Below, in pieces: positions 1 through 64,000 of a stretch of DNA of 64,000 bases (within the stretch, counting starts at the first letter, position 1; the number at the start of each line of letters is the position of its first letter). The notes under the pieces were generated by a model. The model was not told the origin of the DNA. It made no database searches and worked only from the letters and a program-made list of their open reading frames with translations. This DNA is from Spirochaetales bacterium (GTDB taxonomy: Bacteria; Spirochaetota; Spirochaetia; SZUA-6; DRHE01). Position numbers and translations under genes: made by a program. The DNA is taken from assembly GCA_030604195.1 (NCBI GenBank), contig JAUVWI010000004.1, positions 20,829 through 84,828 of the forward strand, written 5' to 3'.

Positions 1-2
1 CC

Positions 3-647
3 CTGCTTCTGTCTTACTATCTATATCAGGATTCAAATATCGATTCCGACAGTGACCCGACAACCTTTGAGGCCGGATATTATTCAAGTGATCTTCGTTT
101 TGCATTGAATTTCAACAAATTGAAAGTTGAAACCTTTGTAGGAGCTACCTATCCTACTCCCGATTCCTCTCTTGGTTATTATCGCGGCGGATTACTCTTT
201 TATGCCTCGGAGGAAAGCGTTGAATTTATGGCTCAAGCTGGAATACCACAATGGTCTCCGGTTAACGATCAATTTGATATGAGTCTATTTTATCTTCTTT
301 TTGAACCCCGTGTCAAAATTGGTTTTCTCTCGGTTATTCCCACTTTTTTCTGGCGTCCCGGCTATTACAACCAGCAGAGCACCAATGAACAGGCCTTTGA
401 TGTGAACCTGAACCTTCTTCTGGGCGGAACCGCCGCAACAAAAGTCAGCGGCGGATTGGAGAGCAATTTTTCCTACCAAACCGAGAGCAGCGGCACTACC
501 GTAAGTGAATTCCGTATAAGAGTTTCACCCTACCTGCAACTTCTTACTTCAGGGGTAATCTGGGAAATAAGAGTGAATGGTAAATTATGGCCATATTCCT
601 ATAGCGATCTTATTGAATGTTTTTTAAGTGCCAAAGCGGAGTTTTAG
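3..647 (+). CDS. hypothetical protein, 5'-truncated at window edge (beta-rich, possibly envelope protein)
   Basis: Frame 3 is open from nt 3 to the stop at 645-647. The track start at 105 is a TTG with no upstream stop, so the gene probably begins before the window. No recognisable motif. Confidence 0.4.
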   Translation: MLLSYYLYQDSNIDSDSDPTTFEAGYYSSDLRFALNFNKLKVETFVGATYPTPDSSLGYYRGGLLFYASEESVEFMAQAGIPQWSPVNDQFDMSLFYLLFEPRVKIGFLSVIPTFFWRPGYYNQQSTNEQAFDVNLNLLLGGTAATKVSGGLESNFSYQTESSGTTVSEFRIRVSPYLQLLTSGVIWEIRVNGKLWPYSYSDLIECFLSAKAEF

Positions 648-1529
648 ATGAAAAGGAGAAAGTTGATTGTTTTACTTATATTTATTATTTTCACAGCTTC
701 AACCTCTCTGGCTGCCCTGGAAATTAACGCCGGCTTCAGGATCGAGAATATCAGCTTTAAGAATGATAGAACAAAAACCGAAACAACTTTTAACGGTCTC
801 ACTTTTCCCTGGGGTCTTGCCATTTCCGGCAATCATGTAATCTCTGATAATCTTATCATGGAAGCGGGATATTATAATGACCCAATATTGAGAAATATCT
901 CTTATGCATTATTCTCTTTTAAACATCAGTACTTCAACGTAGGTGTCGGTCCCTTTCTTGGTGTTTTTAACGCCTCGACTTACATGCCGAAATTAGGGCT
1001 TTCCACTTCAGCGGAACTTTCACTTCCCGGCATCCTCTTCTTAAGCTTCAGGGCGGACAATATAATGACACTTATACAGAGTGATGATTATACCCAGGAA
1101 TTAAATGAGATTGCATTTGGATTTTATGTACCTAATGCTATCTGTTCATTTACTATTCTAACTAAACAATTTACCGACAACACAGCCCTTCCCCGGATTA
1201 TTGACAAAGTTAGCCGCTATTCTCTCCAGGCTGATATTTTTCAAAAAAATGTTCCTTACAGGCTGATGTTAAGCTTCGCCTATGAAAATATGTTCAGAGA
1301 TTTTGTAGAAACCGCAATCACTACCAGACATACCTTAAATTCAATAATTATGGGCACTGCCTTTGATCTGAATATTAGGGATAATCTGGTATTCACCTTT
1401 GATCTGGAAAGCAGCATTTACACCTTTGGGCAGGATGAGCTGTTGGGAGTCTCCAGCAGTGATAAATTTCTTTTTCGCCTGTACACAGGGGTTAAAATGA
1501 ACCTGTCCGATTACTTCAAGAATAAATAA
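648..1529 (+). CDS. hypothetical secreted beta-rich protein
   Basis: The N-terminal signal-like segment is MKRRKLIVLLIFIIFTASTSLAALE. The ATG directly abuts the upstream stop (TAGATG), and a strong terminator hairpin follows. No catalytic motif recognised. Confidence 0.5.
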   Translation: MKRRKLIVLLIFIIFTASTSLAALEINAGFRIENISFKNDRTKTETTFNGLTFPWGLAISGNHVISDNLIMEAGYYNDPILRNISYALFSFKHQYFNVGVGPFLGVFNASTYMPKLGLSTSAELSLPGILFLSFRADNIMTLIQSDDYTQELNEIAFGFYVPNAICSFTILTKQFTDNTALPRIIDKVSRYSLQADIFQKNVPYRLMLSFAYENMFRDFVETAITTRHTLNSIIMGTAFDLNIRDNLVFTFDLESSIYTFGQDELLGVSSSDKFLFRLYTGVKMNLSDYFKNK

Positions 1530-1563
1530 GGCCCCGCCTTATTATAGGGCGGGGCCTCTATTT
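1530..1563. terminator. bidirectional Rho-independent terminator between convergent genes
   Basis: A perfect 9-bp GC-rich stem, GGCCCCGCC (1530-1538) paired with GGCGGGGCC (1548-1556), has a 9-nt loop and a T-rich tail (tctattt). It lies between the + gene ending at 1529 and flaA ending at 1587. Confidence 0.65.
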
Positions 1564-1586
1564 AGATTGATATTGAATACTTATAT

Positions 1587-2600
1587 CTAGTCGCTGGTTT
1601 CCTTGTGCATTTTAAGACCTTCCAGATAACGTTCAACCTGCTTGTTGCCAACGCGTCGAAGCTCAGCTCGTCTACGCGCATCCTGGCGGGCGCTTAGAAT
1701 ACCCCAGATAGCTTCATGATTGATGTCTCTGACAGGTTCAAGGATAGCCTTATCATAGGTAATCCTGATGTCTTTTACATAAACGATTATATCACCGCCT
1801 TCCTGGGCGGCATCACGGTAGATAATCATGCCTGCCAGCTTTCTGAAAGGCTCACTCTTCGGATAGAGAGGAAACTTTTTAACCTCCCTGTTGCGTACTT
1901 CGGTTATGTAATTGGGATTGTTCCAGACCAGCTTCCGCCAACCGTCAAACTGCAGATAATCCATAAAGATGTGCTGTTCTTTGCCGTTCTGATCTTTTAG
2001 TATAATACCGAAACCGTTTGGAAAATTGGAGCCGAATACCGTAACTTCTACGGTTTTGAGCACTCCCACATTCCTTACCACACCCTTTTCATCGAATTTT
2101 GTTCCCAGGTCTCCCTCTACTTCCGCCAATTTGTCTCCCTGAAGCTCGGTTTTTACAGCGTAAGCGGGAATTTCAAAAGGCGGTTGGATTATGGCGAAGG
2201 AGTTGAAAGGAGCCATGGGAAAGTGAACGCGAACACCCATGACATGCTTATTGGCCATTTCTTCGCCTTCAAAAGGCTTGGCGCTTTCACTGGTTACTGA
2301 ATCCTTAGTCAAAGATTTAGCCTGATTCTGTACTGTCCTTGCTGAAGATGCCAGTATTACTTCCCAATTGTCCAAAGCCAAAGATGTTTTCATTTTGGAT
2401 TTGGTCTCTTCATCAAAAGAAGAACCTGCTACACTGCTGAAATCTATAAGTGTATCCGCATTCTCAGTGGCTTCCTGGTTATCCCCTAAGGTAGCATCTT
2501 TAATCAGCGTTGAAAAATCTATCAGAATGGATTTATCCGCAACTGCCGACACGCTTATTAAAAGAAGCGCAACACCTATTAATATGCACAACCTTTTCAT
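1587..2600 (-). CDS. flaA: periplasmic flagellar filament outer-layer (sheath) protein FlaA
   Basis: 337 aa with a signal peptide. Blocks typical of spirochaete FlaA are present: ADKSILIDFS, WEVILASSAR, GVVRNVGVLK, KLVWNNPNYITEVRNREV and VKDIRITYDKA. The size also matches the family. Confidence 0.9.
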   Translation of the reverse strand: MKRLCILIGVALLLISVSAVADKSILIDFSTLIKDATLGDNQEATENADTLIDFSSVAGSSFDEETKSKMKTSLALDNWEVILASSARTVQNQAKSLTKDSVTSESAKPFEGEEMANKHVMGVRVHFPMAPFNSFAIIQPPFEIPAYAVKTELQGDKLAEVEGDLGTKFDEKGVVRNVGVLKTVEVTVFGSNFPNGFGIILKDQNGKEQHIFMDYLQFDGWRKLVWNNPNYITEVRNREVKKFPLYPKSEPFRKLAGMIIYRDAAQEGGDIIVYVKDIRITYDKAILEPVRDINHEAIWGILSARQDARRRAELRRVGNKQVERYLEGLKMHKETSD

Positions 2601-2641
2601 TGATTGCTCCTTTTTAAAGTAATTACATATTTTCTTAGTTA

Positions 2642-2669
2642 ATTATATGTAAGGAATTATCTTTGTCAA
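2642..2669 (-). promoter_or_regulatory. sigma70-like promoter for flaA
   Basis: On the minus strand a TTGACA (2669-2664) is followed by a 16-nt spacer and TATAAT (2647-2642). An AAAGGAG RBS sits just before the flaA ATG. Confidence 0.5.
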
Positions 2670-2713
2670 CAATTTTTCTTATTTTTTATATTATATGGCA
2701 TTTCTTAAGGAAA

Positions 2714-3220
2714 TTATTGCAGTATTTCTTTTGAAAAATGTACTTCTTCAATTTTAGCAGCGTCAATACGGGGGATTTGCCCATCGATAAAAATGTACAG
2801 GTGCTTCACCCGGGGGAAATTGAATAGAATGGAATTGCCTACAGCGTACAGAATTTCAGCATAAGAGGAAATTACTTCCCCACCGGTAAATAGAATATGA
2901 TTTGAAAAGTTCACATAAACAGAATCTTTGCGCCACAGCAGAGAGGTGACCCTGGTCTCTTTGGGAAGTATCCTGACATGATTGGGTAAAACGGGACCCA
3001 AAATAAGCTCAGCCAAGAGAATATGTACTGCATCTTCACCTTCTTTCAAGGGTATAAGCCTCTCTTCACCTGCCAGCCTGGCGGATGAAACCGTTGGAAA
3101 GAAAAGAACCCTTCTCTCCAGTTTATCTTTGCAGTAGAAATATTGAACTGCTGAAAGGCATATTACCAGGAGAAAAATAAGTGCAATAACAATGGCTGAA
3201 GATCTATACTTTGCGGGCAA
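2714..3220 (-). CDS. GerMN-domain protein (membrane-anchored)
   Basis: It has an N-terminal TM segment. The LLAELILGPV motif and overall layout fit GerM/GerMN-type domains, which commonly follow cell-wall amidase genes. A 3-nt gap separates it from the amidase gene. Confidence 0.55.
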   Translation of the reverse strand: MPAKYRSSAIVIALIFLLVICLSAVQYFYCKDKLERRVLFFPTVSSARLAGEERLIPLKEGEDAVHILLAELILGPVLPNHVRILPKETRVTSLLWRKDSVYVNFSNHILFTGGEVISSYAEILYAVGNSILFNFPRVKHLYIFIDGQIPRIDAAKIEEVHFSKEILQ

Positions 3221-3223
3221 TTC

Positions 3224-4249
3224 CTACTCCGTAAATCCCTTGGTGTTTTCAAAGTCATCTATAAATCTGCAAAGCCCATTATACATTCCCCGAATAAGCC
3301 TTTGCAAGTAGCCCTGGTCCTGCAGCAGCATAGCTTCTTCCTTATTGGTAACAAAACCAAGCTCTACCAGAACTGAAGGCATATATGCTTTACGAACAAC
3401 GAACCAGGATTGTTCTTTAATGCCTCGATTTTCAGTAATACCGCCAACCTCCTCTTCAAAACCCTTCATGATCTCTTTGGCCAGGATTACGCTCTCAATG
3501 GTGTATTCCTCTTCAAGCATGATATTCAAAATCGGCATGATTTCTTTATTTTCTTCTTCTACGGAATCAGGATTAAGCAAATCTCTCCTGTATTCAGGAG
3601 GTAGATACCATACTTCGAAACCTTTGGATTTCTTATTAAACGATGCATTAGCATGTATGGAAATAAAGACAATTGCTTCCTGTTCTTCAAGATCAATATT
3701 GTTGGCCAGATCTGTTCGCTCTTCGAGTTTCAGATAAGTATCATCTGAGCGGCTGATAATTATACGTTTATCCGGGTATTTTATTGACAGCATCTGCTGA
3801 AGCATCAATCCCGCTTTTAGGACAATATCTTTTTCATTTATCCTCACAGTCTTACCGTCAATTTTATAAGTGCCGATAGCGCCGGGGTCTTTTCCCCCAT
3901 GGCCCGGGTCAATTAAAATTACCGCTACTCTTGGACTGCTGATTTTTTCCTGATAAACTGCGCTTTTTATCTTTTCTACAGTGTCTTTGGGAAAAAGCAA
4001 TGTTCCATGACCGCGGCTGACACCGCTGGTGGGGATAAGCTCTCTATAATTAAGTAATACCCATGGAGCTCCGAGCTTGAAGACCAACTTATTCCGGCTA
4101 AACTCGATGATTCCTGTTTCCGTCACCGGATTCCACCGCATTTTTGCTTTGATTTCCTTTAAAAGATCATTTAACTCTACCTGTTCGCTGAATAGAGAGA
4201 AAAGGTAGAGATTTAATAGAAATATAAGGCAGTATTTTTTCCTGGTCAT
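3224..4249 (-). CDS. N-acetylmuramoyl-L-alanine amidase (Amidase_3 family)
   Basis: It has a signal peptide and the Zn-ligand motifs ILIDPGHGGKDPGA, ISIHANA and VLVELGFVTN, which characterise AmiC/CwlC-type amidases. Confidence 0.85.
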   Translation of the reverse strand: MTRKKYCLIFLLNLYLFSLFSEQVELNDLLKEIKAKMRWNPVTETGIIEFSRNKLVFKLGAPWVLLNYRELIPTSGVSRGHGTLLFPKDTVEKIKSAVYQEKISSPRVAVILIDPGHGGKDPGAIGTYKIDGKTVRINEKDIVLKAGLMLQQMLSIKYPDKRIIISRSDDTYLKLEERTDLANNIDLEEQEAIVFISIHANASFNKKSKGFEVWYLPPEYRRDLLNPDSVEEENKEIMPILNIMLEEEYTIESVILAKEIMKGFEEEVGGITENRGIKEQSWFVVRKAYMPSVLVELGFVTNKEEAMLLQDQGYLQRLIRGMYNGLCRFIDDFENTKGFTE

Positions 4250-5865
4250 GATTGAAAGGGCAACTTACTCCTTAATATATTCCTTAATTGTACAGGTTTA
4301 TTCTTCAGGGCGTTTATGGTTTCTATTAAGTAAACAGCGCCCTGAACCCCTCCTTTCTGAAAGACCCGCCAGAAAAGGGAGCCCAGGTTTAATTTATCGG
4401 GCGCAGCTTCTTTGCGCAGGCAAGCGCCGCTTAATGCCAGAGCACGCTGAAAAGCCTCAAATATGGGCAGTTCATGCCAGTCTTTGCCTTTTTCCCTTTC
4501 AAGTGCGGGAAGAGAGATAACAGCAATTCCGGATGACTTCTCAGTTTGAGGCTCAATGAACGGGGGGAGAGCTTTCAAGGCGCTTATATTTTCCCTTTCA
4601 GTTATGGAATAGGCGCTCTCCCCCTCTTCTCCGAAGAGAAATGATTCAGTATCACTGTTATCCGGAGCCAGGCGCAGAAATATGGATCGAGAGGCTTTTT
4701 CAGCCAGTTCCACTGCTTTACTGCGTGCAGCGGCACAGGAAATGATATTTCCGCATTTTTCCATATTATTTGTCGGAAAATTCACCTTACTACCGGGCGC
4801 TCTGCTTAAGAATATATTCCTGATGCCCTGCACTCTCTCCGCAGCTAAAAGACCCTCAATGGATGAAATTATACCGGGTATGGAAATAAAGGCTCTCTCT
4901 GCCGCTGTTCTGCCCGCCAGGGGCCTTAATTCTCCCGGTGGCAGACCAACGGCAATATTCAAAGCTGCTTCGGTAACCTCCACTCCGGAGGAATAGGGAT
5001 AGGTCCAGCCTGACATATAGCCGCCGGATAGACGGGCGGCGATTTCGCCGATAACCGGACCCTGCGGGGTGAGTTTAATATCGCCCTTTGCAGCGCCCAG
5101 GTTAATGCCCAGGGCCCTTATTCCCCTTTTAAATAGATTGATAACCTGATCGGTGAGTTGCTCATCAATAGCTGTGGGAATAGTATGACCCATCTCCACA
5201 AAATAAGGGGAAAAGCGGATTTTTCTATCTGCAACACCACAGATAGTTATTTTGCCGTTATAAACAACAGCATCCAGACTTAATTCATCACCCTGCAGGT
5301 ATTCTTCGACAATAACAGCGGCGGCGGCCGAATGCTCCATTGCTTCTTCTACAGCTGTGGCCAGTTCTTCTTTAGTATCAACCCTTCGTACACCGCGGGC
5401 TCCCATATTATCAACCGGTTTGACCACCACGGGAAAAGAGAGGTTGCTATCGGCCTCCCTGCAATTCTTAAGGGAGGTAATTTCATAAAACCGCGGACCC
5501 GGCAGCCTGTGTTCGGCAAAAACAGCGCGCATTCTGGCTTTATTGGTTGCGGCAAATGCAGTTTCAAAGGAAATGCCAGGTAAACCCAGCTCCTCTGCAG
5601 TTTGTGCAACAGTTATGGAAAAGTCAGTGCCCGCTGTAAATACGCCGTCAAGCCCATATTTTCGGCGGTATTTTCGCGCAACCAGGGCAATCCGGCCGGC
5701 ACTCCTTAAATCAACATACTCAACATGATCAGCGAGCTCTGCCGCCTCCGGGCACATTTCCTTTGCCGCCACAATAACCCGCCATCCCCCGGCTTTGGCT
5801 ATTCTAATAGCCGGTAATTGCATTATGTTGCCGCCGAGGATCATTATGACTTTCTGCTTATTCAT
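4246..5865 (-). CDS. ATP-grasp domain protein with C-terminal extension
   Basis: The pre-ATP-grasp region is VIMILGGNIMQLPAIRIAK. ATP-grasp core motifs are FPVVVKPVDNMGARGV and EEYLQGDELSLDAVV. About 200 aa at the C-terminus are uncharacterised. It overlaps the amidase gene by 4 nt. Confidence 0.8.
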   Translation of the reverse strand: MNKQKVIMILGGNIMQLPAIRIAKAGGWRVIVAAKEMCPEAAELADHVEYVDLRSAGRIALVARKYRRKYGLDGVFTAGTDFSITVAQTAEELGLPGISFETAFAATNKARMRAVFAEHRLPGPRFYEITSLKNCREADSNLSFPVVVKPVDNMGARGVRRVDTKEELATAVEEAMEHSAAAAVIVEEYLQGDELSLDAVVYNGKITICGVADRKIRFSPYFVEMGHTIPTAIDEQLTDQVINLFKRGIRALGINLGAAKGDIKLTPQGPVIGEIAARLSGGYMSGWTYPYSSGVEVTEAALNIAVGLPPGELRPLAGRTAAERAFISIPGIISSIEGLLAAERVQGIRNIFLSRAPGSKVNFPTNNMEKCGNIISCAAARSKAVELAEKASRSIFLRLAPDNSDTESFLFGEEGESAYSITERENISALKALPPFIEPQTEKSSGIAVISLPALEREKGKDWHELPIFEAFQRALALSGACLRKEAAPDKLNLGSLFWRVFQKGGVQGAVYLIETINALKNKPVQLRNILRSKLPFQS

Positions 5866-7660
5866 TTTCCATCAATTCCCTGGTTTTTACCGCAACAGCC
5901 TCAAAAGTATCACCAAGCCCGAATATTCTACTGATCAGCCTTATTTTCGCAGCAAGAAACACTCCCGGATATTTATTTTGACCACCCCTCAAAAAACGCT
6001 CGGGATGATGGCCGGTAACATATATTTTTTTCAAAGCCAGGCCATATTTATCCAGTATCTTTTTTACAATTGCCGGTCTCCAGATGAAAAAATGATCAGA
6101 GGGCGAAGCCTTCAAAAAGCCATTCGGATCCTTGAGAGCAGAAATACCGCTGCCATTTGGAGTGGAAAAAGCAAATACTCCTCCCTTTTTCAGTAATCTA
6201 TTAACCAGCTTAAGCGCCGCATCCAGCTTTTGAATATGCTCAATTACAAACCACATGGTTAAAACATCCAGGCTCTGCGGCTGAATGGCTGAATTGTTAA
6301 TCTGCTCAAAATCCGCCTGAAAAGCCTTGAGTTTAAGTTGAACATTAACATAGGCGACTGCTTCCTGAGAAATATCCAGTCCCAGTGCATCAAAGCCCTG
6401 TTCAGTTGCGGCTGAAAGGAAGGGCCCATAGGCACAGCCCGCATCCAGAAGCTTCGGTTTTTCAAAAGAGCTGCTGTTGTATCTTTCTTTCAGCACCAAG
6501 AACTTTTTTATATTAACCAGGCGCCGATGGGCAATAGCTTTGATATTATTAAAATCCTGCAGGTAGGTTTTTCCGTATTGTTCTCTGTATTCATTGGTGA
6601 AGTAATCGATATTATACTTTTTGGCTTCACTGGTGAAGTATAAGAGGTAATATATTCTGCATGCTGAACAGATAAAATAAGTGCGGTTGGGAAAACGGGC
6701 AACCGCCGGGTTAATTTTCTTATTACAGATCGGGCAGGTGGAGTTGCCGACCGCTTTTATTGAAGGAATTATATCTTTAAGAGCTCTTCGGGGCTTGAGT
6801 AAAAGCTTTTTTTTAATCTCCATCAAGCCTTCAAATCTATCAGGGTTATTTAACAGGGTTATAAACTTCTTTTTATCCGGTTTGCCTACTCCGATCTCCG
6901 GAATCCGCATGAACCTGGAGAGGCGCTGATGATAGCGGCTTGGATTAAGGAGAATCACCGCTGCTCCGGAAGCTAAAGCCTCAAAACAGGTCAGGCCGTA
7001 TGAGGTAAATATCAGGTCATAGTCAGGCAGGATTGAGCTAAGATCAGTGCAGTTTCTTATTAATCTGATCCCGTCAGGCCAGTTTTTTTCCTTGAAAAGG
7101 GGTCCAATTACGAGATTGATATCTTTCCCGTGCAATAGATTGCTTTCCAGCAGGGAATCAAGCAGGCTGGAGCTCAAGTTCGCCGGGTCCTCGCCACCGA
7201 AAGTGATCAATACCTTTTTAAACGGATAGCGGAAAGAGGATTCGATATCAGGGAGATCAAGGAGTGAGATATCGGTAATATTGGCTATAAGTGAATACTC
7301 TCTACCGGGAAGGATATCAATAAGATAGTGAATATAGTCGCGTGCCTCACCCCCTTCATCAATTGCCGCTACCAGGCCCAATTTACTATAACTTCTGAAT
7401 TCACTTAAATTTGTCTGCCTGCGGTCAAGTATTATCAGATCCCAGCGCTCCCCATGATCAATGGAATCGATCCATTTAATATTTGCATTACTATAGCCTA
7501 AAGAAGAGATTACTTCAGACGATGTTCCACGCTCTTTGATATTATCTTTATCCAGATAGATATAAGCCTCGTTGCCCAGTCTGAGGACCAGGGCCAGCAT
7601 GCGCTGCAGATGACCCGTGCCCTGGCCCTGCATGCAGCCCGGTACAGCTAATATTTTCAT
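5858..7660 (-). CDS. fusion protein: PseG-like GT-B glycosyltransferase/hydrolase, Zn-ribbon, and class I SAM methyltransferase
   Basis: The N-terminus MKILAVPGCMQGQGTGHLQRMLAL, with ITFGGEDPANL and SYGLTCFEALASGAAVILL, resembles PseG/MurG-type GT-B proteins. The centre carries CPICN...CSAC. The C-terminus has the SAM motif LLDAGCAYGPF and VLTMWFVIEH. Confidence 0.65.
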   Translation of the reverse strand: MKILAVPGCMQGQGTGHLQRMLALVLRLGNEAYIYLDKDNIKERGTSSEVISSLGYSNANIKWIDSIDHGERWDLIILDRRQTNLSEFRSYSKLGLVAAIDEGGEARDYIHYLIDILPGREYSLIANITDISLLDLPDIESSFRYPFKKVLITFGGEDPANLSSSLLDSLLESNLLHGKDINLVIGPLFKEKNWPDGIRLIRNCTDLSSILPDYDLIFTSYGLTCFEALASGAAVILLNPSRYHQRLSRFMRIPEIGVGKPDKKKFITLLNNPDRFEGLMEIKKKLLLKPRRALKDIIPSIKAVGNSTCPICNKKINPAVARFPNRTYFICSACRIYYLLYFTSEAKKYNIDYFTNEYREQYGKTYLQDFNNIKAIAHRRLVNIKKFLVLKERYNSSSFEKPKLLDAGCAYGPFLSAATEQGFDALGLDISQEAVAYVNVQLKLKAFQADFEQINNSAIQPQSLDVLTMWFVIEHIQKLDAALKLVNRLLKKGGVFAFSTPNGSGISALKDPNGFLKASPSDHFFIWRPAIVKKILDKYGLALKKIYVTGHHPERFLRGGQNKYPGVFLAAKIRLISRIFGLGDTFEAVAVKTRELMENE

Positions 7661-8343
7661 TCAGCGCTTTTCCTTTTGAACCAGGCCACAATATCGAAAG
7701 TAGAAATCGGCTCGTTAATGTAGAGATCGCTGTAAATATTCCTGATCAGCTGATAATCCGAATCAGTATCAAGTGTTACCCTCTGGTCAGGGAGTATGCA
7801 TCCGGCCGGGCCTTCTATCTCTAAAATAGTAAACCTTTCCGGATTTCGGTATAGAAAGATGGTTATATGCTCGTGCTCGTAAGGATCGGCGGATTCATTT
7901 TCAGCGGCAAGCAAAGCACTTGCCTCAACAACCTCAACACCGGTTCCCAGGGGTATGTTTATAAAATGGCTCAAATCCGCTCTCTTTTTTTCATGCAGCT
8001 CTAATATTTCTGATGCCAGCCGCCAGGAAACCAGGGGGTTATCTCCTGTGGCCCGGATTACCCTCTCTACCTTGAAAAAACGGACTGCTGAAGTGAATCG
8101 ATGCAGCACATCATTTTCAGGGCCTACAAAAAGGCTGAATCCCTCCTCTGCAGCATATTGCTCCAGAACACCACCACTATTATGGTCGGTAAGCAAAGCG
8201 TAGACATCAGCTTTGATTTTTCTCAATGATCTCAGAGCGTGTTGAAGTACATTACCGCCCTTTAACGGCAGCAGTACCTTCTGTGGCAATCTGGTTGAAC
8301 CGAGGCGGGCCTGTAAAAAAACCCCTACTCTGGTGGTTCCCAT
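7657..8343 (-). CDS. cytidylyltransferase, SpsF/acylneuraminate cytidylyltransferase-like (CTP_transf_3)
   Basis: The N-terminal motif GVFLQARLGSTRLPQKVLLPL and the ATGDNPL motif match the SpsF/NeuA-like family. It overlaps the downstream gene by 4 nt. Confidence 0.75.
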   Translation of the reverse strand: MGTTRVGVFLQARLGSTRLPQKVLLPLKGGNVLQHALRSLRKIKADVYALLTDHNSGGVLEQYAAEEGFSLFVGPENDVLHRFTSAVRFFKVERVIRATGDNPLVSWRLASEILELHEKKRADLSHFINIPLGTGVEVVEASALLAAENESADPYEHEHITIFLYRNPERFTILEIEGPAGCILPDQRVTLDTDSDYQLIRNIYSDLYINEPISTFDIVAWFKRKSAE

Positions 8344-9290
8344 TGATTTACCAGAGCTGCTGCATCCTTTTTAAATTGAAAACAATTCGAAGCCACCCAT
8401 TTTCTGACTTCACGAAATTCTTTTAGAGAATAGATTAAACCGGTATCGGAGCGCAGCAGATATCGCATTATACGCGAATAGGGAAGAATTCCTCTGCCTC
8501 TTTTATGCTTGATCGCCAGGTTCTTCAAATAGAATAGTTTATAGCTTTCATCGGGAGTATTATCTTCAAGAAGAGGTTCAGTCAGGTAATTCACCAGAAA
8601 ACCCGGTTCATAGGAAATATTTTCTCCCCAGAGAAAAGCCCTGAAACCATAATCAAGTTTCTGCCAGTAGCTGTTTTTAATTCTATTATCATAGCCGCCG
8701 ATCTTCATGTGTATTGACTTATTATATATACCGCAGTAATCAAATGGAACAATACTTTTTTGCCTGGTCTTACCCGGTTTCCAGGGGAGTAATTTTAATT
8801 TTTTCCTGATAAATGCCGGTATCTGGATGGAAGGAATAACTTCGCCTCTGCTGTTTTTAAGTTGCGGGAGTGTGCAAATAGCTTCAGATTGTTCAATTCT
8901 ATCTAAAAAAGCCTTATTGATGGATGATGGTATAACCCGGGTATTATTCCAACCGATCATAACCAGTTTTGATTGCGCTTCTTCAAGACCAAGATCGATT
9001 TTTTCTCCCACAGATGCCTCGTCCCGTAAAAGAAGAAAGCGTATATCCGGATATTTTCTTGAAAGCGGCTCGATATCATAGGGAATATGTGGTCCCTCTA
9101 TACAGATAATATCCCCCATCTTGAGATTCTGCAGCTCAAGAATCATTTCGCTCCGGTAAAAAAGACCGCCACGGTTTATCAGGATAATCGTAAAGGGAAA
9201 AGAAAACTTGCGCAGGCGATCAATCCTGGTACCGCCCACTACCGTGTAAGATATTTTAGGTTTTTTAGAAGTTGTAGGTATAGTATTCAT
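8325..9290 (-). CDS. hypothetical protein, weak GT-A (family 2 glycosyltransferase)-like features
   Basis: FTIILINRGG, SVGEKIDLGLEEA and KIGGYDNRI loosely resemble GT2 landmarks. It overlaps both neighbours, by 26 and 19 nt. Confidence 0.35.
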   Translation of the reverse strand: MNTIPTTSKKPKISYTVVGGTRIDRLRKFSFPFTIILINRGGLFYRSEMILELQNLKMGDIICIEGPHIPYDIEPLSRKYPDIRFLLLRDEASVGEKIDLGLEEAQSKLVMIGWNNTRVIPSSINKAFLDRIEQSEAICTLPQLKNSRGEVIPSIQIPAFIRKKLKLLPWKPGKTRQKSIVPFDYCGIYNKSIHMKIGGYDNRIKNSYWQKLDYGFRAFLWGENISYEPGFLVNYLTEPLLEDNTPDESYKLFYLKNLAIKHKRGRGILPYSRIMRYLLRSDTGLIYSLKEFREVRKWVASNCFQFKKDAAALVNQWEPPE

Positions 9291-10806
9291 CGCATTTCTG
9301 ACAGATGTCCGGATATTCTCCCTTAAGCTGGTTTAAATAATAAACTTTTCCCTTTTCCCAGACTTCTGCCAGGCCCTGTTTCAGGACATTGCCGAGAATA
9401 TGGCCGGTTGAAATATCTTCTCTGCACAGGGGAACACTGCAGTCCAGGAGAATATTAACATCACGCTTAATATGCCAGCAGGGAAAGCGTTTGATTGGTG
9501 AAAGGTCAGTTACTTTGCGGTCAGGAAGCAAACCGCAAAATGAGTCATACTTCTGGATTATCACTTTCTCGTTCATTTTCTTCCATTCACGGTAGAATAT
9601 TTCCAGGTCATCCTCATTGCTTTTCATTCGAACTGCCTGTACATAAACCCGTTCCGGGAAATAATCCTTAAGCAGCTTAATAAACAATTTTGCCTCGGTA
9701 AAACCCTCGCCCCGTAAATCGCGGTATACAGCAGGCGTATGGGCATCGAGAGAAACAATCCACACAGGCAGCTTTTGCTTTTCGTCCATTTTTTCTTTAA
9801 GCTCGCTCAAGCAGCTTTCCTGCCAGCCTATTCCTGATGTTTCGATTAAAAGCCGCAGGTTTTTTTTGTTCTGCACATAACTGATAATTTCGACAATCGA
9901 GCTGTGGTAAGAGGGTTCTCCCCATAAAGATATGCTGATCACCGCATCCTCGCAGAACTCTTCGATCTGATCGACAATCTTCCGGAAATTGCTAAGTGTC
10001 ATTTCCCCTTTTTTTCCGGTTGATTTAATAGAAAACTGAGGATATGGACAGTATGAACAGAGCTGCGGACATCCTTCCACAATCTGAATATTGAAGAATG
10101 AGGGCAGAGTTCGCAGATATTCACCTTTATCCTGCAGTATATTACAGGTTGACAGGCTGTCTTTTGCCCCCGCCCCTATCAGGCGCTTAAGCAGTATGAA
10201 ATTCCTTTTACAATCAGCTGCCAGTGAAACCCTTAGCATACGCAGGTCTATCGGCGATATTTCAGTTTCAATATCAAAGGCATTGATATCTTTTTTTATC
10301 AGTTCAAAAATCGTATCTCTGCCAGGCTCCTTTTCACCATTTGCGGCAAGAGCTGCCAGAACGGGGATAGTTTTCGATCTTATAACTTCAGGGGTCAACC
10401 CATATGGATAGCCGTCGGCAAAAGTATAATCGGCAAAGTATTTTATATGATTGCCAAACATCTCTGCAGAAATAGTGTTATCGAGCAGGGGGCAATCTGC
10501 AAAGAGATAAAAAATATGATCATATTCATTAGCCAGTTCCTGCAAACTGGAAAGCAGTCCTGCCACCGTCCAATTTTCCTTGACCACAGCCTGCAGATCA
10601 GTTAAACCGCTTTCAGCTATCCTGGAACTGTCCTGCTCATTGGAAAGCAGGATAACTGTCTTTTTCACTTCCGGCAATAGACAGGAATAATCATACACTG
10701 CTTGTAAAGCATTTTTATTTTTAATGATCTTTTCCCACGCAAAGTGAGAGAGCTTTATTCCATTGAGCACCACAATATTTCTCATATATGTTGCAATTAT
10801 CGACAT
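9265..10806 (-). CDS. radical SAM / SPASM-domain protein (spiro-SPASM type) with N-terminal nucleotidyltransferase-like region
   Basis: The CxxxCxxC cluster is EGCPQLCSYCPYP. The C-terminal Cys-rich SPASM-like tail is CWHIKRD...CSVPLC...CQKCDEYY. About 230 aa at the N-terminus include FADCPLLD. The architecture matches the spirochaete-restricted spiro-SPASM family. Confidence 0.75.
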   Translation of the reverse strand: MSIIATYMRNIVVLNGIKLSHFAWEKIIKNKNALQAVYDYSCLLPEVKKTVILLSNEQDSSRIAESGLTDLQAVVKENWTVAGLLSSLQELANEYDHIFYLFADCPLLDNTISAEMFGNHIKYFADYTFADGYPYGLTPEVIRSKTIPVLAALAANGEKEPGRDTIFELIKKDINAFDIETEISPIDLRMLRVSLAADCKRNFILLKRLIGAGAKDSLSTCNILQDKGEYLRTLPSFFNIQIVEGCPQLCSYCPYPQFSIKSTGKKGEMTLSNFRKIVDQIEEFCEDAVISISLWGEPSYHSSIVEIISYVQNKKNLRLLIETSGIGWQESCLSELKEKMDEKQKLPVWIVSLDAHTPAVYRDLRGEGFTEAKLFIKLLKDYFPERVYVQAVRMKSNEDDLEIFYREWKKMNEKVIIQKYDSFCGLLPDRKVTDLSPIKRFPCWHIKRDVNILLDCSVPLCREDISTGHILGNVLKQGLAEVWEKGKVYYLNQLKGEYPDICQKCDEYYTYNF

Positions 10807-10872
10807 CTCCTAAAGACGCCTGTAACCTAGATTCTACTTTACCAAAGCTATTCTAATCTTTATAGTACTCCC

Positions 10873-12090
10873 ATGGCTGAAGCTGATAAATGTTACTCAG
10901 TCTCCCAGATTACCCGATTAATCCGCAGTATGCTGGAAGATCAGTTTGTAAATATCACCATAGAAGGAGAAATATCCAATTTCCGTCCTTCATCCACGGG
11001 TCACTATTATTTCAGTCTTAAAGATAAGGAAGCTATCATTTCTGTTGTAATGTTCAAAAACAGGCAGCTGCGCCTGGATTTTATGGTTGCGGATGGAATT
11101 CTGGTTAGAGCCACCGGTAATATATCGGTGTACGCTAAGCGGGGAAATTACCAGCTGATCTGCGAAAGCCTTACCAGATCAGGCCAGGGAGATATTCTGG
11201 CCAGGCTTGAGGAACGAAAGAGAAAACTTGCCGCAATGGGGCTTTTTGACAGCGACAGAAAAAAAAGCCTGCCCCTGTTTCCCTCAACCGTTGCTGTGGT
11301 AACCTCACCCACCGGGGCAGCCATACGCGATATTCTGCGTGTCTTGACGCGCCGAAATGCCGGGATCAATCTGATTGTGCTTCCGGCCCCGGTACAGGGT
11401 GAAACGGCTGCGGAAATTATCGCCGCTCAGATCCGCACCGCCAACAAGTATGCAATGGCTGAAGTAATTATTGTTACCAGGGGCGGCGGTTCCCTTGAAG
11501 ATCTGCTGCCCTTTTACGATGAATCAGTTGTAAAAGCCATTGCCGATTCAACTATCCCCGTTATCTCTGCCATTGGACATGAAATAGATATTACCTTAAC
11601 TGATCTGGCGGCCGACATGCGCGCTCCTACGCCGTCGGCAGCCGCAGAAATGGTTACAGCTTCACGCGTGGATCTAAGCCGCCGGGTTCAGGAGCTGAAA
11701 GCCCTTCTTCTAAGCCTGATGAGCGGGCGTCTTGAAAAAATAGATTTGCTGATCAGTCAATACAGCGCTGAAAATCTGGAACATAACTTCAGTATCTTTT
11801 TTCAATCCTTCTGGCAGAAGTATGATGAAATCAGAGAAGAGCTTTTGCTTACAGTGAAGAATATAATTATGCAGATAAAGCACCGGCTCGAACTTATCGC
11901 CAGTGAGCTGGCTGCTCATTCCCCGATGGATACCCTGAAAAGGGGTTATGCTGTAGTTGTGCACCGTCATACAGGCGAGGTACTCTTGTCCACCGAAAAA
12001 GTAAAATATGATGATGAACTTAAGATCCGCCTCTACAAAGGCGGTTTAACAGCCGGAGTAAAGGAGATTATGCCGGATGAAGAGCTTTGA
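10873..12090 (+). CDS. xseA: exodeoxyribonuclease VII large subunit
   Basis: The OB-fold N-terminus is YSVSQITRLIRSMLE...ITIEGEISN. The catalytic core has VVTSPTGAAIRDIL, RGGGSLEDL and HEIDITL. It overlaps xseB. Confidence 0.9.
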   Translation: MAEADKCYSVSQITRLIRSMLEDQFVNITIEGEISNFRPSSTGHYYFSLKDKEAIISVVMFKNRQLRLDFMVADGILVRATGNISVYAKRGNYQLICESLTRSGQGDILARLEERKRKLAAMGLFDSDRKKSLPLFPSTVAVVTSPTGAAIRDILRVLTRRNAGINLIVLPAPVQGETAAEIIAAQIRTANKYAMAEVIIVTRGGGSLEDLLPFYDESVVKAIADSTIPVISAIGHEIDITLTDLAADMRAPTPSAAAEMVTASRVDLSRRVQELKALLLSLMSGRLEKIDLLISQYSAENLEHNFSIFFQSFWQKYDEIREELLLTVKNIIMQIKHRLELIASELAAHSPMDTLKRGYAVVVHRHTGEVLLSTEKVKYDDELKIRLYKGGLTAGVKEIMPDEEL

Positions 12091-12331
12091 AGAACGATTA
12101 ACCTCTCTTGAAGAATTAACCGAAAAATTGAAAAGCGGAAATGTTTCGTTAGAGGAAGCTGTTTCCTTATTTGAACAGGGAATGAAGCTTTCCAGGGGGC
12201 TGGAGAAAGAGCTTTCCAGAATAGAGAAAAAGGTTGAGGTATTGATAAATGAACCGGAAAAAGATAATGAGGAACCGATCCTGGAACTCTTTCCTGAGCT
12301 TACCGACGACAACCAGGAGCAGCTTACCTGA
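12077..12331 (+). CDS. xseB: exodeoxyribonuclease VII small subunit
   Basis: 84 aa with SFEERLTSLEELTEKLKSGNVSLEEAVSLFEQGMKL, typical of XseB. It overlaps the 3' end of xseA by 14 nt. Confidence 0.85.
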   Translation: MKSFEERLTSLEELTEKLKSGNVSLEEAVSLFEQGMKLSRGLEKELSRIEKKVEVLINEPEKDNEEPILELFPELTDDNQEQLT

Positions 12332-12746
12332 AATCCGTGGGTAAACCGATTTTATAACCTGGCTCCACATCTAAATCCCTGAATGTTCCCTGCAGAACTT
12401 CCAGAGCATAGCGGGCTGAACGCCTGGAGCGCACCGTACGCAGAGAGAGAGGTTTCAGATCCTCTATCTGCAGTATCTCCCCGTTCTTTGCCAGGAAGGC
12501 AATTGAAAGTGGTATATGGGTATCTTTCATCCAGAAGGCAAGGTACTGATCCGCTGGAAAAACAAAGAGCATACCCTCTCCGGCTTCAAGATTCTTACGG
12601 AACATGAGCCCTTTCTGCCTCTGTTCCGGTGTACGCGCCACCTCTACTCTGAAATCCTCACCGCCAATAGTAATAGTAATACGCTCAACATGCTCACCAC
12701 AGGCGAAGTTGAGCAAAGAAATTAATGCCAAAAAAACAATACGCAA
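12324..12746 (-). CDS. DUF192 domain protein
   Basis: It has a signal peptide plus GLMFRKNL...GMLFVF...FWMKDTHIPLSIAF, the DUF192 signature. Confidence 0.8.
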   Translation of the reverse strand: MRIVFLALISLLNFACGEHVERITITIGGEDFRVEVARTPEQRQKGLMFRKNLEAGEGMLFVFPADQYLAFWMKDTHIPLSIAFLAKNGEILQIEDLKPLSLRTVRSRRSARYALEVLQGTFRDLDVEPGYKIGLPTDFR

Positions 12747-12768
12747 TATCCCAGCTTTTTTCTTAATT

Positions 12769-13314
12769 TTAAAATTCCTTTAAGAATTCTTTCCGGTAAT
12801 ATTCAAGGATACTATCTTTAGCCTTGCCCTGATCTTGCAGTTGGTTGAAAACCGGAAGATGTATGTATTTTACGGTTAGCGGCTTCTCTAATGAAAGCCT
12901 GATCTCTTCAGAGCTCCACACTGCAGCTGAAGGGTCCAGATAAGTGGGCAGACCGTATTTTTCGTTTAGAGTGGTAAACATGGAAAAATAATCCACTTCC
13001 TTTATATTCAGGACCAGGATGATTATGAATAGTTTTTCCTGCTCAAACTGGAAATAGCCACGGCTGATATAGGTCTTCCCGGGACATTCGATCAATGTCT
13101 GTTTTGGCAGCGGTAGAAAGCTGACATCCGGGTCTCCGCGGTAATAAAAAAGCTCATCCTTTAGAAGAAGTTCTTTCACCTGCTCCAGTTCCATGCCCAG
13201 TTCGATTCCATGGAAGCCGCGGGGCAGTTTCGCGGCTGAATCATCCTGATCCTGGCTTACTGCTGCGGCTGCCGGAAAAAGAATGAGGATTATAAATATT
13301 AGATAGAGTTTCAT
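12769..13314 (-). CDS. hypothetical secreted protein
   Basis: It has a signal peptide (MKLYLIFIILILFPAAAAVSQ) and clean ORF spacing. No motif recognised. Confidence 0.45.
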   Translation of the reverse strand: MKLYLIFIILILFPAAAAVSQDQDDSAAKLPRGFHGIELGMELEQVKELLLKDELFYYRGDPDVSFLPLPKQTLIECPGKTYISRGYFQFEQEKLFIIILVLNIKEVDYFSMFTTLNEKYGLPTYLDPSAAVWSSEEIRLSLEKPLTVKYIHLPVFNQLQDQGKAKDSILEYYRKEFLKEF

Positions 13315-13363
13315 CTAGTATCAAATACTCGACATTTTTGAATAAAACATTAAAATATAAATT

Positions 13364-15049
13364 ATGATAAAACTCACCTCTCTCCTTATAATCATTGCTG
13401 TTTTTACCGGCTGTGCCACTTCCAGCGGCACTATATATGAAGATACGGTTGCAGCTGAGAGCTCCCAGAGTTCAGGTAGCGGTGATGAACAAAACGCTCC
13501 TGAAGACGAAAAACAGGGACTGGAAATACTCTCCGATCCAGAAGATGCAGCTGTCTATTTAAACAATAATTTTGTCGGCACCACCCCCCTGATGATCGAG
13601 GGAATAAGCCGCGGTCGTTACCGGGTGACCATAGTTAAACAAGGCTATTACGAACATACCAGTTGGATTGATTACTACAGTGATCATTTAATATATCATG
13701 CTGATCTGGAGGCCATTACCGGTTTTATCAGGATCACAGCTGATCCGCAGAATGCGGAGATAAGCGTTGGTGATCAATTTATCAGCTCCGGAAGCAATAT
13801 TAAGATCCCTATAGGCCGTTATCAGGTTATGGTGCGGTCCTTCGGCTATGAAGACTATGTTGCTGCTGTACAAATCACTGAAGGAGAGCTTACCTCTCTA
13901 TCTGTAAAATTGGAAAAAGCGGAATTCAACTTATCCCCCCTTAAGTTGAGCCGCAAGGCCTTTAATCCTGCTAATTTCGGCTCCCTGGGTAAAACCAGGA
14001 TATCCTTTGACGTTACTGCTCCCGGTTTTGCAACTGTTCTGATTGTTGAAAAATCCACGGGAACGGAGGTTGACAACTTTTCTCTGGGCCCTTTTACCAC
14101 CTGGGAGCAGTCCTTTGAATGGGCCGGCAGACGCAGTGACGGTGGAATCCTGCCGGACGGCAGCTACCAGGTAATTGTGAAGGCCCTTGCGGCGGAGCCC
14201 CCCGCAGACCCTGCTACAGACCAGGCTGTGCAATCCGGCGCAGCCCAACTTTCACACCAATTTATTGAACAAGCTCTGATAACCCTGGACAGCTCACTAA
14301 TAATTACCTACCGTTCTCTCTGGAATGGCAGTTCCGGCCTGCTCTACGCACCCGGTCCCGAAGTTCTGCCCTGGCCGGATATACAGCTCTCATCCCTGGT
14401 TCTGGCCCATGTTGAGGCAAACAACGGCGATTATAGTTACAGGGCGCCCTGGAACCTGGGCCTGCGCCTGGGCCTGGGCCTGAAAAACAACCTGGAGCTC
14501 ACCGCCCTGGCCGGTTTCATTGCCGGCTATTATCAGGACATTCCGTTTTACGCCTCCGCCTCTTTAAAATCGCCCCTTTTTACCGCCGGACAAAATCCGG
14601 GTATCGAATCGGCCGCTTTGATTAAACTCTCCTACCAGCAGGCAACCACCGATACTTTTGCTAACTTTACCGGGCTCTCCGGCGGCTTTCCTCTAAGGCT
14701 GAAACTCTCGCCCTTCAGCATACTGCTCTCACCGGAGATAATCATTTCGCCATTGCAGGTTTCCTACTCAGATTCCGGCGGGCAGGAGCCTTTTCCCTAT
14801 GTCTGGATGTACGGCAAGGGCGGTATTCTCTTTGACAGCGGGCCGCTGGTTGCAGGGCTTTCTGTCGCTTTCAGATCCACACCATTTTCACAAGGGTTTC
14901 AGCTGGACCTGCCTTTTCAGTCGGCCGCGGAACTCCACCTGCTCCTGCCCGGAACCCAGTTATTTCTTTCACTGGCCGCAGCCGGCGAGTTCAGAAGCAT
15001 TGATAATTTTTATCTGATGACCGGAGGGGGGTTGGGTCTGCTCTTTTAG
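13364..15049 (+). CDS. PEGA-domain lipoprotein with C-terminal beta-rich region
   Basis: The lipobox is VFTGC. Two PEGA-like repeats are present (SDPEDAAVYLNNNFVGTTPL and ADPQNAEISVGDQFI). An Ig-like middle is followed by a Gly/Leu-rich C-terminal part. Confidence 0.6.
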   Translation: MIKLTSLLIIIAVFTGCATSSGTIYEDTVAAESSQSSGSGDEQNAPEDEKQGLEILSDPEDAAVYLNNNFVGTTPLMIEGISRGRYRVTIVKQGYYEHTSWIDYYSDHLIYHADLEAITGFIRITADPQNAEISVGDQFISSGSNIKIPIGRYQVMVRSFGYEDYVAAVQITEGELTSLSVKLEKAEFNLSPLKLSRKAFNPANFGSLGKTRISFDVTAPGFATVLIVEKSTGTEVDNFSLGPFTTWEQSFEWAGRRSDGGILPDGSYQVIVKALAAEPPADPATDQAVQSGAAQLSHQFIEQALITLDSSLIITYRSLWNGSSGLLYAPGPEVLPWPDIQLSSLVLAHVEANNGDYSYRAPWNLGLRLGLGLKNNLELTALAGFIAGYYQDIPFYASASLKSPLFTAGQNPGIESAALIKLSYQQATTDTFANFTGLSGGFPLRLKLSPFSILLSPEIIISPLQVSYSDSGGQEPFPYVWMYGKGGILFDSGPLVAGLSVAFRSTPFSQGFQLDLPFQSAAELHLLLPGTQLFLSLAAAGEFRSIDNFYLMTGGGLGLLF

Positions 15050-15339
15050 GCCCGCGGCACAACTACACAAATGTTATTGATCTCATTCAATTCCTTATCT
15101 GTGGGCTTATAGCCGGTTCCGGCATTATAAGTGGCTATTGAGTCGGCAATCTGTTTCATTAAAGAGGAGTTTTGTAATACATATAAAGTTTCCTGCTCTT
15201 GTTCCCAATCTTCCGCACTAAGTACAATGAAATCTCTTCCAGCTCTACGGCGAACTTTAATAGGTTCATGTTCAGAAATGGCCTGATCAACATAACTTTT
15301 AATATTTGCCCTGAATTTATTTACTGATAATTCATGCAT
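15046..15339 (-). CDS. Phd/YefM-family antitoxin-like protein (no cognate toxin gene visible)
   Basis: From the internal ATG at 15339, MHELSVNKFRANIKSYVDQAISEHEPIKVRRRAGRDFIVLSAEDWEQEQETLYVLQN matches the YefM/Phd N-domain. The downstream space on this strand is occupied by a convergent gene. Confidence 0.7.
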   Translation of the reverse strand: MHELSVNKFRANIKSYVDQAISEHEPIKVRRRAGRDFIVLSAEDWEQEQETLYVLQNSSLMKQIADSIATYNAGTGYKPTDKELNEINNICVVVPRA

Positions 15340-15397
15340 TTTAAAAACCTTCCATTTTTTATTTAATGTACGGTTTTGTCGTACATTTGTCAATTAT

Positions 15398-15748
15398 TTA
15401 TTCTGCATTATCCCTTCTCAGTGGGCTGGAACCCAGGCAGGCAAGCTGTTTATTCAGGTTCTGCTCGATAACAGACTCCACACAGCTGAGCAAGCGCGGA
15501 AGGCAGGGGGTCTCCAGAGAGTAATATACCACAGTGCCCTGCTTTTTATCGATTATTATGCCGGCATTCTTCAGAATGGAGAGGTGCTTGGAAACCGTTG
15601 AAGTATCGGCTCCGATCATGGCTGTAAGTTCGCAGACGCAGTAGGGTTTTTCAGAGAGCTTTTCCACTATAAAAATCCTGCTTGGATGAGCCAGGGCTTT
15701 CAAAATGGCTGCCCGCCCCTGGCTTCTCAATTTTTCTGTTTCTGTCAC
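15398..15748 (-). CDS. arsR: ArsR/SmtB-family metalloregulator
   Basis: The wHTH region has ILKALAHPSRIFIVEKL, the metal-site CVCEL, and TVSKHLSILKNAGII. It is divergent from the ars structural genes. Confidence 0.85.
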   Translation of the reverse strand: MTETEKLRSQGRAAILKALAHPSRIFIVEKLSEKPYCVCELTAMIGADTSTVSKHLSILKNAGIIIDKKQGTVVYYSLETPCLPRLLSCVESVIEQNLNKQLACLGSSPLRRDNAE

Positions 15749-15835
15749 AACCGGTCTCCTTTTTTATTATTTGGCTATTTTCCCAAATTTACCCAAATCG
15801 GTCAAGTCCGTTCAAATAGAGCAATGGAAAAAGTC

Positions 15836-15873
15836 TTGACAATTCGAGTTATTATTGGCTATATTGCCAAATA
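15836..15873 (+). promoter_or_regulatory. promoter with palindromic operator (copy 1) of the ars unit
   Basis: TTGACA (15836-15841) is followed by an 18-nt spacer and TATATT (15860-15865). The palindrome TTGGC-tatatt-GCCAA (15855-15870) overlaps the -10. The 23-nt string attattggctatattgccaaata (15851-15873) recurs exactly at 17159-17181. Confidence 0.55.
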
Positions 15874-15913
15874 AGAAACAATTTATTCTAATCTGTAATA
15901 AGAAGAGGTTATA

Positions 15914-16363
15914 GTGTTGTTTAAAACCACTGTTTCAAAAGTTATTTTTTTTCTTAGCCTGCTGATGCTGGCTGTCGGCTGTTCTAAGGGCGAACCCCAG
16001 GATCTATCCCTTCAGGAGGAAACCACTATCACGAGCCGGGAATCCGCTAATCCTGATGACAAAAGACATCTCGAAGCAGGATACAAGGTTATTTTTATCG
16101 AGTTAGGCTCGGTGAAATGCATCCCCTGTATGAAGATGCAGATCATTATGGAGGAAATTGAACAGGAATTCGGCGATCAAGTAAAGATTGTTTTCTATGA
16201 TGTCTGGACCCCACAAGGCAAACCGTATGCCCTACAGTACGCCATCCGTGTAATCCCTACACAGGTCTTCCTGGATCGTGAAGGAAATGAGTATTTCCGT
16301 CATGAAGGATTCTTTCCCAAAGAAGAGCTATTGGAAATACTCCGGTTAAAAGGTGTTCAGTGA
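15914..16363 (+). CDS. thioredoxin-fold lipoprotein (CxxC)
   Basis: The lipobox is LAVGC. The thioredoxin-like active site is GSVKCIPCMKM. The start is GTG. It overlaps ccdA by 4 nt. Confidence 0.75.
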   Translation: MLFKTTVSKVIFFLSLLMLAVGCSKGEPQDLSLQEETTITSRESANPDDKRHLEAGYKVIFIELGSVKCIPCMKMQIIMEEIEQEFGDQVKIVFYDVWTPQGKPYALQYAIRVIPTQVFLDREGNEYFRHEGFFPKEELLEILRLKGVQ

Positions 16364-17073
16364 TCAGCCTTTTTACTACGATCTCCAGCATGCTCGAGGC
16401 CTCCCTGGTGCTCGCATTGCTCGGTGCTTTTTTGTGGGGCCTCGTAAGTGTGCTCTTAAGCCCATGTCACCTTGCCGGCATCCCTCTAATTGTCGGTTTT
16501 ATCAACGACCAGAGAAATGGTTCCAGCCGAAACCCGATAGTACTCTCCTCTGTCTTTGCCCTGGGAAATTTGGTAACCATCGCTGGAATCGGACTTGTTA
16601 CCGGGCTCATGGGCAAACTACTAGGTGACTTGGGCGGCTTCGGACGATATTTCCCTTTGGCGCTGTTTTTACTCTTCGGGCTCTACCTTTTAGGCGTACT
16701 ACCCCTTTCATTCGGCGAGACCTCACTTTTAGGTAAGGTCCGTATCCGGGGTCCATTGGCTGCGCTTCTTCTAGGGCTTCTTTTCGGAATCGCTCTCGGA
16801 CCCTGCTCGTTCGCTTTCCTTGCACCGGTAATCGGTATAGCGTTACAGGCTGCGGTAACCAACATGGCTTTTTCTATCGGATTGTTTCTGGCCTATGCTG
16901 TCGGACATTGCCTGGTGATAATCCTGGCCGGTTCTTTTTCAGAGTTGGTGCGTCAGTTCCTGAAGTGGGATGAACGATCCAGGGGAACACTTTGGATCAA
17001 GAGGGTATGCGGAGCCTCGTTGATAGCCGGAAGCCTCTATTTTTTGTTGACGGAAATCCTCAGAACAGTATAA
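16360..17073 (+). CDS. ccdA: cytochrome c biogenesis CcdA/DsbD-type thiol-disulfide transporter
   Basis: It is a polytopic membrane protein. The two conserved Cys-containing TM motifs are LSPCHLAGIPL and LGPCSFAFLAP. Confidence 0.8.
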   Translation: MISLFTTISSMLEASLVLALLGAFLWGLVSVLLSPCHLAGIPLIVGFINDQRNGSSRNPIVLSSVFALGNLVTIAGIGLVTGLMGKLLGDLGGFGRYFPLALFLLFGLYLLGVLPLSFGETSLLGKVRIRGPLAALLLGLLFGIALGPCSFAFLAPVIGIALQAAVTNMAFSIGLFLAYAVGHCLVIILAGSFSELVRQFLKWDERSRGTLWIKRVCGASLIAGSLYFLLTEILRTV

Positions 17074-17144
17074 ACCATGCCCCCAAATGTATGATATTCA
17101 CCAACGTTCCGTACATAGCAGTATTTAGTGTGTTCTTACATGAC

Positions 17145-17181
17145 TTGAATTATTTATAATTATTGGCTATATTGCCAAATA
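17145..17181 (+). promoter_or_regulatory. second promoter with identical palindromic operator (copy 2) inside the ars cluster
   Basis: TTGAAT (17145-17150) is followed by a 17-nt spacer and TATATT (17168-17173). The palindrome TTGGC-tatatt-GCCAA lies at 17163-17178. The 23-nt identity to 15851-15873 spans 17159-17181. Confidence 0.55.
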
Positions 17182-17213
17182 GGAAATATTTGCTTAAGGT
17201 GGAGGTAAACAAT

Positions 17214-17453
17214 ATGAAAATTCAAATACTGGGAACGGGTTGTGCCAAATGCAAGATGCTCGAACAGCACACCCTGGAAGCGTTACGTGTTTCAGGCATA
17301 CAGGCGGAGGTGGAAAAGGTTACCGACCTCAGCGAGATCATGAACATGGGTGTAATGCTGACCCCGGCGCTTGCTGTTGACGGAACTGTAAAAAGTGCCG
17401 GCAAGGTGCTTAGCAAAGATCAGATCACCGGGATCCTGAGGGGAGGGAATTAA
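17214..17453 (+). CDS. small thioredoxin-family protein (redox-active disulfide protein 2 type)
   Basis: MKIQILGTGCAKCKML...TPALAVDG is typical of this about 80-aa family. The RBS AAGGTGGAGG lies upstream of the ATG at 17214. The track start at 17163 is a TTG inside the operator and was rejected. Confidence 0.8.
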   Translation: MKIQILGTGCAKCKMLEQHTLEALRVSGIQAEVEKVTDLSEIMNMGVMLTPALAVDGTVKSAGKVLSKDQITGILRGGN

Positions 17454-17454
17454 C

Positions 17455-17829
17455 ATGGATGAATGCTGCTGCGGCACGGATCAGCCCATCACCTTAATCT
17501 ATACCTGCTCGGGGGCGGCAAATACAGGCTACCTGGCAGACCAGATTGCCCGTCAATTGGCCAAGGAAGGCGCTGGTAAGCTAACCTGCCTGGCCGCAAT
17601 GGGCGCGAATCTTTCCGGTTTTGTGGAATCTGCCCGATCTGCTTACAGGAACCTGGTAATCGACGGCTGTCCTGTATCATGCGGGTTGAAGATTTTCGAG
17701 AAACTGGGCTTACCGTACGAACACCAGATAATGACCAATCACAGGGTGGAGAAGGGTAAAACCACTATCACCGAAGAGCTGATCCAACAGGTAAAAGAAA
17801 CCGTGAAGTCGGATTTGGCTTGTGGCTGA
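17455..17829 (+). CDS. DGC-domain putative zinc-binding protein
   Basis: IYTCSGAANTGYLADQIARQL and the eponymous VIDGCPVSC motif are present. This family is often found in ars operons. Confidence 0.6.
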   Translation: MDECCCGTDQPITLIYTCSGAANTGYLADQIARQLAKEGAGKLTCLAAMGANLSGFVESARSAYRNLVIDGCPVSCGLKIFEKLGLPYEHQIMTNHRVEKGKTTITEELIQQVKETVKSDLACG

Positions 17830-19006
17830 GAAAAAAATCTCTATAAACTTAAAGCTTATCATTCTTGCAGTAGTATTCCTCTTTGCCTATTTTGTCCCCT
17901 TTGGGGATGTTCGCGTTTCACGGGCTGTGGTCGAGGCCTTTCTTATGCTCTCCGAGTATGCCCGGGAGCACGTGCTTCTATGCCTGGTGCCGGCCTTTTT
18001 TATTGCCGGCGCCATAATGGTTTTTTTGAACCAGCAGTCGGTTATCAGGTACCTGGGGCCAAAGGCCGGGAAGATCACGGCCTACTCGGTAGCTTCGGTG
18101 TCCGGGGCAATCCTGGCAGTGTGCTCATGCACTGTGCTACCCCTGTTCAAGGGTATCTACCGCAAAGGAGCGGGGCTGGGGCCGGCTGTCTCCTTTCTCT
18201 ACTCCGGGCCGGCAATCAACATTCTGGCTATCGTTCTGACGGCAAAAGTCCTGGGCTTCAAAATCGGTATAGCTCGAGCCGTTGGGGCTATTCTCTTCGC
18301 TTTCATCATCGGCTTTCTTACGCACCTCATCTTCCGCAAAGAAGATGAAAAACGCCTTACTGATGAAAGCATGTTCCAGAGCGGAAGTGAGGAGCTGGAG
18401 CGCTCACTGGCACAAAACATCCTCTACATGCTCTCCATGATCGGTATCCTGGTTTTTATTAACTGGGCGCCCTCACAGGGCTCCCTCGCAATCTGGGATT
18501 TTATCTATAAGTACAAATATATGATCACTGCCATCTTTGCCCTGCTTCTGTTATTTGCCCTTGTACGCTGGTTCCGGAGGGAGGAACTGAAAAACTGGGT
18601 TGCAGCCACACGCGACTTTGCCGTCCAGATCCTGCCCCTGCTTTTCGGCGGGGTTTTAGTGGCGGGTTTATTCCTGGGACGACCGGGCCATCAGGCGCTC
18701 ATCCCGGAAGCGTGGGTTGCCTCCCTGGTCGGGGGCAACTCTCTATTCGCCAATTTCATCGCTTCCATGTCCGGCGCCCTGATGTACTTCGCCACTCTGA
18801 CAGAGGTCCCGATTATGCAGGGGCTGTTAGGAGCCGGTATGGGCCGGGGACCCGCGCTGGCGCTCCTGCTGGCGGGACCCACGCTTTCCCTTCCCTCGAT
18901 CCTGGTCATCAACAGCGAGCTCGGGCCAAAGAAAACCATGACCTATGTTGGGCTGGTAATCGTTATGTCCACCCTGGCAGGAAAGGTTTTCGGCTTGATA
19001 TCCTGA
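17822..19006 (+). CDS. arsP: ArsP-like permease (PF03773-type predicted permease)
   Basis: It has about 8-10 TM segments. The vicinal-Cys motif is AVCSCTVLPLF, with YSGPAINILA and a duplicated half architecture. The GTG start overlaps the upstream stop. Confidence 0.7.
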   Translation: MAEKKISINLKLIILAVVFLFAYFVPFGDVRVSRAVVEAFLMLSEYAREHVLLCLVPAFFIAGAIMVFLNQQSVIRYLGPKAGKITAYSVASVSGAILAVCSCTVLPLFKGIYRKGAGLGPAVSFLYSGPAINILAIVLTAKVLGFKIGIARAVGAILFAFIIGFLTHLIFRKEDEKRLTDESMFQSGSEELERSLAQNILYMLSMIGILVFINWAPSQGSLAIWDFIYKYKYMITAIFALLLLFALVRWFRREELKNWVAATRDFAVQILPLLFGGVLVAGLFLGRPGHQALIPEAWVASLVGGNSLFANFIASMSGALMYFATLTEVPIMQGLLGAGMGRGPALALLLAGPTLSLPSILVINSELGPKKTMTYVGLVIVMSTLAGKVFGLIS

Positions 19007-19034
19007 TATTAACTGAAGAAAAGGAGGCACAACA

Positions 19035-20234
19035 ATGAAGAAAAATAAAGCAGCGAGCAAACCGAAGGGAATAAGTTTCTTCGAAAGGTATCTTACCCTC
19101 TGGGTAGTTCTCTGCATCGGTGTGGGTATAATCCTGGGCAAGCTACTACCGAACCTGGCGCGTGCGCTGGACGGTATAGCAATCTATGTTGGTGAGGCGC
19201 CGGTAGTATCCATTCCCATCGCCATCTGCCTGTTCTTCATGATGTACCCCATCATGGTGAAAATAGATTTCGGAGAAGTGGTCCAGGCCGGCAAGAGCGG
19301 CAAGCCGGTGGGGCTGACCTTGTTTTTAAACTGGGCAATCAAACCCTTCACTATGTACGCCATCGCTCTCTTTTTTCTAGGCACAGTATTCCACGCGTTG
19401 ATTGGCCCGGATGCCGTGGACCTGGTCAAGATGCCCTTTGGCCTGGACCTGCCTGTAGGCGCCACACACGGTGCAGGTACAGTAGTCATGGTGGAGGGAG
19501 TGAAGATGCTACAGGTCCCCCTGTGGCGCAGTTATCTGGCAGGTTGCATATTGCTGGGCATCGCTCCCTGCACGGCCATGGTCCTGGTATGGGGCTATCT
19601 GGCCCGCGGCAACGACGGTCTTACACTTGTCATGGTAGCCATCAATTCCCTGACCATGCTGTTGCTTTATGGTGTCCTGGGCGGTTTCCTGCTGGGTGTG
19701 GGACGTTTACCCGTGCCCTGGCAGGCGTTGCTGCTATCGATCACCATCTACGTGGCCATACCCCTGGTTGCCGGTTATCTCACTCGCCGCTGGGTTATCA
19801 GGGCTAAAGGCATGGTATGGTTTCAAGAGAAGTTTCTGCATGTACTCACGCCGATCACGATCATAGCGCTCCTGTTGACCCTGGTGCTGCTATTCTCATT
19901 CAAGGGGGAGGTAATCCTGGCCAACCCGCTGACCATCCTGTGGATTGCCATCCCGCTGTTCCTGCAGACAAACCTGATCTTCTGGTTAGGCTACGGAATG
20001 GCCAGGCTGTTGCGGCTCAGCTACCGGGATGCCGCGCCTGCGGCCATGATCGGGGCCTCTAACCATTTCGAGGTCGCCATTGCCACGTCAACTATGCTGT
20101 TCGGCCTTTCCTCCGGAGCGGCCCTGGCAACAGTTGTGGGGGTCCTTATTGAGGTACCGGTAATGCTGATGCTGGTACGCATCTGTCTGAAAACGCAGGG
20201 ATGGTTCCCAACAGTAACAAAGAAAATAAGCTGA
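19035..20234 (+). CDS. acr3: ACR3-family arsenite efflux transporter
   Basis: [36 protein letters not shown] and [11 protein letters not shown] are hallmark Acr3 motifs. The protein has 10 TM segments and is 399 aa. Confidence 0.9.
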
Positions 20235-20297
20235 TAATGCGAGGTAATTTAAACGAATCCGCCTGTGTGGGTAAAAAATTACAGCCGGCAGGCGCCG

Positions 20298-20603
20298 TCA
20301 CATCTTTATAAATAGAAACAACAGGAAGAGCAGCACAGAGGCTAAAGCAAATAAAGCAAGGTGGTAGATCAAGGGTTTGAAGAGCGGCGCTTTGTTAACG
20401 GGCTTGAATTCCTCCTTATCCAATTCCCCCTTATCCATGAGGTAGCCGCAGGAGGGGCAGCCGGAATTGAAATTATCAGCCTTGCCGGTATATCCGCATT
20501 CAGGGCATTTAACCGCGGTAAATATTTTCCCGCATCCGGGACAGCGGGATGTATTGGCGGGCACTTCTTCTCCGCAGGAATCACAAAAGTAACGGGCTTT
20601 CAT
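20298..20603 (-). CDS. double zinc-ribbon protein with C-terminal TM anchor
   Basis: Four CxxC pairs are present (CDSC, CPGC, CPEC, CPSC), followed by a hydrophobic C-terminus. The start is set to the ATG at 20603, which is preceded by AGGTGA. The track start at 20630 is a TTG. Confidence 0.6.
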   Translation of the reverse strand: MKARYFCDSCGEEVPANTSRCPGCGKIFTAVKCPECGYTGKADNFNSGCPSCGYLMDKGELDKEEFKPVNKAPLFKPLIYHLALFALASVLLFLLFLFIKM

Positions 20604-20656
20604 AATATCACCTGAAATATTATAATACAAAAAAGGTTTTAGAATAAGGAGCTGAA

Positions 20657-21709
20657 ATGGAAACAGGGATTATCGGCCTGCCCCTATCAGGAAAGACAAC
20701 TATATTCAATGCTCTGACCGGGCAGGATGCTCAGGTTTCCGGTTACACCGGCGGGAAAAAGCGAGTCAATCTGGCAGAGGTGGAGGTTCCCGATCCAAGA
20801 TTGGAAGAATTGAATAAAATATTTAAGCCCAAAAAAAGCCGTCAGGCAGTGGTATTGATCAAGGACCTGCAGGTGGATTTCACTCCCCAGGGCGGACTGG
20901 CAGGATCAGTGCTGGGAGAGCTCCGGAATTGCGAGGCTATCATCATTATCCTGCGCGCATTTTTAGATGAAAGTGTGCCCCATACCCTGGATGAGATCAA
21001 TCCGCTTCAGGATCTTCATACAATCCTTGATTCTCTTGTTTTCAGCGATTATGAGGTTGCTGAAAAGCGCCTGGAAAGGTTGGTCAAGGAAGGCAAAAAG
21101 AAAAGCCGAGAATACCTGATTCTGCATAAACTTTTGGATAAATTTTCCTCCGGGGGTTACACCGGCCCAGGCTTTTTGAATCCTGATGAAGAGAAGCTGG
21201 TTTCAGGTTTCGCCTTTCTAACCCTTAAACCGATCATTGTGATTGCCAACAGCGGTGAAAACCCGGTAGGAATTGAGCCTCTGGAAAAAGAGGTTGAATC
21301 TCTTAAACTGGCATTATTTACTATAAGCGGTCAGCTCGAAATGGAAATTGCCCAGCTCACAGATGAAGATCAGAGGGACTTTTTAGCAGAGCTGGATCTC
21401 GAAGAGCCGGCAAAGAACCGTTTCTTACGACAATTATATTCCACCCTGAACTTGATAAGTTTCTTAACTGCAGGCGAAAAAGAGGTGCGTGCCTGGAGCC
21501 TGAACCGTGGCGAAAGTGCGCTTAAAGCTGCCGGCAGGATCCATTCGGATCTGGAAAAGGGTTTTATCCGCGCCGAGGTAATTTACTGGGAAGAGCTTAT
21601 TGTGGTAGGCGGCTATGCTCAGGCCAAAAAAGCCGGCAAGCTCCGGCTCGAAGGGAAAGACTATATAGTTAAGGATGGAGATGTCCTGATAATTCTTTTT
21701 AACGTCTAA
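20657..21709 (+). CDS. ychF: ribosome-binding ATPase YchF (Obg-like)
   Basis: The G1 motif is GIIGLPLSGKTTIFNALTG. The C-terminal block is IHSDLEKGFIRAEVI...GKDYIVKDGDVL. An AAGGAG RBS is present. Confidence 0.85.
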   Translation: METGIIGLPLSGKTTIFNALTGQDAQVSGYTGGKKRVNLAEVEVPDPRLEELNKIFKPKKSRQAVVLIKDLQVDFTPQGGLAGSVLGELRNCEAIIIILRAFLDESVPHTLDEINPLQDLHTILDSLVFSDYEVAEKRLERLVKEGKKKSREYLILHKLLDKFSSGGYTGPGFLNPDEEKLVSGFAFLTLKPIIVIANSGENPVGIEPLEKEVESLKLALFTISGQLEMEIAQLTDEDQRDFLAELDLEEPAKNRFLRQLYSTLNLISFLTAGEKEVRAWSLNRGESALKAAGRIHSDLEKGFIRAEVIYWEELIVVGGYAQAKKAGKLRLEGKDYIVKDGDVLIILFNV

Positions 21710-22352
21710 TTTCAGTGAATAGAGGGATATCCTTAAGATAGATGGTTGTAAAAAAGAACTCTTCGTAGAGACTGTTTTGTTTATCAAAATAACAGGTAGT
21801 AAGATCAATGGAGGGATTGCTTCCAAGCTCCCTGATCATCTCGGGGGAAAAAACCTGCTTGTTTATTCTTGCTTCCAGAAAAAAACTGCTGGAAGAGAGT
21901 TTGCCCGCTGATTCAGGCAGCCTCCTATCTCTCTGCCAGAGGATTACTTGACCTTGATTCAGGGAATGTTCCGGAATAAGCTCAAGAGTAAATGAATTTT
22001 CCTCTCCCTGGCGTCTTTCACCGCGCAGGTAGAAAAAGCAGGAAAGGTTGGCGGAAATCGCCGACTGTGTTGAGATGAAGAGATAGACATTTTCTTCATC
22101 CGCCACGGCTTTTACCTCGTTAAGCTGGGTGCCGCCCTGCTGCCAGAAGCGGGAGTCCTTAAGCGAAAGGGTTTCAAAATCATTTCCCAGACTTTCCCGG
22201 GTAAACGAGGGGGGCACAAAAAGAGAGGTAAAGGATGCAACGGCCGGAACCGCCTCCCAATCGTCGTATAAATTATCGATAGTGATGGTGTTTTCTGCGC
22301 TGATCCCTATAGAAAGAATAATTAAACCGAAAATTAAAGCTCGTCTCTTCAT
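21699..22352 (-). CDS. hypothetical secreted protein
   Basis: It has a signal peptide and is the last gene of a four-gene minus-strand operon, with a 6-nt gap to the upstream gene. Confidence 0.45.
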   Translation of the reverse strand: MKRRALIFGLIILSIGISAENTITIDNLYDDWEAVPAVASFTSLFVPPSFTRESLGNDFETLSLKDSRFWQQGGTQLNEVKAVADEENVYLFISTQSAISANLSCFFYLRGERRQGEENSFTLELIPEHSLNQGQVILWQRDRRLPESAGKLSSSSFFLEARINKQVFSPEMIRELGSNPSIDLTTCYFDKQNSLYEEFFFTTIYLKDIPLFTEIRR

Positions 22353-22358
22353 AACATT

Positions 22359-22949
22359 TCAACTATCGGCTTCAGCTCGATTATTGTGCAGCAAAGTTTC
22401 GTAATCTTCAGGATTATCGATATCTATTAGAATATTCTCAGCAGCGACCGGAATGAGTAAATTGGGAAAATCCGCCAGCACATCTCTGAGGGTGCTTTCA
22501 TTTTTATAATTAAGAATCGCCGCTTTTACCCTGGGAGACAGCAGCAGGGGATGTCCCTTTTTACCGTGGTATTTGGGAATTACCGCGTCTGTTCCTTTAT
22601 ATTTTAAGAGCAAGCGGTAAATATCCGGCTTTACCAGCGGCATATCGCCGAGCCCGAGAAAAAACCATTCGCTGCCGACCGCTCCGGTTCCCAGCTTAAC
22701 CGAGGAAAACATTCCCCGCTTATAATCATCATTTACAAGAACCCTCACCCGTCTATCCGCGGCAAATAATTTCTGTAGCTCCCGGCAACGGTATCCGGCC
22801 ACCAAAATCACTCTGCTGCACACGGCCAGCGCCTGGTAGACACTGTTTTCGATAATGGTCCTGCCGGCAAAGGGCAGGGTCATTTTCCATTTTCCCATGC
22901 GCCGCGAAGCACCCGCTGCCAGCATAACTACGTCAATATTATTTTCCAC
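22359..22949 (-). CDS. MobA/MocA-like nucleotidyltransferase
   Basis: VVMLAAGASRRMGKWKMTLPF and LGDMPLV are typical of molybdenum cofactor cytidylyl/guanylyltransferase-like NTP transferases. Confidence 0.75.
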   Translation of the reverse strand: MENNIDVVMLAAGASRRMGKWKMTLPFAGRTIIENSVYQALAVCSRVILVAGYRCRELQKLFAADRRVRVLVNDDYKRGMFSSVKLGTGAVGSEWFFLGLGDMPLVKPDIYRLLLKYKGTDAVIPKYHGKKGHPLLLSPRVKAAILNYKNESTLRDVLADFPNLLIPVAAENILIDIDNPEDYETLLHNNRAEADS

Positions 22950-22952
22950 TCT

Positions 22953-25900
22953 TTACCTCTTGCGTAAAGCCAGTATGGTCAGGTCGTCATACTGTTCATC
23001 CTCCATAATTTTGGCGTAGCTGTTTACCTGAGACCCTTCAGCAGTTTCCAGGGGATGGCCAAAATAGGATGAGTATTGATCAAAGTGATCTTTTAGGAAT
23101 TCATCTATCTTTTTATCTATATCGACCCGGTGGCTGCTCCCTGCGGAGCTATTCGGGTAGAGCCGGAAAATCTTTTCTACGGCAATCAGCCCTATAACTG
23201 CATCTTCCACACTACCGCTGCAGGAGGTAAAGTCAAAGGTGAGCTTTTCTCCCGGAATCGGGTTATGATATTTTATCAACTGGTACTTCTGCCGGTTGAA
23301 TATAGCATCGAGAAGATCGTGAATCCTGGGAATGCCAAGCTCCTCATTGTCGCTTCCCTTCAAGTGCGTGCCTTCATGCTCTGCATTCTCCTCCAACCCC
23401 GGCTCATCACACTTAACAATCCGGAACTGTTCGTTACGAAAATAACGTTTCGCCTCTTCAATACCATCGGTAAAGAGTAGCAGGGTATCACCCTTGTTCA
23501 GCTTCATGGATACCTGTTTGAATCCTGCCTGCATCTCCACCATCATGGAGGGAAAAACACCGGCGGCAGGGGCTTCAGGCAGTGTGGTCTGGATCATTTT
23601 ACCCTGCATATTATTATAGCTGTGAACAACATTGTCGCCGGCGTTGCAGTAGTAGCCGGCGCCGCTCTTAACATTGATGAGCGCTACGATTAAGGCAGCG
23701 AAACGCCCTTTAAAACCCCTCTCTTCGAGCATATCGTTTATCTGGTATACCAGCTTATCGATTTTCAAACCGGGATCCTTGATGGTCCAGTTCCTGAAAT
23801 AGGCGGAAAAAATGGTGGCGACCTCCACCATTATCAGGGCCGCCGGAATACCCTTGCCCGCGACATCGCACTTTATAACCGCATAGTGTTCATCATCCAG
23901 CTTTTTGAAGTCAAAGTAATCACCCGATACGCCCTTGGCCCCTTCATAGTAGCCGAAAATCTCTACATTATCGTCTTCCTGACCTCCTGTGGAGCCCTTT
24001 TTGCCGGCGTCATCCTTTTCCAGGGGGATAAACATCTTCTGCACTTCTTTGCCGAAAATCAAGTCCTTGTTCGCAGCAGCCGCCCTAACTAAAGCCTGGG
24101 TCATATCATTTACCGTTGTAGCCAGGGCGCCGATCTCGTCCCGGGAACTGACATCGATATGATGATCTTTCAGCTCCTCGTAATCCTCGGTATCCCGGAT
24201 TTTGGCGACACCGGCAGCCAGTTTCTTGATAGGCGTAATAGTAATAGAAGCCATGATTACTGCGCCGATAATTCCCAGAATTACAGCCACTAAAGCGACC
24301 ATACCCGTTCTTACTATCAACTCCCGTCTGGATTGATCGATCTGCTGAATGATATTCTCGGTGGAAACATTCAAACGTATCATTCCCCGGTAATAGATAT
24401 TGTCGCCCCTGGAACGATAGACAATAGGTTTGTAGAAGGTATAGAGGGGCAGCAGCTGCTCGGAATCGAACTCAGGAAAGCTGCTGATTTTTGAACCGAT
24501 TGCCTTGAGTTCAGTTGAGATACGGCTATTCAATTTGATTATCGCAGCCTGTAATTCTTTAAGTTTAGCGGCTGCTTCCGCATCTGTTCTAAGAGAGTAG
24601 CGCCTTGCTTCAGATGTGTACTCTTCTAATTGGGGGAGTAGATCCTTTACTTTTTCTGTTGCACGCGGGTTGATTTCTTCAGCCAGTTTTTCAGCTATTG
24701 GGCTTATCTGATCTTTTATCTGTGATGTCCTTAACCGGAACGCCCCCTCAAGTACTTTCAAGGAAATATCAGGATCATTGGAACCCCATATATAATTATA
24801 TTTCTCTTTATCCACCTCTCCCTGTGCAGTTATGGTAGCGTATCGCGCTTCATCCATAGCTGAGATCTGCTCAGGAAGCAGACCCATTTCAATAGTGTTC
24901 TGCAGGGGTAGATAGGTTTCCGCGCCTGAGGAGATACTCCCCAACATAACCTTAACCCGCTGGTTGAGACCCTCGGCCAGGTTTTTGGTCTGGGTCTCTA
25001 TCATAAAATAACTTAAAGGCAATGAGACCATTGCAACTACCAGGATAACCAGGATTGTTATTAGCATGACGAATTTAAGCCTTAATCCGAATCCTCTTTG
25101 TTTTAATTCTTTCATTCGTTTTTCCTTTCTCAGAAGACCCGGCTGTCCCCGGGCAATAGAGATAACCTCCGCCTTGAGCATCTGTCCCTCGCTAACTAAA
25201 ACGGCCAGCTTGCGCAATCCGACCAGGAATAGCAGGGCCAGGAATATTACGATAATCCATATGCCCAACTCACTCACAGTGAAGAAGTAGAATGGACTGC
25301 GTGCCCGCTGCCAGGAAGAAGTATACTTAAGGGAAAAATCACCAAACTTTACCGCTCCCAGGCTCTGAAAACTCAACCGGGAATCGCTGAAATAGAGCCC
25401 TCTTAAGGGATGTACTATTCCCAGACGGTAACTGCCTTCTTCTATTTCCGGCAGTTTAATCCGGTCTATCAGGCGGTCGGTGCGTACCCGGTAAACATTA
25501 TCTTCTGTAAAAAAGCGGTAGTCATATGGTTCTTTACTGTCACGGTCAAGGATCATCTCACGGATCAAGCCGCCTTCAGCAAAACCGCGGCCGTAAATCA
25601 GTAGATTCATATTACCCAGAATATCCTTTTTAGAGTCAACATAGGTTATATAGGTAACCGGGATATACTTATTCAATTTGAAGATGAGGGTTGAGGGCTT
25701 GCCCACATTCCCGGCCAGATCAATTGGCGAAACTGTGAAGGACCATAAGCCATTGTCTCGATTATGATAACTTACAGCCGTATCGATACTCTGAACAACA
25801 GGCGGCAAAGGTTCCAGCCCGGCTGTTTGAGCAGGAATTTTACCGGTATCGCTGTCAAGAAACTTAAGCTTGTAGGTATAGCCGGAAAGCTCTTCATTCT

Positions 25901-27491
25901 CAGGCGGCTTCCAGGAGAAAGCAAAGGAGTTGGCTACCAGAAAACCCTCTCCATCCACTTCCGGAGGAACTATCTCTACCGCTGCGGGTGGAACCGTATC
26001 ACGGGTAAAAGTAATACTGGCCGTTTCAGACCAGTTTCCGGCATAGTCATTGGCTGAAAGCAGAAAATACCAGGTGCCGTCCCGGTCTGCATTCAGGGTG
26101 ACACTCTGGGTTTCGGAGAGAAATTTAAGCTCTCTGCTCACTGCAGCATAGGGATTCAGGCTCCAGGCATAATTGAAACCGGCCAGACCTGAGGAGTCAT
26201 GGGGAATATTCCACCTGACTGTCACTGCATCCTGCCGGGAAGGCCTATCCGGGTCGAAGTTAATAGCCCTGGGTGTGGGTGATTCAACATACTGGTCAGG
26301 CTCCAGATATATCAGGCTTGAACTTTCCTGTAACCGATTCTCCCAGAACAGGTATAAAGAGCCGCCCAGCTGAACAGGATGAGCAAAACTGGAAGAGCCC
26401 TTTAGATTGCTCAAGTCCTTATGTACCCAGCGAAATCCCTTTTTTCCCGCAATAAAAATATGATCCTCACCGCGCCGGTTATCAAACCAGGTCAGATAGA
26501 GCTGATTCCTGAAATTGATGATCCGGGGGAAATGGCAGGTAGAAAAACCATCCGTGATCCTTTCAGGCGGTTCAATAAATTCTCCATCTCTGTCAATTTC
26601 ACCATAATAGATCTGTGGCGGCTGACTTGAGTATTGGCGTTCCCAGGCAATAGCCAGTTTGCCTTCAAGAGATAATAGAGATGGCCGCTGGTTGGAGAAT
26701 AGCGAGGCTCTCTCTAATCTACCATCCAGTTTTTCGTCAAAGGCAAGGGGAATGTTGTTCCGCCAGGTCCTGCCGCCATCTCTGCTCTCTTTCAGATAGA
26801 GCTGATAGTTTAGCTCCTGATCACTGGAAAGGGCCTGGAATATAATATAATCCCTGCCCAGGTGAACAGCATGTTGAGGAAGAAAATTCATAAAGAGATC
26901 CTGGTTGTCAACCAAAGCTCTGAATTCGCTCCAGTCAGAGCCGTCAGCAGATACCGAATAGTAAAGTGCGAGGAAATCCTCTGTTTCCTGGGTTATAAAT
27001 AGGAGCAGATTGCCGGATGCTGAAACATATATGTTCGGCCCTACCGCAGTGGTATTGCTCCTGACAGTGGCCAGGGTGGCAAAACTTCTGCCTCCGTCTG
27101 TTGAAGCAAATATTTCGGTGGTGTTCTCAGATGAAGTTACGGCTACCAGGATCCTGCCTTTTTGATCAACAGCCAGAGAAAATATCGGTGTTTCCTGCTT
27201 GAAGTAAGTATAGGGGCCGGCAAATCGGCTGTTCTTTTCCCATTCCTTGCTGTCTTTTGAAGTCAGCAGGGAGAGATATACCTCTCCCCCCCCTTCCTCC
27301 GCCGGCACAAAATCCTGCCACACCGCAGCTAACAGATTACCGCCGGAAGCTGCTGCCGGGAACCTGGCTCCCGATTGAACTAAAGCACGCGGATCACCCC
27401 AGTACAGGCTTTGTGGAAAGAGGTTGGCGGCAGCAAAAAATAAAAAGAGTAAGATTACTACCGTCGCCTTCTTTTTTGACATACTGCCCAT
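22953..27491 (-). CDS. multidomain sensor phosphatase: BNR/sialidase-like propeller, Ig-like repeats, TM segments, HAMP, PP2C (SpoIIE) phosphatase
   Basis: The C-terminal SpoIIE/PP2C motifs are GVSGDYFDF, DVAGKGIPAAL, LLLFTDGIEEA and DDLTILALRK. A HAMP-like segment follows the TM (ITPIKKLAAGVAKI...). The N-terminal roughly 400 aa carry repeated S-x-D-x-G-x-x-W/F-like BNR elements (STDGGRSF, SADGSDW, SRDGGRTW). Confidence 0.85.
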   Translation of the reverse strand: MGSMSKKKATVVILLFLFFAAANLFPQSLYWGDPRALVQSGARFPAAASGGNLLAAVWQDFVPAEEGGGEVYLSLLTSKDSKEWEKNSRFAGPYTYFKQETPIFSLAVDQKGRILVAVTSSENTTEIFASTDGGRSFATLATVRSNTTAVGPNIYVSASGNLLLFITQETEDFLALYYSVSADGSDWSEFRALVDNQDLFMNFLPQHAVHLGRDYIIFQALSSDQELNYQLYLKESRDGGRTWRNNIPLAFDEKLDGRLERASLFSNQRPSLLSLEGKLAIAWERQYSSQPPQIYYGEIDRDGEFIEPPERITDGFSTCHFPRIINFRNQLYLTWFDNRRGEDHIFIAGKKGFRWVHKDLSNLKGSSSFAHPVQLGGSLYLFWENRLQESSSLIYLEPDQYVESPTPRAINFDPDRPSRQDAVTVRWNIPHDSSGLAGFNYAWSLNPYAAVSRELKFLSETQSVTLNADRDGTWYFLLSANDYAGNWSETASITFTRDTVPPAAVEIVPPEVDGEGFLVANSFAFSWKPPENEELSGYTYKLKFLDSDTGKIPAQTAGLEPLPPVVQSIDTAVSYHNRDNGLWSFTVSPIDLAGNVGKPSTLIFKLNKYIPVTYITYVDSKKDILGNMNLLIYGRGFAEGGLIREMILDRDSKEPYDYRFFTEDNVYRVRTDRLIDRIKLPEIEEGSYRLGIVHPLRGLYFSDSRLSFQSLGAVKFGDFSLKYTSSWQRARSPFYFFTVSELGIWIIVIFLALLFLVGLRKLAVLVSEGQMLKAEVISIARGQPGLLRKEKRMKELKQRGFGLRLKFVMLITILVILVVAMVSLPLSYFMIETQTKNLAEGLNQRVKVMLGSISSGAETYLPLQNTIEMGLLPEQISAMDEARYATITAQGEVDKEKYNYIWGSNDPDISLKVLEGAFRLRTSQIKDQISPIAEKLAEEINPRATEKVKDLLPQLEEYTSEARRYSLRTDAEAAAKLKELQAAIIKLNSRISTELKAIGSKISSFPEFDSEQLLPLYTFYKPIVYRSRGDNIYYRGMIRLNVSTENIIQQIDQSRRELIVRTGMVALVAVILGIIGAVIMASITITPIKKLAAGVAKIRDTEDYEELKDHHIDVSSRDEIGALATTVNDMTQALVRAAAANKDLIFGKEVQKMFIPLEKDDAGKKGSTGGQEDDNVEIFGYYEGAKGVSGDYFDFKKLDDEHYAVIKCDVAGKGIPAALIMVEVATIFSAYFRNWTIKDPGLKIDKLVYQINDMLEERGFKGRFAALIVALINVKSGAGYYCNAGDNVVHSYNNMQGKMIQTTLPEAPAAGVFPSMMVEMQAGFKQVSMKLNKGDTLLLFTDGIEEAKRYFRNEQFRIVKCDEPGLEENAEHEGTHLKGSDNEELGIPRIHDLLDAIFNRQKYQLIKYHNPIPGEKLTFDFTSCSGSVEDAVIGLIAVEKIFRLYPNSSAGSSHRVDIDKKIDEFLKDHFDQYSSYFGHPLETAEGSQVNSYAKIMEDEQYDDLTILALRKR

Positions 27492-30400
27492 TATATTCTG
27501 GTTTCAATCCTTTTTTTCAACTCTATAAGCGGTGGATAATTTCTATTTTTCTCATCCTGAAGTAACTTTTCTACTATGGCCAGAGCTTCAAAATAATTCC
27601 CTGCCAGGAACTTTTCTTCAGCCAGGCGATACTGACCTTGAGCAACACTGCCCAGAATGGGCTGCACTCTTTCCCCTGCGGCAATCTGAATTCTATCCTT
27701 ATACTCTATGGCAGACTGGTTATCAGGATTAAGCTCAATTGCCCTGTTCAGCTGTTCCAAAGCTATAGTGAAAAGCTCCCGCTGATTTCTTTCTACAATA
27801 ACCCTTGCTTTATTGAAAAGCTCTCTGGATTCAGCCAGTTTTGCCGGGTCAGGAGGCGGAATGCGTATTTTAAGGATAATCTCCAGATCATAGATACTGT
27901 TTTTAAGCCCGGGATAATCAGGAATTATCTGCTCCAGGTCCTTTAAATCCACATAAGCCTCCTGAGGGTTGGTGTTGCTTTTGCGCCGGGCATCATTATA
28001 ATAACGGGTCAATTTTTCGGCAAAAGCATCTTTGTCTTTTAATTGATCGATCCTCAAGGATAATATTCGGGCTTCCTGATTGTAGGGAAAAGGAATGAGA
28101 ATACGGGCAATTTTTTCCTCTGCCCGCTCCAACCGGTCAATGGCATCTCTTACTTTCCCAAGCTCAAGCAGGCTTTTAGCCCCCTGGTAATCTTCAACCG
28201 CCAGATTTAAAAGCTGGCTGATCTCCCTGAAAAGCGGGTTACTTTCCATAATTTCCCGTCCTGAATTAGCCTGGAGCGCGGTGCGTACAAAATTCAGCCA
28301 GAGCATAATCTCACTGTTTTCTTCAGGATTTGTATCGGCCCAGCGTGATTTAGCCTGCAGCAGCACCCTTTCAGCCTCAAAAAACCGGGAATTATTATAG
28401 AGGCTTCTCCCACGGTTTATCAAGGTACGTACCTGTCGAACCACCACACTGTTTTCGGCGTCGATTATCTCCTGTGAAAGGGCGGGCAGCTCCTGGTCAC
28501 GACGCCTGCGTATATTCTCATCCTCGCGGTATTCCAGCGAAAGGTCATAGGCCTCCAGCGCCCCCTGAATGTTTTCCCTGGCCCGGTCAAAATTGTCCTG
28601 GCGCAAGCCTGCCCGTGCCTGGTCCACCCGCAGGTTGCCTTCTCTCTCAAATCTTTGAGCTAAGAGCAGGTTGTTTTGCGCTTCCGCCTGATGCTGCAAT
28701 AAAGCCAATTTCATCTCTTCCAGGTTTTCTTGAAGAAGATCCACCCGTTTGAGCTGCTGCTGCACATCATAACTGGCCAGAATATAGGCTTTATCACTTC
28801 CCGCCCAGGCTCGCAGCCCCTCGATGCTCTTCTCCAGTAAGGATACTTCATCTGCCACCTGGTTGAATATCCCTAAAGCCAGATTGGGATATTTTTCGAT
28901 TCGGGTACTCTCTCCAACTACCACTTCACGCCCCCCGGCAAGCCCCACTCCTTCGGCCAGTTTAACCCTGCTGCTGTTATATCTCTGCCCGGCAGCGGTT
29001 GCATCCGCAGCCATAGCAGTGGTAATGATAGTTGCCTCGGCGCCATTCAACCTGGAAATCAGGCTTTCAATTTCCCCGATCATTCTCTCTGCACTACTCT
29101 TTGCCTCTGCAAGGTCAAAACCAAGTTTAATTATTCCATCTATCTGATTAAGAGAAAGCTTCCAGTCTGTTGCCCTATCTTGCAGAACACCTCTATAAGA
29201 GTCCAGATTTTCTATTTCTGAAATGAAATCTTCTCTGGTATCAAAAGTTTTCAACGCAATATTATTCAGCTCCCTTAGGGTATCTATTAAAGAGGGAAAA
29301 TCGTGGGTTTCTTTGATTCGTTCCTGAGCTGCCGCAAAGTATTTCAGCTTATCCTGTGGAAGAGTGGCGCCGGCCTCCTCAAGGCTCATTGCAGGGTCAA
29401 CCTTGATATAAAAACCCCATAAAGAATAAGAATCGAGGGCCAGTGAATATACCTTGTTTGCTGCCTCCATGGCGGATTGCGCCGCTGTAAAACTGCTGTT
29501 CCTGTACTCAGCCAATCCCCCGGCATAGAGCTCTGATGCTGCTCTATCAATCTTATTATTCAAGGATAAGAGAAGATCCTCCCACATAATTTCAATTACG
29601 GAACCGATTCCCTCCTGCTCCTCGCTTCCATAGCGTCCCAGAGCCAACTGTCCTGCAAAGTGCAGAAAGAGATCATATTTGCTTTCGGGGCTGACTTCCT
29701 TTATATGACTGTTCTGCAATTTTAAGTTCGATGCTTCATCCTCAACAGTCTTACTAAAAGCTATCATCTGAATAAGCTTCTCGTGCAGGCCCCTGATCTC
29801 TTCTTCAACCCCGGCAATATCCAGGCCGTCGACTGGGAACACTTCTATATCAAGATTATTTATTTCTGTGCCTAAAGCTCCAGCCGTGGCTCTGAAAGTT
29901 TCTGCCGCCTCACTGAGCCGGGCCAATGATTTATTAACCGATGCCTCTATAATATTTCCATAACCTGCCTGGTCAAAATCCTCTTTATGCAGATCATAGC
30001 CGCTTATGTATACTGCCACAGCCTCGATAAAATTGCCGTCCTTTATCAGGCTTAGCGCCCTGTCCATTATTCCGTTAAAGCGGTTAAGATTATAAACCAG
30101 TTCAGCGCCCTTTTTAGCCTGGCCAATTGCTTCTAATGTCGCCTGGTTGGGCCTGGGGTCAAGAGCCTGCAGTTCTTTTATGATCTTAAGCCCATTCTCC
30201 AGATCATTCTGCTCAAAAAGCACCTCGATCAGCTCTTCATACTTCAGGTTGTACTCAGCTTTCATTTCACGGATCTTTTCGATCAGGTTGGTTGTTTCTT
30301 CAAATGCTTCGGGATCACCCCGCGCTATCTCAGTGAGCAGGATAATAGCCGCATTATAATCCTTGTCTTCAATGAGCTTATTGGCTTTATCTAAAAGTGT

Positions 30401-30511
30401 CAGGGTATTATTTTCCCCTTGCCCTCCTGCATTGATATAACCGACCATGAGGACCAACAGGGAGATTGCTATGACCATCGAAGCCCTTTTCGGGCAGATC
30501 AAACTAAACAT
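27491..30511 (-). CDS. large secreted TPR-like/all-helical protein
   Basis: It has a signal peptide and TPR-like repeats at both ends (KDYNAAIILLTEIARGDP; GNYFEALAIVEKLL). It shares 1 nt with the start of the downstream phosphatase gene. Confidence 0.55.
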   Translation of the reverse strand: MFSLICPKRASMVIAISLLVLMVGYINAGGQGENNTLTLLDKANKLIEDKDYNAAIILLTEIARGDPEAFEETTNLIEKIREMKAEYNLKYEELIEVLFEQNDLENGLKIIKELQALDPRPNQATLEAIGQAKKGAELVYNLNRFNGIMDRALSLIKDGNFIEAVAVYISGYDLHKEDFDQAGYGNIIEASVNKSLARLSEAAETFRATAGALGTEINNLDIEVFPVDGLDIAGVEEEIRGLHEKLIQMIAFSKTVEDEASNLKLQNSHIKEVSPESKYDLFLHFAGQLALGRYGSEEQEGIGSVIEIMWEDLLLSLNNKIDRAASELYAGGLAEYRNSSFTAAQSAMEAANKVYSLALDSYSLWGFYIKVDPAMSLEEAGATLPQDKLKYFAAAQERIKETHDFPSLIDTLRELNNIALKTFDTREDFISEIENLDSYRGVLQDRATDWKLSLNQIDGIIKLGFDLAEAKSSAERMIGEIESLISRLNGAEATIITTAMAADATAAGQRYNSSRVKLAEGVGLAGGREVVVGESTRIEKYPNLALGIFNQVADEVSLLEKSIEGLRAWAGSDKAYILASYDVQQQLKRVDLLQENLEEMKLALLQHQAEAQNNLLLAQRFEREGNLRVDQARAGLRQDNFDRARENIQGALEAYDLSLEYREDENIRRRRDQELPALSQEIIDAENSVVVRQVRTLINRGRSLYNNSRFFEAERVLLQAKSRWADTNPEENSEIMLWLNFVRTALQANSGREIMESNPLFREISQLLNLAVEDYQGAKSLLELGKVRDAIDRLERAEEKIARILIPFPYNQEARILSLRIDQLKDKDAFAEKLTRYYNDARRKSNTNPQEAYVDLKDLEQIIPDYPGLKNSIYDLEIILKIRIPPPDPAKLAESRELFNKARVIVERNQRELFTIALEQLNRAIELNPDNQSAIEYKDRIQIAAGERVQPILGSVAQGQYRLAEEKFLAGNYFEALAIVEKLLQDEKNRNYPPLIELKKRIETRI

Positions 30512-30623
30512 TCCTCCTTAAGAAGAAGTTTTTTTCTATTTACCATTTTAGCACATTATCGACTAAAATTAGACCGATAAGTATATGGAATAATCTATTG
30601 TAACGTAATATATTAATAGGTAG

Positions 30624-31859
30624 ATGAATAAACCGGGAAGATTACTGCTTCTTATCCTTCTTCTCACTAATTTCACTCTGTGGAGTGACTCAGCCAACCT
30701 GTACTATAACTTAAGCGGCGCCTTCGGTTCATTTGCCGACCCCAATACCGGACTGACTGTCTTTCCCACCCTGCTTATACCAATCGGTGGTAACCTGGAA
30801 GGTATGGGCACTGCTTATACTGCAGTAGCCAGTGATTCCGGTTTTCTGGAAGCCAACCCTTCAGGCAGTTCTACCCTGGAATATGAAGAACTTTCTTTTC
30901 TTCACCATGCCTGGATAGCAGATTCAAATATCGAAGGCGTAATCTATACGGTGCGTTTCAACAACCTGGGTATCGGTTTCGGCGGTAAATTTCTCTATAT
31001 TCCCTTTACTGCATATAATGATTGGGGGGAACGTTCCAGCCGCGGTTACATTTCTGAAAGCATAGGAACCTTCAATATCTCTTATAATTTTTTCTCAAAC
31101 TACAAATTCTACGGCCTGGCGGTTGGTTCAAACTTAAAAATAGCCTACCGGAATATCCCTGCCACAATTTATCCCGACCAATCAGCATTGGCAGCGATGA
31201 TCGATGTTGGCTTATTAACCCGTTTTAATCTTTTTAAAACCTTTATTTCCAGGAGCAAGAATATTTCAGTAGGCGCTGTGGTAAAAAACCTCGGTTTTCC
31301 GGCGCTGGATGAGCCCTTGCCCACGCTAATCACTTTTGGTGTTGCCTTTTCTCCTATCCGTCCCCTGGTCCTGGCAGTGGATTATAATCTTCCGGTAAGT
31401 CTTGATCCGGTAAATTACCCGGCTGAGCAGTGGGATATTGCCACTGGTATGAATATTGACATTACCCCCTTTCTCTCAATTCAAAGCGGTTTTCGCTTTA
31501 AAGGCGACAATCCCAGGATCAGTGTGGGCAGCACTTTAGATCTGGAGAAAATAAGTTTTATAGTGAATTACAATCTGGACTTAAGCGGGCGGCTCAACCC
31601 CATGGATAAATTCAGCGTAGAAGCAAAGCTCAACCTGGGAGATCGCGGCAGATTGGCCATACAGAACCAGGTTGAAGAGCATTATTTAAACGGCCTCGAG
31701 TCTTATGCCAGGGGTTCGCTTATTGAAGCTATAAAATTCTGGGAAATTGCCCTGGAGATCGATCCGACATTTACACCGGCCAGGGATCACATTAAGGTAG
31801 CAAAAAAAGAATTGGAACTGCAGCGTGAGATGAAAACCCGCCTGGAAATTAAAAAGTAA
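30624..31859 (+). CDS. putative outer-membrane beta-barrel protein with C-terminal TPR-like helical extension
   Basis: It has a signal peptide. The body has alternating amphipathic beta-strand character (about 330 aa). The C-terminus YLNGLESYARGSLIEAIKFWEIALEIDPTFTPA is TPR-like. Confidence 0.5.
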   Translation: MNKPGRLLLLILLLTNFTLWSDSANLYYNLSGAFGSFADPNTGLTVFPTLLIPIGGNLEGMGTAYTAVASDSGFLEANPSGSSTLEYEELSFLHHAWIADSNIEGVIYTVRFNNLGIGFGGKFLYIPFTAYNDWGERSSRGYISESIGTFNISYNFFSNYKFYGLAVGSNLKIAYRNIPATIYPDQSALAAMIDVGLLTRFNLFKTFISRSKNISVGAVVKNLGFPALDEPLPTLITFGVAFSPIRPLVLAVDYNLPVSLDPVNYPAEQWDIATGMNIDITPFLSIQSGFRFKGDNPRISVGSTLDLEKISFIVNYNLDLSGRLNPMDKFSVEAKLNLGDRGRLAIQNQVEEHYLNGLESYARGSLIEAIKFWEIALEIDPTFTPARDHIKVAKKELELQREMKTRLEIKK

Positions 31860-31863
31860 AAAC

Positions 31864-32676
31864 CTATTTAACTTTGGGAGTGATTTTTTTCAGGCTTTTA
31901 TATACCGCATAAAGGGGAAAATCAAGTTTTCTTGCCTTGCCTATATTTTGAATATGCAGTGATTTATCACTTCTGCCTTTTAAATACCTCTGGAATTGCC
32001 TTTCTTTTCTTTTTATATGTTTAAAATTGAACTTACCTTCCAACAACCGGATAAAGTGATCAGATTCCTCTTTCTGGGATTCACTGAGCTCTTGTTCTAT
32101 TGGTTCCAGGATCTGCCTGATTACTTCATTTATAGTGCTTGATTCATTCTGATGCAGTATCTTTTCCACCTGTTTCACAAATGGGCTCTGGCGGAAAGTG
32201 ATCTTATCAACAGCCGATCTTAAAACAAGTCGTTTTTTTGTAGCTTTTTCGGAAGAAATATCCCTTCTGCCGAGCAGATAATAGAGCACCACTGATACAG
32301 CCAGGGAGATAGCGATCTCATCGATCATGGGAATAGGATCCCGTATTACAAATGAAAGAAAGAAATAGCTAATAATAAAAACAGCGGCGGAAATCAGGAA
32401 TTTAGGAATAAAACGAATGTCTGCCAGCCATCGCTTTACACCTGTCTCTATTTCACGATAAAGCTCATTACGGAAGAGGGTGAGAGCCTCTACCCGCGGT
32501 TCTCTTCCATATCTTCCTATGACCTCGGTATTCTCCAGCTGGGCAAAAAGTTTATCCGGATTGCTGAGGGGGTGAAGAAACAGGGATTGCCCATCACTTC
32601 GAAAAATATGAAAGAGGTATATCTTCTCTTTTTGTTGATTCTTTTCCATAATTATAAATTTAAAATAATGCCGCAC
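31864..32676 (-). CDS. hypothetical membrane protein
   Basis: It has two central TM segments (FLISAAVFIISYFFLSFVI; IAISLAVSVVLYYLL). No motif recognised. Confidence 0.45.
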   Translation of the reverse strand: MRHYFKFIIMEKNQQKEKIYLFHIFRSDGQSLFLHPLSNPDKLFAQLENTEVIGRYGREPRVEALTLFRNELYREIETGVKRWLADIRFIPKFLISAAVFIISYFFLSFVIRDPIPMIDEIAISLAVSVVLYYLLGRRDISSEKATKKRLVLRSAVDKITFRQSPFVKQVEKILHQNESSTINEVIRQILEPIEQELSESQKEESDHFIRLLEGKFNFKHIKRKERQFQRYLKGRSDKSLHIQNIGKARKLDFPLYAVYKSLKKITPKVK

Positions 32677-32718
32677 AGATAATGTGTCAAGCAGTAGATA
32701 CTATAGTTGCTTTTATTA

Positions 32719-35691
32719 TCACCCTGTTTCAACCCGGATAAGTTTGTCCACATTTACGCTGTAAGAACCTGAATCCTCCTCCACTTTTCCGGAAAGGATA
32801 AAGAGGCCGCCGCCATCAAAGAGCGGGGAAAAACGGTTGAAAGAAGCGGGGAAAAAAACGGTTTCAAAAATTGAATAGCTGTCTTCAAAGCTGACAAAGA
32901 CCATGGACTTACTCTTCCTGGTGATCACCTCTTTTCCCGTTACCCAGAGACCGGCCAGAGTAACCCGCCTGTTTACGTGGCGGGGAATCTCTCTGGAGGA
33001 AATAAAGCACACCGCTTTTGTCTGAATGACCGCATGGGCAATCCTCCTGCGGAAGAGCGAAAGTGGATGAAGCGAAACCAGCAGGCCCAGAGTATGCACC
33101 TGGTCCAGCAGTTTACGTGACTCACTATAATCCCCGATAGAGTGCGGAATGGGGGGGTGACGAAAAAGAGTATTTCCCTTATCCAGCCGGAAAAAGGCCC
33201 AAAATAGTTGGGGACGGGTAAGGCCTCCTGAAATCGAATCCAGGCTGCCCGAACGGATGAGAATACGTGCTTCGGCAAGCCTGGGCGAGGTTCTTTGTAA
33301 AAAGTCAAAAAAATCTTTAAAAAGCCCGCCCTGCTCGCGCTGGTTGAGTATCTTTTTCATAAACTCAGCGCTCAGATCCTTTAACTGCCCCAATCCGATG
33401 CGCATGGCGCCATTTTCAACTGTATAACGGCTGCTACTTTTGTTTATATCCGGAATAAGTATGTCAAAGCCCAATCTGCGACACTCGTTGATGTAGGTCT
33501 GCCTGCTGTAATAACCCCCGCCATTGTTTATAACCGAGACAAAGAATTCCAGGGGATAAAAAAGCTTCAGATAGGCAAGTTTATAGGATACCAGAGCATA
33601 CGAGGCGCTGTGTGCCTTGCAAAAGGAGTAACCATCAAAGGAGAGGATCATTTTCCACACACTTTCCAGTATACTGACGGAGATGCCCCTGTTTTTCCCA
33701 CCCGCAAAAAAATTCTCTCTGATTGCCGACAATCTTAGCTTTCTATCTTTTTTGCTGAGGATTTTGCGCAGGCGGTCCGCCTGTCCCGGGGAAAAGCCGG
33801 CCAGAGAAATGGCTACCCGTGATACATCCTCCTGATAAACCATAATGCCGAAGGTCTCACGCAGGGTCTCAGCCAACAGGGGATGCAGCGGCTCATACCC
33901 GGCTCCGTGCAGCCGGCGTACAAATTCCCGTATATAACGGTTGGCTGCGGGCCTGATAATTGAACTGGCAATGATCAGGTTCTCATAATCCCCCCGCTGC
34001 ATTTTCTTTAACAGCTGGCGGGTTGCCGGGGATTCCCCATAAAAAACCCCCAGGGTCCGGGCCCGGGCAATAAAATCACTGGTAGCCCGGCTTTTCAAGG
34101 GATTGAAATTCTCCCAGGTGAGATTGGTCTGGTAATTGTGATTGGTCAGCTCTATGGTATCCCGCAATACAGCCAGAGAGCGGTTTCCCAGAAGATCTAT
34201 TTTAACCAGCCCCGCTTCTTCGGCTCCATCTTTTTCCCAGGCGATTACCGGATATCCCAATGGGGATTGCTGAAGATGGGTGTAGTTAGTGAGCGGACCC
34301 GGGGTGATAACCACACCCCCGGGATGAGTGCCAAGGTAGCGGGGAAAGCCGAGAATCCTGGAAGCAATCCTGTCCAGATAGGCGGGTATTTTATCCCCCT
34401 GGCCGTGACGGGCAAAACAGATAAATCTTTTGATCTCCTCCTCGGTGCTGCCCAGTGCTTTGGCCGGCTCCCGCAGTGCCGAACGTTCCCTGAAGGTCAC
34501 ATGATCAGCCACCATTCCGGCCCGCCCCGAATAGCGGTCAAACACATAGCGCAGGGCCTTCTCCCTTTCATCCCAGGGAAAATCAACATCAATATCCGGG
34601 GGGTCGCTGCGCTCCAGATTGAGGAAGCGCTCGAAAAAGAGATTGTAGCGCAGAGGATCGACATGGGTTATGCCCAGCAGATAGGAAACAATACTGGCCG
34701 CTGAACTCCCACGACCGCAGGTTCGGGCACACCGGGAAACAATGTCGTGCACCACCAGAAAGTAGCCGGCAAACCCTTTTTGCCTGATAATGGATAGTTC
34801 ATGTTCAAGGCGTGTTTTTACCGCTGCTGTGGCGCTTGAATAGCGTCTTTCCACGCCTGCCAGACAGAGCGCTCTGAGCTCTCTGAGGGACTCCTGCTCG
34901 CTGTTGCCGTTAAAGTTGGGAAAAACGTAACTTGAACTGAGAATACTCCCGGCGTTGGACTCCCGGGCCAGGACCCGGGCCCGGTCCAGAGCTTCCGGCA
35001 CGGCGGAAAAGAAGCGCTCCATTTCCACGGCCGACACGGCCCTGTGCCATCTGCCCACCCGTTCTTCCGGGCAGAGATATTCCAGCAGGGTATTGCGGGA
35101 CATAGCGCGCAGCAGGTTGCAGATATACTCATCTCCCTCTTCAATATAGAGGGCGTCGTTGACCGCGCACAGGGGCAGTTTATGGATGCGGGCAAAGCGC
35201 ACCAGCCCGCTGAAGGGCCTGCCGTAGGTGAGCTTAACCCAAAGGTCTTCGGCGCTGCGCCGTAATTGCTGCAGCACCGAGGTGTTATCCGAGAGTATAA
35301 CCAGCCCCGCCCAGCCCCTTTCCATAAGATTGCCCAGGGGGTCCTGGTTTTTCAAATTGGTGATAATTTCGGCAAGATGGACAAACCCCCGGCGGTCGCG
35401 TATGTAGGCAGTGGCCAGCTCCCGGGCTCCGGAAGCCAGGATGACCCCGGCCACCGGTTTTATCCCTTCCCTGCGGGCCGCATTCAAGAAACGCACCAGT
35501 CCATAGAAATTATTCAGGTCAGCCATTCCTACAGCAGGCCAGCCCTGATTTCGGGCAAAGCGGCAGATTTCTTCAGGAGAAAGACAGCCCTGCCCCAGCG
35601 AGAAATAGGAGCGCAGATGAATACCTGTATAAGCAATGTTCTCAGCCATTATACTATACATAAGTTTAGTACTATGGCTGTACTCTGTCAA
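32719..35691 (-). CDS. DNA polymerase III alpha-subunit family protein, short (990 aa) DnaE2-like form
   Basis: It has a degenerate PHP N-terminus (IHLRSYFSLGQG). Polymerase core motifs are GFAGYFLVVHDIV, PPDIDVDF, HPGGVVI and SIIRPA. An OB-fold lies at the extreme C-terminus with no tau-binding extension. Confidence 0.8.
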   Translation of the reverse strand: MTEYSHSTKLMYSIMAENIAYTGIHLRSYFSLGQGCLSPEEICRFARNQGWPAVGMADLNNFYGLVRFLNAARREGIKPVAGVILASGARELATAYIRDRRGFVHLAEIITNLKNQDPLGNLMERGWAGLVILSDNTSVLQQLRRSAEDLWVKLTYGRPFSGLVRFARIHKLPLCAVNDALYIEEGDEYICNLLRAMSRNTLLEYLCPEERVGRWHRAVSAVEMERFFSAVPEALDRARVLARESNAGSILSSSYVFPNFNGNSEQESLRELRALCLAGVERRYSSATAAVKTRLEHELSIIRQKGFAGYFLVVHDIVSRCARTCGRGSSAASIVSYLLGITHVDPLRYNLFFERFLNLERSDPPDIDVDFPWDEREKALRYVFDRYSGRAGMVADHVTFRERSALREPAKALGSTEEEIKRFICFARHGQGDKIPAYLDRIASRILGFPRYLGTHPGGVVITPGPLTNYTHLQQSPLGYPVIAWEKDGAEEAGLVKIDLLGNRSLAVLRDTIELTNHNYQTNLTWENFNPLKSRATSDFIARARTLGVFYGESPATRQLLKKMQRGDYENLIIASSIIRPAANRYIREFVRRLHGAGYEPLHPLLAETLRETFGIMVYQEDVSRVAISLAGFSPGQADRLRKILSKKDRKLRLSAIRENFFAGGKNRGISVSILESVWKMILSFDGYSFCKAHSASYALVSYKLAYLKLFYPLEFFVSVINNGGGYYSRQTYINECRRLGFDILIPDINKSSSRYTVENGAMRIGLGQLKDLSAEFMKKILNQREQGGLFKDFFDFLQRTSPRLAEARILIRSGSLDSISGGLTRPQLFWAFFRLDKGNTLFRHPPIPHSIGDYSESRKLLDQVHTLGLLVSLHPLSLFRRRIAHAVIQTKAVCFISSREIPRHVNRRVTLAGLWVTGKEVITRKSKSMVFVSFEDSYSIFETVFFPASFNRFSPLFDGGGLFILSGKVEEDSGSYSVNVDKLIRVETG

Positions 35692-35709
35692 CCAGAAATG
35701 ATAAATCAG

Positions 35710-36096
35710 CTAGAAGCGCCGGAAAATCAACTCCCTGACAACCACCCTGTCCGAATCCACCAGATCGTATGATTCAATTTCTTCAGGCAATACCCATTCA
35801 ATGGCTTCATGCTCCAGCAATTTAAAATTACCGGATACGTACGCAACTTTATAGACCAGCAGTTCCAGATCCACAACCCGGTTCTCAAAGTGAGCAGTGC
35901 CTATAAGAGGGCCGACTTCGGCTTCAATGGTGAACTCCTCCTTTAGCTCCCGCTTAAGGCACTGTTCAGGGGTTTCGCCCGGATCTATCTTGCCCCCGGG
36001 AAGTTCCCATTGATTATCCAGATACTTGCCCTTTTTCCTTTTGGCCAGCAGAATTCTGCCATCTTTTTCTATCACGGCGGTCGTAACCTGTTGCAT
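35710..36096 (-). CDS. mutT: NUDIX hydrolase, MutT-like (8-oxo-dGTP diphosphatase type)
   Basis: The Nudix box is GGKIDPGETPEQCLKRELKEEF. The start is set to the ATG at 36096, preceded by AAGAGG. It lies 18 nt upstream of the polymerase gene. Confidence 0.8.
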   Translation of the reverse strand: MQQVTTAVIEKDGRILLAKRKKGKYLDNQWELPGGKIDPGETPEQCLKRELKEEFTIEAEVGPLIGTAHFENRVVDLELLVYKVAYVSGNFKLLEHEAIEWVLPEEIESYDLVDSDRVVVRELIFRRF

Positions 36097-36208
36097 AGAA
36101 CCTCTTTTCCTATTGATGAGTATAATATAACTAAAATAAATTGGAACCAAAACCGGACTTTTTTCGTCTAATAGATAACTATAATAAATCAGAGAAAGGA
36201 TTGTATTT

Positions 36209-36661
36209 ATGAGAAAGATTATTATTGTCGTGCTACTTACCGGTTTCCTGGCCGCTGCCGGATTCGCTCAGGATTTTAATAATCCGCAGATCATGGAGAA
36301 ACTCGGTTTAACCCAGGAACAGGTAACTGAGCTTACTCGCATCTATGAAGAAGCGCAGAAAATCATAAGAGAGGCGCAGCTTGATATCGATATTGAAAGA
36401 GCCCAATTGAAAAAGCTGCTCTTTCAAAGCAACGTTGATCTAAGGCAGGTTGAAAGGCGGTTGAAATCTATTTTAGATCTGGAATATAAGCTAAGATTGG
36501 CAGAGATAACCCGCGAGGTAAAAGCAAGAAAGGTTATCGGCGACAAAGCATGGGCTCGACTTACACAGATGATAAGGACTAGAAAAGAAGCTTTTGCAAG
36601 AGAGAGAAAACAACCTGAGCCAGGACCCAACCAGACACAAGACTCAAAATCAAAGCGATAG
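36209..36661 (+). CDS. periplasmic Spy/CpxP/ZraP-like helical protein
   Basis: It has a signal peptide and LTQEQ-type repeats (LGLTQEQVTELTRIYEEAQ). The coiled-coil composition fits this family, and it sits upstream of an ECF sigma gene. Confidence 0.5.
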   Translation: MRKIIIVVLLTGFLAAAGFAQDFNNPQIMEKLGLTQEQVTELTRIYEEAQKIIREAQLDIDIERAQLKKLLFQSNVDLRQVERRLKSILDLEYKLRLAEITREVKARKVIGDKAWARLTQMIRTRKEAFARERKQPEPGPNQTQDSKSKR

Positions 36662-37202
36662 TGACTTTGAGCTTGTTCGCAGCTTTGTAGATTCTGGAAA
36701 CAATGATGCCTTTCGCCAACTGGTCGAAAGGCATCTTACATCGCTCAGGCGGCTGCTATATGTTCTTTTCAAAGGAAATCGCTATGATATGGAAGATGCT
36801 CAACAGGAAATACTGCTTGCCCTCTATCAGAATATCAGGAGCTTCCGTTTTCAATCCTCCTTTGCCACCTTTTTTTACCGTTTCAGCCGCAATAAAGCCA
36901 TCGACTTGCTGCGGCAGAAAACCAAAGATCGCCGGAGCAGCGAACAGGCAAATATCAGCATATTTAAGAAGACTCAAGCAGATCCGGTGGATGAGTTCAT
37001 TAAAAAGCAGGAATCTGCCAAACTTTGGGCTGCTTTTGGCAGCCTTAAAGAGCGGGAAAAACTTCTGGTATTGATGAGATATGTTGAAGAACTTTCAATT
37101 GTTGAGATCAGTGAAATTACCGGCCTGCGCAGCGGCACCATTAAATCCGGACTGCATAGAAGCCGGGAAAAACTGGCACGTATTCTGGGAGAAAGGCCAT
37201 GA
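36594..37202 (+). CDS. ECF-type RNA polymerase sigma-70 factor
   Basis: Region 2 is DAQQEILLALYQNIRSFR. Region 4 is REKLLVLMRYVEELSIVEISEITGLRSGTIKSGLHRSREKL. The TTG start overlaps the upstream gene by 68 nt, so the exact start is uncertain. Confidence 0.85.
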   Translation: MQERENNLSQDPTRHKTQNQSDSDFELVRSFVDSGNNDAFRQLVERHLTSLRRLLYVLFKGNRYDMEDAQQEILLALYQNIRSFRFQSSFATFFYRFSRNKAIDLLRQKTKDRRSSEQANISIFKKTQADPVDEFIKKQESAKLWAAFGSLKEREKLLVLMRYVEELSIVEISEITGLRSGTIKSGLHRSREKLARILGERP

Positions 37203-37609
37203 GTAAGAATTTTGACAACCAGCTCAAAAACCTCGGAACGGAACTGCGGCTTCAGATTGACCGCGAAATCGAGAGTATGGCAGACCCGGACTGGGAAACT
37301 ATTTTTACCACTCAGGCTGCGGCCGGCTCCCGGAATGTCCGGTACAGCGCGCTTTTGAGGGTAGCCGCCTTTCTTGCCCTTGCTGTTATTTCCTATGGCG
37401 GGGTGAAAGCCTATCAGAACTATACTCTTGATAAGATCTTTAAACTGGAAACCCAGAGCATGGTCGATCAAATTTTTGCCGAACCACTGGTTAAGGATAT
37501 AGAATTCAGACTGGCAGATAATTATAAGGATGTTTCCGATTGGCTGCAGGAGCTGGAAAGCTCTACCGCCTGGTATTTCGGAAACGAGAACAATAATTAT
37601 CTTGATTAA
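37199..37609 (+). CDS. putative anti-sigma factor (single-pass membrane protein)
   Basis: It overlaps the sigma gene by 4 nt. It has one TM segment (LLRVAAFLALAVISYGGV). The call rests on position only. Confidence 0.45.
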   Translation: MSKNFDNQLKNLGTELRLQIDREIESMADPDWETIFTTQAAAGSRNVRYSALLRVAAFLALAVISYGGVKAYQNYTLDKIFKLETQSMVDQIFAEPLVKDIEFRLADNYKDVSDWLQELESSTAWYFGNENNNYLD

Positions 37610-37842
37610 GCGGAAAGGTCTTTCTTTTTAACCTTTGTCCGAAAGGTCGTTCCCGCTACAATGCAGGCCATGGTGAGCTGCTCTTCAACATCCCTCTGGG
37701 AATGTACTTCTATAATATTTTCATTTAACCGCATATTGATTGACTCAATTCCGGAAATAGTATCCAGGGCTGAACGAATATCTGCGGCAATATTAGCGTC
37801 AAGGTGGTCAATAAGGTAATAGAATGAACGAACTTTTGCCAT
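37606..37842 (-). CDS. hypothetical small protein (HMA-like fold without metal-binding Cys?)
   Basis: 78 aa. The pattern resembles a ferredoxin-like HMA domain, but the CxxC is replaced (DHLDANIAA). Support is weak. Confidence 0.3.
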   Translation of the reverse strand: MAKVRSFYYLIDHLDANIAADIRSALDTISGIESINMRLNENIIEVHSQRDVEEQLTMACIVAGTTFRTKVKKKDLSA

Positions 37843-37990
37843 GGTTCATATATTAATAATTTACTCTGGTAAAGTCAAAGCGGTTTTATAAGATGAAGAG
37901 CTATATCCTTCCGGGATATTATAATTTTTTTTATTATCTTAAAATATATTCCTCTTTTTATCGTCTTTAATTACTGATGAGGTTGCCTGA

Positions 37991-38524
37991 TTGACAGAAA
38001 AAATTAAAAAGACCTACAGAGAGAATTACAGGAGCATCAAGCGTTTTATTGAGCGCAGAATTTCCAGTGTTGAGGACAGTGAGGATATACTGCAGGATAT
38101 CTTTATGAAAGCCCTTGATGACGCCAACTCTCTTTATGCAGTTGAAAACCTGGCGGCCTGGTTTTTCCGAGTTGCAGCCAACCGGGTTATTGACTGGTAC
38201 CGCCGGAAAAAGAGGCGGGAGGTTTCATTGCCTGGCGCTGTAGATGAGGCTACTGTGGAAGATCTTATACATGACAGCGGTATCGATATTGAAAAGGATT
38301 TTATTAGATCTCTGGTAGTTGAAAGCCTGATTAACAGTATCGAAGAACTTCCCCCGGACCAGGCCTGGGTGATCATCAGGCAGGGAATCGAGGGCAGGAC
38401 CTTCAAAGAACTCTCGCAGGAAAGCGGGATTTCGGTGAACACTCTGATTTCCCGTAAACGATACGCTCTCAGCTTTCTGCAAAACAGGCTTACTGAAATC
38501 AAAGGACTTCTAAGTGAAGTTTAG
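37991..38524 (+). CDS. ECF-type RNA polymerase sigma-70 factor (second copy)
   Basis: Region 2 is EDILQDIFMKAL...WFFRVAANRVIDWYRRKKR. Region 4 is LPPDQAWVIIRQGIEGRTFKELSQESGISVNTLISRKRYA. The start is TTG. Confidence 0.85.
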   Translation: MTEKIKKTYRENYRSIKRFIERRISSVEDSEDILQDIFMKALDDANSLYAVENLAAWFFRVAANRVIDWYRRKKRREVSLPGAVDEATVEDLIHDSGIDIEKDFIRSLVVESLINSIEELPPDQAWVIIRQGIEGRTFKELSQESGISVNTLISRKRYALSFLQNRLTEIKGLLSEV

Positions 38525-38546
38525 ATCATTATATGGAGGATTAAAT

Positions 38547-38924
38547 ATGGAACGAGCAAATGTAAAAGGAAGAATATTCAGATGGATCCTGATGATTATA
38601 GGCGGAATATCTTTCGCTGTGGCCATGGCCTTCCTCTTCGGGCTCTTTGTCAAATTGCTCTGGAACTGGATAATGCCGGAGATCTTCGGGTTGCCGGAGA
38701 TTACCTACTGGCAGAGTTGGGGACTGGTGCTTTTGTCACATATGCTCTTCAAACTGGGTGGAAAACCTGGTCCTATACACCATCCCCGCCCTCCTAGTGA
38801 GCACTGGAAAAACAACTTCCGCCGCTATTTTTCTCCCTTCTGCAATGCAGAGAAATCGGGTGCACAGGATGTGCCGCATGAACCGGACCAATCCCCGCCG
38901 AATCAGGAAACAGGCGGAGTTTAG
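38547..38924 (+). CDS. membrane protein, possible cognate anti-sigma factor
   Basis: The ATG at 38547 is preceded by GGAGGA. It has two TM segments and a Pro-rich tail. The call rests on position only. Confidence 0.4.
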   Translation: MERANVKGRIFRWILMIIGGISFAVAMAFLFGLFVKLLWNWIMPEIFGLPEITYWQSWGLVLLSHMLFKLGGKPGPIHHPRPPSEHWKNNFRRYFSPFCNAEKSGAQDVPHEPDQSPPNQETGGV

Positions 38925-39051
38925 ATATTTCTCTTAACAGGCTTTCCCTCGGGCTTTGCAGCCTGCAGGGAGAGACTGTTTTTATGCGGCAGGTTAACCC
39001 ACTTCAATTTCCATGGATTTTCCTGTAGTATCCCTTTTAAGGAGTTAAATT

Positions 39052-39726
39052 TTGCCGCTGAAATATAAATGCCTGATCCTTGATCATGACGACACTGCTG
39101 TTGACAGTACCTCCTTTATCCATCATCCGGCTCATATTGAGGCCATGAAAATACTGCGGCCCGGCCTGGCGCCGCTGGATTTAAAGGACTGGTTCCTTAT
39201 CAATTTTGATCCGGGAATCATGACCTATCTGACAGAAGAGCTTGACCTTACCAGCAGTGAACTGGAGGAGGAGTTCAATATCTGGCGCTCATATACCTCC
39301 AGCCGCATCCCCCATTTCTATCCCGGTTTCTTAGAGGCGCTGCAACGCCATCGGAAAAAGGGCGGCCTGATAGCCGTTGTTTCCCATTCCCAGGAAGATC
39401 TTATAAGGCGTGATTACAAATGCAATTCTGCATCAGCGCCGTTGATGCCCGATATTATCTACGGCTGGGTTGATGATCACAGCAAGAGGAAACCCAATCC
39501 CTGGCCGGCACAGCAGATCCTTGAGAAATATCAGCTGCTCCCGGAAGAGGTCCTGATTATCGATGATCTTAAGCCGGGTGTGCAGATGTCCAGGGCTGCG
39601 GGAGTGGCTGTTGCGGCCGCAGGCTGGGGCCATGACATCACCGAGATACGGGAATATATGACAGAGAACTGCCTGGCATATTTTAAAACTGTGGAGGATT
39701 TCGCAGCTTTTATTTTTGAGTCATAA
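39052..39726 (+). CDS. HAD-superfamily hydrolase (phosphoglycolate phosphatase-like)
   Basis: Motif I is LILDHDDTAVDS, motif II is AVVSHS, and motifs III/IV are KRKPNP...IIDDLKPG. The TTG start sits 7 nt after AAGGAG. Confidence 0.75.
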   Translation: MPLKYKCLILDHDDTAVDSTSFIHHPAHIEAMKILRPGLAPLDLKDWFLINFDPGIMTYLTEELDLTSSELEEEFNIWRSYTSSRIPHFYPGFLEALQRHRKKGGLIAVVSHSQEDLIRRDYKCNSASAPLMPDIIYGWVDDHSKRKPNPWPAQQILEKYQLLPEEVLIIDDLKPGVQMSRAAGVAVAAAGWGHDITEIREYMTENCLAYFKTVEDFAAFIFES

Positions 39727-39955
39727 TCTCTATTAGAGCCCCCAGAGCTTCAATCTGCTTCAGTGCATTTAATCTATTCCATTTTCTTCATCCGATTGTT
39801 AAAATCTCTTTTTTTGTTAATAATAACCCTATGGCAGCCAAAACTCGTAAGAAAAATAATACAGGAAAGCTTCGAATAGGCGACAAGTATGTAGCCACCC
39901 ACATCTGCGACTCAATTTAAAAGCGTCTGAAGCATGACGCTATTGGTGATAATCT

Positions 39956-40381
39956 ATGATACGGATTACGGACAATATCTTTATAGATGAGCAGGAACTC
40001 ATGCTGGACTTTATTCGTGCATCCGGACCGGGCGGCCAGAACGTCAACAAACTTTCTACTGCTGTACAGTTGCGATTTGATGCAGCTCATTCCCCCTCCC
40101 TTCCGGTTGAGGTGCGGAAACGTTTAATTGAAAAAGCAGATAAAAGGCTGACTAAGGAAGGCGTGCTGATAATCGAAGCCAGGCGGTTCAGAACCCAGGA
40201 ACGAAACCGGAAGGATGCCCTCTTGAGATTGGTTAAGCTCATCCGTGAGGCGGCTTTTGAACCGAAAAAAAGGCATAAAACAAAACCGAGTTTCCGTGCA
40301 ATAGAAGATCGCCTAGAAGAAAAGCAGTTGCGAGGCAAAATCAAGAAAATGCGCGGGCCGGTTGACCCGAATGAAGAATGA
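39956..40381 (+). CDS. arfB: alternative ribosome-rescue factor ArfB (peptidyl-tRNA hydrolase, GGQ)
   Basis: 141 aa with ASGPGGQNVNKLSTAV and a basic C-terminal tail. This is the YaeJ/ArfB architecture. Confidence 0.85.
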   Translation: MIRITDNIFIDEQELMLDFIRASGPGGQNVNKLSTAVQLRFDAAHSPSLPVEVRKRLIEKADKRLTKEGVLIIEARRFRTQERNRKDALLRLVKLIREAAFEPKKRHKTKPSFRAIEDRLEEKQLRGKIKKMRGPVDPNEE

Positions 40382-40434
40382 AATATTTCACCTGTGATTT
40401 GCCGCACATCTAAATCACTGTGCCTGCAGCCTTT

Positions 40435-42246
40435 TTATCCGTAAAGCGGGCCGTATGCTGCGCAGGCCCGGTAATCGGCACCCTCCTGGTCCATGCCGAA
40501 ACTGGCCCAGGCGCTGGGACGGTAAACAGCTTCAGCCGCCACATTATGCATGCATACCGGTATTCGTAACATAGAGGCCAGGGTAATCAAATCTGCGCCG
40601 ATGTGCCCATAGGAAATAGCACCGTGGTTTGCACCCCAGTTGGCCATTATTGAGTAAACATCCCTGAAAGCGCCTTTTCCCGTTAATACGGGAGCAAACC
40701 AGGTGGTGGGCCAGGTCGGGTCAGTACGGTTATCCAGTATGTTGTGTACATCCTCCTCCAGGTCAACGGTATAGCCCTGTGCAATCTGGAGCACCGGCCC
40801 TAACCCTTTAACCAGATTGATACGGGACATGGTTACTGCCATCCCTCCCCTGGTTAAGAAGTCTGATGAATAACCGCCGCCACGGAAATAGCCTAAAGAG
40901 GCCTCGCGCCACAGCGTGGCATCAAGACATTTACCCGCTTCTGCAGCTGTTACCTCCCAGAAGGGCTTGATAACCGGCTTGCCATCCCGGCTCTGTTCGC
41001 CGGTTCCATCCATGGCCGCTGAACCGGAATTAATCAGATGAATCAGGCCGTTTTCAGCCACTCCGGATAATTTCCGCCCGGTTACCCTGAACACGGCTTC
41101 TGGGCTCCAGTAGGTACGCACATCGGAAAAGATCTGCGCGGTTCCGGTAAGCAGATGGCCGAAAAGCATGGCCGCTCCATTGAGGCTGTCATTCTCAGTT
41201 GCCATAATATAGGGCTGCCTGATACCATTCCAGTCAAAGGAGGTGTTTAAGATAGTCTCCATGAAATCGCCATTGGGAAAATGATCCGTCCACTGCCGCT
41301 GACCCTGAAAGCCGGCAGCTATGGCATTATGGCCCAGGGCTTCTTCACCAAAACCCATTTCTTTTAGACGCAGGTTGCCTACCATCAAATCACGGGCAAT
41401 CATGGTCATTTTAATTACAATTTCCCAGTCCCTGTCCTTTTGTTCCCGGCTCCGCTGGATATCTACGGGATTGTTATCCTCTCCTTCAGGACAATTCTCT
41501 TTTACCCATTTTAATGCCCGCTTAAACTCATCAGGATCATAGATTTCCTCATCGATCCTCCTGGTAAACTCCGACATATCCACATATTCATTTCTCATAC
41601 CCAGGTAGCTCTGGAATAAATCCTCCTGCACAATTGAACCGGCAATACCCATGGAAACAGAACCCATGGAGAGATAAGAATTACCCCTCATCGAGGCAGC
41701 AGCCAGCCCCGCCCTGCTGAAGTGGATCAGTTTTTCTTTAACATCCTCCGGGATTGAAGTGTCGCTTGAATCCTGAACATCTCTGCCGTAGATGCTGAAA
41801 GCGGGCAGTCCCTTCTGATTGTGAGCGGCAAGCACTGCGGCTAAGTATACAGCGCCCGGACGTTCGGTGCCGTTGAAACCCCAGACTGCTTTGGGTGTTA
41901 AAGGTTCCATGTCCATGGTTTCCGAACCATAACACCAGCAGGGTGTAACGGTTAATGAGACCCCTACTCCCTCCCGGCGGAACTTCTCAGCCGTTTGAGC
42001 CGCCTCAGCCACTCCGCCTATGCAGGCATCAGCAATAACACACTCTACCGGCAACCCGCAGGGGTGTCTCAACTTTTCACTCAGCAGCCTGGCCGCGGAT
42101 TGAGCCATTTCAATGGTCTGCTTTTCCAGTGATTCCCTTACCCCGCCAAGCCGGCCGTCTATTACCGGGCGAATGCCTATTCTGGGTAGAATGCCCTTAA
42201 GCCTGTGCTCAAGGCTGCTCATTTTCAAATTATCGATCTTAGCCAT
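40435..42246 (-). CDS. fucI: L-fucose isomerase
   Basis: Similarity to enterobacterial FucI runs nearly full length: [84 protein letters not shown] and RIPVCMHNV. The start is set to the ATG at 42246 behind GAGGTGA. Confidence 0.95.
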
Positions 42247-42426
42247 TATTTCACCTCTTGCCATAAACCTAAAACAGGTTAAAGGTCTTTGTCAAGAAAA
42301 ACAAACATGCGGATTGATTGACAATAGAAACAAAAAAAACTTTTGCTTTACAATTTCAGTTCATTATGTGAAAGGGTATATCGGGGATGATTTCTATTAT
42401 AAAAAATCTTGAAATCTGAACAATAA

Positions 42427-42445
42427 AGTAGTATTTTAGTAGTAT
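42427..42445 (+). repeat. 8-bp direct repeat AGTAGTAT x2 (11-bp period) overlapping the mazE-like start codon; possible autoregulatory operator
   Basis: AGTAGTAT occurs at 42427-42434 and 42438-42445. The second copy contains the ATG at 42444. Confidence 0.3.
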
Positions 42446-42674
42446 GAAAGCTAAGACATCAATAACACTCTCCGAAGATCTTTTAAAAGAAGTCGATCAA
42501 CTAATCAAAGGTGCAACAAGTCGATCAAATTTTATTGAACAGGCAATTAAAAACTTTCTTAATCAAAAGCAGCGCGAAAGAAGAGAGAAAACAGATTTTG
42601 ATATTCTTAATCAGCATTCTGATAAACTCAATGCCGAAGCCGGAGATGTTTTATCCTATCAGGCAGAGCTTTGA
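42444..42674 (+). CDS. ribbon-helix-helix (CopG/MazE-like) antitoxin
   Basis: The N-terminal RHH pattern is [34 protein letters not shown]. It overlaps the PemK/MazF toxin gene by 4 nt. Confidence 0.7.
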
Positions 42675-43009
42675 AGCGCGGCGATCTTTACAGAGTTTAT
42701 AAAGGGTCGCTAACTGACTCTAAAAAATACCGAGTTTTTGTTTTAGTCAGCAGACAGGTATTAATTGATTCCAGATTTTCAACAGTGATTTGCGCTCCTG
42801 TATACAGTTCATACGAAGGCCTTTCAACCCAGGTGGCTGTGGGTATTAATGAAGGGTTAAAGCATGACAGCTCCATATATTGTGATGAATTGATAAGCAT
42901 ACCAAAGAAGCTTTTAACCAACTATCTCGGCACTCTTACAGCTGAAAAGCTCTCCCAATTAAATAAAGCTATTTCGATTTCACTTGCAATTGAAGATTTT
43001 TATAATTGA
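42671..43009 (+). CDS. mazF: type II toxin, PemK/MazF-family endoribonuclease
   Basis: [24 protein letters not shown] and [12 protein letters not shown] follow the MazF/PemK pattern. The protein is 112 aa. Confidence 0.85.
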
Positions 43010-43125
43010 AGCTATATCTCGAATTTCTCCTGATCCACTAATATTTTATTCAGCTATCCTCCCGATTACCGCCCCTTGACTTTTAGCAAAGCCATCAATA
43101 ATCTGCCTCTATGGGAGGTCAGCTA

Positions 43126-44376
43126 ATGAACATAAAAAAACTACCCTTTACAAAAAACAAGATCGAAGAAATCATTGCCCAACACCCTACCCCATTTCAT
43201 ATTTATGATGAAAAAGCAATAAGGGAGAATGCCCGCCGCCTTAATTCCACTTTTGCCTGGGCCCCGGGCTTTCAGGAGTTCTTTGCCGTTAAAGCCACCC
43301 CCAATCCCTGCATACTTAAACTGCTGAAAGAAGAGGGTTTCGGCACAGATTGCAGCTCCCTGCCTGAGCTCCTGCTGGCTGAAAAGATCGGCCTTCCCGG
43401 CCGCAAGATCATGTTTACCTCCAACGATACACCGGCACAGGAGTATCAGAAGGCGCGTGAACTGGATGCTGTTATCAACCTGGACGATATCAGCCACCTC
43501 ACTTTCCTGGAAAGTCACTGCGGCCTGCCCGAGCTGCTCTGTTTCCGTTACAATCCCGGACCGCTGCGCGGCGGCAACGCCATTATCGGCAAACCAGAGG
43601 AAGCTAAATATGGCTTTACCAGGGAACAGCTCTTTGAGGGCTATAAGTGGGCGAAGGACAGGGGCGTCAGCCGCTTCGGCCTGCATACCATGATTGCCTC
43701 CAACGAGCTTGATCCAAACTATTTTGTCGATACAGCTAAAATGCTCTTTGCCTTAGTTGTGGATATTTCCCGGAGCCTGGATATTAATTTTGAGTTCATC
43801 AATATAGGCGGCGGCATAGGCATTCCCTACAGGCCGGAGCAGGAGCCTGTTGATATAGAATATATATCCAGGGGAATAAAACAGGCCTACCGGGAAAAGA
43901 TCGAAGGGAGCTCTCTACATCCCTTAAGGTTGTATATGGAGACTGGACGCATGATTACCGGACCATACGGTTACCTTGTTTCCAGGGTACTGCATATAAA
44001 GGATACCTATAAGCTCTATGTTGGCCTGGACAGCTCTATGGCCGACATGATGCGTCCGGCACTTTACGGAGCTTATCATCACATCACTGTACTCGGTAAA
44101 GAGAATGAGCCCCTGGATTATACCTACGACGTCACAGGCTCCCTATGTGAAAATAATGATAAATTCGCCATTGACCGTTCTCTGCCCAAAATTGAAATTG
44201 GCGATATTGTGGTTATTCATGACAGCGGCGCACACGGCCATTCCATGGGCTTCAACTATAACGGTAAGCTGCGCTCCGCCGAACTCCTTTTAAAGGCAGA
44301 CGGCAGCGTGGAAAAAATCAGGCGGGCGGAAACAGTGGAAGACTATTTTTCCACCCTGGATTTTTCACGAATATAA
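43126..44376 (+). CDS. lysA: PLP-dependent group IV decarboxylase, diaminopimelate decarboxylase-like
   Basis: TPFHIYDEKAI is followed by the PLP-lysine context FFAVKATPN. GGGIGIPY, GSLCENNDKF and HDSGAHGHSMGFNYNG are also present. The start is set to the ATG at 43126 after GGGAGG. Confidence 0.65.
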   Translation: MNIKKLPFTKNKIEEIIAQHPTPFHIYDEKAIRENARRLNSTFAWAPGFQEFFAVKATPNPCILKLLKEEGFGTDCSSLPELLLAEKIGLPGRKIMFTSNDTPAQEYQKARELDAVINLDDISHLTFLESHCGLPELLCFRYNPGPLRGGNAIIGKPEEAKYGFTREQLFEGYKWAKDRGVSRFGLHTMIASNELDPNYFVDTAKMLFALVVDISRSLDINFEFINIGGGIGIPYRPEQEPVDIEYISRGIKQAYREKIEGSSLHPLRLYMETGRMITGPYGYLVSRVLHIKDTYKLYVGLDSSMADMMRPALYGAYHHITVLGKENEPLDYTYDVTGSLCENNDKFAIDRSLPKIEIGDIVVIHDSGAHGHSMGFNYNGKLRSAELLLKADGSVEKIRRAETVEDYFSTLDFSRI

Positions 44377-44393
44377 TGCAGCAGGGGGCGATA

Positions 44394-46046
44394 ATGAGCC
44401 GTGATAGATATGTTATCGGTATAGATTTCGGAACCGACTCGGTACGGGCGCTGGTGGTTAATGTTGAAAGCGGAAAAGAAGAAGCGGAGGTTGCAGCCCC
44501 TTACCTGCGCTGGGCAGAAGGCAGATATTGTGATCCTGCCAACAACCGGTTCCGGCAGCATCCCCTGGATTATGTAGAAGGTCTGGAAACAGCAGTAGGT
44601 GGGGCTTTAAAAAAATTGGCCCCGGAAAAAAGAAATAAGATAATCGGTATAGGCATAGATACTACCGGCTCAACCCCCTGCGCCGTGAACAAGCAGGGCA
44701 CGCCTTTAGCTCTGAAAAAAGAGTTCAGTGAGAACCCCGATGCCATGTTCATACTGTGGAAGGACCATACCGCTATTAAAGAGGCTGATCAAATCAACCA
44801 GCTCGCCAGGAACTGGGGAGGCACGGATTTCATCGCTTTTGAAGGAGGTATATATTCTTCAGAGTGGTTCTGGGCAAAGATATTGCATGTACTGCGCAGC
44901 AGTGCTGAGATAAGAGAGGCTGCCTACTCCTGGGTTGAACACTGCGACTGGATGCCTGCCCTGTTAACCGGCAATACCGACCCGCTTGCCTTGAAACGCA
45001 GTCGCTGTGCCGCCGGACATAAAGCCATGTGGCACGCTCAATGGGGCGGACTTCCCGATGAAGATTTTCTCACAAAACTCGATCCCCTGCTATCAGGGCT
45101 TAAGCAGAGACTCTATAAAAAGACCTTTACCTCTGACAACAAAGCGGGAGAGCTATGTGCAGAGTGGGCTGAACGCCTGAACCTGGAGGCAGGTATAGCG
45201 GTTGCCGTAGGCGCCTTCGATGCTCACATGGGAGCGGTTGGCGGCGGTGTGACCAAGGCAACATTAGCAAAGATCATGGGCACTTCTATCTGCGACATGA
45301 TCGTTGCCCCGCCGGATGCCCTGCAGCCGGAGCCGGTTGCAGGTATCTGCGGGCAGGTCGACGGTTCAATTGTACCCGGCATGGTCGGCCTGGAAGCAGG
45401 CCAGTCAGCCTTCGGCGATGTCTACGCCTGGTTTGCCGATCTGCTCTCCTGGCCCCTTAAAGGGCTGGAAAGCTCTCTATCTCCTAAAGAGGCAAGAGAG
45501 AGGATACTCATTAAGCTTACAGAGGAAGCGCAAAAAATGGCTATTGAGAATACCTGCCTCCTGGCCCTGAACTGGTTAAACGGCCGTCGTACTCCCGATG
45601 CTGACCAGAACCTGAAAGGGGCCATTATCGGCCTTACCCTTAGTTCCTCTGCCCCGGCTATTTTCCGGGCGCTGGTAGAGGCAACTGCTTACGGCTCCAG
45701 GGCAATTGTGGAGCGCCTGGTCAGCTCCGGAGTCGAGATACGCCAGGTCGTGGCCATGGGAGGAATAGCCCATAAATCACCCTTTGTAATGCAGGTTTCT
45801 GCGGATGTAATGAACATGCCGATTAAGGTGGTTAAATCCGAGCAGACCTGTGCCCTGGGCGCAGCCATGTTCGCCGCAGTTGCCTCCGGTTTTCACCCGA
45901 ACCTGACAGCAGCACAGGAAAATATGGCCGGTGGTTTCAGCAGAACCTACACTCCTATTCCCGAAAATGTTGCCAGGTATAAACATTTATACCAGAGCTA
46001 CCTGGAATTGGGCGAAACCATAGCGGATCAACTGCGCACTCTATAA
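44394..46046 (+). CDS. araB: ribulokinase (FGGY family)
   Basis: It resembles E. coli AraB along its whole length: YVIGIDFGTDSVRALVV, LWKDHTA, GGIYSSEWFWAKILHV, CAAGHKAMWH, GICGQVDGSIVPG, LEAGQSAFGDVYAWF, NGRRTP and CALGAAMFAAVA. The likely start is the ATG at 44394 behind AGGGGG. The track start at 44376 overlaps the lysA stop. Confidence 0.9.
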   Translation: MSRDRYVIGIDFGTDSVRALVVNVESGKEEAEVAAPYLRWAEGRYCDPANNRFRQHPLDYVEGLETAVGGALKKLAPEKRNKIIGIGIDTTGSTPCAVNKQGTPLALKKEFSENPDAMFILWKDHTAIKEADQINQLARNWGGTDFIAFEGGIYSSEWFWAKILHVLRSSAEIREAAYSWVEHCDWMPALLTGNTDPLALKRSRCAAGHKAMWHAQWGGLPDEDFLTKLDPLLSGLKQRLYKKTFTSDNKAGELCAEWAERLNLEAGIAVAVGAFDAHMGAVGGGVTKATLAKIMGTSICDMIVAPPDALQPEPVAGICGQVDGSIVPGMVGLEAGQSAFGDVYAWFADLLSWPLKGLESSLSPKEARERILIKLTEEAQKMAIENTCLLALNWLNGRRTPDADQNLKGAIIGLTLSSSAPAIFRALVEATAYGSRAIVERLVSSGVEIRQVVAMGGIAHKSPFVMQVSADVMNMPIKVVKSEQTCALGAAMFAAVASGFHPNLTAAQENMAGGFSRTYTPIPENVARYKHLYQSYLELGETIADQLRTL

Positions 46047-46071
46047 CCAACCCTTAACCAAGCCTTAACCA

Positions 46072-46104
46072 AGCCGGCCGGTAGGGCCGGTGTTTGGGCC
46101 GGCT
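46072..46104. terminator. possible bidirectional terminator hairpin between araB and the nitroreductase gene
   Basis: AGCCGGCC (46072-46079) pairs with GGCCGGCT (46097-46104) around a 17-nt loop that contains further GGCCGG repeats. A T-run (cttttcg) follows. It overlaps the stop of the convergent gene. Confidence 0.35.
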
Positions 46105-46615
46105 ACCACTTTTCGTAATGCACTATCTCTGCCAGCTTAAGCCTGCTTTTTTCTTTGATCGCCATATCCTGCGGGTACCCAAGGGGCAACAGTTCCACTA
46201 CAACGATTTCCTGCGGAATTCCCAGGATTTGTTTGACCTGCTCACTCTCGAATGACCCGATCCAGCAGGTTCCCAGCCCCTCGGAAACCGCAGCTAAGGT
46301 GAGGTGATCTATGGCAATGGCAACATCTATGGGATAACATTCAAGGCCGCAGCGCATAACATGTTTATCAGTTTCTGCGCAGCAGGCAATCACTACAGGC
46401 GCCTCACCGACAAAAGTCTGATCGTGAGCTGCCCGGGCAAGCTGCTCCCTCTTATGCCTGTCCCTGACCACTACAAAGCGCCATTCCTGCTTGTTCTTGG
46501 CAGATGGTGCCAATCTTACCGCTTCCAGGATCCTCTGCAATTTATCCTCTTCAATATCTCTATCGAGAAATGACCGTACACTTTTCCTGGTTCTAATCGC
46601 TTTATAAATATCCAT
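46103..46615 (-). CDS. nitroreductase-family protein
   Basis: IRTRKSVRSF, APSAKNKQEWRFVVV and GLGTCWIG are typical NADH oxidase/flavin reductase-type nitroreductase motifs. Confidence 0.8.
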   Translation of the reverse strand: MDIYKAIRTRKSVRSFLDRDIEEDKLQRILEAVRLAPSAKNKQEWRFVVVRDRHKREQLARAAHDQTFVGEAPVVIACCAETDKHVMRCGLECYPIDVAIAIDHLTLAAVSEGLGTCWIGSFESEQVKQILGIPQEIVVVELLPLGYPQDMAIKEKSRLKLAEIVHYEKW

Positions 46616-46716
46616 CTGAGCCTCCTTATACGTCTGTTGTGATCGTATAATAAAGCTAAAGTATTATCAAAGGGGCAAATCTATGATATATTACCGAATC
46701 TGTAAGGAGTTGACTT

Positions 46717-47799
46717 TTGATATATCGAGAATACGGCAAAACAGATAAGAAAGTATCCGTGGTCGGATTCGGGGCCATGCGCTTCAAAGAACCGAATAAC
46801 CGCGACCTTTGTGCGGAAATGGTGGTAGAGGCCGCTAAACTGGGAATTAACTATTTCGACACGGCTCCCGGCTACTTCGGCACTAAGAGTGAAGAAATTC
46901 TTGGCCAGGGATTTAAGGAGCTGAAACGGCTAGGTCTGCCCTTTTACTGCGCTACTAAAACATCTAAATCCTCAAACTCAAAGATCAGAGCGGAAATTGA
47001 AAGACAACTGAAGCGGCTGAATTTAGAGACCATCGATTTCTATCATATCTGGTGTGTTACCAGTCTTAAGAACTGGCGGGAACGTAAACAGCATGGAATA
47101 ATTGAAACCTTTGTCAAATTGAAAGAAGAGGGGCTTATCCGCCATATATGCGTTTCCAGCCATTTGATTAATGATGAGATAAAAGAGGTTCTTGCTGAAG
47201 GAGTTATTGAAGGGGTGCTGCTTGGCTACTCAGCCTATAACTTCTCCATGCGCCAGGCCGCTCTTGATTTAATTGCCGGGCAGGGGCTGGGCTGTACGGT
47301 AATGAACCCCCTTGGCGGCGGAATCATTCCTCAGAACCCGGCAATTTTTAATTTTATCAAGACCCGTAAAGACGAAAGCCTGGTTGAGGCCGCGCTCCAC
47401 TTTCTCTTTGCCCACCGGCAGATCAATACCGCCTTAGTGGGCTTTTCCGAATTAAGGGAGATTAAGGAAGCTGTTCAGGCTGTTAAAAACTACGTTGAGA
47501 TTCAAAAATCTGAAATTGAGCGGATTAAGGGAGGAATCGTTGAATCTTTTAACGATATCTGTACCGGTTGTCAGTATTGTGATAACTGTCCGGTTGACAT
47601 ACCCATCCCCCGTTTTTTAGATAGCTACAACCATAAAATATTTTATAATGATCATAAGCTTTTAGAGAGACTTAAATACCACTGGGACTTGAACCCCGAA
47701 CAGGCCGCTGAATGCACGGCCTGTGGCCAGTGTGAGGATGTTTGCACCCAGCATCTGCCCATAATAAAACGGCTGGCGGAAATAGCCGCTCTTTCATAA
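46717..47799 (+). CDS. aldo/keto reductase with C-terminal 4Fe-4S ferredoxin-type domain
   Basis: The AKR N-terminus is VSVVGFGAMRF...GINYFDTAPGY. Two CxxCxxCxxxCP-like clusters are present (CTGCQYCDNCP and CTACGQCEDVC). Confidence 0.8.
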   Translation: MIYREYGKTDKKVSVVGFGAMRFKEPNNRDLCAEMVVEAAKLGINYFDTAPGYFGTKSEEILGQGFKELKRLGLPFYCATKTSKSSNSKIRAEIERQLKRLNLETIDFYHIWCVTSLKNWRERKQHGIIETFVKLKEEGLIRHICVSSHLINDEIKEVLAEGVIEGVLLGYSAYNFSMRQAALDLIAGQGLGCTVMNPLGGGIIPQNPAIFNFIKTRKDESLVEAALHFLFAHRQINTALVGFSELREIKEAVQAVKNYVEIQKSEIERIKGGIVESFNDICTGCQYCDNCPVDIPIPRFLDSYNHKIFYNDHKLLERLKYHWDLNPEQAAECTACGQCEDVCTQHLPIIKRLAEIAALS

Positions 47800-47810
47800 T
47801 AGGCCTGCTG

Positions 47811-48215
47811 CTAAGCTTTGAAAAACCGGGCCTTGCCCTTAGCAATCACCTCTCCGTCACTCTTATAAATCCAGCCCTCAGTTTGTACAATTCTTGACTT
47901 TACCCCTGTGATCTGTGCCTTTACTGTTACCGACTCTCCCACATCAATCGGCTTAATATATCTTACCGTCAGCTCCACGGTAAAAGATGGTTGCCCGCCA
48001 CTGATGCAGGCGAGGGCCATTGTTTCATCTAACAGCATGGCCAGTAAGCCGCCGTGGGTAACGCTCTTCCAACCGGTGAAATAATCTGGGATCTCACATT
48101 CGGTTTCAGCATAACCCTCCTCCGGGTAAATAAATTTGAGCTTTAGACCTTTACTATTCTTACTGCCGCAGCAAAAGCAGAAGTCATCAACTGTTGTTTT
48201 TTTTTCCATGGCCAT
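47811..48215 (-). CDS. PaaI-family hotdog-fold thioesterase
   Basis: CFCCGSKNSKGLKLKF and GWKSVTHGGLLAMLLDETM are typical of PaaI/YiiD-type thioesterases. Confidence 0.75.
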   Translation of the reverse strand: MAMEKKTTVDDFCFCCGSKNSKGLKLKFIYPEEGYAETECEIPDYFTGWKSVTHGGLLAMLLDETMALACISGGQPSFTVELTVRYIKPIDVGESVTVKAQITGVKSRIVQTEGWIYKSDGEVIAKGKARFFKA

Positions 48216-48315
48216 GAGAGTATATTATATGTCCCGGTTTGTCAAAATTGTTTAAAAGCTCTTTCTTGATGTTATTATCCACTTTTGATCGATTCTAAAG
48301 GCTGTTCTTAAAATA

Positions 48316-49476
48316 TCAATATATTATTTTACCTTCCCACAAATCACTTAAGAAATCTAAATATGGAACTATTTCTATCCGCCCATGAATTCTTTTTTCC
48401 CTCTCATTGCATACAACCAAAGCCTTTCGCGGTGAATATTCCTCGATAAAAGCGGTCATGGGCAGTAAATCCTTTTTCCTGACATAACTGGTGCCTTTAA
48501 CTTCGATAGCCACTTCCCCCCTACCCAGAATGAAGTCAACCTCTATGCCTGATTTCGTCCGCCAGAAATTGATATCATAATGGAGTTCCTTATAGGAATT
48601 ATAAGCTGCTATCTCCATGAATATAAAATGTTCAAATGCTTTACCAAACAATTCACCTTTCTCTTCCTCTATCTTCCTCTTTGTTATGGATCCTGCAACT
48701 CCCACATCAAATAAGTAGAATTTTGATGCTTTTGTAATAATTTGCCGATTTTGCCTTCTCTTGAAGGGTTCAACCATGGTGCCCAGCAGAGTATCGACAA
48801 GGATTTGATAGTATTCTTTTACAGTTTTTGAATCCACACCGCACTCGCGCGCTATATTGGAGTAATTCGTAAGCTCACCGTGTGAGTACCCTATAGCATC
48901 AAAGAATCTGGAAAATGCCGGAATATTGCGGGTCAATCCCTCATTAAATACTTCCTCTTTTAAATAATCCTGGCAATAAGCAATTAAAGCTTTCTGATAA
49001 TTGTCCTGCAGATAATGAATCGGTATCATTCCATGATTCAAAGCTCTCAATAAATCCGGATGATCTAATTCAGGCGTGACAAGTGGAAACATTTCATAAC
49101 GCCATGCCCGGCCTCCCAGTAAATTGGCTTTCCCCCTTTTCAGTTTGCGTGCGCTTGATCCACATAGGATAAAGCGAATTCCCTTATTCTCGATCAACCA
49201 GTGAACTTCGTCCAGAATTTGTGGAACTTTCTGTACTTCATCAAGTATTACAGGATAATTCAAAACATCATCACCTTTTGCCAACAATCTTTCCCGCAAA
49301 AGAAAAGGTTTCTTGGAGATTTCAAGAAATAAATCGGTTTTCAGAAAATCGTACACCAGGCTGTGGGGGAATTTCATTTTCATATAAGTTGACTTACCTG
49401 TTTTTCTCGGCCCCCATAAAAATGCAGACTGCCCGGGTGGAAGATCTATATTAAGGATTCTTTCAATATTAGTCAT
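48316..49476 (-). CDS. AAA-type ATPase with C-terminal DUF4143/PD-(D/E)xK-like module (copy 1)
   Basis: Walker A is LWGPRKTGKST and Walker B is VILDEVQ. The C-terminal nuclease-like motif is GIEVDFIL..GEVAIEVKG. The start is set to the ATG at 49476 (MTNIERIL), which has AGGAG upstream. Confidence 0.8.
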   Translation of the reverse strand: MTNIERILNIDLPPGQSAFLWGPRKTGKSTYMKMKFPHSLVYDFLKTDLFLEISKKPFLLRERLLAKGDDVLNYPVILDEVQKVPQILDEVHWLIENKGIRFILCGSSARKLKRGKANLLGGRAWRYEMFPLVTPELDHPDLLRALNHGMIPIHYLQDNYQKALIAYCQDYLKEEVFNEGLTRNIPAFSRFFDAIGYSHGELTNYSNIARECGVDSKTVKEYYQILVDTLLGTMVEPFKRRQNRQIITKASKFYLFDVGVAGSITKRKIEEEKGELFGKAFEHFIFMEIAAYNSYKELHYDINFWRTKSGIEVDFILGRGEVAIEVKGTSYVRKKDLLPMTAFIEEYSPRKALVVCNEREKRIHGRIEIVPYLDFLSDLWEGKIIY

Positions 49477-49501
49477 ATTAGGATAATACTCCTGTCTAGT
49501 T

Positions 49502-49533
49502 ATACTATTTCGAAGTCTACTACGAAATAGTAT
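49502..49533. repeat. perfect 11-bp inverted repeat upstream of AAA ATPase copy 1
   Basis: ATACTATTTCG (49502-49512) and CGAAATAGTAT (49523-49533) are separated by 10 nt. The repeat lies 26-57 nt upstream of the preferred ATG at 49476. Confidence 0.6.
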
Positions 49534-49664
49534 CGATAGCAAGTAATATTTGAGAATGAGTGAAAATTCCTATCTTTACCGTTTTTTATCTCTTCAAGCA
49601 TCGGGGTGCCTTACTTTTAAACTTCAATTGTAATAAAAATTATTAAGTATTAGAATTAACAAGT

Positions 49665-51002
49665 ATGAATATACCCTTCAATATGATCAGAATTGCCTTC
49701 TTTTGGGGAATTATCAGCGCTGTTTCCCTGCCATTAGGCGCCTGCATAGGTCTTATGACCAGGCCGGGTAAAAAGATCACTTCTGCTCTTATGGCTTTTG
49801 GCGCCGGGGCTCTTCTCTTTGCGTTGACCATTGAGCTTTTCGCAGAAGCTTTGCACCACGGCAGGGAACATGGTAATGAAATTGTAATTATTACCATTGC
49901 AGGTGCATTGCTGGGAGGGCTTTTGTTTGATCTTCTTAATCAGATACTGAATAACCGCGGAGCTTTCCTGCGGAAGCTTACAATAACCAAAAAATACCTG
50001 ACAAAGCTCAAAACAGTAATGTCCAGGAAGCTCATTCTTGAACTTAGCCGGGTTCGCCTTTTACAATCCCTCCCTCCCCGGGATATAGCAAAACTCGTAA
50101 CACATATGAAAAAAGAGACCTTTGAGGCTGGAGAGACTATATTCCGTGAAGGAGAGCTGGGCTCGACACTCTACTTCATTATATCCGGTGAAGTGGAGAT
50201 ACTGAAAAAAGATCAATCGGGCCATGAACAATTTATTTCTTTGCTTGAGGAAAACGATACTTTTGGGGAAATGGCCCTCCTGAGCCATCGTCCGCGCAAC
50301 GCAACGGCCAGGGCAAGAACCAAAACATTAGTCCTGAAGGCCCTGCACAGCGATTTTAATGTTCTTCTATCAGAATCAGAAATTCTTCGCGAAACAACTC
50401 TTATGCTTTTCAACCAGAGGGCTGAAGATCTTTCCAATAAAACCTCGGATAGCCGTATCGAAAAATGGAAATCTGAGTGCTTGAAACATCTGGTGAATAT
50501 CCAGATACATCTTACGGACTATGAAATAACCGAGGAAAGCAAAAAAGCCGCTCTGAAAAAAGGCGCATCCTTTGCTATCTGGCTGGGTATTTTTCTTGAC
50601 GGTATTCAGGAATCACTCATTATCGGAATGCTCTCCGCCAGGATTACCGGAATAAGTCTGTCATTTATCGCCGGTGTTTTTTTAGCGAATCTCCCCGAAG
50701 CCATGTCAAGCGCCGTGGGCATGCGCCGGAGTGGTATGGGGTTCTTGAAAATCCTCTGGATGTGGGGCTCTCTCTGTCTGATTACCGGGATGGGAGCCGC
50801 AATAGGCGCTCTTTTATTCCCCGCACAACCAGTAATGACCGATTATTATTTGATTGCCGGAATAGAGGGATTGGCCGCAGGCGCTATGTTGACCATGATC
50901 GCCGAAACTATGCTTCCGGAAGCTTTCGAGCAGGGCGGAGCTATTGTCGGTTTCTCAACTCTGCTGGGCTTTTTAACAACCCTTGTTGTAAAGATTCTGT
51001 AA
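49665..51002 (+). CDS. ZIP-family-like membrane transporter with an inserted cyclic-nucleotide-binding domain
   Basis: The N-terminal 3 TM segments and C-terminal 5 TM segments have ZIP-like layout (IFLDGIQESLIIG; VFLANLPEAMS; IEGLAAGAMLTMI). The central roughly 130 aa are a cNMP-binding beta-roll (GETIFREGELGSTLYFIISGEVEI...FGEMALLSHRPRNATARA). Confidence 0.7.
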   Translation: MNIPFNMIRIAFFWGIISAVSLPLGACIGLMTRPGKKITSALMAFGAGALLFALTIELFAEALHHGREHGNEIVIITIAGALLGGLLFDLLNQILNNRGAFLRKLTITKKYLTKLKTVMSRKLILELSRVRLLQSLPPRDIAKLVTHMKKETFEAGETIFREGELGSTLYFIISGEVEILKKDQSGHEQFISLLEENDTFGEMALLSHRPRNATARARTKTLVLKALHSDFNVLLSESEILRETTLMLFNQRAEDLSNKTSDSRIEKWKSECLKHLVNIQIHLTDYEITEESKKAALKKGASFAIWLGIFLDGIQESLIIGMLSARITGISLSFIAGVFLANLPEAMSSAVGMRRSGMGFLKILWMWGSLCLITGMGAAIGALLFPAQPVMTDYYLIAGIEGLAAGAMLTMIAETMLPEAFEQGGAIVGFSTLLGFLTTLVVKIL

Positions 51003-51064
51003 ATCTGAATACCTGAGACAGTTTCTACAGAAAATATCAATAAATCCAGCCGTAACGACTTAAA

Positions 51065-52273
51065 TTACAGATTTAACCATGAGTTAATAAAGGTATTTTT
51101 GCGTTTCATTGCTTCCGGAGTGTTGCAGATAAGATAATTAGATTCGGAAATATTTAATAGTAGGCGTAGTTTTTCAAAATTTTTTATATGAGACGGTCCA
51201 ATGGTTGCACTGAGCTTTACTTCCACTGGAAGTAAAGCCAAATTTTTTTCAATCAGCAGATCAATCTCCCAAAGGTTCCGGTGATTTATATAATAACTAT
51301 TCAAATTATAATTGAAGTGCTTTTTATTCTTATGAAACTCAGATATTACAAAATTCTCAAAAAACTGACCTGCCACATTTCCTCTGATCAGATAATCGGC
51401 ATTATTTATACCGGCAAGATGTGCTGCCAAACCTGTGTCAATAAAATAGTATTTTGGTGTTTTAGTTATTCTCTTGCTGATATTCCGTGAGTATGGCTGT
51501 AATTTAAAAATGATAAAACCGGCTTCTAGTACTGAAAACCATTTTTTTATTGTAGGAACAGAAACGCCCAGATCTGATGAAAAACTTGAATAGTTCAAAA
51601 TGCTCGAACATCTTGCCGCTGCCAAAGTAATAAATTGATAGAAGATATCCAGGTTTCCTATATCATAAAGACTTTTTAAATCTCTCTCCAAATATGTTTG
51701 GATATAAGAGCTGAACCAGATATTTTTGTCCACCTCAGGGTTACTGATAATCTCAGGATAAAAACCGTTAAGAATAGTGGATCCGATTTCATGTTCAGAC
51801 GAAACTACCTGCTTTTCAGTTAGATTAATAAACCAATCGTCCCAGGTGTTGAAAGCTGTTTCCTTGGCCTCGGAATAAGAAAAAGGCAGTAATGTCATAA
51901 CAGCAACTCTTCCGGCCAATGATTCAGAGATGTTCTTCATTACTGCAAACTGTTGAGAACCTGTTAGGAAAAACATACCAGGCCGACGGTTATTGTCGAT
52001 TATTTCTTTTATATAAGGCAAGAGTTCCGGCACATATTGAAACTCATCAATTATCAGAGGATATTTATGCTTAGCCAAAAAATCCTGGGGATCATCTTTT
52101 GCCCATAACCGGTTATCCGGCTTTTCCATGGAAACAAAGTTAGCCTTATGGGAAAACATCCTTTTCAGCAGAGTTGTCTTGCCGGACTGCCGAGGTCCGA
52201 CAACTGCAAGAGCAGGAAAGGTTTTTATGGCCCTGTTTATTGGAAGTGATAATTGTCGTTTAAAATACTTCAT
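51065..52273 (-). CDS. AAA-type ATPase with C-terminal DUF4143/PD-(D/E)xK-like module (copy 2)
   Basis: Walker A is VVGPRQSGKTTLL and Walker B is LIIDEFQ. The C-terminal motif is WEIDLLIE...LLPVEVKLS. The start is set to the ATG at 52273, because the track start at 52282 is a TTG. Confidence 0.8.
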   Translation of the reverse strand: MKYFKRQLSLPINRAIKTFPALAVVGPRQSGKTTLLKRMFSHKANFVSMEKPDNRLWAKDDPQDFLAKHKYPLIIDEFQYVPELLPYIKEIIDNNRRPGMFFLTGSQQFAVMKNISESLAGRVAVMTLLPFSYSEAKETAFNTWDDWFINLTEKQVVSSEHEIGSTILNGFYPEIISNPEVDKNIWFSSYIQTYLERDLKSLYDIGNLDIFYQFITLAAARCSSILNYSSFSSDLGVSVPTIKKWFSVLEAGFIIFKLQPYSRNISKRITKTPKYYFIDTGLAAHLAGINNADYLIRGNVAGQFFENFVISEFHKNKKHFNYNLNSYYINHRNLWEIDLLIEKNLALLPVEVKLSATIGPSHIKNFEKLRLLLNISESNYLICNTPEAMKRKNTFINSWLNL

Positions 52274-52281
52274 TTGTGACA

Positions 52282-52310
52282 ATTTTAAAGTGTTGATTTA
52301 AATTTGTCAA
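52282..52310 (-). promoter_or_regulatory. sigma70-like promoter placed for a (near-)leaderless transcript of AAA ATPase copy 2
   Basis: On the minus strand TTGACA (52310-52305) is followed by a 17-nt spacer and TAAAAT (52287-52282). Only 8 nt separate the -10 from the ATG at 52273, and there is no RBS. Confidence 0.45.
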
Positions 52311-52522
52311 TAACCTATTAATATCGATCATAGGATGCATTTAACGGCAAATCAGAATAAAAGATTTCAAGTTTGCTTGAAAAAGGTTTAAAAGATGGTA
52401 AACTGTAGTGAGGATGGTAATATGCTATTATCTCTAAAATCTTGCGTGTTAAGCGCAAAAAATAATCAAGTCCAGCGCCCGAATATATATTGTGTTGGAC
52501 TTTTGCTTTAAGGAGTTCGGTT

Positions 52523-53029
52523 GTGGATGTAATCCGTAAGGCCGCAGGTGCCCGTACAGGGCGGCCCGCAGGGTGCTGCGCTGGGAAAAAGATAATTCTA
52601 CTTTTAATGATCAGTTTGCTCTTTGCCTCCTGCGCTTCGGTGCAGAAAAAGGATGAAAGAAGCGTTTTCACAGTTGCCGAGCTTATCAACCAGGGGGATA
52701 GCGGCGCTCTCTTCCGGATGAGCAAAGTTCCTTTTCTGCTCGATCAGGAGATAATTCTGCTGAAAAAAGATATAGAAACCTTCTGGAGCAATATAATTGA
52801 AGCGGGCTATACTGTTGACTCGCCGGTTCTGGAAGATGGGCAGGCAATCGGCAAGGATTCCTACCTGCGCTTTTATGACTCCATGGAGGTAAAAACCTTT
52901 TTTAAGAAATACCTTCCTGAAAAAACCAGGATGCTGGAGCTGAAAACGACCACAAACCAGAGAATTCTGCTGCTGGTAGAGAAAAAGTGGCTGACCAGAA
53001 GAATATACGGCTTTAAAGGACCATACTAA
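52523..53029 (+). CDS. hypothetical lipoprotein
   Basis: The lipobox is LFASC. The in-frame GTG at 52523 lies 7 nt after AAGGAG (52510-52515) and is preferred over the track start at 52490. The stop is 1 nt before the next gene. Confidence 0.45.
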   Translation: MDVIRKAAGARTGRPAGCCAGKKIILLLMISLLFASCASVQKKDERSVFTVAELINQGDSGALFRMSKVPFLLDQEIILLKKDIETFWSNIIEAGYTVDSPVLEDGQAIGKDSYLRFYDSMEVKTFFKKYLPEKTRMLELKTTTNQRILLLVEKKWLTRRIYGFKGPY

Positions 53030-53030
53030 G

Positions 53031-54047
53031 ATGAAATATTTAATAACCATTACAATTCTCTTTTTTCTCATTACAGCCGCTGTTTTTGCCGCTTCCGCAG
53101 ATGTGGTATATGCTGAAGGCGATGCTTCAATCAAGGATACCGCAGGAGGGGAGTTTGAGGTCTCTATTGGTGACGAGGTAAGAACAGGAGATACTGTTAC
53201 CACCGGCTGGGATGGCTTCGTAGAAATGGACCGGAACGGCGTTATCCTGAAGATCAATAGCGACACAGTCTTCACTCTCATGGAGCGGGAAGAGGGAAAT
53301 GAGAAGACCGATGTTTTTTCCGTGGCCCTGGGCTCAATAAAATTCCGTTATGATAAGCTTACCGGTAAAGAGCCTAAGATCCAGACGGTAAGCTGTGTTG
53401 CCGGTGTGCGCGGAACCGAGTTCACCGTATTTTCAGGTGTGGACGGCTCTACCCTGATCGTGGTGGACAAGGGAAGGGTTGAGGTTGAAGCCGAGGGCGA
53501 GACAGTTGAGCTTAACCCGGAAGAGGGTGTGGAGGTACAGCCAGGCGCCCCCCCGGGGGAGAAATTTAAAAAGCAGAGGGACCAGGTTGACTATAAGAAG
53601 TGGAATGAGGATAAGATAGATAAGATGCTGAAAAATCCGGTAGATTCTATAATAAATCTGCAGAAGCGAATGAATTATTATATAGAAAATGTAGCAGAAT
53701 ATTATGGCCTTTTTTCTGAATACCGTGAAAAATTAGATGCAGAAAGTGCCAAAGCAAATGAAATTGCTGAAAAACAGGGAAAAGAAGCTGGCACCAAATA
53801 TTATAAAGAAGTAGCTAAGCCTATTGCAGGTAAAACCGGCAGTTTAGGCTTAAATGTGCGCTATTTTTCCCTTGCCGCGCTATCCATGCGCCGCTTTGTT
53901 GCAGGACGAATTTACCTATCGATAAAGAGCGCGTATATTACCGATTTGGGAAATAGTATATTTATTGAATTCCTTGAGAATTATTATAATTTATTGGCAA
54001 ATTTTGAAGAATCAATTGTCACACATTTAGTGGAAGCGGATATCTAG
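53031..54047 (+). CDS. FecR-domain secreted protein
   Basis: It has a signal peptide. FecR-like beta-sandwich features are present (GDEVRTGDTVTTGWDGFVEM, GVRGTEFTV, GSTLIVVDKGRVEV). Confidence 0.65.
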   Translation: MKYLITITILFFLITAAVFAASADVVYAEGDASIKDTAGGEFEVSIGDEVRTGDTVTTGWDGFVEMDRNGVILKINSDTVFTLMEREEGNEKTDVFSVALGSIKFRYDKLTGKEPKIQTVSCVAGVRGTEFTVFSGVDGSTLIVVDKGRVEVEAEGETVELNPEEGVEVQPGAPPGEKFKKQRDQVDYKKWNEDKIDKMLKNPVDSIINLQKRMNYYIENVAEYYGLFSEYREKLDAESAKANEIAEKQGKEAGTKYYKEVAKPIAGKTGSLGLNVRYFSLAALSMRRFVAGRIYLSIKSAYITDLGNSIFIEFLENYYNLLANFEESIVTHLVEADI

Positions 54048-54069
54048 ATTTTAACAGGAGGATTTTATA

Positions 54070-54489
54070 ATGAAAATCAAAAATGCTTTGTTCATTTTAT
54101 TAAGAATCTTAGTGGTCGTCGTTGTTTTTAACAGTTGCAGCCTATTCGGAACAAAAATAGATGAGCGTATCGATTCATTCATCGCTGACCTGAATTATGA
54201 TAGAAATAGTATTTATCTGAATTTTCATCCTTCAGAAACTGCTGATTATGATGCTATTAAAAACGTCGGTTTAACTTGGGATAATTGGTTTCCGACTCAT
54301 TCTATACAATATAGTATTTCAGGTCTTGATGATTCTGATTCAGATAGCGTAACCGCAACCATTAACAGCGAAGGAGTATGGGATTCTGAACCAGCAACCT
54401 TTAAAATGGCCAAGGACGGTTTCGACTGGATGATTGAGGAGCTTGACTTACCAGATAATTCAACATGGCCACATCCCTTAGTCGACTGA
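54070..54489 (+). CDS. hypothetical lipoprotein
   Basis: The lipobox is VFNSC and an AGGAGG RBS is present. No motif recognised. Confidence 0.5.
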   Translation: MKIKNALFILLRILVVVVVFNSCSLFGTKIDERIDSFIADLNYDRNSIYLNFHPSETADYDAIKNVGLTWDNWFPTHSIQYSISGLDDSDSDSVTATINSEGVWDSEPATFKMAKDGFDWMIEELDLPDNSTWPHPLVD

Positions 54490-54493
54490 TTCA

Positions 54494-54724
54494 TCAATCT
54501 TCCCACTGCTGAGCCTTGATCCATGCTTCTGTATTTTTAGAATCATCAGGGTTCATTTCAAGGCCCTTTATCCACTGATCTTCAAACTCTTTGATTTTCT
54601 TTTGCCGAAGCCAATTCTTGACCGCCTGGCGGATTATAGCAGAACGTGATAACCGGGATGATTCAGCAAAATGGTCCACTGCATTAAGCAGATTCTCATC
54701 AAAACTTATCTGGACATTTTTCAC
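54494..54724 (-). CDS. CopG/ribbon-helix-helix protein (orphan antitoxin-like)
   Basis: VQISFDENLLNAVDHFAESSRLSRSAIIRQAVKNWL is a canonical RHH pattern. It lies 22 nt downstream of the ParE-like toxin gene, with no toxin gene after it. Confidence 0.65.
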   Translation of the reverse strand: MKNVQISFDENLLNAVDHFAESSRLSRSAIIRQAVKNWLRQKKIKEFEDQWIKGLEMNPDDSKNTEAWIKAQQWED

Positions 54725-54746
54725 ATTCTATCCTTTTGTCTTATTT

Positions 54747-54989
54747 TTACCCATGCGGTCCGATAATAATCAATTCCATAACATTACCAAAGAAACGATA
54801 GGCTAATAGATACTGAACAGCCTGGATTTTAAACTTGTGCACGTAAACCCCGCGAAGATCACCTTTCTTTTCAGATCCGATATGGGGATTGTCCATAATT
54901 CTTCGGATTTCCTGGTCAAGTCTACTTTTTTCCCGTTTCGTGAATTTCTTGATTTTCCGGGCGAATGATCGAGATTGTAAGATTTTCAT
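54747..54989 (-). CDS. RelE/ParE-superfamily toxin (ParE-like)
   Basis: 80 aa with FARKIKKF..REKSRLDQEIRRIMDNPHIG.. KGDLRGVYVHKF...LLAYRF....ELIIIGPH, which follows the RelE/ParE fold pattern. It lies 11 nt after the antitoxin gene. Confidence 0.7.
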   Translation of the reverse strand: MKILQSRSFARKIKKFTKREKSRLDQEIRRIMDNPHIGSEKKGDLRGVYVHKFKIQAVQYLLAYRFFGNVMELIIIGPHG

Positions 54990-55000
54990 CTCATGAGCAG

Positions 55001-55219
55001 CTATCCGAAATTATATTCTGAAGGCTCTTCCTGTTCCAGTTCCTTAATGCCAATTAATATTTCCCGTATCAGAGTGTAATTTAAATCCGGGTTTTCTTCA
55101 GCGATTTTACCAATTCGCGCCCAGTGTTCAATCTGACCGGTAATAGATCGATTATCAATATTACTGTAGTTCCTGGCTTCCCGTAACAATTCATCGGATA
55201 CACGAACCGCTCCAGCCAT
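55001..55219 (-). CDS. ParD-like antitoxin
   Basis: 72 aa. VRVSDELLREARNYSNIDNRSITGQIEHWARIGKIAEENPDL resembles the ParD-like antitoxin family that pairs with ParE-like toxins. Confidence 0.65.
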   Translation of the reverse strand: MAGAVRVSDELLREARNYSNIDNRSITGQIEHWARIGKIAEENPDLNYTLIREILIGIKELEQEEPSEYNFG

Positions 55220-55265
55220 TTTAATGTTCTCCTTAATATAGTTTTGTAGCTAATATAGCACAAAA

Positions 55266-55281
55266 TGCAACAATTTGCAAC
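55266..55281. repeat. direct repeat TGCAAC-N4-TGCAAC in the parD-like promoter region (possible operator)
   Basis: TGCAAC occurs at 55266-55271 and 55276-55281, a 10-bp period. On the minus strand it overlaps a TTGCAA (-35-like), 17-nt spacer, TATATT arrangement upstream of the antitoxin gene. Confidence 0.35.
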
Positions 55282-55322
55282 AGATGAAAATTTTTTTAAC
55301 TCATACGCTGCCTGAACAATCC

Positions 55323-57452
55323 TCACTTTAGCCTCTCTGCCAGCAGGGTATAGCGCTTCTGGGTTTTATCATTCTTAACCGCAATGTTCAGGGCCTTTTT
55401 GCTACCCACGAGCACCACGAGCTTTTCCCCACGGGTAACAGCCGTATAGAGCAGGTTGCGCTGTAAGAGCAGGTAATGCTGGGTCATAACGGGAATAACA
55501 ACGGCCGGATACTCGGAGCCCTGGGCCTTATGCACGGAAACTGCATAAGCTAAAGTGATCTCATCGAGTTCCGCAGACTCATAGTCCACACTGCGGCCGT
55601 CAAATAATACCCGTACCCTGCGACCCTCTTCTTCAATACGGGTAATTCGTCCCATATCCCCGTTAAACACATCCTTCTTATAGTTGTTCCTTATCTGCAT
55701 TACCTTATCGTGTACTTTAAGTATTTTAGCGCCCCTTACTGTTCCTTTCCCGCCGGGATTCAGGGCATTCTGCAGCTCCCGATTCAGGTTCTCCACCCCT
55801 ATCAGCCCCCTGTGCATGGGGGAGAGCACCTGGATATCATCCACCGGGTCCAGGTTGAACCTCCTGGGTATGCGCTCTCTTACAAGCTCAATAATAATTC
55901 CGGCAACCTTTTCCGGCTCTTCCTGCTCAATAAAATAGAAGTCGCTCTCCGAGGCGGAATATTCAGGCGTTAAACCCACATTAATCCGGTGGGCGTTCAC
56001 AATGATCCGGCTCTCCCTGGCCTGGCGGAATATCTCGTTCAATTCCACCACCGTCACCCTGCCGGAGGCTATTATGTCTTTCAAGACGTTCCCGGCTCCC
56101 ACTGAGGGAAGCTGGTTCACATCTCCTATTAATATCAGGGAGGCATTCGCAGGAATGGCTTTCAGCAGATGATGCATCAAAATTGTATCGATCATGGAGG
56201 CTTCATCCAGGATTATCAGGTCGCACCGCAGGGGATCCGACTGATTCTTCTGAAATCCCCCTGCCCGCATATTATACTCAAGCAGCCGGTGAATAGTTTT
56301 TGCCTGGTATCCTGTTGCCTCACTCATTCGCTTGGCTGCTCTGCCTGTAGGCGCGGCCAGCATAATCCTGGTTCCGATCCTGGAAACAATGGCCAGAATG
56401 GTCTTTATAATGGTGGTCTTTCCCGTTCCGGGTCCGCCGGTAATAACTAAAAGCTTATCTTTTAAGGCGCGCCTGACTGCTTCCGCCTGTTTAGCGGCCA
56501 GGGTAATATCGAGCCTCTGCTGGACCCACTGGAGAGCTCTCTCCGAGTCAACCTCTCTCATGCTCCTGCTGTCATTCTGAAGTTCAATCAGATTAGCTGC
56601 AATTCCTGTTTCTGAAACATAAAATGGGGGCAAATAGACTGACCCTTTATACAGCACCAGCTTTTCATTCCTGCTTAATTCATCCAGTGCACCGGCAATA
56701 ATCTCTCTATCAATCTGCAGAATTTTCTGGCTTCTCTGTATAAGCATGTCAGATGGGTAATAGACATGCCCTTCATCAGTACACTGGTTCAGTACATGGA
56801 GCAGTCCCGCCTCGGCCCGTTCTTCGGAATCCCTGGCAAATCCCATGTTTTCCGCAATTTTGTCCGCGGTTATAAAGCCGATTCCAAAAATATCCGTTGC
56901 CAGGCGGTAGGGATTCTCCTTCACAACTTCTACAGCGTGGTTTCCATACCGCTTGAATATTTTGGCCGCATAACCCGGGCTTACACCATAGGACTGCAGG
57001 AAAATCATAACCCCCCGTATTTCTTTTTGCTCATCCCAGGCTTCACTGATCATCTTCAGCCTTTTCCTGCCGATTCCCTCCACCTGGGTTAATTTCTCTA
57101 TTTTGTCATCAATAACCGATAGGGTTTTTTCTCCGAATTTACCTACTATCCGGCGGGCCATCTCTGCCCCGATTCCCCGGATCAGGCCGGAAGCCAGGTA
57201 TTTTTCTATACCCACAACGGCTGCCGGCACTGAAGTTTTATAGCTTGATATCTTAAACTGGCGGCCGTATTTGGGATGGCTATTCCATTCTCCCTTCATG
57301 AAGATCATTTCTCCGGGTATGGGAGATACGAGGTTCCCTACAATCGTTATAAGCTCATCATGGCCATCAACCCTGACCCGGGCTATGGTGTAACCGTTCT
57401 CTTCATTGGTGTAGGTAATGCTCTCTATGTGTCCTTCAAGTTCTTCAATCAT
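55323..57452 (-). CDS. recD2: RecD2-type SF1B DNA helicase (RecD/TraA family)
   Basis: Walker A is VITGGPGTGKTT and Walker B is LIILDEASMID. Also present are GDVNQLPSVG, AVSVHKAQGSEY, an N-terminal OB-like region, and HhH (GIGAEMARRIV, GIGRKR). The preferred start is the ATG at 57452 (MIEELEGH), which shares its A with the upstream TGA stop. Confidence 0.85.
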   Translation of the reverse strand: MIEELEGHIESITYTNEENGYTIARVRVDGHDELITIVGNLVSPIPGEMIFMKGEWNSHPKYGRQFKISSYKTSVPAAVVGIEKYLASGLIRGIGAEMARRIVGKFGEKTLSVIDDKIEKLTQVEGIGRKRLKMISEAWDEQKEIRGVMIFLQSYGVSPGYAAKIFKRYGNHAVEVVKENPYRLATDIFGIGFITADKIAENMGFARDSEERAEAGLLHVLNQCTDEGHVYYPSDMLIQRSQKILQIDREIIAGALDELSRNEKLVLYKGSVYLPPFYVSETGIAANLIELQNDSRSMREVDSERALQWVQQRLDITLAAKQAEAVRRALKDKLLVITGGPGTGKTTIIKTILAIVSRIGTRIMLAAPTGRAAKRMSEATGYQAKTIHRLLEYNMRAGGFQKNQSDPLRCDLIILDEASMIDTILMHHLLKAIPANASLILIGDVNQLPSVGAGNVLKDIIASGRVTVVELNEIFRQARESRIIVNAHRINVGLTPEYSASESDFYFIEQEEPEKVAGIIIELVRERIPRRFNLDPVDDIQVLSPMHRGLIGVENLNRELQNALNPGGKGTVRGAKILKVHDKVMQIRNNYKKDVFNGDMGRITRIEEEGRRVRVLFDGRSVDYESAELDEITLAYAVSVHKAQGSEYPAVVIPVMTQHYLLLQRNLLYTAVTRGEKLVVLVGSKKALNIAVKNDKTQKRYTLLAERLK

Positions 57453-60400
57453 CAGGGATAGAGCCACTCCGCCCTGAAAATTGTACACTCATAGGCTCCG
57501 CCTTTCCCATGTTTCAGTCCGTCGCGCGTCAGGGAGAGGCCGTGGTCCGTGGTCAGAACTAAAGGGCGCTTCTGCTCCGTACAGAGCCTGCAGAATGACG
57601 GCAGCTCCTTCTCTATGATGTTCTTCAATATTCCGGCCATATCGGCAAGCCGCAGTTCACGGCTGTGGGCTGCCCGGTCAATAATGGCCAGACGAATAAC
57701 AGCGCATTTGCCGGGGTCCAGGGGCAGCACATGATCAACCAGGGAATGTTCTTCATCACCTGAAAGGTTAAAATAGAGAATATCCCGCAGGGAAAACTCT
57801 TCCACCGGATCACCTTTAAAGCCGAAGAGTCCGGCAATGGCGCTGCTTGTAAAGGGCTCCGCACCCAGCCTGGCCCATTGCCTGGATAAGGTTCCGGGCA
57901 ATAGCTCAATTTTAGCCATCGCTTCCAGCCAGAGATCAGGCGAAGCACCATCCACAATTATCACTAAAGGCTTCTCTTCAAGGGAAATGGGCAGAACAGG
58001 AGATAGTTCGGAAAGCCACTTTTCTCCTGAACAGGAAAGCTCATCAACCATGCCGAATGCCTGCTCTTTCAGAGCCCTGGTTGTCCAGGGGTCTGATATC
58101 AGCTCACTCACGGGAATACGCACTGCCAGCCTTTCAGGGTATGGCATAGCCAGGCCGCTATGGATCAGCTTTGCTATTTCAAGAGAGTTTTTAATGCTTT
58201 CCGCCCGCTCAGGAAGTGCATGAAGGGATTTCGCTTCAATATTTTCAGGCAGGGCGGCGCCCTTTAGAATTCGTTCGGCAAGCATAATCCAGGCCGACCG
58301 CACAGCCTGGGTATGGAATCTTTCTGTGGAAATGAAGCTATAGAGCTTTTCAGTATCCAGGAACTCCAGAGGCTCGCTTAAACGAGCAGAGGGAAATTGC
58401 TCCTCGAGCATCATCTCAATTCTCTTGATCTCATCAGGTAGAGCTGCCTCCGGCCGGTCGTCAAGGGGCCGCAATGCCGGGTCTGTACCGAAAAGCTCAC
58501 TGTGAAGCAGGGGCCACCAGCCCAATAACTTTGGGCCGCCTTCGGAACGGGGCAGAGAGTCATCCTCAATGGCAATCAATATTTCTTCATCGGGCTCTTT
58601 ATCTGTCTTCCCGGCTTCAGGACCGGCAAGCCATTCCCGGAAAAGAGCTGAAACCCGTTCAGAGGGAAGCCTCCTGCCGGCAAGTTCTTTTACAAGATCG
58701 CTTAATTTCCTGTTGTGTATGGAGATGCGTCCTGCCAGTGATTGGGATATCTCATCAGCAGTATCCACATCTATAGTACGCGTCAGGGTGGAAGCCTTGA
58801 GCTTGCCTGATTTCAGGGTTTGCCCAAGTTCTTTCAGGCGCCCGGCTATTCCAGGATTTACATCCTGCAGGGCATAGGAACGGACAGCCAGGGATTCCAG
58901 AACTTTGGGATTGCGCAGTATTTCAATGTAGATTTCCAGATAATGGTTAATCTTCTCTTCCGGATTTTCAACCATGGCAATTTCCGCTCTGTCACCCGGC
59001 TGAAAACCGCAACCGCACACCGGGGAGCGCATGAGTTCTTCTGATATCTGCCTTGTGCACTGCTTTATATCAGGAGCATTCATCTCCCTTATAAACTCAT
59101 CAATACCCGGAGGTCTGTCCAGGGTTTCAATCCGGGCCAGCCGCATTATGGTATCCAGGGCTCTTCCGGCATTTTTTGCCAGAGGCGCCCGGCGCTGGGA
59201 TATATAGTACTCGTTGTGCTCTTTGGCATAGAGAGCGATATAATGATCGCGAAAATGGCTGAAAACCACGCCCAGATGCTCTCCGGAATCATTTACCACC
59301 CCTGTTTCAGGCTTTTCCAGCAGTTTTAAAACTGCCTGGCCAAGTTCTTCTATGGCGCTCTCCTTTTCGGCTGCCTTGCAAACCGCCTGGTGGCGTACAT
59401 AATGGTTGATGGCAACAAATTCTTCCGAAGCATTAGCCAGGAATCGATTCAATTTCTTTACAAACCTGATATCCTCTGCATTGAGGCCCGTGCCGCGCCA
59501 GCTCTGCAGAAATCTTTCAAGCCCCTCCCTGGCTGAGTAGGAAACTTTTATTTCCTTGACCAGGTTATCCAGAGCAGTAAGTTTCTGATCCAGGGAGCGG
59601 ATATCAAAAGCCTTGAAGGAAGAATAGTCAGCTATCCTTGAAAGATCTGAGCGTGTCTCCTGGGCCAGGTTTAATGTTGTATCACGAAACTTGATGAGTT
59701 CTTTCCAGGTCTCACGTTGCTGCCTCAAGCCGAAAGACTCCCATCCTGAAGATGATGTCAGGAAGGTGCATTCTTCGGTAAGGGTTGCCAGGTCATGCTC
59801 ATTTATCAGCTCACCCAGGGTAATCTCTTCAGCCTTTTCCAGGGAGTTAAGGGTTAAAAATTCCAGGGGAATGCTCCTCCCTCCCCTGCGTGCTGTAATC
59901 AGCCCGCCTGCGGTCAGTGAGGCAAGCAAGAATAAAGCCGTATCTCTGGGTAGACCAAAGGGACCGTTTTCAAGCTCAGCAAGCAGGTCAGGAACAGGTG
60001 TGGCGCCGGATGGATTCAGCAGTCCGAAGAAGAAGGACAGCAGGGGATGCCCCCTGGTATCGGGAGAGAAAATATAGGAACCGCGCTTAAGCTCAACCAG
60101 GCCCAGGGGCACGGCTAACCCGTCTATGGCAGCGCTTAGAGACCTGGAACGTGCTTCACTTAAGGAGATGCTGCCGGGTATAATAAAATCATCAAGCAGT
60201 TGCAGATAGCTCCGCGGGGTGGGCGTAAACCTTCGCGGCGCAACCTCCCTGAACCTGGGATACCTGTTTCCCAGTATAACCTCTCCGGCAGCCTCCAAAA
60301 GGCGGTCAAAGCGTTTAAGCTGACGAACCGCGGTGTCAACACGTATGGAGCGGTCGGTGAAATCGCCTGAATACAAGGCCTCCAAAGCGGCCTGGCAGGC

Positions 60401-62284
60401 TGCCGGTGCAAGGCGTTTTATTCGTTCCTGGGCCATTGGAATCAGCGGCGCCTCGGCAGGATTGGCGGGCTTCAGCTCCTGCAGAGTAAGTTTTGCCGCC
60501 AGAAACTCCTTGAGTATGCTCTCTTTCCCGGGAACCGGGATCTGCCACACTGCCGTATGCTCGCAGTCCGACTTCCCTGTGCCGATGGTCATGACTACTG
60601 CAAAATCGAACTTTTCCGAATCTATCCGGTGAGCTAAACGATCAGAGAAATCTTTTTCATCATCCTGGTAAAGAAAACAGATAAGAACCTTGCGAGTGCT
60701 CGAGTTCCAGCTTACCAGCCGCTGAGCTCCCCTTTCCATAAGAACCCTGCCGGGCCATGATTCCGATTCCTGAAGCCCGGCCAGGGCCGCTATTAAGAGT
60801 CTTGAATCATCATCTTGAAGTTCCCCGGCAAGCCTTTTGATCCTGGCATCAAGGGTCTTGCCCGGATCATCTTCGGTTACAATTTCATAGAGAGTCTTCA
60901 TGGGATCGCCCGATTCGGCCGGCTGCTTTCTGAGAAAGTGGCTTGAAGCTGCGACCGGATCAAGCAGTGTTTCCGATATGAAGAGGGCATTCATCTGCGG
61001 GGACTGAAAGTCCAGGCTGCAGGCCGCCAGTTCAGCCAGCTCATCTGCCGCAGGTTCTGAAGCAGTGGGATGTATCTTGTAGAGAACAAGCATTCGAACC
61101 AGCCTTTTAGCCAGTAAGATGTCCTCACTGCTTTCCAATTCCCGCTCAATGACCTCGTCAAGATGGGGAATGATATGGCGGGGATAGATATTGAATGATG
61201 AAAATTCAGCCAGACGCCCGGCGAAATGATCATATATACTGTCCGGAGCCAAAAGCTCCGGTGCAGGGCGGTCGAGAATAGAGGGGATATTCCGCCGGCT
61301 GTCTCCTGCAATACGGGAGTAAACAAAATCCACTACACCGCGGTGCTGGGAAAAAAGCTCTCCCAGTCCGTCAAGCAGTGTGATTGTTGTGGGATGAACC
61401 GGGTAAGTCATTTTGAAATCATCAAGGGAAGAGGAAAAGGTGGGAAACTGCTGCCTGTACATTTCATAGATTCGGTAGATCTCCTCATCCGCTCCCTGCT
61501 TGCGGCGTACAAGCCTCCCGGATATGAGCGAGCGGATGTGCACGGTAGATAGAGTGAGTTTTATAGGGAAGCGGTCCTTGATTTTACGAAAGATGGCCTG
61601 GGATATATCTCCGGTTCTTTCAATGCTCTCCTGCACAGCACAAATAATCCATAGCGGTTCACCGGATGTCATCTCTCCTAAAAGCTGCAGGGTACGGGCA
61701 TCTTCATTTAAAACCTGAGTTGAAGGTTTGGAGCGGAAAAACTCGGAAAGCTCATCTATCAGCAGGACCAGACCGTCAAAACCGGCCGATCTGACCGAGG
61801 ATATCACCCGGCTGAAGGTTTCATGCCTCTCCTTTGAGGAGATCAGAGCTGCCAGGTCAACTTTTTTGCCGTGCAGGGCAAGCGCCTTTTCCACGGATTC
61901 GATTATGATCTGTTCCAGGGGCACGGAAGCTCTATAGTTGATTAAAGATATATCAACCGGCAGATACTTTGCCTTGGATTCACTCAAGCGTTTCAGACCG
62001 CCGTGACCTTCGGAAAGGATATGCCTGCCCTTCTCTGCGGCAAGCCAGGCATAGAGAGCAGCCAGAAAATGGGATTTACCCGAGCCGAAATCACCCTGCA
62101 GGAAATATCCCTGTCCGCGGGCATTAAGCAGGGCAGCGGCTATGACAGTGCAGTGGGAGGCAACCTCATTGGTAAAAACAAAACTCATCGCAATCTCTGC
62201 GGATTTAAGCCGCCCCTCTTCAAGCTGTATTACAGTTCTTACCGGGGGTATCTCAACAAGATCGCCGATCTTTACCACACTCAC
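57452..62284 (-). CDS. 1610-aa fusion: BrxC/PglY-like P-loop ATPase N-terminus, long helical middle, PglZ-like (alkaline-phosphatase-fold) C-terminus
   Basis: Walker A is GDFGSGKSHFL (aa 64-74) and Walker B is LVLLIDELSEF (aa 172-182). The YPxHP motif is TYPVHPTTITLL (aa 293-304). The C-terminus carries PLVIIVDGASPDLW (D1445), EPFTSSAIAGLFG (T1479) and LVLTTDHGLS (D1580/H1581). The GTG start overlaps the stop of the TPR gene. Confidence 0.6.
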   Translation of the reverse strand: MSVVKIGDLVEIPPVRTVIQLEEGRLKSAEIAMSFVFTNEVASHCTVIAAALLNARGQGYFLQGDFGSGKSHFLAALYAWLAAEKGRHILSEGHGGLKRLSESKAKYLPVDISLINYRASVPLEQIIIESVEKALALHGKKVDLAALISSKERHETFSRVISSVRSAGFDGLVLLIDELSEFFRSKPSTQVLNEDARTLQLLGEMTSGEPLWIICAVQESIERTGDISQAIFRKIKDRFPIKLTLSTVHIRSLISGRLVRRKQGADEEIYRIYEMYRQQFPTFSSSLDDFKMTYPVHPTTITLLDGLGELFSQHRGVVDFVYSRIAGDSRRNIPSILDRPAPELLAPDSIYDHFAGRLAEFSSFNIYPRHIIPHLDEVIERELESSEDILLAKRLVRMLVLYKIHPTASEPAADELAELAACSLDFQSPQMNALFISETLLDPVAASSHFLRKQPAESGDPMKTLYEIVTEDDPGKTLDARIKRLAGELQDDDSRLLIAALAGLQESESWPGRVLMERGAQRLVSWNSSTRKVLICFLYQDDEKDFSDRLAHRIDSEKFDFAVVMTIGTGKSDCEHTAVWQIPVPGKESILKEFLAAKLTLQELKPANPAEAPLIPMAQERIKRLAPAACQAALEALYSGDFTDRSIRVDTAVRQLKRFDRLLEAAGEVILGNRYPRFREVAPRRFTPTPRSYLQLLDDFIIPGSISLSEARSRSLSAAIDGLAVPLGLVELKRGSYIFSPDTRGHPLLSFFFGLLNPSGATPVPDLLAELENGPFGLPRDTALFLLASLTAGGLITARRGGRSIPLEFLTLNSLEKAEEITLGELINEHDLATLTEECTFLTSSSGWESFGLRQQRETWKELIKFRDTTLNLAQETRSDLSRIADYSSFKAFDIRSLDQKLTALDNLVKEIKVSYSAREGLERFLQSWRGTGLNAEDIRFVKKLNRFLANASEEFVAINHYVRHQAVCKAAEKESAIEELGQAVLKLLEKPETGVVNDSGEHLGVVFSHFRDHYIALYAKEHNEYYISQRRAPLAKNAGRALDTIMRLARIETLDRPPGIDEFIREMNAPDIKQCTRQISEELMRSPVCGCGFQPGDRAEIAMVENPEEKINHYLEIYIEILRNPKVLESLAVRSYALQDVNPGIAGRLKELGQTLKSGKLKASTLTRTIDVDTADEISQSLAGRISIHNRKLSDLVKELAGRRLPSERVSALFREWLAGPEAGKTDKEPDEEILIAIEDDSLPRSEGGPKLLGWWPLLHSELFGTDPALRPLDDRPEAALPDEIKRIEMMLEEQFPSARLSEPLEFLDTEKLYSFISTERFHTQAVRSAWIMLAERILKGAALPENIEAKSLHALPERAESIKNSLEIAKLIHSGLAMPYPERLAVRIPVSELISDPWTTRALKEQAFGMVDELSCSGEKWLSELSPVLPISLEEKPLVIIVDGASPDLWLEAMAKIELLPGTLSRQWARLGAEPFTSSAIAGLFGFKGDPVEEFSLRDILYFNLSGDEEHSLVDHVLPLDPGKCAVIRLAIIDRAAHSRELRLADMAGILKNIIEKELPSFCRLCTEQKRPLVLTTDHGLSLTRDGLKHGKGGAYECTIFRAEWLYP
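57455..57973 (-). other. PglZ-like domain region of the fusion protein (aa ~1438-1610)
   Basis: The order and spacing of the DG metal motif, the T/S-S nucleophile segment and the DHG motif match the PglZ / alkaline-phosphatase superfamily. This was read directly from the translation. Confidence 0.55.
61385..62284 (-). other. BrxC/PglY-like ATPase core of the fusion protein (aa 1-300)
   Basis: The core has a P-loop (nt 62063-62095), Walker B (nt 61751-61774) and YPVHP (nt 61391-61405). Confidence 0.6.
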
Positions 62285-63330
62285 TGTATTTTCTCCAGTC
62301 TGGCTTTTAGCCGGTTAATACGCCCATAGAGTGATCTCTCTTCAGGGAATAGACCCAGGAGCCGGTTATAAAAATTAATAGCCCCTTCTATTTCTCCTAT
62401 ACGACTGCACGCGGCCTCATAGCTTGAGCGGAGGTACTTATTCTTTGGTTCCGCTCTTAAGAGCTCTTCCAGCATGGGAATGGCTTCTTTCTCACGTCCC
62501 GTTTTTGCCAGGGTAAAGGCTGTTTTTTGCTGTATACGCAGATTAGCTCCGCTTGTTTCTATCTTTGAATAGGCTTTTATTGCCTCATCCGGTCTGCCCG
62601 CCCTTCTGCACAGAGATGCATATATTTCCTTGTATACAGGGGGAAGTGAAGGAATACGGGCCATCTTTCCCATCTTGCCGAGTACGCTGTCCAGGCCGTC
62701 ACGCAGAATCTCAAGTTCCGTAAGCTCCCAGAGAGCATTATGGTTATGCGGTTGAAGCTGCAGCCACTTATTGCACTCTTCGATAGCCTCATCATAACTG
62801 CCAAGACCAGCCAGGGCTTTAGCGCGGTAACGATATTTATCCTGTTCAGCCATCTCCCAGGTAGATATATTTAAAAGGATCTCCTGCCAATTTTTGAGCT
62901 TTGAAAGACATGCCAAAACTCCTCTCTGTGAGCGCTGCGAAAGCCGTTCAAATTTTAGGGTATCTTTATAATAATTCAGAGCCTCTTCCGGCCTGTCCAG
63001 GCCTGAAAGCGCATCCGCTGCGGCAATGACCGCATAGGGGTTGGCACTATCCATGGACAGGGCCTCTTCTGCGACCTTCAGAGCCGACTCATATTCAGAA
63101 GCACGGATAAGAGCCACGGCCTGCTGGGTAAGCCAGAAGACATTCTGCCCGGATCCATCCAGCTGCTCACGTTCTGCATAACGCGCCGCTTCTGAATATT
63201 TGCCCAGGTTCATAAGCTTCCTGAACTCGCTGTAAGCTTCGGACACCTGCTTATCTCCACTTAAAAATATAAGCCTTTTGGGCGGCTTGCGGCCAACAGT
63301 AGCTGCAAAGGCAGACCGGTAACCTGCCAC
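62281..63330 (-). CDS. tetratricopeptide-repeat protein
   Basis: At least 7 TPR-like units are present (for example YSEAARYAE, YESALKVAEEALSMDSANPYA, PEEALNYYKDTL, YDEAIEECNKWLQLQPHN, PDEAIKAYSKI, EKEAIPMLEELLRAEPKN, IEGAINFYNRLLGLFPE). The start is GTG and is uncertain. Confidence 0.75.
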   Translation of the reverse strand: MAGYRSAFAATVGRKPPKRLIFLSGDKQVSEAYSEFRKLMNLGKYSEAARYAEREQLDGSGQNVFWLTQQAVALIRASEYESALKVAEEALSMDSANPYAVIAAADALSGLDRPEEALNYYKDTLKFERLSQRSQRGVLACLSKLKNWQEILLNISTWEMAEQDKYRYRAKALAGLGSYDEAIEECNKWLQLQPHNHNALWELTELEILRDGLDSVLGKMGKMARIPSLPPVYKEIYASLCRRAGRPDEAIKAYSKIETSGANLRIQQKTAFTLAKTGREKEAIPMLEELLRAEPKNKYLRSSYEAACSRIGEIEGAINFYNRLLGLFPEERSLYGRINRLKARLEKIQ

Positions 63331-63344
63331 TCTTCAATAAGGTA

Positions 63345-63374
63345 ATTTTAGTACAGGATAGATGATAATGACAA
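63345..63374 (-). promoter_or_regulatory. candidate promoter of the TPR / ATPase-PglZ / helicase operon
   Basis: On the minus strand TTGTCA (63374-63369) is followed by an 18-nt spacer and TAAAAT (63350-63345), 14 nt upstream of the GTG at 63330. Confidence 0.35.
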
Positions 63375-63429
63375 TGGCTTGGATTAAAAAAGAGACCATT
63401 TACTGAGACTTCTGTAAATAAAAAAATGC

Positions 63430-63458
63430 TTGACAATATAGAATACATATGGTATACA
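63430..63458 (+). promoter_or_regulatory. candidate promoter of the divergent dehydrogenase gene
   Basis: TTGACA (63430-63435) is followed by a 17-nt spacer and TATACA (63453-63458), about 50 nt upstream of the ATG at 63511. Confidence 0.45.
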
Positions 63459-63510
63459 AAATTTATACAAGAAGAATATGAATTGTATTATTCATAAACA
63501 GGGGAAATGC

Positions 63511-64000
63511 ATGAACGCTATGAAAATTGCAGTGATGGGGGGAGGAAATGGTTCTCATACGATAGCCGCAGATCTTTCTCTTAAAGGCCATCAGGTTAAT
63601 ATGTTCGAACTAGAGATATTTGCAGAGAGGATGAAAGAGGTGTTTAAATCTCGCCAGATAGAAATATCAGGTGTAGCAGGTCAAGGAAAAGCCCAACTCA
63701 ATCTTGTTACAACGGATATTAAGGAGGCAATTGAAGGTGTTCAGATAATCTTTATTCCCCTACCTGGATTTGCAATTAGTACATATGCCGAACTATTAGC
63801 GCCATATTTGAGAGAGGATCAGCTGGTAATAATTATGCCGGGCACATTGGGAACTCTTGAATTCAGCAATATTCTTAAGAAGAAAGGTAATAAAAAGGAT
63901 ATTGTATTAGCTGAGATCGGAGGCCTTCCTTTTGCTACTAGATTGGTGGGTTCCGGTAAAGTAAAAACATTTCATATCAGGTCTGTTTGCCCATTTGCCA
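63511..64000 (+). CDS. NAD(P)-dependent octopine/nopaline (opine) dehydrogenase-family protein, 3'-truncated by window edge
   Basis: This ORF is not in the ORF track because it has no stop within the window. I translated it by hand and found it open to nt 64000. It has an AGGGGA RBS and the Rossmann motif KIAVMGGGNGSHTIAADLSLKGHQV. LAEIGGLPFATRL is typical of the family. Confidence 0.6.
   Translation, partial: MNAMKIAVMGGGNGSHTIAADLSLKGHQVNMFELEIFAERMKEVFKSRQIEISGVAGQGKAQLNLVTTDIKEAIEGVQIIFIPLPGFAISTYAELLAPYLREDQLVIIMPGTLGTLEFSNILKKKGNKKDIVLAEIGGLPFATRLVGSGKVKTFHIRSVCPFA

What the first reader, a model, noticed from the sequence alone, without database searches (positions are those of the whole stretch)
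57452..62284. Single 1610-aa polypeptide fusing a BrxC/PglY-type ATPase to a PglZ-type phosphatase-fold domain
The ORF starts with a P-loop NTPase whose motifs match those I associate with BREX BrxC / Pgl PglY (DUF499/DUF6079-like) ATPases. These are GDFGSGKSHFL (aa 64-74, nt 62063-62095), LVLLIDELSEF (aa 172-182, nt 61739-61771) and TYPVHPTTITLL (aa 293-304). It ends with about 170 aa that carry, in the correct order, the three hallmarks of the PglZ/alkaline-phosphatase fold. These are PLVIIVDGASPDLW (Asp1445, nt 57950-57952), EPFTSSAIAGLFG (Thr1479, nt 57848-57850) and LVLTTDHGLS (Asp1580-His1581, nt 57542-57547). About 1100 aa of mostly helical sequence with no motif I recognise connect them; this stretch includes a C-x16-C-x-C patch, QCTRQ...VCGCG. 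In described BREX and Pgl systems the ATPase and PglZ are separate proteins. They act with a PglX methyltransferase, or with BrxP in type 4. No methyltransferase, BrxA/B/L, PglW or PAPS-reductase gene occurs anywhere in this 64-kb window. A covalent ATPase-PglZ fusion operating without a modification partner would be a distinct, apparently undescribed architecture.
Basis: partly seen in the sequence, partly recalled or inferred. Interest (0 to 1): 0.9.

Follow-up and report, generated by a model that had tools for sequence, protein, structure and literature searches.

The report
TPR-partnered BrxC–PglZ fusion operon
A spirochaete chromosome encodes one giant protein that joins the two core proteins of the BREX anti-phage system (the BrxC ATPase and the PglZ nuclease), always next to a small TPR protein and often a DNA helicase but never a DNA methyltransferase. 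This arrangement appears undescribed, and it behaves in evolution more like a stable cellular gene than a mobile defence island.

Summary
ORF 57452..62284(-) encodes 1610 aa. The N-terminus is a BrxC/DUF6079 AAA+ ATPase (Pfam 8e-40; the best structural match is Acinetobacter BREX BrxC). The last ~330 aa form a helical connector plus a minimal PglZ/alkaline-phosphatase-fold domain. Pfam does not detect this domain. An AlphaFold model (pLDDT 90.6) matches PorX's PglZ domain (Foldseek 4.6e-9). All metal-site and nucleophile residues are conserved: D1445, D1450, T1479, D1536, H1540, D1580, H1581, H1592.

The protein does not stand alone. A ~320-aa TPR gene lies directly upstream with overlapping stop and start codons, in at least 59 of 83 related loci. 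RecD2 lies directly downstream in Spirochaetota. A sister subfamily has TPR–RecQ–fusion, and one SNF2 helicase family recurs in both subfamilies. No PglX, BrxA/B/L, PglW or BrxP gene was found in the window or as a recurrent neighbour in 163 related loci.

The family occurs in 325 species-representative genomes, and none of the family's genes was found on a plasmid or in a phage or viral record. It keeps lineage-specific synteny with housekeeping genes and diverges at housekeeping-like rates.

It is best read as a new, methyltransferase-less BREX-related variant: an ATP-gated DNA scaffold with a tethered nuclease. Whether it serves defence or genome maintenance is unresolved. I found no published description.

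The parts
63345..63374 (-). Best sigma-70-like promoter match (TTGTCA-18-TAAAAT, 10 of 12) upstream of the TPR gene; putative operon promoter
   Evidence: This is a consensus match only. It lies in the 63247-63510 intergenic region, next to a divergently oriented gene.
62281..63246 (-). TPR-repeat protein, about 321 aa from GTG 63246 with a GGAG upstream (the longest ORF would start at 63330); conserved partner gene
   Evidence: Pfam TPR_14/TPR_2/TPR_19 at 1e-16 to 1e-20. Its TGA stop overlaps the GTG start of the fusion gene (GTGA). A homologous ~324-aa TPR gene lies directly upstream on the same strand in 59 of 83 loci. Seven further loci carry a recurrent antisense ORF at that position. In the two of these checked against gene calls (L003, L004), a TPR gene occupies the position. 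In the sister subfamily it is present in 60 of 80 loci.
57452..62284 (-). BrxC-PglZ fusion protein, 1610 aa
61055..62284 (-). aa 1-410: ORC/Cdc6-type AAA+ ATPase core plus lid (Walker A G64-S71, nt 62063-62095; Walker B D177/E178, nt 61739-61771)
   Evidence: Pfam DUF6079 aa 5-385 at 8e-40. Foldseek best hits are BrxC 9zll/9zdx, then ORC/Cdc6. This is the most conserved region: 34-48% of columns are at least 90% conserved.
59735..61054 (-). aa 411-850: winged-helix-like and alpha+beta modules, matching the middle region of BrxC
   Evidence: Secondary structure of the AlphaFold model, pLDDT mostly 80-94. The layout matches the BrxC domain order described in 10.1101/2025.10.09.681413. The domain assignment is inferred from the secondary-structure pattern, not tested domain by domain.
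58685..59734 (-). aa 851-1200: long helical (coiled-coil-like) arm with an apex loop
   Evidence: Long helices 853-1068 and 1109-1200 in the model. Pfam DUF6079 positions 1021-1133 match aa 1011-1121.
59009..59059 (-). aa 1076-1092: invariant C-x13-C-x-C cluster at the apex of the helical arm (possible metal-binding or dimerisation hook)
   Evidence: C1076, C1090 and C1092 are invariant in 69 sequences. They are also conserved in the sister subfamily as C1156/C1170/C1172 of L084. Metal binding is inferred.
58445..58684 (-). aa 1201-1280: poorly conserved, low-confidence linker (flexible tether)
   Evidence: pLDDT 50-82. This is the least conserved segment, with a mean commonest-residue frequency of 0.37.
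57995..58444 (-). aa 1281-1430: helical connector preceding the phosphatase-fold core, as in PorX and BREX PglZ
   Evidence: Helices 81-225 of the model at pLDDT above 95. Foldseek alignments to PorX span 380-515 columns. The connector is described for PglZ and PorX in 10.1101/2025.10.09.681413.
57455..57994 (-). aa 1431-1610: minimal PglZ/alkaline-phosphatase-fold catalytic core (D1445, D1450, T1479, D1536, H1540, D1580, H1581, H1592)
   Evidence: C-terminal fragments matched by the catalytic-domain profile (most likely from the sister subfamily) carry Pfam PF08665.
55323..57452 (-). RecD2 (SF1B helicase). Its likely ATG at 57452 overlaps the fusion gene's TGA stop (TGATG); it is the third operon gene in Spirochaetota
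   Evidence: NCBIfam TIGR01448 helicase_RecD2 scores 936.6 bits against a cut-off of 500. The overlap was read. It lies downstream on the same strand in 19 loci, directly adjacent (under 300 nt) in 16, and all are Spirochaetota.

Best explanation
The locus is a three-gene operon, TPR - BrxC-PglZ fusion - RecD2. It encodes a methyltransferase-independent relative of the BREX core.

Proposed mechanism:
- The N-terminal ORC/Cdc6-type AAA+ module and the winged-helix/alpha+beta modules bind DNA and self-associate in an ATP-dependent way, as shown for BREX BrxC.
- The long helical arm, with its invariant Cys3 apex, mediates dimerisation or higher-order assembly.
- A flexible linker tethers a helical connector plus a minimal PglZ domain with a two-metal site and a Thr nucleophile. 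This domain cuts phosphodiester bonds in DNA or oligonucleotides, the activity shown for BREX PglZ and PorX.
- The covalent link replaces the BrxB-mediated BrxC:PglZ contact of BREX.
- The TPR protein acts as an obligate regulatory or adaptor subunit.
- The helicase (RecD2 here; RecQ or SNF2 in relatives) unwinds or translocates DNA to or from the nuclease.

The most likely role is ATP-gated elimination or processing of unwanted DNA (foreign or aberrant) without epigenetic self-marking.

Shown: the domain identities, the intact catalytic motifs, the operon structure, the conserved partners and the absence of BREX modification genes. Inferred: DNA as the substrate, the role of the TPR protein, cooperation with the helicase, and the biological target.
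For: - BrxC identity of aa 1 to about 1200.
- PglZ-fold identity and a complete catalytic set.
- Overlapping stop/start codons (GTGA and TGATG), a promoter-like site upstream of the TPR gene, and no convincing terminator between the genes.
- The TPR partner is near-universal in both subfamilies, and its divergence tracks that of the fusion (r = 0.93 over 1176 pairs).
- Three unrelated helicase families are recruited repeatedly into the same operon. RecD2 is in 19 loci, RecQ in 32 and one SNF2 family in 11 + 5.
- The C-terminal domain was found only at the C-terminal end of matched proteins. These were either full-length fusions or short fragments. Apparent split forms are frameshifted assemblies.
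- Published biochemistry: BrxB-BrxC-PglZ form a core complex, with ATP-regulated DNA binding and multimerisation of BrxC (PMC13326643). [quoted passage not shown]
Against: - There is no experimental evidence for any activity.
- No self/non-self discrimination module is visible, so an RM-like logic cannot apply.
- The family's evolution is unlike that of typical defence genes. It shares lineage-specific synteny with ThrRS/RNase D, Dus/HD and RecD2. Its divergence parallels neighbouring housekeeping genes. Its nearest relative is in the same phylum for 56 of 58 members. No domain is hypervariable. dN/dS is about 0.11. None of the family's genes was found on a plasmid or in a phage or viral record.
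- RecD2 and RecQ here look like ordinary housekeeping versions.
- PorX-type PglZ domains act on small nucleotides, so DNA need not be the substrate.
Confidence: 0.45

Rival explanations
1. The cassette is a housekeeping genome-maintenance machine, not immunity. In this reading the BrxC-PglZ fusion with its TPR partner is a functional analogue of SbcCD/Mre11-Rad50: an ATPase with a long helical arm and a Cys apex, plus a metallo-phosphoesterase. It would process DNA ends, hairpins or stalled forks together with RecD2, RecQ or SNF2. It could be either the cellular ancestor of the BREX core or a domesticated derivative of it.
For: - Chromosomal, housekeeping flanks with lineage-specific synteny in Desulfobacteraceae, Fibrobacterota and Spirochaetota.
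- Divergence comparable with housekeeping neighbours. In Desulfobacteraceae the fusion is at 66.9% identity against 78.1% for ThrRS. It is at 70.4% against 59.4% for RNase D. In Fibrobacterota it is at 86.1% against 85.8% for Dus. Correlations are r = 0.85-0.96.
- Members cluster by phylum.
- Conservation is spread over all domains, unlike the fast-evolving middle domains reported for BREX BrxC.
- Operon partners are equivalog-grade RecD2 (936 bits against a cut-off of 500) and a complete RecQ with RQC and HRDC domains.
- No plasmid, phage or viral copies.
- The cassette's GC content (0.50-0.52) resembles that of core genes such as dnaE rather than the AT-richer accessory stretch next to it.
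Against: - Only 325 of 185,579 species representatives matched the two family-specific peptide patterns used in the scan, so more divergent members may have been missed. On that count it is not a general housekeeping function.
- Both domains are otherwise known from defence systems (BREX) or signalling (PorX).
- Swapping between three helicase families and an optional SNF2 is modularity typical of conflict systems.
- The SbcCD analogy is by architecture only, with no homology.
- I could not test whether carrier genomes lack SbcCD or RecBCD, or have a second recD2 or recQ.
Confidence: 0.35
2. The PglZ domain is a nucleotide-signal phosphodiesterase, as in PorX. The fusion would be a regulatory ATPase that degrades cyclic or linear oligonucleotides rather than DNA, and the TPR protein would link it to other proteins.
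For: - PorX is the closest structure and the closest PDB sequence match.
- PorX and BREX PglZ cleave cyclic and linear oligonucleotides.
- The domain is a minimal PglZ that lacks the DNA-binding accessory domains of BREX PglZ.
Against: - It is fused to a full-length BrxC-type scaffold whose homologue binds DNA.
- DNA helicases are embedded in the operon again and again.
- No cyclase, receiver domain or other signalling gene appeared among the recurrent neighbour clusters.
Confidence: 0.08
3. This is an ordinary BREX/Pgl system whose methyltransferase and other subunits are encoded elsewhere in the genome or just beyond the window.
For: - Only about 1.7 kb lies between the operon and the window's end.
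- One related locus (L002) has a small N6/N4 methyltransferase about 1 kb downstream.
Against: - A divergently transcribed gene starts about 180-260 nt upstream of the TPR gene.
- In 83 + 80 related loci with up to 10 kb of flank, no methyltransferase or other BREX gene forms a recurrent neighbour cluster.
- No neighbour of 1000 aa or more is PglX-like.
- Every window ORF of 600 aa or more was scanned, and none is PglX, PglW, BrxL or BrxP.
- The PglZ part lacks the N-terminal BrxB-binding region of BREX PglZ.
Confidence: 0.05
4. The long ORF is an artefact: a mis-assembly or read-through that joins two separate genes.
For: Short 180-290-aa proteins matching only the C-terminal domain exist in databases.
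Against: - There are more than 500 homologues; the 120 best listed are 1417-1773 aa, most covering 90-100% of the query, and come from independent assemblies and several phyla.
- The short proteins checked are contig-end fragments or products of frameshift-ridden assemblies in which every neighbouring gene is also broken.
- dN/dS is about 0.11.
Confidence: 0.01

Closest known systems
BREX core complex BrxC + (BrxB) + PglZ (types 1-6; Acinetobacter and Salmonella systems; PDB 9zdx, 9zll, 9zn5)
   Same: - The same two protein families occur in the same N-to-C order as the physical BrxC:BrxB:PglZ core complex.
- The AAA+ fold is ORC/Cdc6-type, with intact Walker A and B motifs.
- A wHTH/alpha+beta middle region and a long helical tail follow.
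- The PglZ part has a helical connector plus an alkaline-phosphatase-fold core with a metal site and a Thr nucleophile.

   Different: - The two proteins are covalently fused.
- There is no PglX methyltransferase (or BrxP), and no BrxA, BrxB or BrxL.
- The PglZ part lacks the N-terminal BrxB-binding/iSwi2-Snf2-like domain, the HTH units and the C-terminal beta-sandwich.
- A TPR protein is the constant partner.
- Sequence scores are far below the NCBIfam BrxC cut-off (71 against 400) and below Pfam PglZ detection.
- Its evolution is vertical and housekeeping-like rather than island-borne.

BREX-related systems: type-3 BR (DUF499 ATPase + methyltransferase + helicase + standalone minimal PglZ + iSTAND) and the BRC system (DUF6079 + PglZ + STAND + DUF4007 + HerA/FtsK), from Rakesh & Krishnan 2025/2026
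   Same: - A BrxC-like ATPase is combined with a reduced PglZ used as the presumed nuclease effector.
- Association with Swi2/Snf2-type helicases occurs in some loci.

   Different: - In those systems PglZ is a separate protein and comes with a methyltransferase (BR) or HerA/FtsK, STAND and DUF4007 (BRC).
- None of those partners was found in the window or among the recurrent neighbour clusters.
- That survey does not mention TPR proteins, and the passages retrieved and sections read describe no BrxC-PglZ fusion.

PorX (the PglZ-domain response regulator of the PorXY / type IX secretion pathway)
   Same: - It is the closest solved structure and the closest PDB sequence match to the C-terminal module.
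- It has the same helical connector plus a minimal PglZ core.
- Three motifs align: LIDnfrqDqW, VDmmSH and LTTDHG.

   Different: PorX has an N-terminal receiver domain and acts in signalling. Here the N-terminal partner is a 1200-aa BrxC-type ATPase, and the operon contains DNA helicases.
SbcCD / Mre11-Rad50 (with the archaeal HerA-NurA operon arrangement)
   Same: The resemblance is architectural only. Both have an ATPase with a long helical arm and a Cys-bearing apex, a binuclear metallo-phosphoesterase, and a helicase encoded alongside. Both are chromosomal and vertically inherited.
   Different: There is no homology. The ATPase here is AAA+ (ORC/Cdc6 clade), not ABC. The phosphoesterase has an alkaline-phosphatase fold, not a calcineurin-like fold. 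The apex is C-x13-C-x-C, not CxxC.

Membership tests
BrxC/PglY (Pfam PF19557 DUF6079 = BrxC-PglY_N) | N-terminal ORC/Cdc6-clade AAA+ ATPase with Walker A/B, matching the family HMM above its threshold | tested here: met
   - PF19557 at 8e-40, 136.6 bits against a cut-off of 23.
- PADLOC BrxC at 9.4e-34.
- Walker A at least 90% conserved, and Walker B D177/E178 invariant.
- Foldseek top hits are BrxC 9zll/9zdx, then ORC/Cdc6.
BrxC/PglY (Pfam PF19557 DUF6079 = BrxC-PglY_N) | Full BrxC domain order: AAA+, wHTH, alpha+beta, wHTH(s), long coiled coil with a distal subdomain | tested here: inconclusive
   - The secondary-structure pattern of the AlphaFold model fits this order (against the description read).
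- The DUF6079 C-terminal part matches aa 1011-1121 (E = 0.0016).
- The sister-subfamily protein aligns to a PADLOC BrxC model over positions 132-1223 of 1231.
- Solved BrxC chains cover only about 550 residues, so the tail could not be compared structurally.
BrxC/PglY (Pfam PF19557 DUF6079 = BrxC-PglY_N) | Equivalog-level score to NCBIfam BREX_BrxC or BREX-2 PglY | tested here: not met
   BREX_BrxC scores 71.3 bits against a cut-off of 400. PglY scores 22.8 against 1700. The protein belongs to a separate, divergent clade.
PglZ (Pfam PF08665; alkaline-phosphatase superfamily) | Alkaline-phosphatase alpha/beta/alpha fold closest to known PglZ domains | tested here: met
   The model has pLDDT 90.6. 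Foldseek ranks PorX in places 1-17 (4.6e-9 to 2.4e-6). BREX PglZ 9zn5_B is at 2.8e-4, followed by MCR-1/EptC and alkaline phosphatases.
PglZ (Pfam PF08665; alkaline-phosphatase superfamily) | Conserved metal-binding Asp/His residues and a Thr nucleophile, in the canonical order | tested here: met
   D1445 is at least 90% conserved. D1450, T1479, D1536, H1540, D1580, H1581 and H1592 are invariant in 69 sequences. The three metal-binding motifs align with the PorX motifs; the Thr motif was not in the aligned stretches. They are retained in the sister subfamily.
PglZ (Pfam PF08665; alkaline-phosphatase superfamily) | A match to the Pfam PglZ HMM | tested here: not met
   The window protein gives no PF08665 hit, even at E up to 10 on the isolated C-terminus. 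C-terminal fragments matched by the catalytic-domain profile, most likely from the sister subfamily, do carry a precomputed PF08665 hit.
BREX / Pgl system (types 1-6) | BrxC and PglZ encoded together with a PglX-type methyltransferase (or the BrxP PAPS reductase in type 4) and type-specific genes (BrxA, BrxB, BrxL, PglW, BrxD, BrxH) | tested here: not met
   - No such gene was found among the 35 window ORFs scanned, which include every ORF of 600 aa or more.
- No such recurrent neighbour appears in 83 genome loci or 80 metagenome loci.
- Genes encoded elsewhere in the genome could not be examined.
BREX / Pgl system (types 1-6) | Anti-phage activity with epigenetic self-marking | not testable with these tools
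   This needs phage or plasmid challenge and methylome sequencing.
Type-3 BR / BRC BREX-related systems | DUF499 ATPase + methyltransferase + BrxHII-like helicase + standalone PglZ + iSTAND (BR-3); or DUF6079 + PglZ + STAND + DUF4007 + HerA/FtsK (BRC) | tested here: not met
   PglZ is fused, not standalone. No methyltransferase, STAND, DUF4007 or HerA/FtsK gene was found in the window or among the recurrent neighbour clusters (definitions read).
PorX-type response regulators | N-terminal receiver (REC) domain fused to PglZ | tested here: not met
   No Response_reg hit. The N-terminal 1200 aa are BrxC-like.
Mobile defence-island gene (behavioural criterion, not a family) | Patchy, horizontally mobile, in variable islands, fast-evolving | tested here: not met
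   - Lineage-specific synteny with housekeeping genes.
- Divergence tracks that of neighbouring genes.
- The nearest relative is in the same phylum for 56 of 58 members.
- None of the family's genes was found on a plasmid or in a phage or viral record.
- The distribution is sparse overall, at 325 of 185,579 species, so patchiness at large scale is met.

The most novel reading that the evidence does not exclude
The TPR + BrxC-PglZ (+ RecD2/RecQ/SNF2) cassette may be an ancient, vertically inherited cellular DNA-processing machine. It would be a non-homologous counterpart of SbcCD/Mre11-Rad50, built from an ORC/Cdc6-type ATPase and an alkaline-phosphatase-fold nuclease. It would represent either the cellular ancestor from which the BREX core was recruited or a domesticated BREX core working in genome maintenance. 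Either way, it would be a natural minimal system showing what BrxC and PglZ do to DNA when no methyltransferase is present.
Probability: 0.3. Interest if true: 0.85.

Novelty: new variant of a known kind. Interest (0 to 1): 0.66.

Why it matters
How BREX stops phage DNA is still unresolved. Recent work places BrxB-BrxC-PglZ at its core and shows that PglZ is a nuclease.

A natural single-chain BrxC-PglZ has only a TPR partner and a helicase, and no methyltransferase. That makes it a much simpler system in which to ask three questions: how the ATPase gates the nuclease, what DNA feature is recognised, and whether epigenetic marking is dispensable.

Its stable, housekeeping-like inheritance in several phyla of uncultured anaerobes raises a further possibility: the BREX core has, or came from, a role in genome maintenance.

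In practical terms, these proteins are currently annotated only as "DUF6079 family protein". Neither PADLOC nor Pfam flags the PglZ domain, so current defence-system annotation would miss the PglZ part of the system.

Tried and rejected
- **Pfam/NCBIfam detection of PglZ in the window protein.** There is no Pfam hit. NCBIfam BREX_PglZ_3 reaches only E = 0.077. I therefore turned to structure and a custom profile.
- **A single-sequence phmmer search of the C-terminal 410 aa against 1.84 billion representatives.** It gave 92 hits, essentially all full-length family members or C-terminal fragments. It found no clear canonical PglZ and no standalone form.
- **hhalign of the L084 C-terminus against the family alignment.** Only the pre-linker helix matched. 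Direct reading then showed that L083 and L084 do carry a PglZ-like domain (LLDGMRxDLW, PTxT, IDxxVH, FSDHG). The apparent short DUF6079 hits were tblastn truncations, not a PglZ-less form.
- **Apparent split PglZ proteins of 180-230 aa on long contigs.** I rejected these as real splits. L086 and L088 are frameshift-ridden assemblies in which the SNF2, RecQ, BrxC and RecD2 genes are also fragmented. L087 is ambiguous: the 1526-aa BrxC gene ends exactly where the 180-aa gene starts (position 8001), and the upstream RecQ is also called as two genes.
- **An antisense ORF cluster (C5_389) next to the fusion gene.** It is most likely an artefact of my longest-ORF rule falling on the TPR gene's opposite strand. 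This was confirmed against gene calls in L003 and L004.
- **My first TPR tblastn used an out-of-frame translation.** I discarded it and replaced it with the ORF clustering.
- **A crude regular-expression search for DNA-methyltransferase motifs in neighbour ORFs.** It returned nothing and is not trustworthy. I replaced it with Pfam scans of all neighbours of 1000 aa or more.
- **A pairwise-BLAST script timed out.** I redid the analysis as an all-against-all search.
- **The SNF2 partner was scanned against PADLOC.** It hits only the generic SNF2 cores of DpdE, ZorD and DrmD, which is uninformative about its role.
- **Plasmid, phage and viral-contig searches were negative.**
- **Literature searches found no prior description.** The terms were DUF6079, PglZ with TPR, BrxC-PglZ fusion wording, and PglZ with RecQ or RecD2.

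Full report
**1. The observation**

ORF 57452..62284 on the minus strand (GTG start, 1610 aa) is real. In an alignment of 69 full-length homologues, the Walker A motif G64-S71 is at least 90% conserved. The Walker B residues D177/E178 and the YPxHP motif are invariant.

The N-terminus matches BrxC-type models:
- Pfam DUF6079, renamed BrxC-PglY_N in newer Pfam, at 8e-40 over aa 5-385.
- PADLOC BrxC at 9e-34.
- NCBIfam BREX_BrxC at 5e-20, though far below that model's equivalog cut-off (71 bits against 400).

A second, weak DUF6079 match aligns aa 1011-1121 to model positions 1021-1133 of 1238. The first ~1200 aa therefore correspond to a complete BrxC-like protein, and the last ~400 aa are an extension.

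An AlphaFold model of aa 1-1200 has pLDDT 85.9. Its best Foldseek hits are the Acinetobacter BREX BrxC structures 9zll and 9zdx (E = 1e-9 to 1e-7, TM 0.56-0.61 relative to the target). ORC/Cdc6 proteins follow. A family profile also finds the BrxC chains as the best PDB sequences, at 1e-11.

**2. The PglZ claim**

Pfam PglZ gives no hit even on the isolated C-terminus at E up to 10. NCBIfam BREX_PglZ_3 reaches only E = 0.077. The claim is nevertheless correct.

An AlphaFold model of aa 1201-1610 has pLDDT 90.6 and pTM 0.83. It shows three parts:
- a disordered linker (aa 1201-1280);
- a helical connector (aa 1281-1430);
- a compact alpha/beta core (aa 1431-1610).

Foldseek against the PDB puts PorX, the PglZ-domain response regulator, in ranks 1-17 (4.6e-9 to 2.4e-6). 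MCR-1/EptC, BREX PglZ (9zn5_B, 2.8e-4), alkaline phosphatases and ENPPs follow.

A profile of the catalytic core alone (alignment A4) finds PorX as the best PDB sequence (E = 0.0013). Three motifs are in register: vvlllDgvspDvW with ffiLIDnfrqDqW, llDraaH with fVDmmSH, and LilttDHG with vvLTTDHG.

D1450, T1479, D1536, H1540, D1580, H1581 and H1592 are invariant, and D1445 is at least 90% conserved. By analogy with alkaline phosphatase (from my own knowledge, not tested here), this is a complete two-metal site plus a Thr nucleophile.

There is one small correction. The Cys patch is C1076-x13-C1090-x-C1092, not x16. All three cysteines are invariant.

**3. The gene is not alone**

A TPR-repeat gene lies immediately upstream (62281..63246 from the most likely GTG). 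Its TGA stop overlaps the GTG start of the fusion gene (GTGA).

RecD2 lies immediately downstream. It scores 936 bits on NCBIfam TIGR01448, whose cut-off is 500. Its likely ATG at 57452 overlaps the fusion gene's TGA stop (TGATG).

The best promoter-like site in the region lies just upstream of the TPR gene. No convincing terminator separates the three genes. Beyond the TPR gene, a divergently oriented gene begins. The unit is therefore a TPR - fusion - RecD2 operon.

**4. Relatives**

The whole protein has more than 500 homologues. The 120 best listed are 1417-1773 aa long at 42-92% identity. Where they are named at all, they are called "DUF6079 family protein" or "hypothetical protein".

A pattern scan of one genome per GTDB species found relatives in 325 of 185,579 species. 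All 80 retrieved loci came from uncultured genomes of Spirochaetota, Desulfobacterota, Fibrobacterota, the Kiritimatiellota/Lentisphaerota/Verrucomicrobiota group and Planctomycetota. The closest are Spirochaetales MAGs at 93% and 73% identity.

I clustered the ORFs around 83 loci.
- A ~324-aa TPR gene lies directly upstream on the same strand in 59 loci. Seven more carry a recurrent antisense ORF at that position. In L003 and L004, which I checked against gene calls, a TPR gene occupies the position. Most of the remaining loci are cut off by contig ends.
- RecD2 lies downstream on the same strand in 19 loci, directly adjacent in 16, and all are Spirochaetota.
- One ~908-aa SNF2 helicase family occurs within 7 kb in 11 loci from three phyla. 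It is often directly upstream of the TPR gene.
- Every other recurrent neighbour is lineage-specific housekeeping synteny. Examples are ThrRS and RNase D in Desulfobacteraceae and a Dus/HD pair in Fibrobacterota.

Four hits that seemed to lack the C-terminal extension (28-31% identity) belong to a more divergent sister subfamily. Two of them (L083, and L084 at 1803 aa) show a more canonical-looking PglZ motif set: LLDGMRxDLW, PTxT, IDxxVH, FSDHG and HGG. The other two are cut off by contig ends or frame breaks. A TPR gene lies upstream in L084 and L085.

Database fragments matched by the catalytic-domain profile, most likely from this subfamily, carry a precomputed Pfam PF08665 (PglZ) hit.

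A metagenome scan with this subfamily gave 302 loci. Of the 80 retrieved:
- 60 have the TPR gene upstream;
- 32 have a complete RecQ (DEAD, Helicase_C, RecQ_Zn_bind, RQC, HRDC) inserted between the TPR and fusion genes;
- 5 have the same SNF2 family downstream, at 36-65% identity to the SNF2 of the first subfamily.

The C-terminal domain was found only at the C-terminal end of matched proteins. These were either full-length fusions or short fragments. The short PglZ-only proteins I checked are fragments from frameshifted assemblies.

**5. What is absent**

I found no PglX-type methyltransferase and no BrxA, BrxB, BrxL, PglW or PAPS-reductase gene in the window. I scanned 35 ORFs, including every ORF of 600 aa or more.

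The only methyltransferase-domain ORF (5858..7660) is a generic SAM enzyme. It sits in a cluster with ATP-grasp, radical-SAM and cytidylyltransferase genes 50 kb away.

No methyltransferase or other BREX gene forms a recurrent neighbour cluster in 163 related loci. None of the neighbours of 1000 aa or more is PglX-like. PADLOC recognises only the BrxC part.

**6. Evolutionary behaviour**

The family's evolution is unlike that of a typical defence island.
- The window is ordinary spirochaete chromosome, with FlaA, UPF0164, DnaE, YchF and XseA.
- No member of the family was found on plasmids, in phage records or in viral contigs.
- Pairwise divergence of the fusion protein tracks that of linked housekeeping genes:

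| Linked gene (lineage) | Median identity, fusion | Median identity, linked gene | r |
|---|---|---|---|
| ThrRS (Desulfobacteraceae) | 66.9% | 78.1% | 0.93 |
| RNase D (Desulfobacteraceae) | 70.4% | 59.4% | 0.85 |
| Dus (Fibrobacterota) | 86.1% | 85.8% | 0.96 |
| RecD2 (Spirochaetota) | 51.5% | 55.0% | 0.89 |
| TPR partner (all lineages) | 43.3% | 44.6% | 0.93 |

- The nearest relative is in the same phylum-level group for 56 of 58 proteins.
- Conservation is spread over all domains. Only the aa 1201-1280 linker is variable. In BREX BrxC, by contrast, the middle domains are reported to evolve fast.
- dN/dS against the 93% relative is about 0.11.

**7. Interpretation**

Published work shows that BrxB, BrxC and PglZ form the BREX core complex, and that ATP regulates BrxC's DNA binding and self-association (PMC13326643). 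PglZ is a metal-dependent nuclease acting on oligonucleotides, plasmid DNA and phage DNA (PMC12205998).

The fusion hard-wires that BrxC-PglZ contact. It dispenses with the BrxB-binding N-terminus of PglZ.

The best-supported mechanism is therefore an ATP-gated, DNA-bound BrxC scaffold carrying a tethered PglZ phosphodiesterase/nuclease. A TPR subunit would act as regulator or adaptor, and a helicase partner (RecD2, RecQ or SNF2) would work alongside. It would act without epigenetic self-marking.

Its biological role is open. Homology to BREX and the swapping of helicase modules argue for an anti-foreign-DNA function. Stable vertical inheritance, housekeeping-grade helicase partners and the lack of any discrimination module argue for genome maintenance. 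In that case it would be an SbcCD/Mre11-Rad50-like machine built from different folds. A PorX-like role in nucleotide signalling is less likely, given the helicases and the BrxC-type scaffold, whose homologue binds DNA.

**8. Novelty**

The most comprehensive BREX survey (Rakesh & Krishnan; bioRxiv 2025, NAR 2026) describes BR types 1-3 and a HerA/FtsK-centred BRC system. In all of these PglZ is a separate protein. The survey does not mention TPR proteins. The passages I retrieved and the sections I read describe no BrxC-PglZ fusion.

Full-text searches for fusion wording, for PglZ with tetratricopeptide, and for PglZ with RecQ or RecD2 found nothing relevant.

I rate this a new variant of a known kind (BREX-related). 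There is a real chance that it represents a cellular, non-defence use of the BREX core.

Noticed in passing
window 54747..55218 (-): A type II toxin-antitoxin pair lies right after RecD2. A ~72-aa antitoxin-like ORF (ATG 55218, with an AGGAG upstream; too short for the ORF list) is followed by a ParE-like toxin at 54747..54989 (Pfam ParE-like_toxin, 4.8e-24). The pair has its own promoter-like site at 55280..55252. The listed 81-aa ORF at 55081..55326 looks spurious.
   Followed up: partly
window 48316..49542 (-) and 51065..52282 (-): Two paralogous AAA_14 + DUF4143 ATPase genes flank a cNMP-binding/ZIP-transporter gene. They lie in a lower-GC stretch (0.40-0.43, against 0.50-0.52 for the operon), which may be an accessory or mobile segment next to the cassette.
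   Followed up: no
window 1587..10806: Next to the spirochaete flagellar sheath gene flaA lies a cluster of genes. It comprises an amidase, an ATP-grasp ligase, a 600-aa class-I SAM methyltransferase, a cytidylyltransferase and a radical-SAM/SPASM enzyme. It may be a flagellin or glycan modification cluster, or a peptide-maturation cluster. Its methyltransferase is the only methyltransferase-domain ORF found among the 35 window ORFs scanned.
   Followed up: partly
window 22953..30511 (-): There are two very large adjacent genes. One is a 1512-aa protein with BNR-like, HAMP and SpoIIE (PP2C phosphatase) domains. The other is a 1006-aa protein with only a terminal TPR hit. The start of one overlaps the stop of the other.
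   Followed up: no
L087 1..8543; L088 34..8690; metagenome loci L089-L168: A sister subfamily of BrxC-PglZ fusions (about 1700-1800 aa, 28-31% identical) has the operon order TPR - RecQ - fusion, sometimes followed by SNF2. RecQ is present in 32 of 80 loci.
   Followed up: yes
L084 5054..8864: In the Halanaerobiales locus, two paralogous ~630-aa proteins with N-terminal SEC-C (zinc-binding) motifs lie directly upstream of the TPR gene on the same strand. They may be additional lineage-specific components.
   Followed up: no
L004, L037, L039, L040, L049, L050, L070 (directly downstream of the fusion gene): In Fibrobacterota, a conserved ~281-aa protein with no Pfam or PADLOC hit follows the fusion gene on the same strand in 7 loci. 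A Dus gene and an HD-domain gene lie beyond it in 5 of them. It could be a lineage-specific third subunit or simply conserved synteny.
   Followed up: partly
L086, L087, L088 (ENA assemblies ERZ250394xx/ERZ250396xx): In these contigs the gene calls for SNF2, RecQ, BrxC and RecD2 are chopped into many pieces, which looks like frameshift errors. The pieces create spurious standalone PglZ-like proteins in protein databases.
   Followed up: yes
window 59009..59059 (aa 1076-1092 of the fusion): The C-x13-C-x-C cluster at the tip of the helical arm is invariant in both subfamilies. No fourth conserved ligand is obvious, so it could be an inter-subunit metal hook.
   Followed up: partly

Follow-up and report, generated by a model that had tools for sequence, protein, structure and literature searches.

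In the window analyzed here, a 64,000-nucleotide stretch of spirochaete DNA, a gene for a TPR protein and a gene for a large ATPase/PglZ fusion protein together make up what, to judge from the sequences, is the conserved core of a two-gene and not a three-gene module. We interpret this pair, with moderate confidence, as a methylase-less BREX-related variant, i.e., a TPR protein plus a fusion of a BrxC-type ATPase to a PglZ domain, corresponding to BREX without its modification half. Homology to known systems suggests that the module probably acts against foreign DNA. No description of it was found in the literature searched, and the module appears undescribed.

ORF reading of the window placed three ORFs on the minus strand, 62281-63330 (TPR protein), 57452-62284 (fusion protein) and 55323-57488 (helicase), with longest-ORF lengths of 349, 1610 and 721 aa, respectively. 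The three genes, the two start/stop overlaps and the promoter-like site described in an earlier sequence-only reading were all found where it had placed them, and the junctions as read in the sequence bear out a co-directional, translationally coupled operon (Table 1). The GTG start of the fusion gene is preceded 8 nt upstream by GGAG. At the second junction, CCC-TGA-TG, the stop codon (57454-57452) shares one base with the ATG (57452-57450) that opens the helicase at MIEELEGH, and the same TGATG arrangement is present in the related locus L051. This ATG, which had been preferred over the longest-ORF start, is the best-supported start, with the TIGR01448 model starting 6 residues past it and homologues aligning from its residue 1. 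For the TPR gene the most likely start is GTG 63246, since a GGAG lies 8 nt before it (63258-63255), homologues are 318-335 aa long and their alignments enter the long ORF at residues 27-33. No credible terminator was found between the operon genes. The only intergenic room for a promoter is between the TPR gene and a divergent plus-strand gene starting at 63511, and the candidate located there is the top sigma-70-like match within 54400-63600 (10/12), in a region where such matches are in mild excess only (18 versus 10.8 +/- 3.3 in shuffles).

Table 1. Features of the operon in the window, with the basis of each assignment.
Feature	Position	Strand	Basis or remark
TPR partner gene, probable start GTG 63246, 321 aa	62281..63246	-	Start chosen from GGAG and homologues; longest ORF extends to 63330 (349 aa)
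BrxC-like ATPase/PglZ-like fusion gene, 1610 aa	57452..62284	-	Elsewhere annotated merely 'DUF6079 family protein'
N-terminal AAA+ ATPase domain, BrxC/DUF6079 type, aa 5-385	61130..62272	-	Pfam, PADLOC, PDB profile
Family-specific middle region, aa 386-1289	58418..61129	-	AF2 model
Invariant Cys cluster C1076 / C1090-G-C1092, loop of helical region	59009..59059	-	Alignments A1, A4
Helical linker ahead of phosphatase core, aa 1290-1430	57995..58417	-	Seven helices in pLDDT 93 model
Minimal PglZ-like alkaline-phosphatase-superfamily core, aa 1431-1610	57455..57994	-	Foldseek, profile links, invariant residues
recD2, SF1B helicase, 709 aa from ATG 57452	55323..57452	-	TIGR01448, Pfam
GTGA overlap, TPR stop/fusion start	62281..62284	-	Sequence reads CAG-TGA, GTG at 62284-62282
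TGATG junction, fusion stop/RecD2 ATG, one base in common	57450..57454	-	Sequence
Sigma-70-like promoter candidate, TTGTCA-18 nt-TAAAAT, 5' of TPR gene	63345..63374	-	Consensus match only

The fusion protein has more than 100 full-length relatives (42-92% identity) with invariant motifs in alignment A1, and both ATPase homology and C-terminal structure agree with the proposal that it joins counterparts of BREX BrxC and PglZ. Its N-terminal domain contains a Walker A motif (GDFGSGKSH, aa 64-72) and a Walker B motif (DELSEF, aa 177-182), whose residues are invariant, and it matched Pfam DUF6079 (E 8e-40), PADLOC BrxC (114 bits) and, by profile over aa 33-335, the BrxC structures 9zn5_A and 9zdx_C (E 1e-13), while falling far under the NCBIfam BrxC cut-off (71 versus 400 bits). 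The AF2 model of the middle region (pLDDT 83, pTM 0.51) shows a helical bundle, an alpha/beta module, two winged-helix-like units and a long coiled-coil-like helical region, a domain order that seems to resemble the BrxC architecture set out in section 14 of 10.1101/2025.10.09.681413. These approximately 900 aa gave no significant match to PDB structures, full-length BrxC 9zdx included, and the BrxC-likeness past the ATPase domain is thus architectural only. In the same model the cysteine cluster is positioned between helices, where it may possibly form a metal-binding apex. The C-terminal approximately 320 aa were modeled at pLDDT 93, and Foldseek hits 1-17 of this model were all PglZ structures of PorX (E 8e-8 to 3e-6); BREX PglZ 9zn5_B came next (E 3e-4), ranking above EptC, MCR-1 and alkaline phosphatases. 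The PorX alignments probably take in the helical linker, because they span 300-516 columns against a core of only about 180 aa. Pfam PglZ did not directly match the window fusion protein, and the PglZ assignment is based on structure together with transitive profile links: PglZ was the sole Pfam domain in the four remotest hits of the C-terminal profile, and P0205 scored 27.1 bits against Pfam PglZ (gathering cut-off 25). The core retains an invariant bimetal/Thr motif (D1445, T1479, D1536, H1540, D1580-H1581-G1582 and H1592), and these D/T/D-H/DHG/H residues, together with Walker A and B, indicate that the domains are predicted active enzymes.

In 73 of 75 informative loci, a specific TPR-family gene immediately precedes the fusion gene; L023 and L029 have the fusion gene but no TPR gene. 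In the reverse search the fusion gene adjoined every TPR relative with downstream sequence. The gap between the two genes has a median of 8 nt (n = 62 loci) and is 30 nt or less in 51 of these. Pfam found TPR repeats and nothing else in the TPR protein, whose specific homologues are full length and 37-91% identical. The pair occurs in at least seven phyla, comprising Spirochaetota, Desulfobacterota, Fibrobacterota/Chitinivibrionales, Kiritimatiellota, Verrucomicrobiota, Lentisphaerota and Planctomycetota, and all of its hosts are uncultured MAGs. The family is rare, with about 84 species genomes among 185,579 and 104 representatives among 1.84 billion proteins. Of the proposed arrangement, in which a TPR gene and a RecD-like helicase invariably flank the fusion gene, the TPR half stands, and more strongly than had been claimed, the partnership being obligate and reciprocally exclusive; the helicase half fails, with none in the 34 loci outside Spirochaetota. 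The description of the system as methylase-less was supported by neighbour clustering of the loci, in which neither a methyltransferase nor any other BREX gene was conserved near the pair.

The third gene encodes a true RecD2, as had been supposed, scoring 936.6 bits against the equivalog model TIGR01448 (NCBIfam cut-off 500) and containing the Pfam domains OB_YrrC, HHH_RecD2, AAA_19/30, SH3_13 and UvrD_C_2. Of 21 Spirochaetota loci, 19 have RecD2 directly behind the pair, whereas L002 and L072 are without it; the spacing between fusion gene and helicase ranges from -8 to 118 nt in 13 of 14 spirochaete loci. Orthologues elsewhere are widespread and unlinked to the pair; when 159 additional RecD2 loci from other genomes were sampled, a single one adjoined it, and this belongs to the MAG already known as L051. 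In pair-bearing Desulfobacteraceae MAGs, RecD2 lies on a different contig (L014 and L145; L066 and L117). The window RecD2 is 61-65% identical to unlinked Desulfobacterota RecD2s and 53-66% identical to linked spirochaete ones, the separation of linked and unlinked RecD2s in an NJ tree followed taxonomy only, and PADLOC returned no BrxH match. Given the absence from all 34 non-spirochaete loci, the copies on other contigs and the equal identities, RecD2 is a lineage-specific operon partner or neighbour and not a defining BrxH-like component; the suggested BrxHI/BrxHII role was thus not borne out, whereas the accompanying caveat that the helicase may be merely co-transcribed was right, the linkage being confined to spirochaetes. 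We regard as doubtful, for these reasons, the idea that RecD2, at least in spirochaetes, serves a three-component system as an integral helicase subunit functionally equivalent to BrxHI/BrxHII. What speaks for it, besides the tight spirochaete linkage, is that the adjacency withstands insertions in L004 and L046 and that the window and L051 have the TPR-fusion-RecD2 block alone in common (73-81% aa identity), amid entirely different flanks, which leaves room for functional recruitment of RecD2 in spirochaetes. In addition, 13 loci have a helicase of a second type, SNF2, coupled to the TPR gene on its upstream side, which suggests helicase recruitment as a recurrent theme, and helicases take the place of BrxL in non-type-I BREX (PMC13326643). 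In Spirochaetota, RecD2 is at most a lineage-specific accessory.

It is unlikely, in our estimation, that the pair is not a defence system and instead serves, as a rare accessory, in DNA maintenance, repair or nucleotide signalling. On that view its PglZ domain might, for instance, act like that of PorX in hydrolysing oligonucleotides, cyclic or linear, or might work on DNA ends alongside neighbouring nucleic-acid enzymes. The top structural match is indeed a signalling phosphodiesterase, PorX, no modification gene accompanies the pair, and the family tree, by identities, is broadly congruent with taxonomy. The neighbour census showed no strong defence-island signal: neighbours are chiefly metabolic and housekeeping genes, with few toxin-antitoxin or defence genes (AbiE, HepT, PIN, PDC-S01), the recurrent ones are housekeeping-type nucleic-acid enzymes (RecD2, the SNF2 helicase and an RNase D with an HRDC domain), and no family members were found on known plasmids or phages. 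Against this, the family is very rare and patchily spread over seven phyla, unlike a housekeeping gene, BrxC-type ATPases are paired with PglZ in BREX and in BREX-related anti-invader loci (10.1101/2025.10.09.681413), and the window copy adjoins toxin-antitoxin genes. That three unrelated genes are adjacent by chance is highly improbable: compact bacterial genomes often have short overlaps and the promoter match by itself is not significant, but the co-occurrence data, with a reciprocal, closely spaced TPR/fusion adjacency in more than 60 loci of seven phyla amid unrelated flanks, rule out chance for this pair.

In the two-gene, BREX-related interpretation, which follows from the lack of a methyltransferase, PAPS reductase, BrxA, BrxB and BrxL, the functional unit would be the approximately 320-aa TPR protein and the translationally coupled, approximately 1600-aa fusion protein, running from a BrxC-type (ORC/Cdc6-clade) AAA+ ATPase through a BrxC-like winged-helix/coiled-coil array and a helical linker to a minimal PglZ-type bimetal phosphodiesterase/nuclease, predicted from its residues to be catalytically intact. 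BrxB, BrxC and PglZ form a core complex in BREX, in which PglZ is a metal-dependent nuclease (PMC13326643), and the PglZ domain of PorX is a phosphodiesterase (10.1101/2025.10.09.681413, section 16). By analogy, the ATPase part may bind DNA and self-associate under ATP control as BrxC does, and the attached PglZ domain may then nick or cleave nucleic acid like type I BREX PglZ. The TPR partner, synthesized at a fixed ratio to the fusion protein, would gate or target this activity: it might restrain the enzyme, or it might recognise a protein or structure that derives from an invader. As the epigenetic mark is missing, self would presumably be discriminated from non-self by the trigger and not by DNA modification. 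RecD2 in Spirochaetota would share the operon transcript, outside the conserved core, and could unwind DNA from PglZ-made nicks.

Among known systems, BREX (types 1-6; core BrxC/PglY, PglZ and PglX) resembles the module in its BrxC/DUF6079-type AAA+ ATPase and in a PglZ-type domain whose metal site is intact. In BREX the two proteins are complexed via BrxB (PMC13326643), and here they form a single polypeptide. The module differs from BREX in that the ATPase scores well under the NCBIfam BrxC cut-off, the PglZ part is a minimal core plus linker, the obligate TPR partner has no known counterpart, and PglX methyltransferase, PAPS reductase, BrxA, BrxB, BrxL and BrxH are all missing. The BR systems and the HerA/FtsK-centred system of Rakesh and Krishnan (10.1101/2025.10.09.681413) are likewise non-canonical loci around BrxC-like ATPases, and PglZ accompanies the ATPase in BR type 3 and in the HerA system as well. 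The main text of that work makes no mention of TPR, RecD or a BrxC-PglZ fusion. The partners of the DUF499 ATPase in BR systems are an N6-methyltransferase and an SNF2 helicase, and the seven-component HerA system consists of HerA, GNAT, TGT, STAND, DUF4007, DUF6079 and PglZ; these other partners are not conserved in the module. PorX, a T9SS response regulator with a PglZ domain, is, as predicted for the module C-terminus, a bimetal enzyme with a Thr nucleophile, and differs in having a receiver domain, no AAA+ ATPase, a two-component signalling pathway and another biological setting. Finally, the third gene is a full-length member of the RecD2 family (e.g., Deinococcus/Bacillus RecD2/YrrC) with all domains present; its sequence is undistinguished, and the one unusual thing about it is where it lies in the spirochaete operon, behind the pair.

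The sequence-only reading had described three consecutive minus-strand genes, encoding a TPR protein, an ATPase-PglZ fusion and a RecD2-type helicase, and the three ORFs were found where it had placed them. The stop codon of the TPR gene (TGA, 62283-62281) overlaps the start codon of the fusion gene (GTG, 62284-62282), which has a GGAG 8 nt upstream, and the stop of the fusion gene (57454-57452) shares one A with an ATG (57452-57450) that opens the helicase at MIEELEGH, so that both claimed junctions were confirmed. This ATG is the best-supported start of the helicase, since the NCBIfam model TIGR01448 begins to match six residues later and homologues align from the first residue. For the TPR gene, GTG 63246 (GGAG at 63258-63255) is the probable start, giving a product of 321 aa, which is consistent with the lengths and alignment starts of its homologues. 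A search for terminators between the three genes gave no credible one. The proposed operon is supported. Its proposed promoter (63374-63345) is the top sigma-70-like match of the region, although such matches are only mildly enriched over shuffled sequence. The coordinates of these and of related features are collected in the table, in which L-numbers denote genomic loci returned by our searches.

Features of the operon, its surroundings and selected loci
Feature	Position	Strand	Remark
TPR protein ORF	62281-63330	minus	longest ORF, 349 aa
Fusion protein ORF	57452-62284	minus	1610 aa
Helicase ORF	55323-57488	minus	longest ORF, 721 aa
Divergent dehydrogenase-like gene	start 63511	+	upstream boundary of operon
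ParD-like antitoxin	55001-55219	minus	directly downstream of recD2
ParE-like toxin	54747-54989	minus	downstream of recD2, after ParD-like gene
RHH/CopG gene	54494-54724	minus	downstream of recD2, beyond ParD/ParE
Promoter-like site	55280-55252	minus	the ParD/ParE/RHH genes' own
Fusion genes lacking TPR gene	L023:9986-14947; L029:9989-14953		full-length fusion gene
Loci with SNF2 helicase	L002, L004, L010, L022, L024, L027, L028, L037, L046, L061, L064, L076, L077		13/79 loci
SNF2 helicase, examples	L064:835-3600; L037:6154-8937

Full-length relatives of the fusion protein number more than 100 (42-92% identity) and are annotated solely as 'DUF6079 family protein' or 'hypothetical'. A scan for the fusion gene with one genome per species returned 79 loci, spanning Spirochaetota, Desulfobacterota, Fibrobacterota/Chitinivibrionales, Kiritimatiellota, Verrucomicrobiota, Lentisphaerota and Planctomycetota. 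The TPR protein, in which Pfam detected TPR repeats alone, has a specific homologue directly upstream of the fusion gene in 73 of the 75 loci with upstream sequence, as determined by tblastn and ORF clustering; these homologues show 37-91% identity over their full length, and the intergenic gap is 8 nt at the median and at most 30 nt in 51/62 loci. The reverse search, starting from an alignment of the TPR family, returned 80 relatives, and the fusion gene adjoins every one that has downstream sequence. Since the linkage, the tight gap and the reverse search agree, the TPR and fusion genes form a mutually exclusive, obligate pair, a reciprocal partnership stronger than the one originally claimed. 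In one locus (L298) the fusion gene precedes the TPR gene, the reverse of the usual order. The two loci L023 and L029 truly lack a TPR-family gene upstream of a full-length fusion gene; in L029 its place is taken by a 274-aa alpha/beta-hydrolase ORF that overlaps the fusion-gene start. Another locus, L076, carries the fusion gene and recD2 in several fragments (about 10000-16700), suggesting pseudogenes or poor assembly.

The N-terminus of the fusion protein (aa 5-385) matches Pfam DUF6079 with an E-value of 8e-40, the profile corresponding to BrxC. It scores 114 bits against the PADLOC BrxC model, and the family profile matches the solved Acinetobacter BrxC in the PDB (aa 33-335, E 1e-13). 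Its scores against the NCBIfam models BREX_BrxC (71 bits, cut-off 400) and PglY (23 bits, cut-off 1700) lie far below the thresholds. Judged from these profile matches, the ATPase domain is clearly homologous to the BrxC type. In the model of the middle of the protein, about 900 aa (pLDDT 83), there are a helical bundle, an alpha/beta module, a pair of winged-helix-like units and an extended helical region, within which lies an invariant Cys cluster (C1076 and C1090/C1092). The modelling and PDB search covered aa 330-1300 and returned no match at E<=0.001, BrxC 9zdx included. Thus, the resemblance of the predicted domain order to the published BrxC architecture is one that we infer from architecture, because no solved structure matches significantly. 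Pfam PF26383.1 appears in the precomputed annotation of several protein relatives (P0001, P0002, P0005, P0022 and others).

For the C-terminus, Pfam PglZ (PF08665) gave no match at E<=0.01 on the full-length window protein and none at E<=1 on its last 250 aa; among 35 family members, six showed weak Pfam PglZ matches (best E 0.015) and twelve matched Metalloenzyme. A C-terminal profile searched against PDB sequences likewise returned nothing meaningful, so structure prediction was needed instead, and the last 321 aa were modelled from an alignment of 24 relatives (pLDDT 93, pTM 0.88). The first seventeen Foldseek matches of this model in the PDB were chains of PorX (E 8e-8 to 3e-6, probability 1.0), the structurally characterised PglZ domain, followed by the PglZ chain of the Acinetobacter BREX complex (9zn5_B, E 3e-4); EptC/MCR-1, alkaline phosphatases and NPPs ranked below both. 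The residues D1445, T1479, D1536-x3-H1540, D1580-H1581-G1582 and H1592 are invariant across the family and fit the bimetal site and Thr nucleophile of this superfamily, whose residue pattern served to assign their roles. Against 1.84 billion representative proteins the C-terminal profile gave 104 matches, almost all of them family members or fragments, and in these the PglZ-like domain is always C-terminal. In the four most distant matches Pfam PglZ is the sole domain, and one of the four (P0205) passes its gathering threshold (27.1 bits against 25). By its predicted fold, the C-terminal domain is a divergent, minimal PglZ. The PglZ-first structural ranking, the invariant residues and the profile link to Pfam PglZ, joined to the DUF6079/BrxC N-terminus, show that the protein had rightly been called an ATPase-PglZ fusion.

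The window helicase scores 936.6 bits against TIGR01448 (cut-off 500, model positions 1-713) and carries the full Pfam set of OB_YrrC, HHH_RecD2, AAA_19/30, SH3_13 and UvrD_C_2; on this evidence it is a complete RecD2, as its identification as a RecD2-type SF1B helicase had implied. Of the 21 Spirochaetota loci in which enough sequence lies downstream, 19 have RecD2 behind the pair, against 0/34 loci of other phyla, where the downstream gene varies (PIN, ArgRS, aldehyde oxidoreductase, MCP and others). The best 80 RecD2 relatives of the window protein (61-81% identity) come almost all from Desulfobacterota, and just one adjoins the pair, in the same MAG as L051, a spirochaete locus with the TPR, fusion and RecD2 genes. 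A scan with a spirochaete RecD2 profile yielded, among the matches listed, mostly other phyla; eighty further RecD2 loci from these matches, spread over many phyla and including one extra spirochaete RecD2 (L237, Spirochaetia), have no pair nearby. In two Desulfobacteraceae MAGs the pair and RecD2 lie on different contigs (L014/L145; L066/L117). In a neighbour-joining tree, linked and unlinked RecD2 copies are separated by one split that coincides with taxonomy, and the tree therefore does not discriminate between a dedicated and a housekeeping helicase. Given the contrast of 19/21 with 0/34 and the unlinked relatives elsewhere, RecD2 is a widespread helicase of ordinary type that is linked to the pair in one phylum only. 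The expectation that the fusion gene always sits between a TPR gene and a RecD-like helicase thus largely held on the TPR side and failed on the helicase side beyond Spirochaetota, leaving RecD2 unsupported as a system component outside that phylum. That RecD2 was functionally recruited to the pair within spirochaetes, as the three-gene idea would have it, is somewhat doubtful: the linkage there is close, with gaps from -8 to 118 nt, and persists where all other synteny has gone, L051 and the window having just these three genes in common, but the helicase is missing behind the pair in the 34 non-spirochaete loci, and its orthologues are widespread and unlinked. RecD2 shows that operon position in a single lineage is insufficient for counting a gene as a component. 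The RecD2 proteins behind the pair in L004, L007, L008, L027 and L046 are shorter, at 568-673 aa; their alignment to the window protein begins only at about residue 136-168, so that the N-terminal OB(YrrC)/first HHH part is missing from them.

A second helicase, of the SNF2 family (about 900 aa, SNF2-rel_dom and Helicase_C), lies directly upstream of the TPR gene in 11 loci, often overlapping it, and is found inverted downstream instead in L002 and L022. Eleven of these 13 loci belong to Spirochaetota, one to Desulfobacteraceae and one to Verrucomicrobiia; the window has no copy. By analogy with BrxHII, it may be an optional helicase component. RNase D (Desulfobacteraceae) and Dus and HD-domain genes (Fibrobacter) were rejected as components, because each represents synteny of one narrow lineage, among housekeeping neighbours such as ThrRS. 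The conserved neighbours are the TPR gene, RecD2 in spirochaetes and the SNF2 helicase only. Neither methyltransferase nor PAPS reductase was found in the operon or in the ORFs scanned over about 9 kb downstream, the window ending about 650 nt upstream. Clustering of the 79 loci revealed no conserved methyltransferase near the pair and the neighbour census contained none, and PAPS reductase, BrxA, BrxB and BrxL showed no conserved occurrence there. Near the pair, then, the methylase-less character that had been proposed stands.

Several other genes of the window were recorded. Two paralogous AAA_14 and DUF4143 ATPases lie on the minus strand (48316-49542 and 51065-52282); homologues are located a few kb or less from the module in L004, L005 and L013, in L004 with one between the fusion gene and recD2. 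At 22953-30511 (minus) two very large genes are apparently translationally coupled, stop and start sharing position 27491; one encodes a 1006-aa protein with a weak TPR match as its sole domain, the other a 1512-aa protein with BNR-like, HAMP and SpoIIE (PP2C phosphatase) domains. A short DNA polymerase III alpha-type protein of 990 aa (32719-35691, minus; PHP, pol3 alpha, finger, HHH_6 and OB domains) may be an error-prone paralogue of the DnaE2/ImuC type, and a gene at 49665-51002 (+) joins a cyclic-nucleotide-binding domain to a ZIP-family metal transporter domain.

The AAA+ protein BrxC binds DNA, self-associates and is regulated by ATP. With BrxB and PglZ it makes up a core complex, and type I PglZ is a metal-dependent nuclease (PMC13326643), and the PglZ domain of PorX is described as an oligonucleotide phosphodiesterase (10.1101/2025.10.09.681413). 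By extension, the fusion protein would be an ATP-controlled, DNA-associated nuclease or phosphodiesterase, the TPR protein, coupled to it in stoichiometry, would gate or target it, and self would be told from non-self without DNA modification. We consider it reasonably probable that the pair acts in defence against foreign DNA. Its homology to BREX components argues for this, as do the rarity of the family (about 84/185,579 species genomes, and the 104 representative proteins), its patchy spread over seven phyla and the toxin-antitoxin genes beside the window copy. Against it, the 143 non-redundant neighbour genes are mostly metabolic and housekeeping, with few toxin-antitoxin or defence matches, and a search of known plasmids and phages found no family member. 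As the neighbour census gave no convincing defence-island enrichment, genomic context was not counted as evidence for defence. A role outside defence, in DNA maintenance or signalling, appears unlikely.

Within the defence reading, we propose tentatively, as a possibility rather than an expectation, that the pair constitutes a restriction module complete in itself and independent of modification, the restriction half of BREX in two polypeptides. The covalent fusion would replace the BrxC-PglZ contact that BrxB mediates in BREX, the TPR protein would supply invader sensing instead of methylation-based self-marking, and lineages would add helicases of different types, with RecD2 used in Spirochaetota and SNF2 across several phyla. 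The mechanism by which BREX stops phage is still unresolved, and the 2025-2026 literature places the BrxB:BrxC:PglZ complex and the nuclease activity of PglZ at its centre (PMC13326643). An ATPase-PglZ fusion kept over seven phyla without a methyltransferase argues that both activities belong to one machine, and that this machine does not need epigenetic self-marking to be useful. Should the cloned pair restrict phage or plasmids, it would offer a two-protein, minimal model for the restriction step of BREX and would point to a new type of trigger via the TPR partner.

Compared with BREX, the module has an ATPase domain homologous to that of BrxC, yet one far below both NCBIfam cut-offs and in a protein whose remaining 900 aa or so do not match BrxC 9zdx. 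It has a PglZ-type component, present as a fused domain. The claimed relation to BREX is supported. In contrast, the PglX/BrxX methyltransferase or PAPS reductase (type 4) is absent near the pair, and BrxA, BrxB/F, BrxL, BrxD, BrxHI/HII and PglW are not among the conserved neighbours; a PADLOC scan of the three proteins gave no BREX accessory matches, the helicase matching RecD-type models and not BrxH. As it lacks the modification component and every accessory gene, the module is not a BREX system by membership. BR systems combine a DUF499 ATPase, an N6-methyltransferase and a Swi2/Snf2 helicase(-nuclease), whereas here the ATPase is of the DUF6079 type, the methyltransferase is lacking, and SNF2 occurs in a minority of loci and not in the window. 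The HerA/FtsK-centred system (Rakesh & Krishnan) comprises PglZ, DUF6079, STAND, DUF4007, HerA/FtsK, GNAT and TGT; the module has the DUF6079-like and PglZ-like parts alone, fused, and the other five are not among its conserved neighbours. Relative to the PglZ family (PF08665), the window protein falls below the gathering threshold, with a fold closest to PglZ and the bimetal/Thr residue pattern present, and relative to RecD2 (TIGR01448) the helicase has the equivalog score and the domain set (OB, HHH, 1A/2A, SH3, C-terminal). The main text of 10.1101/2025.10.09.681413 makes no mention of TPR, RecD or a BrxC-PglZ fusion, and a full-text literature search found no published description of the module. 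Together, these comparisons place the module, undescribed in the literature searched, as a BREX-related, methylase-less and fused one.
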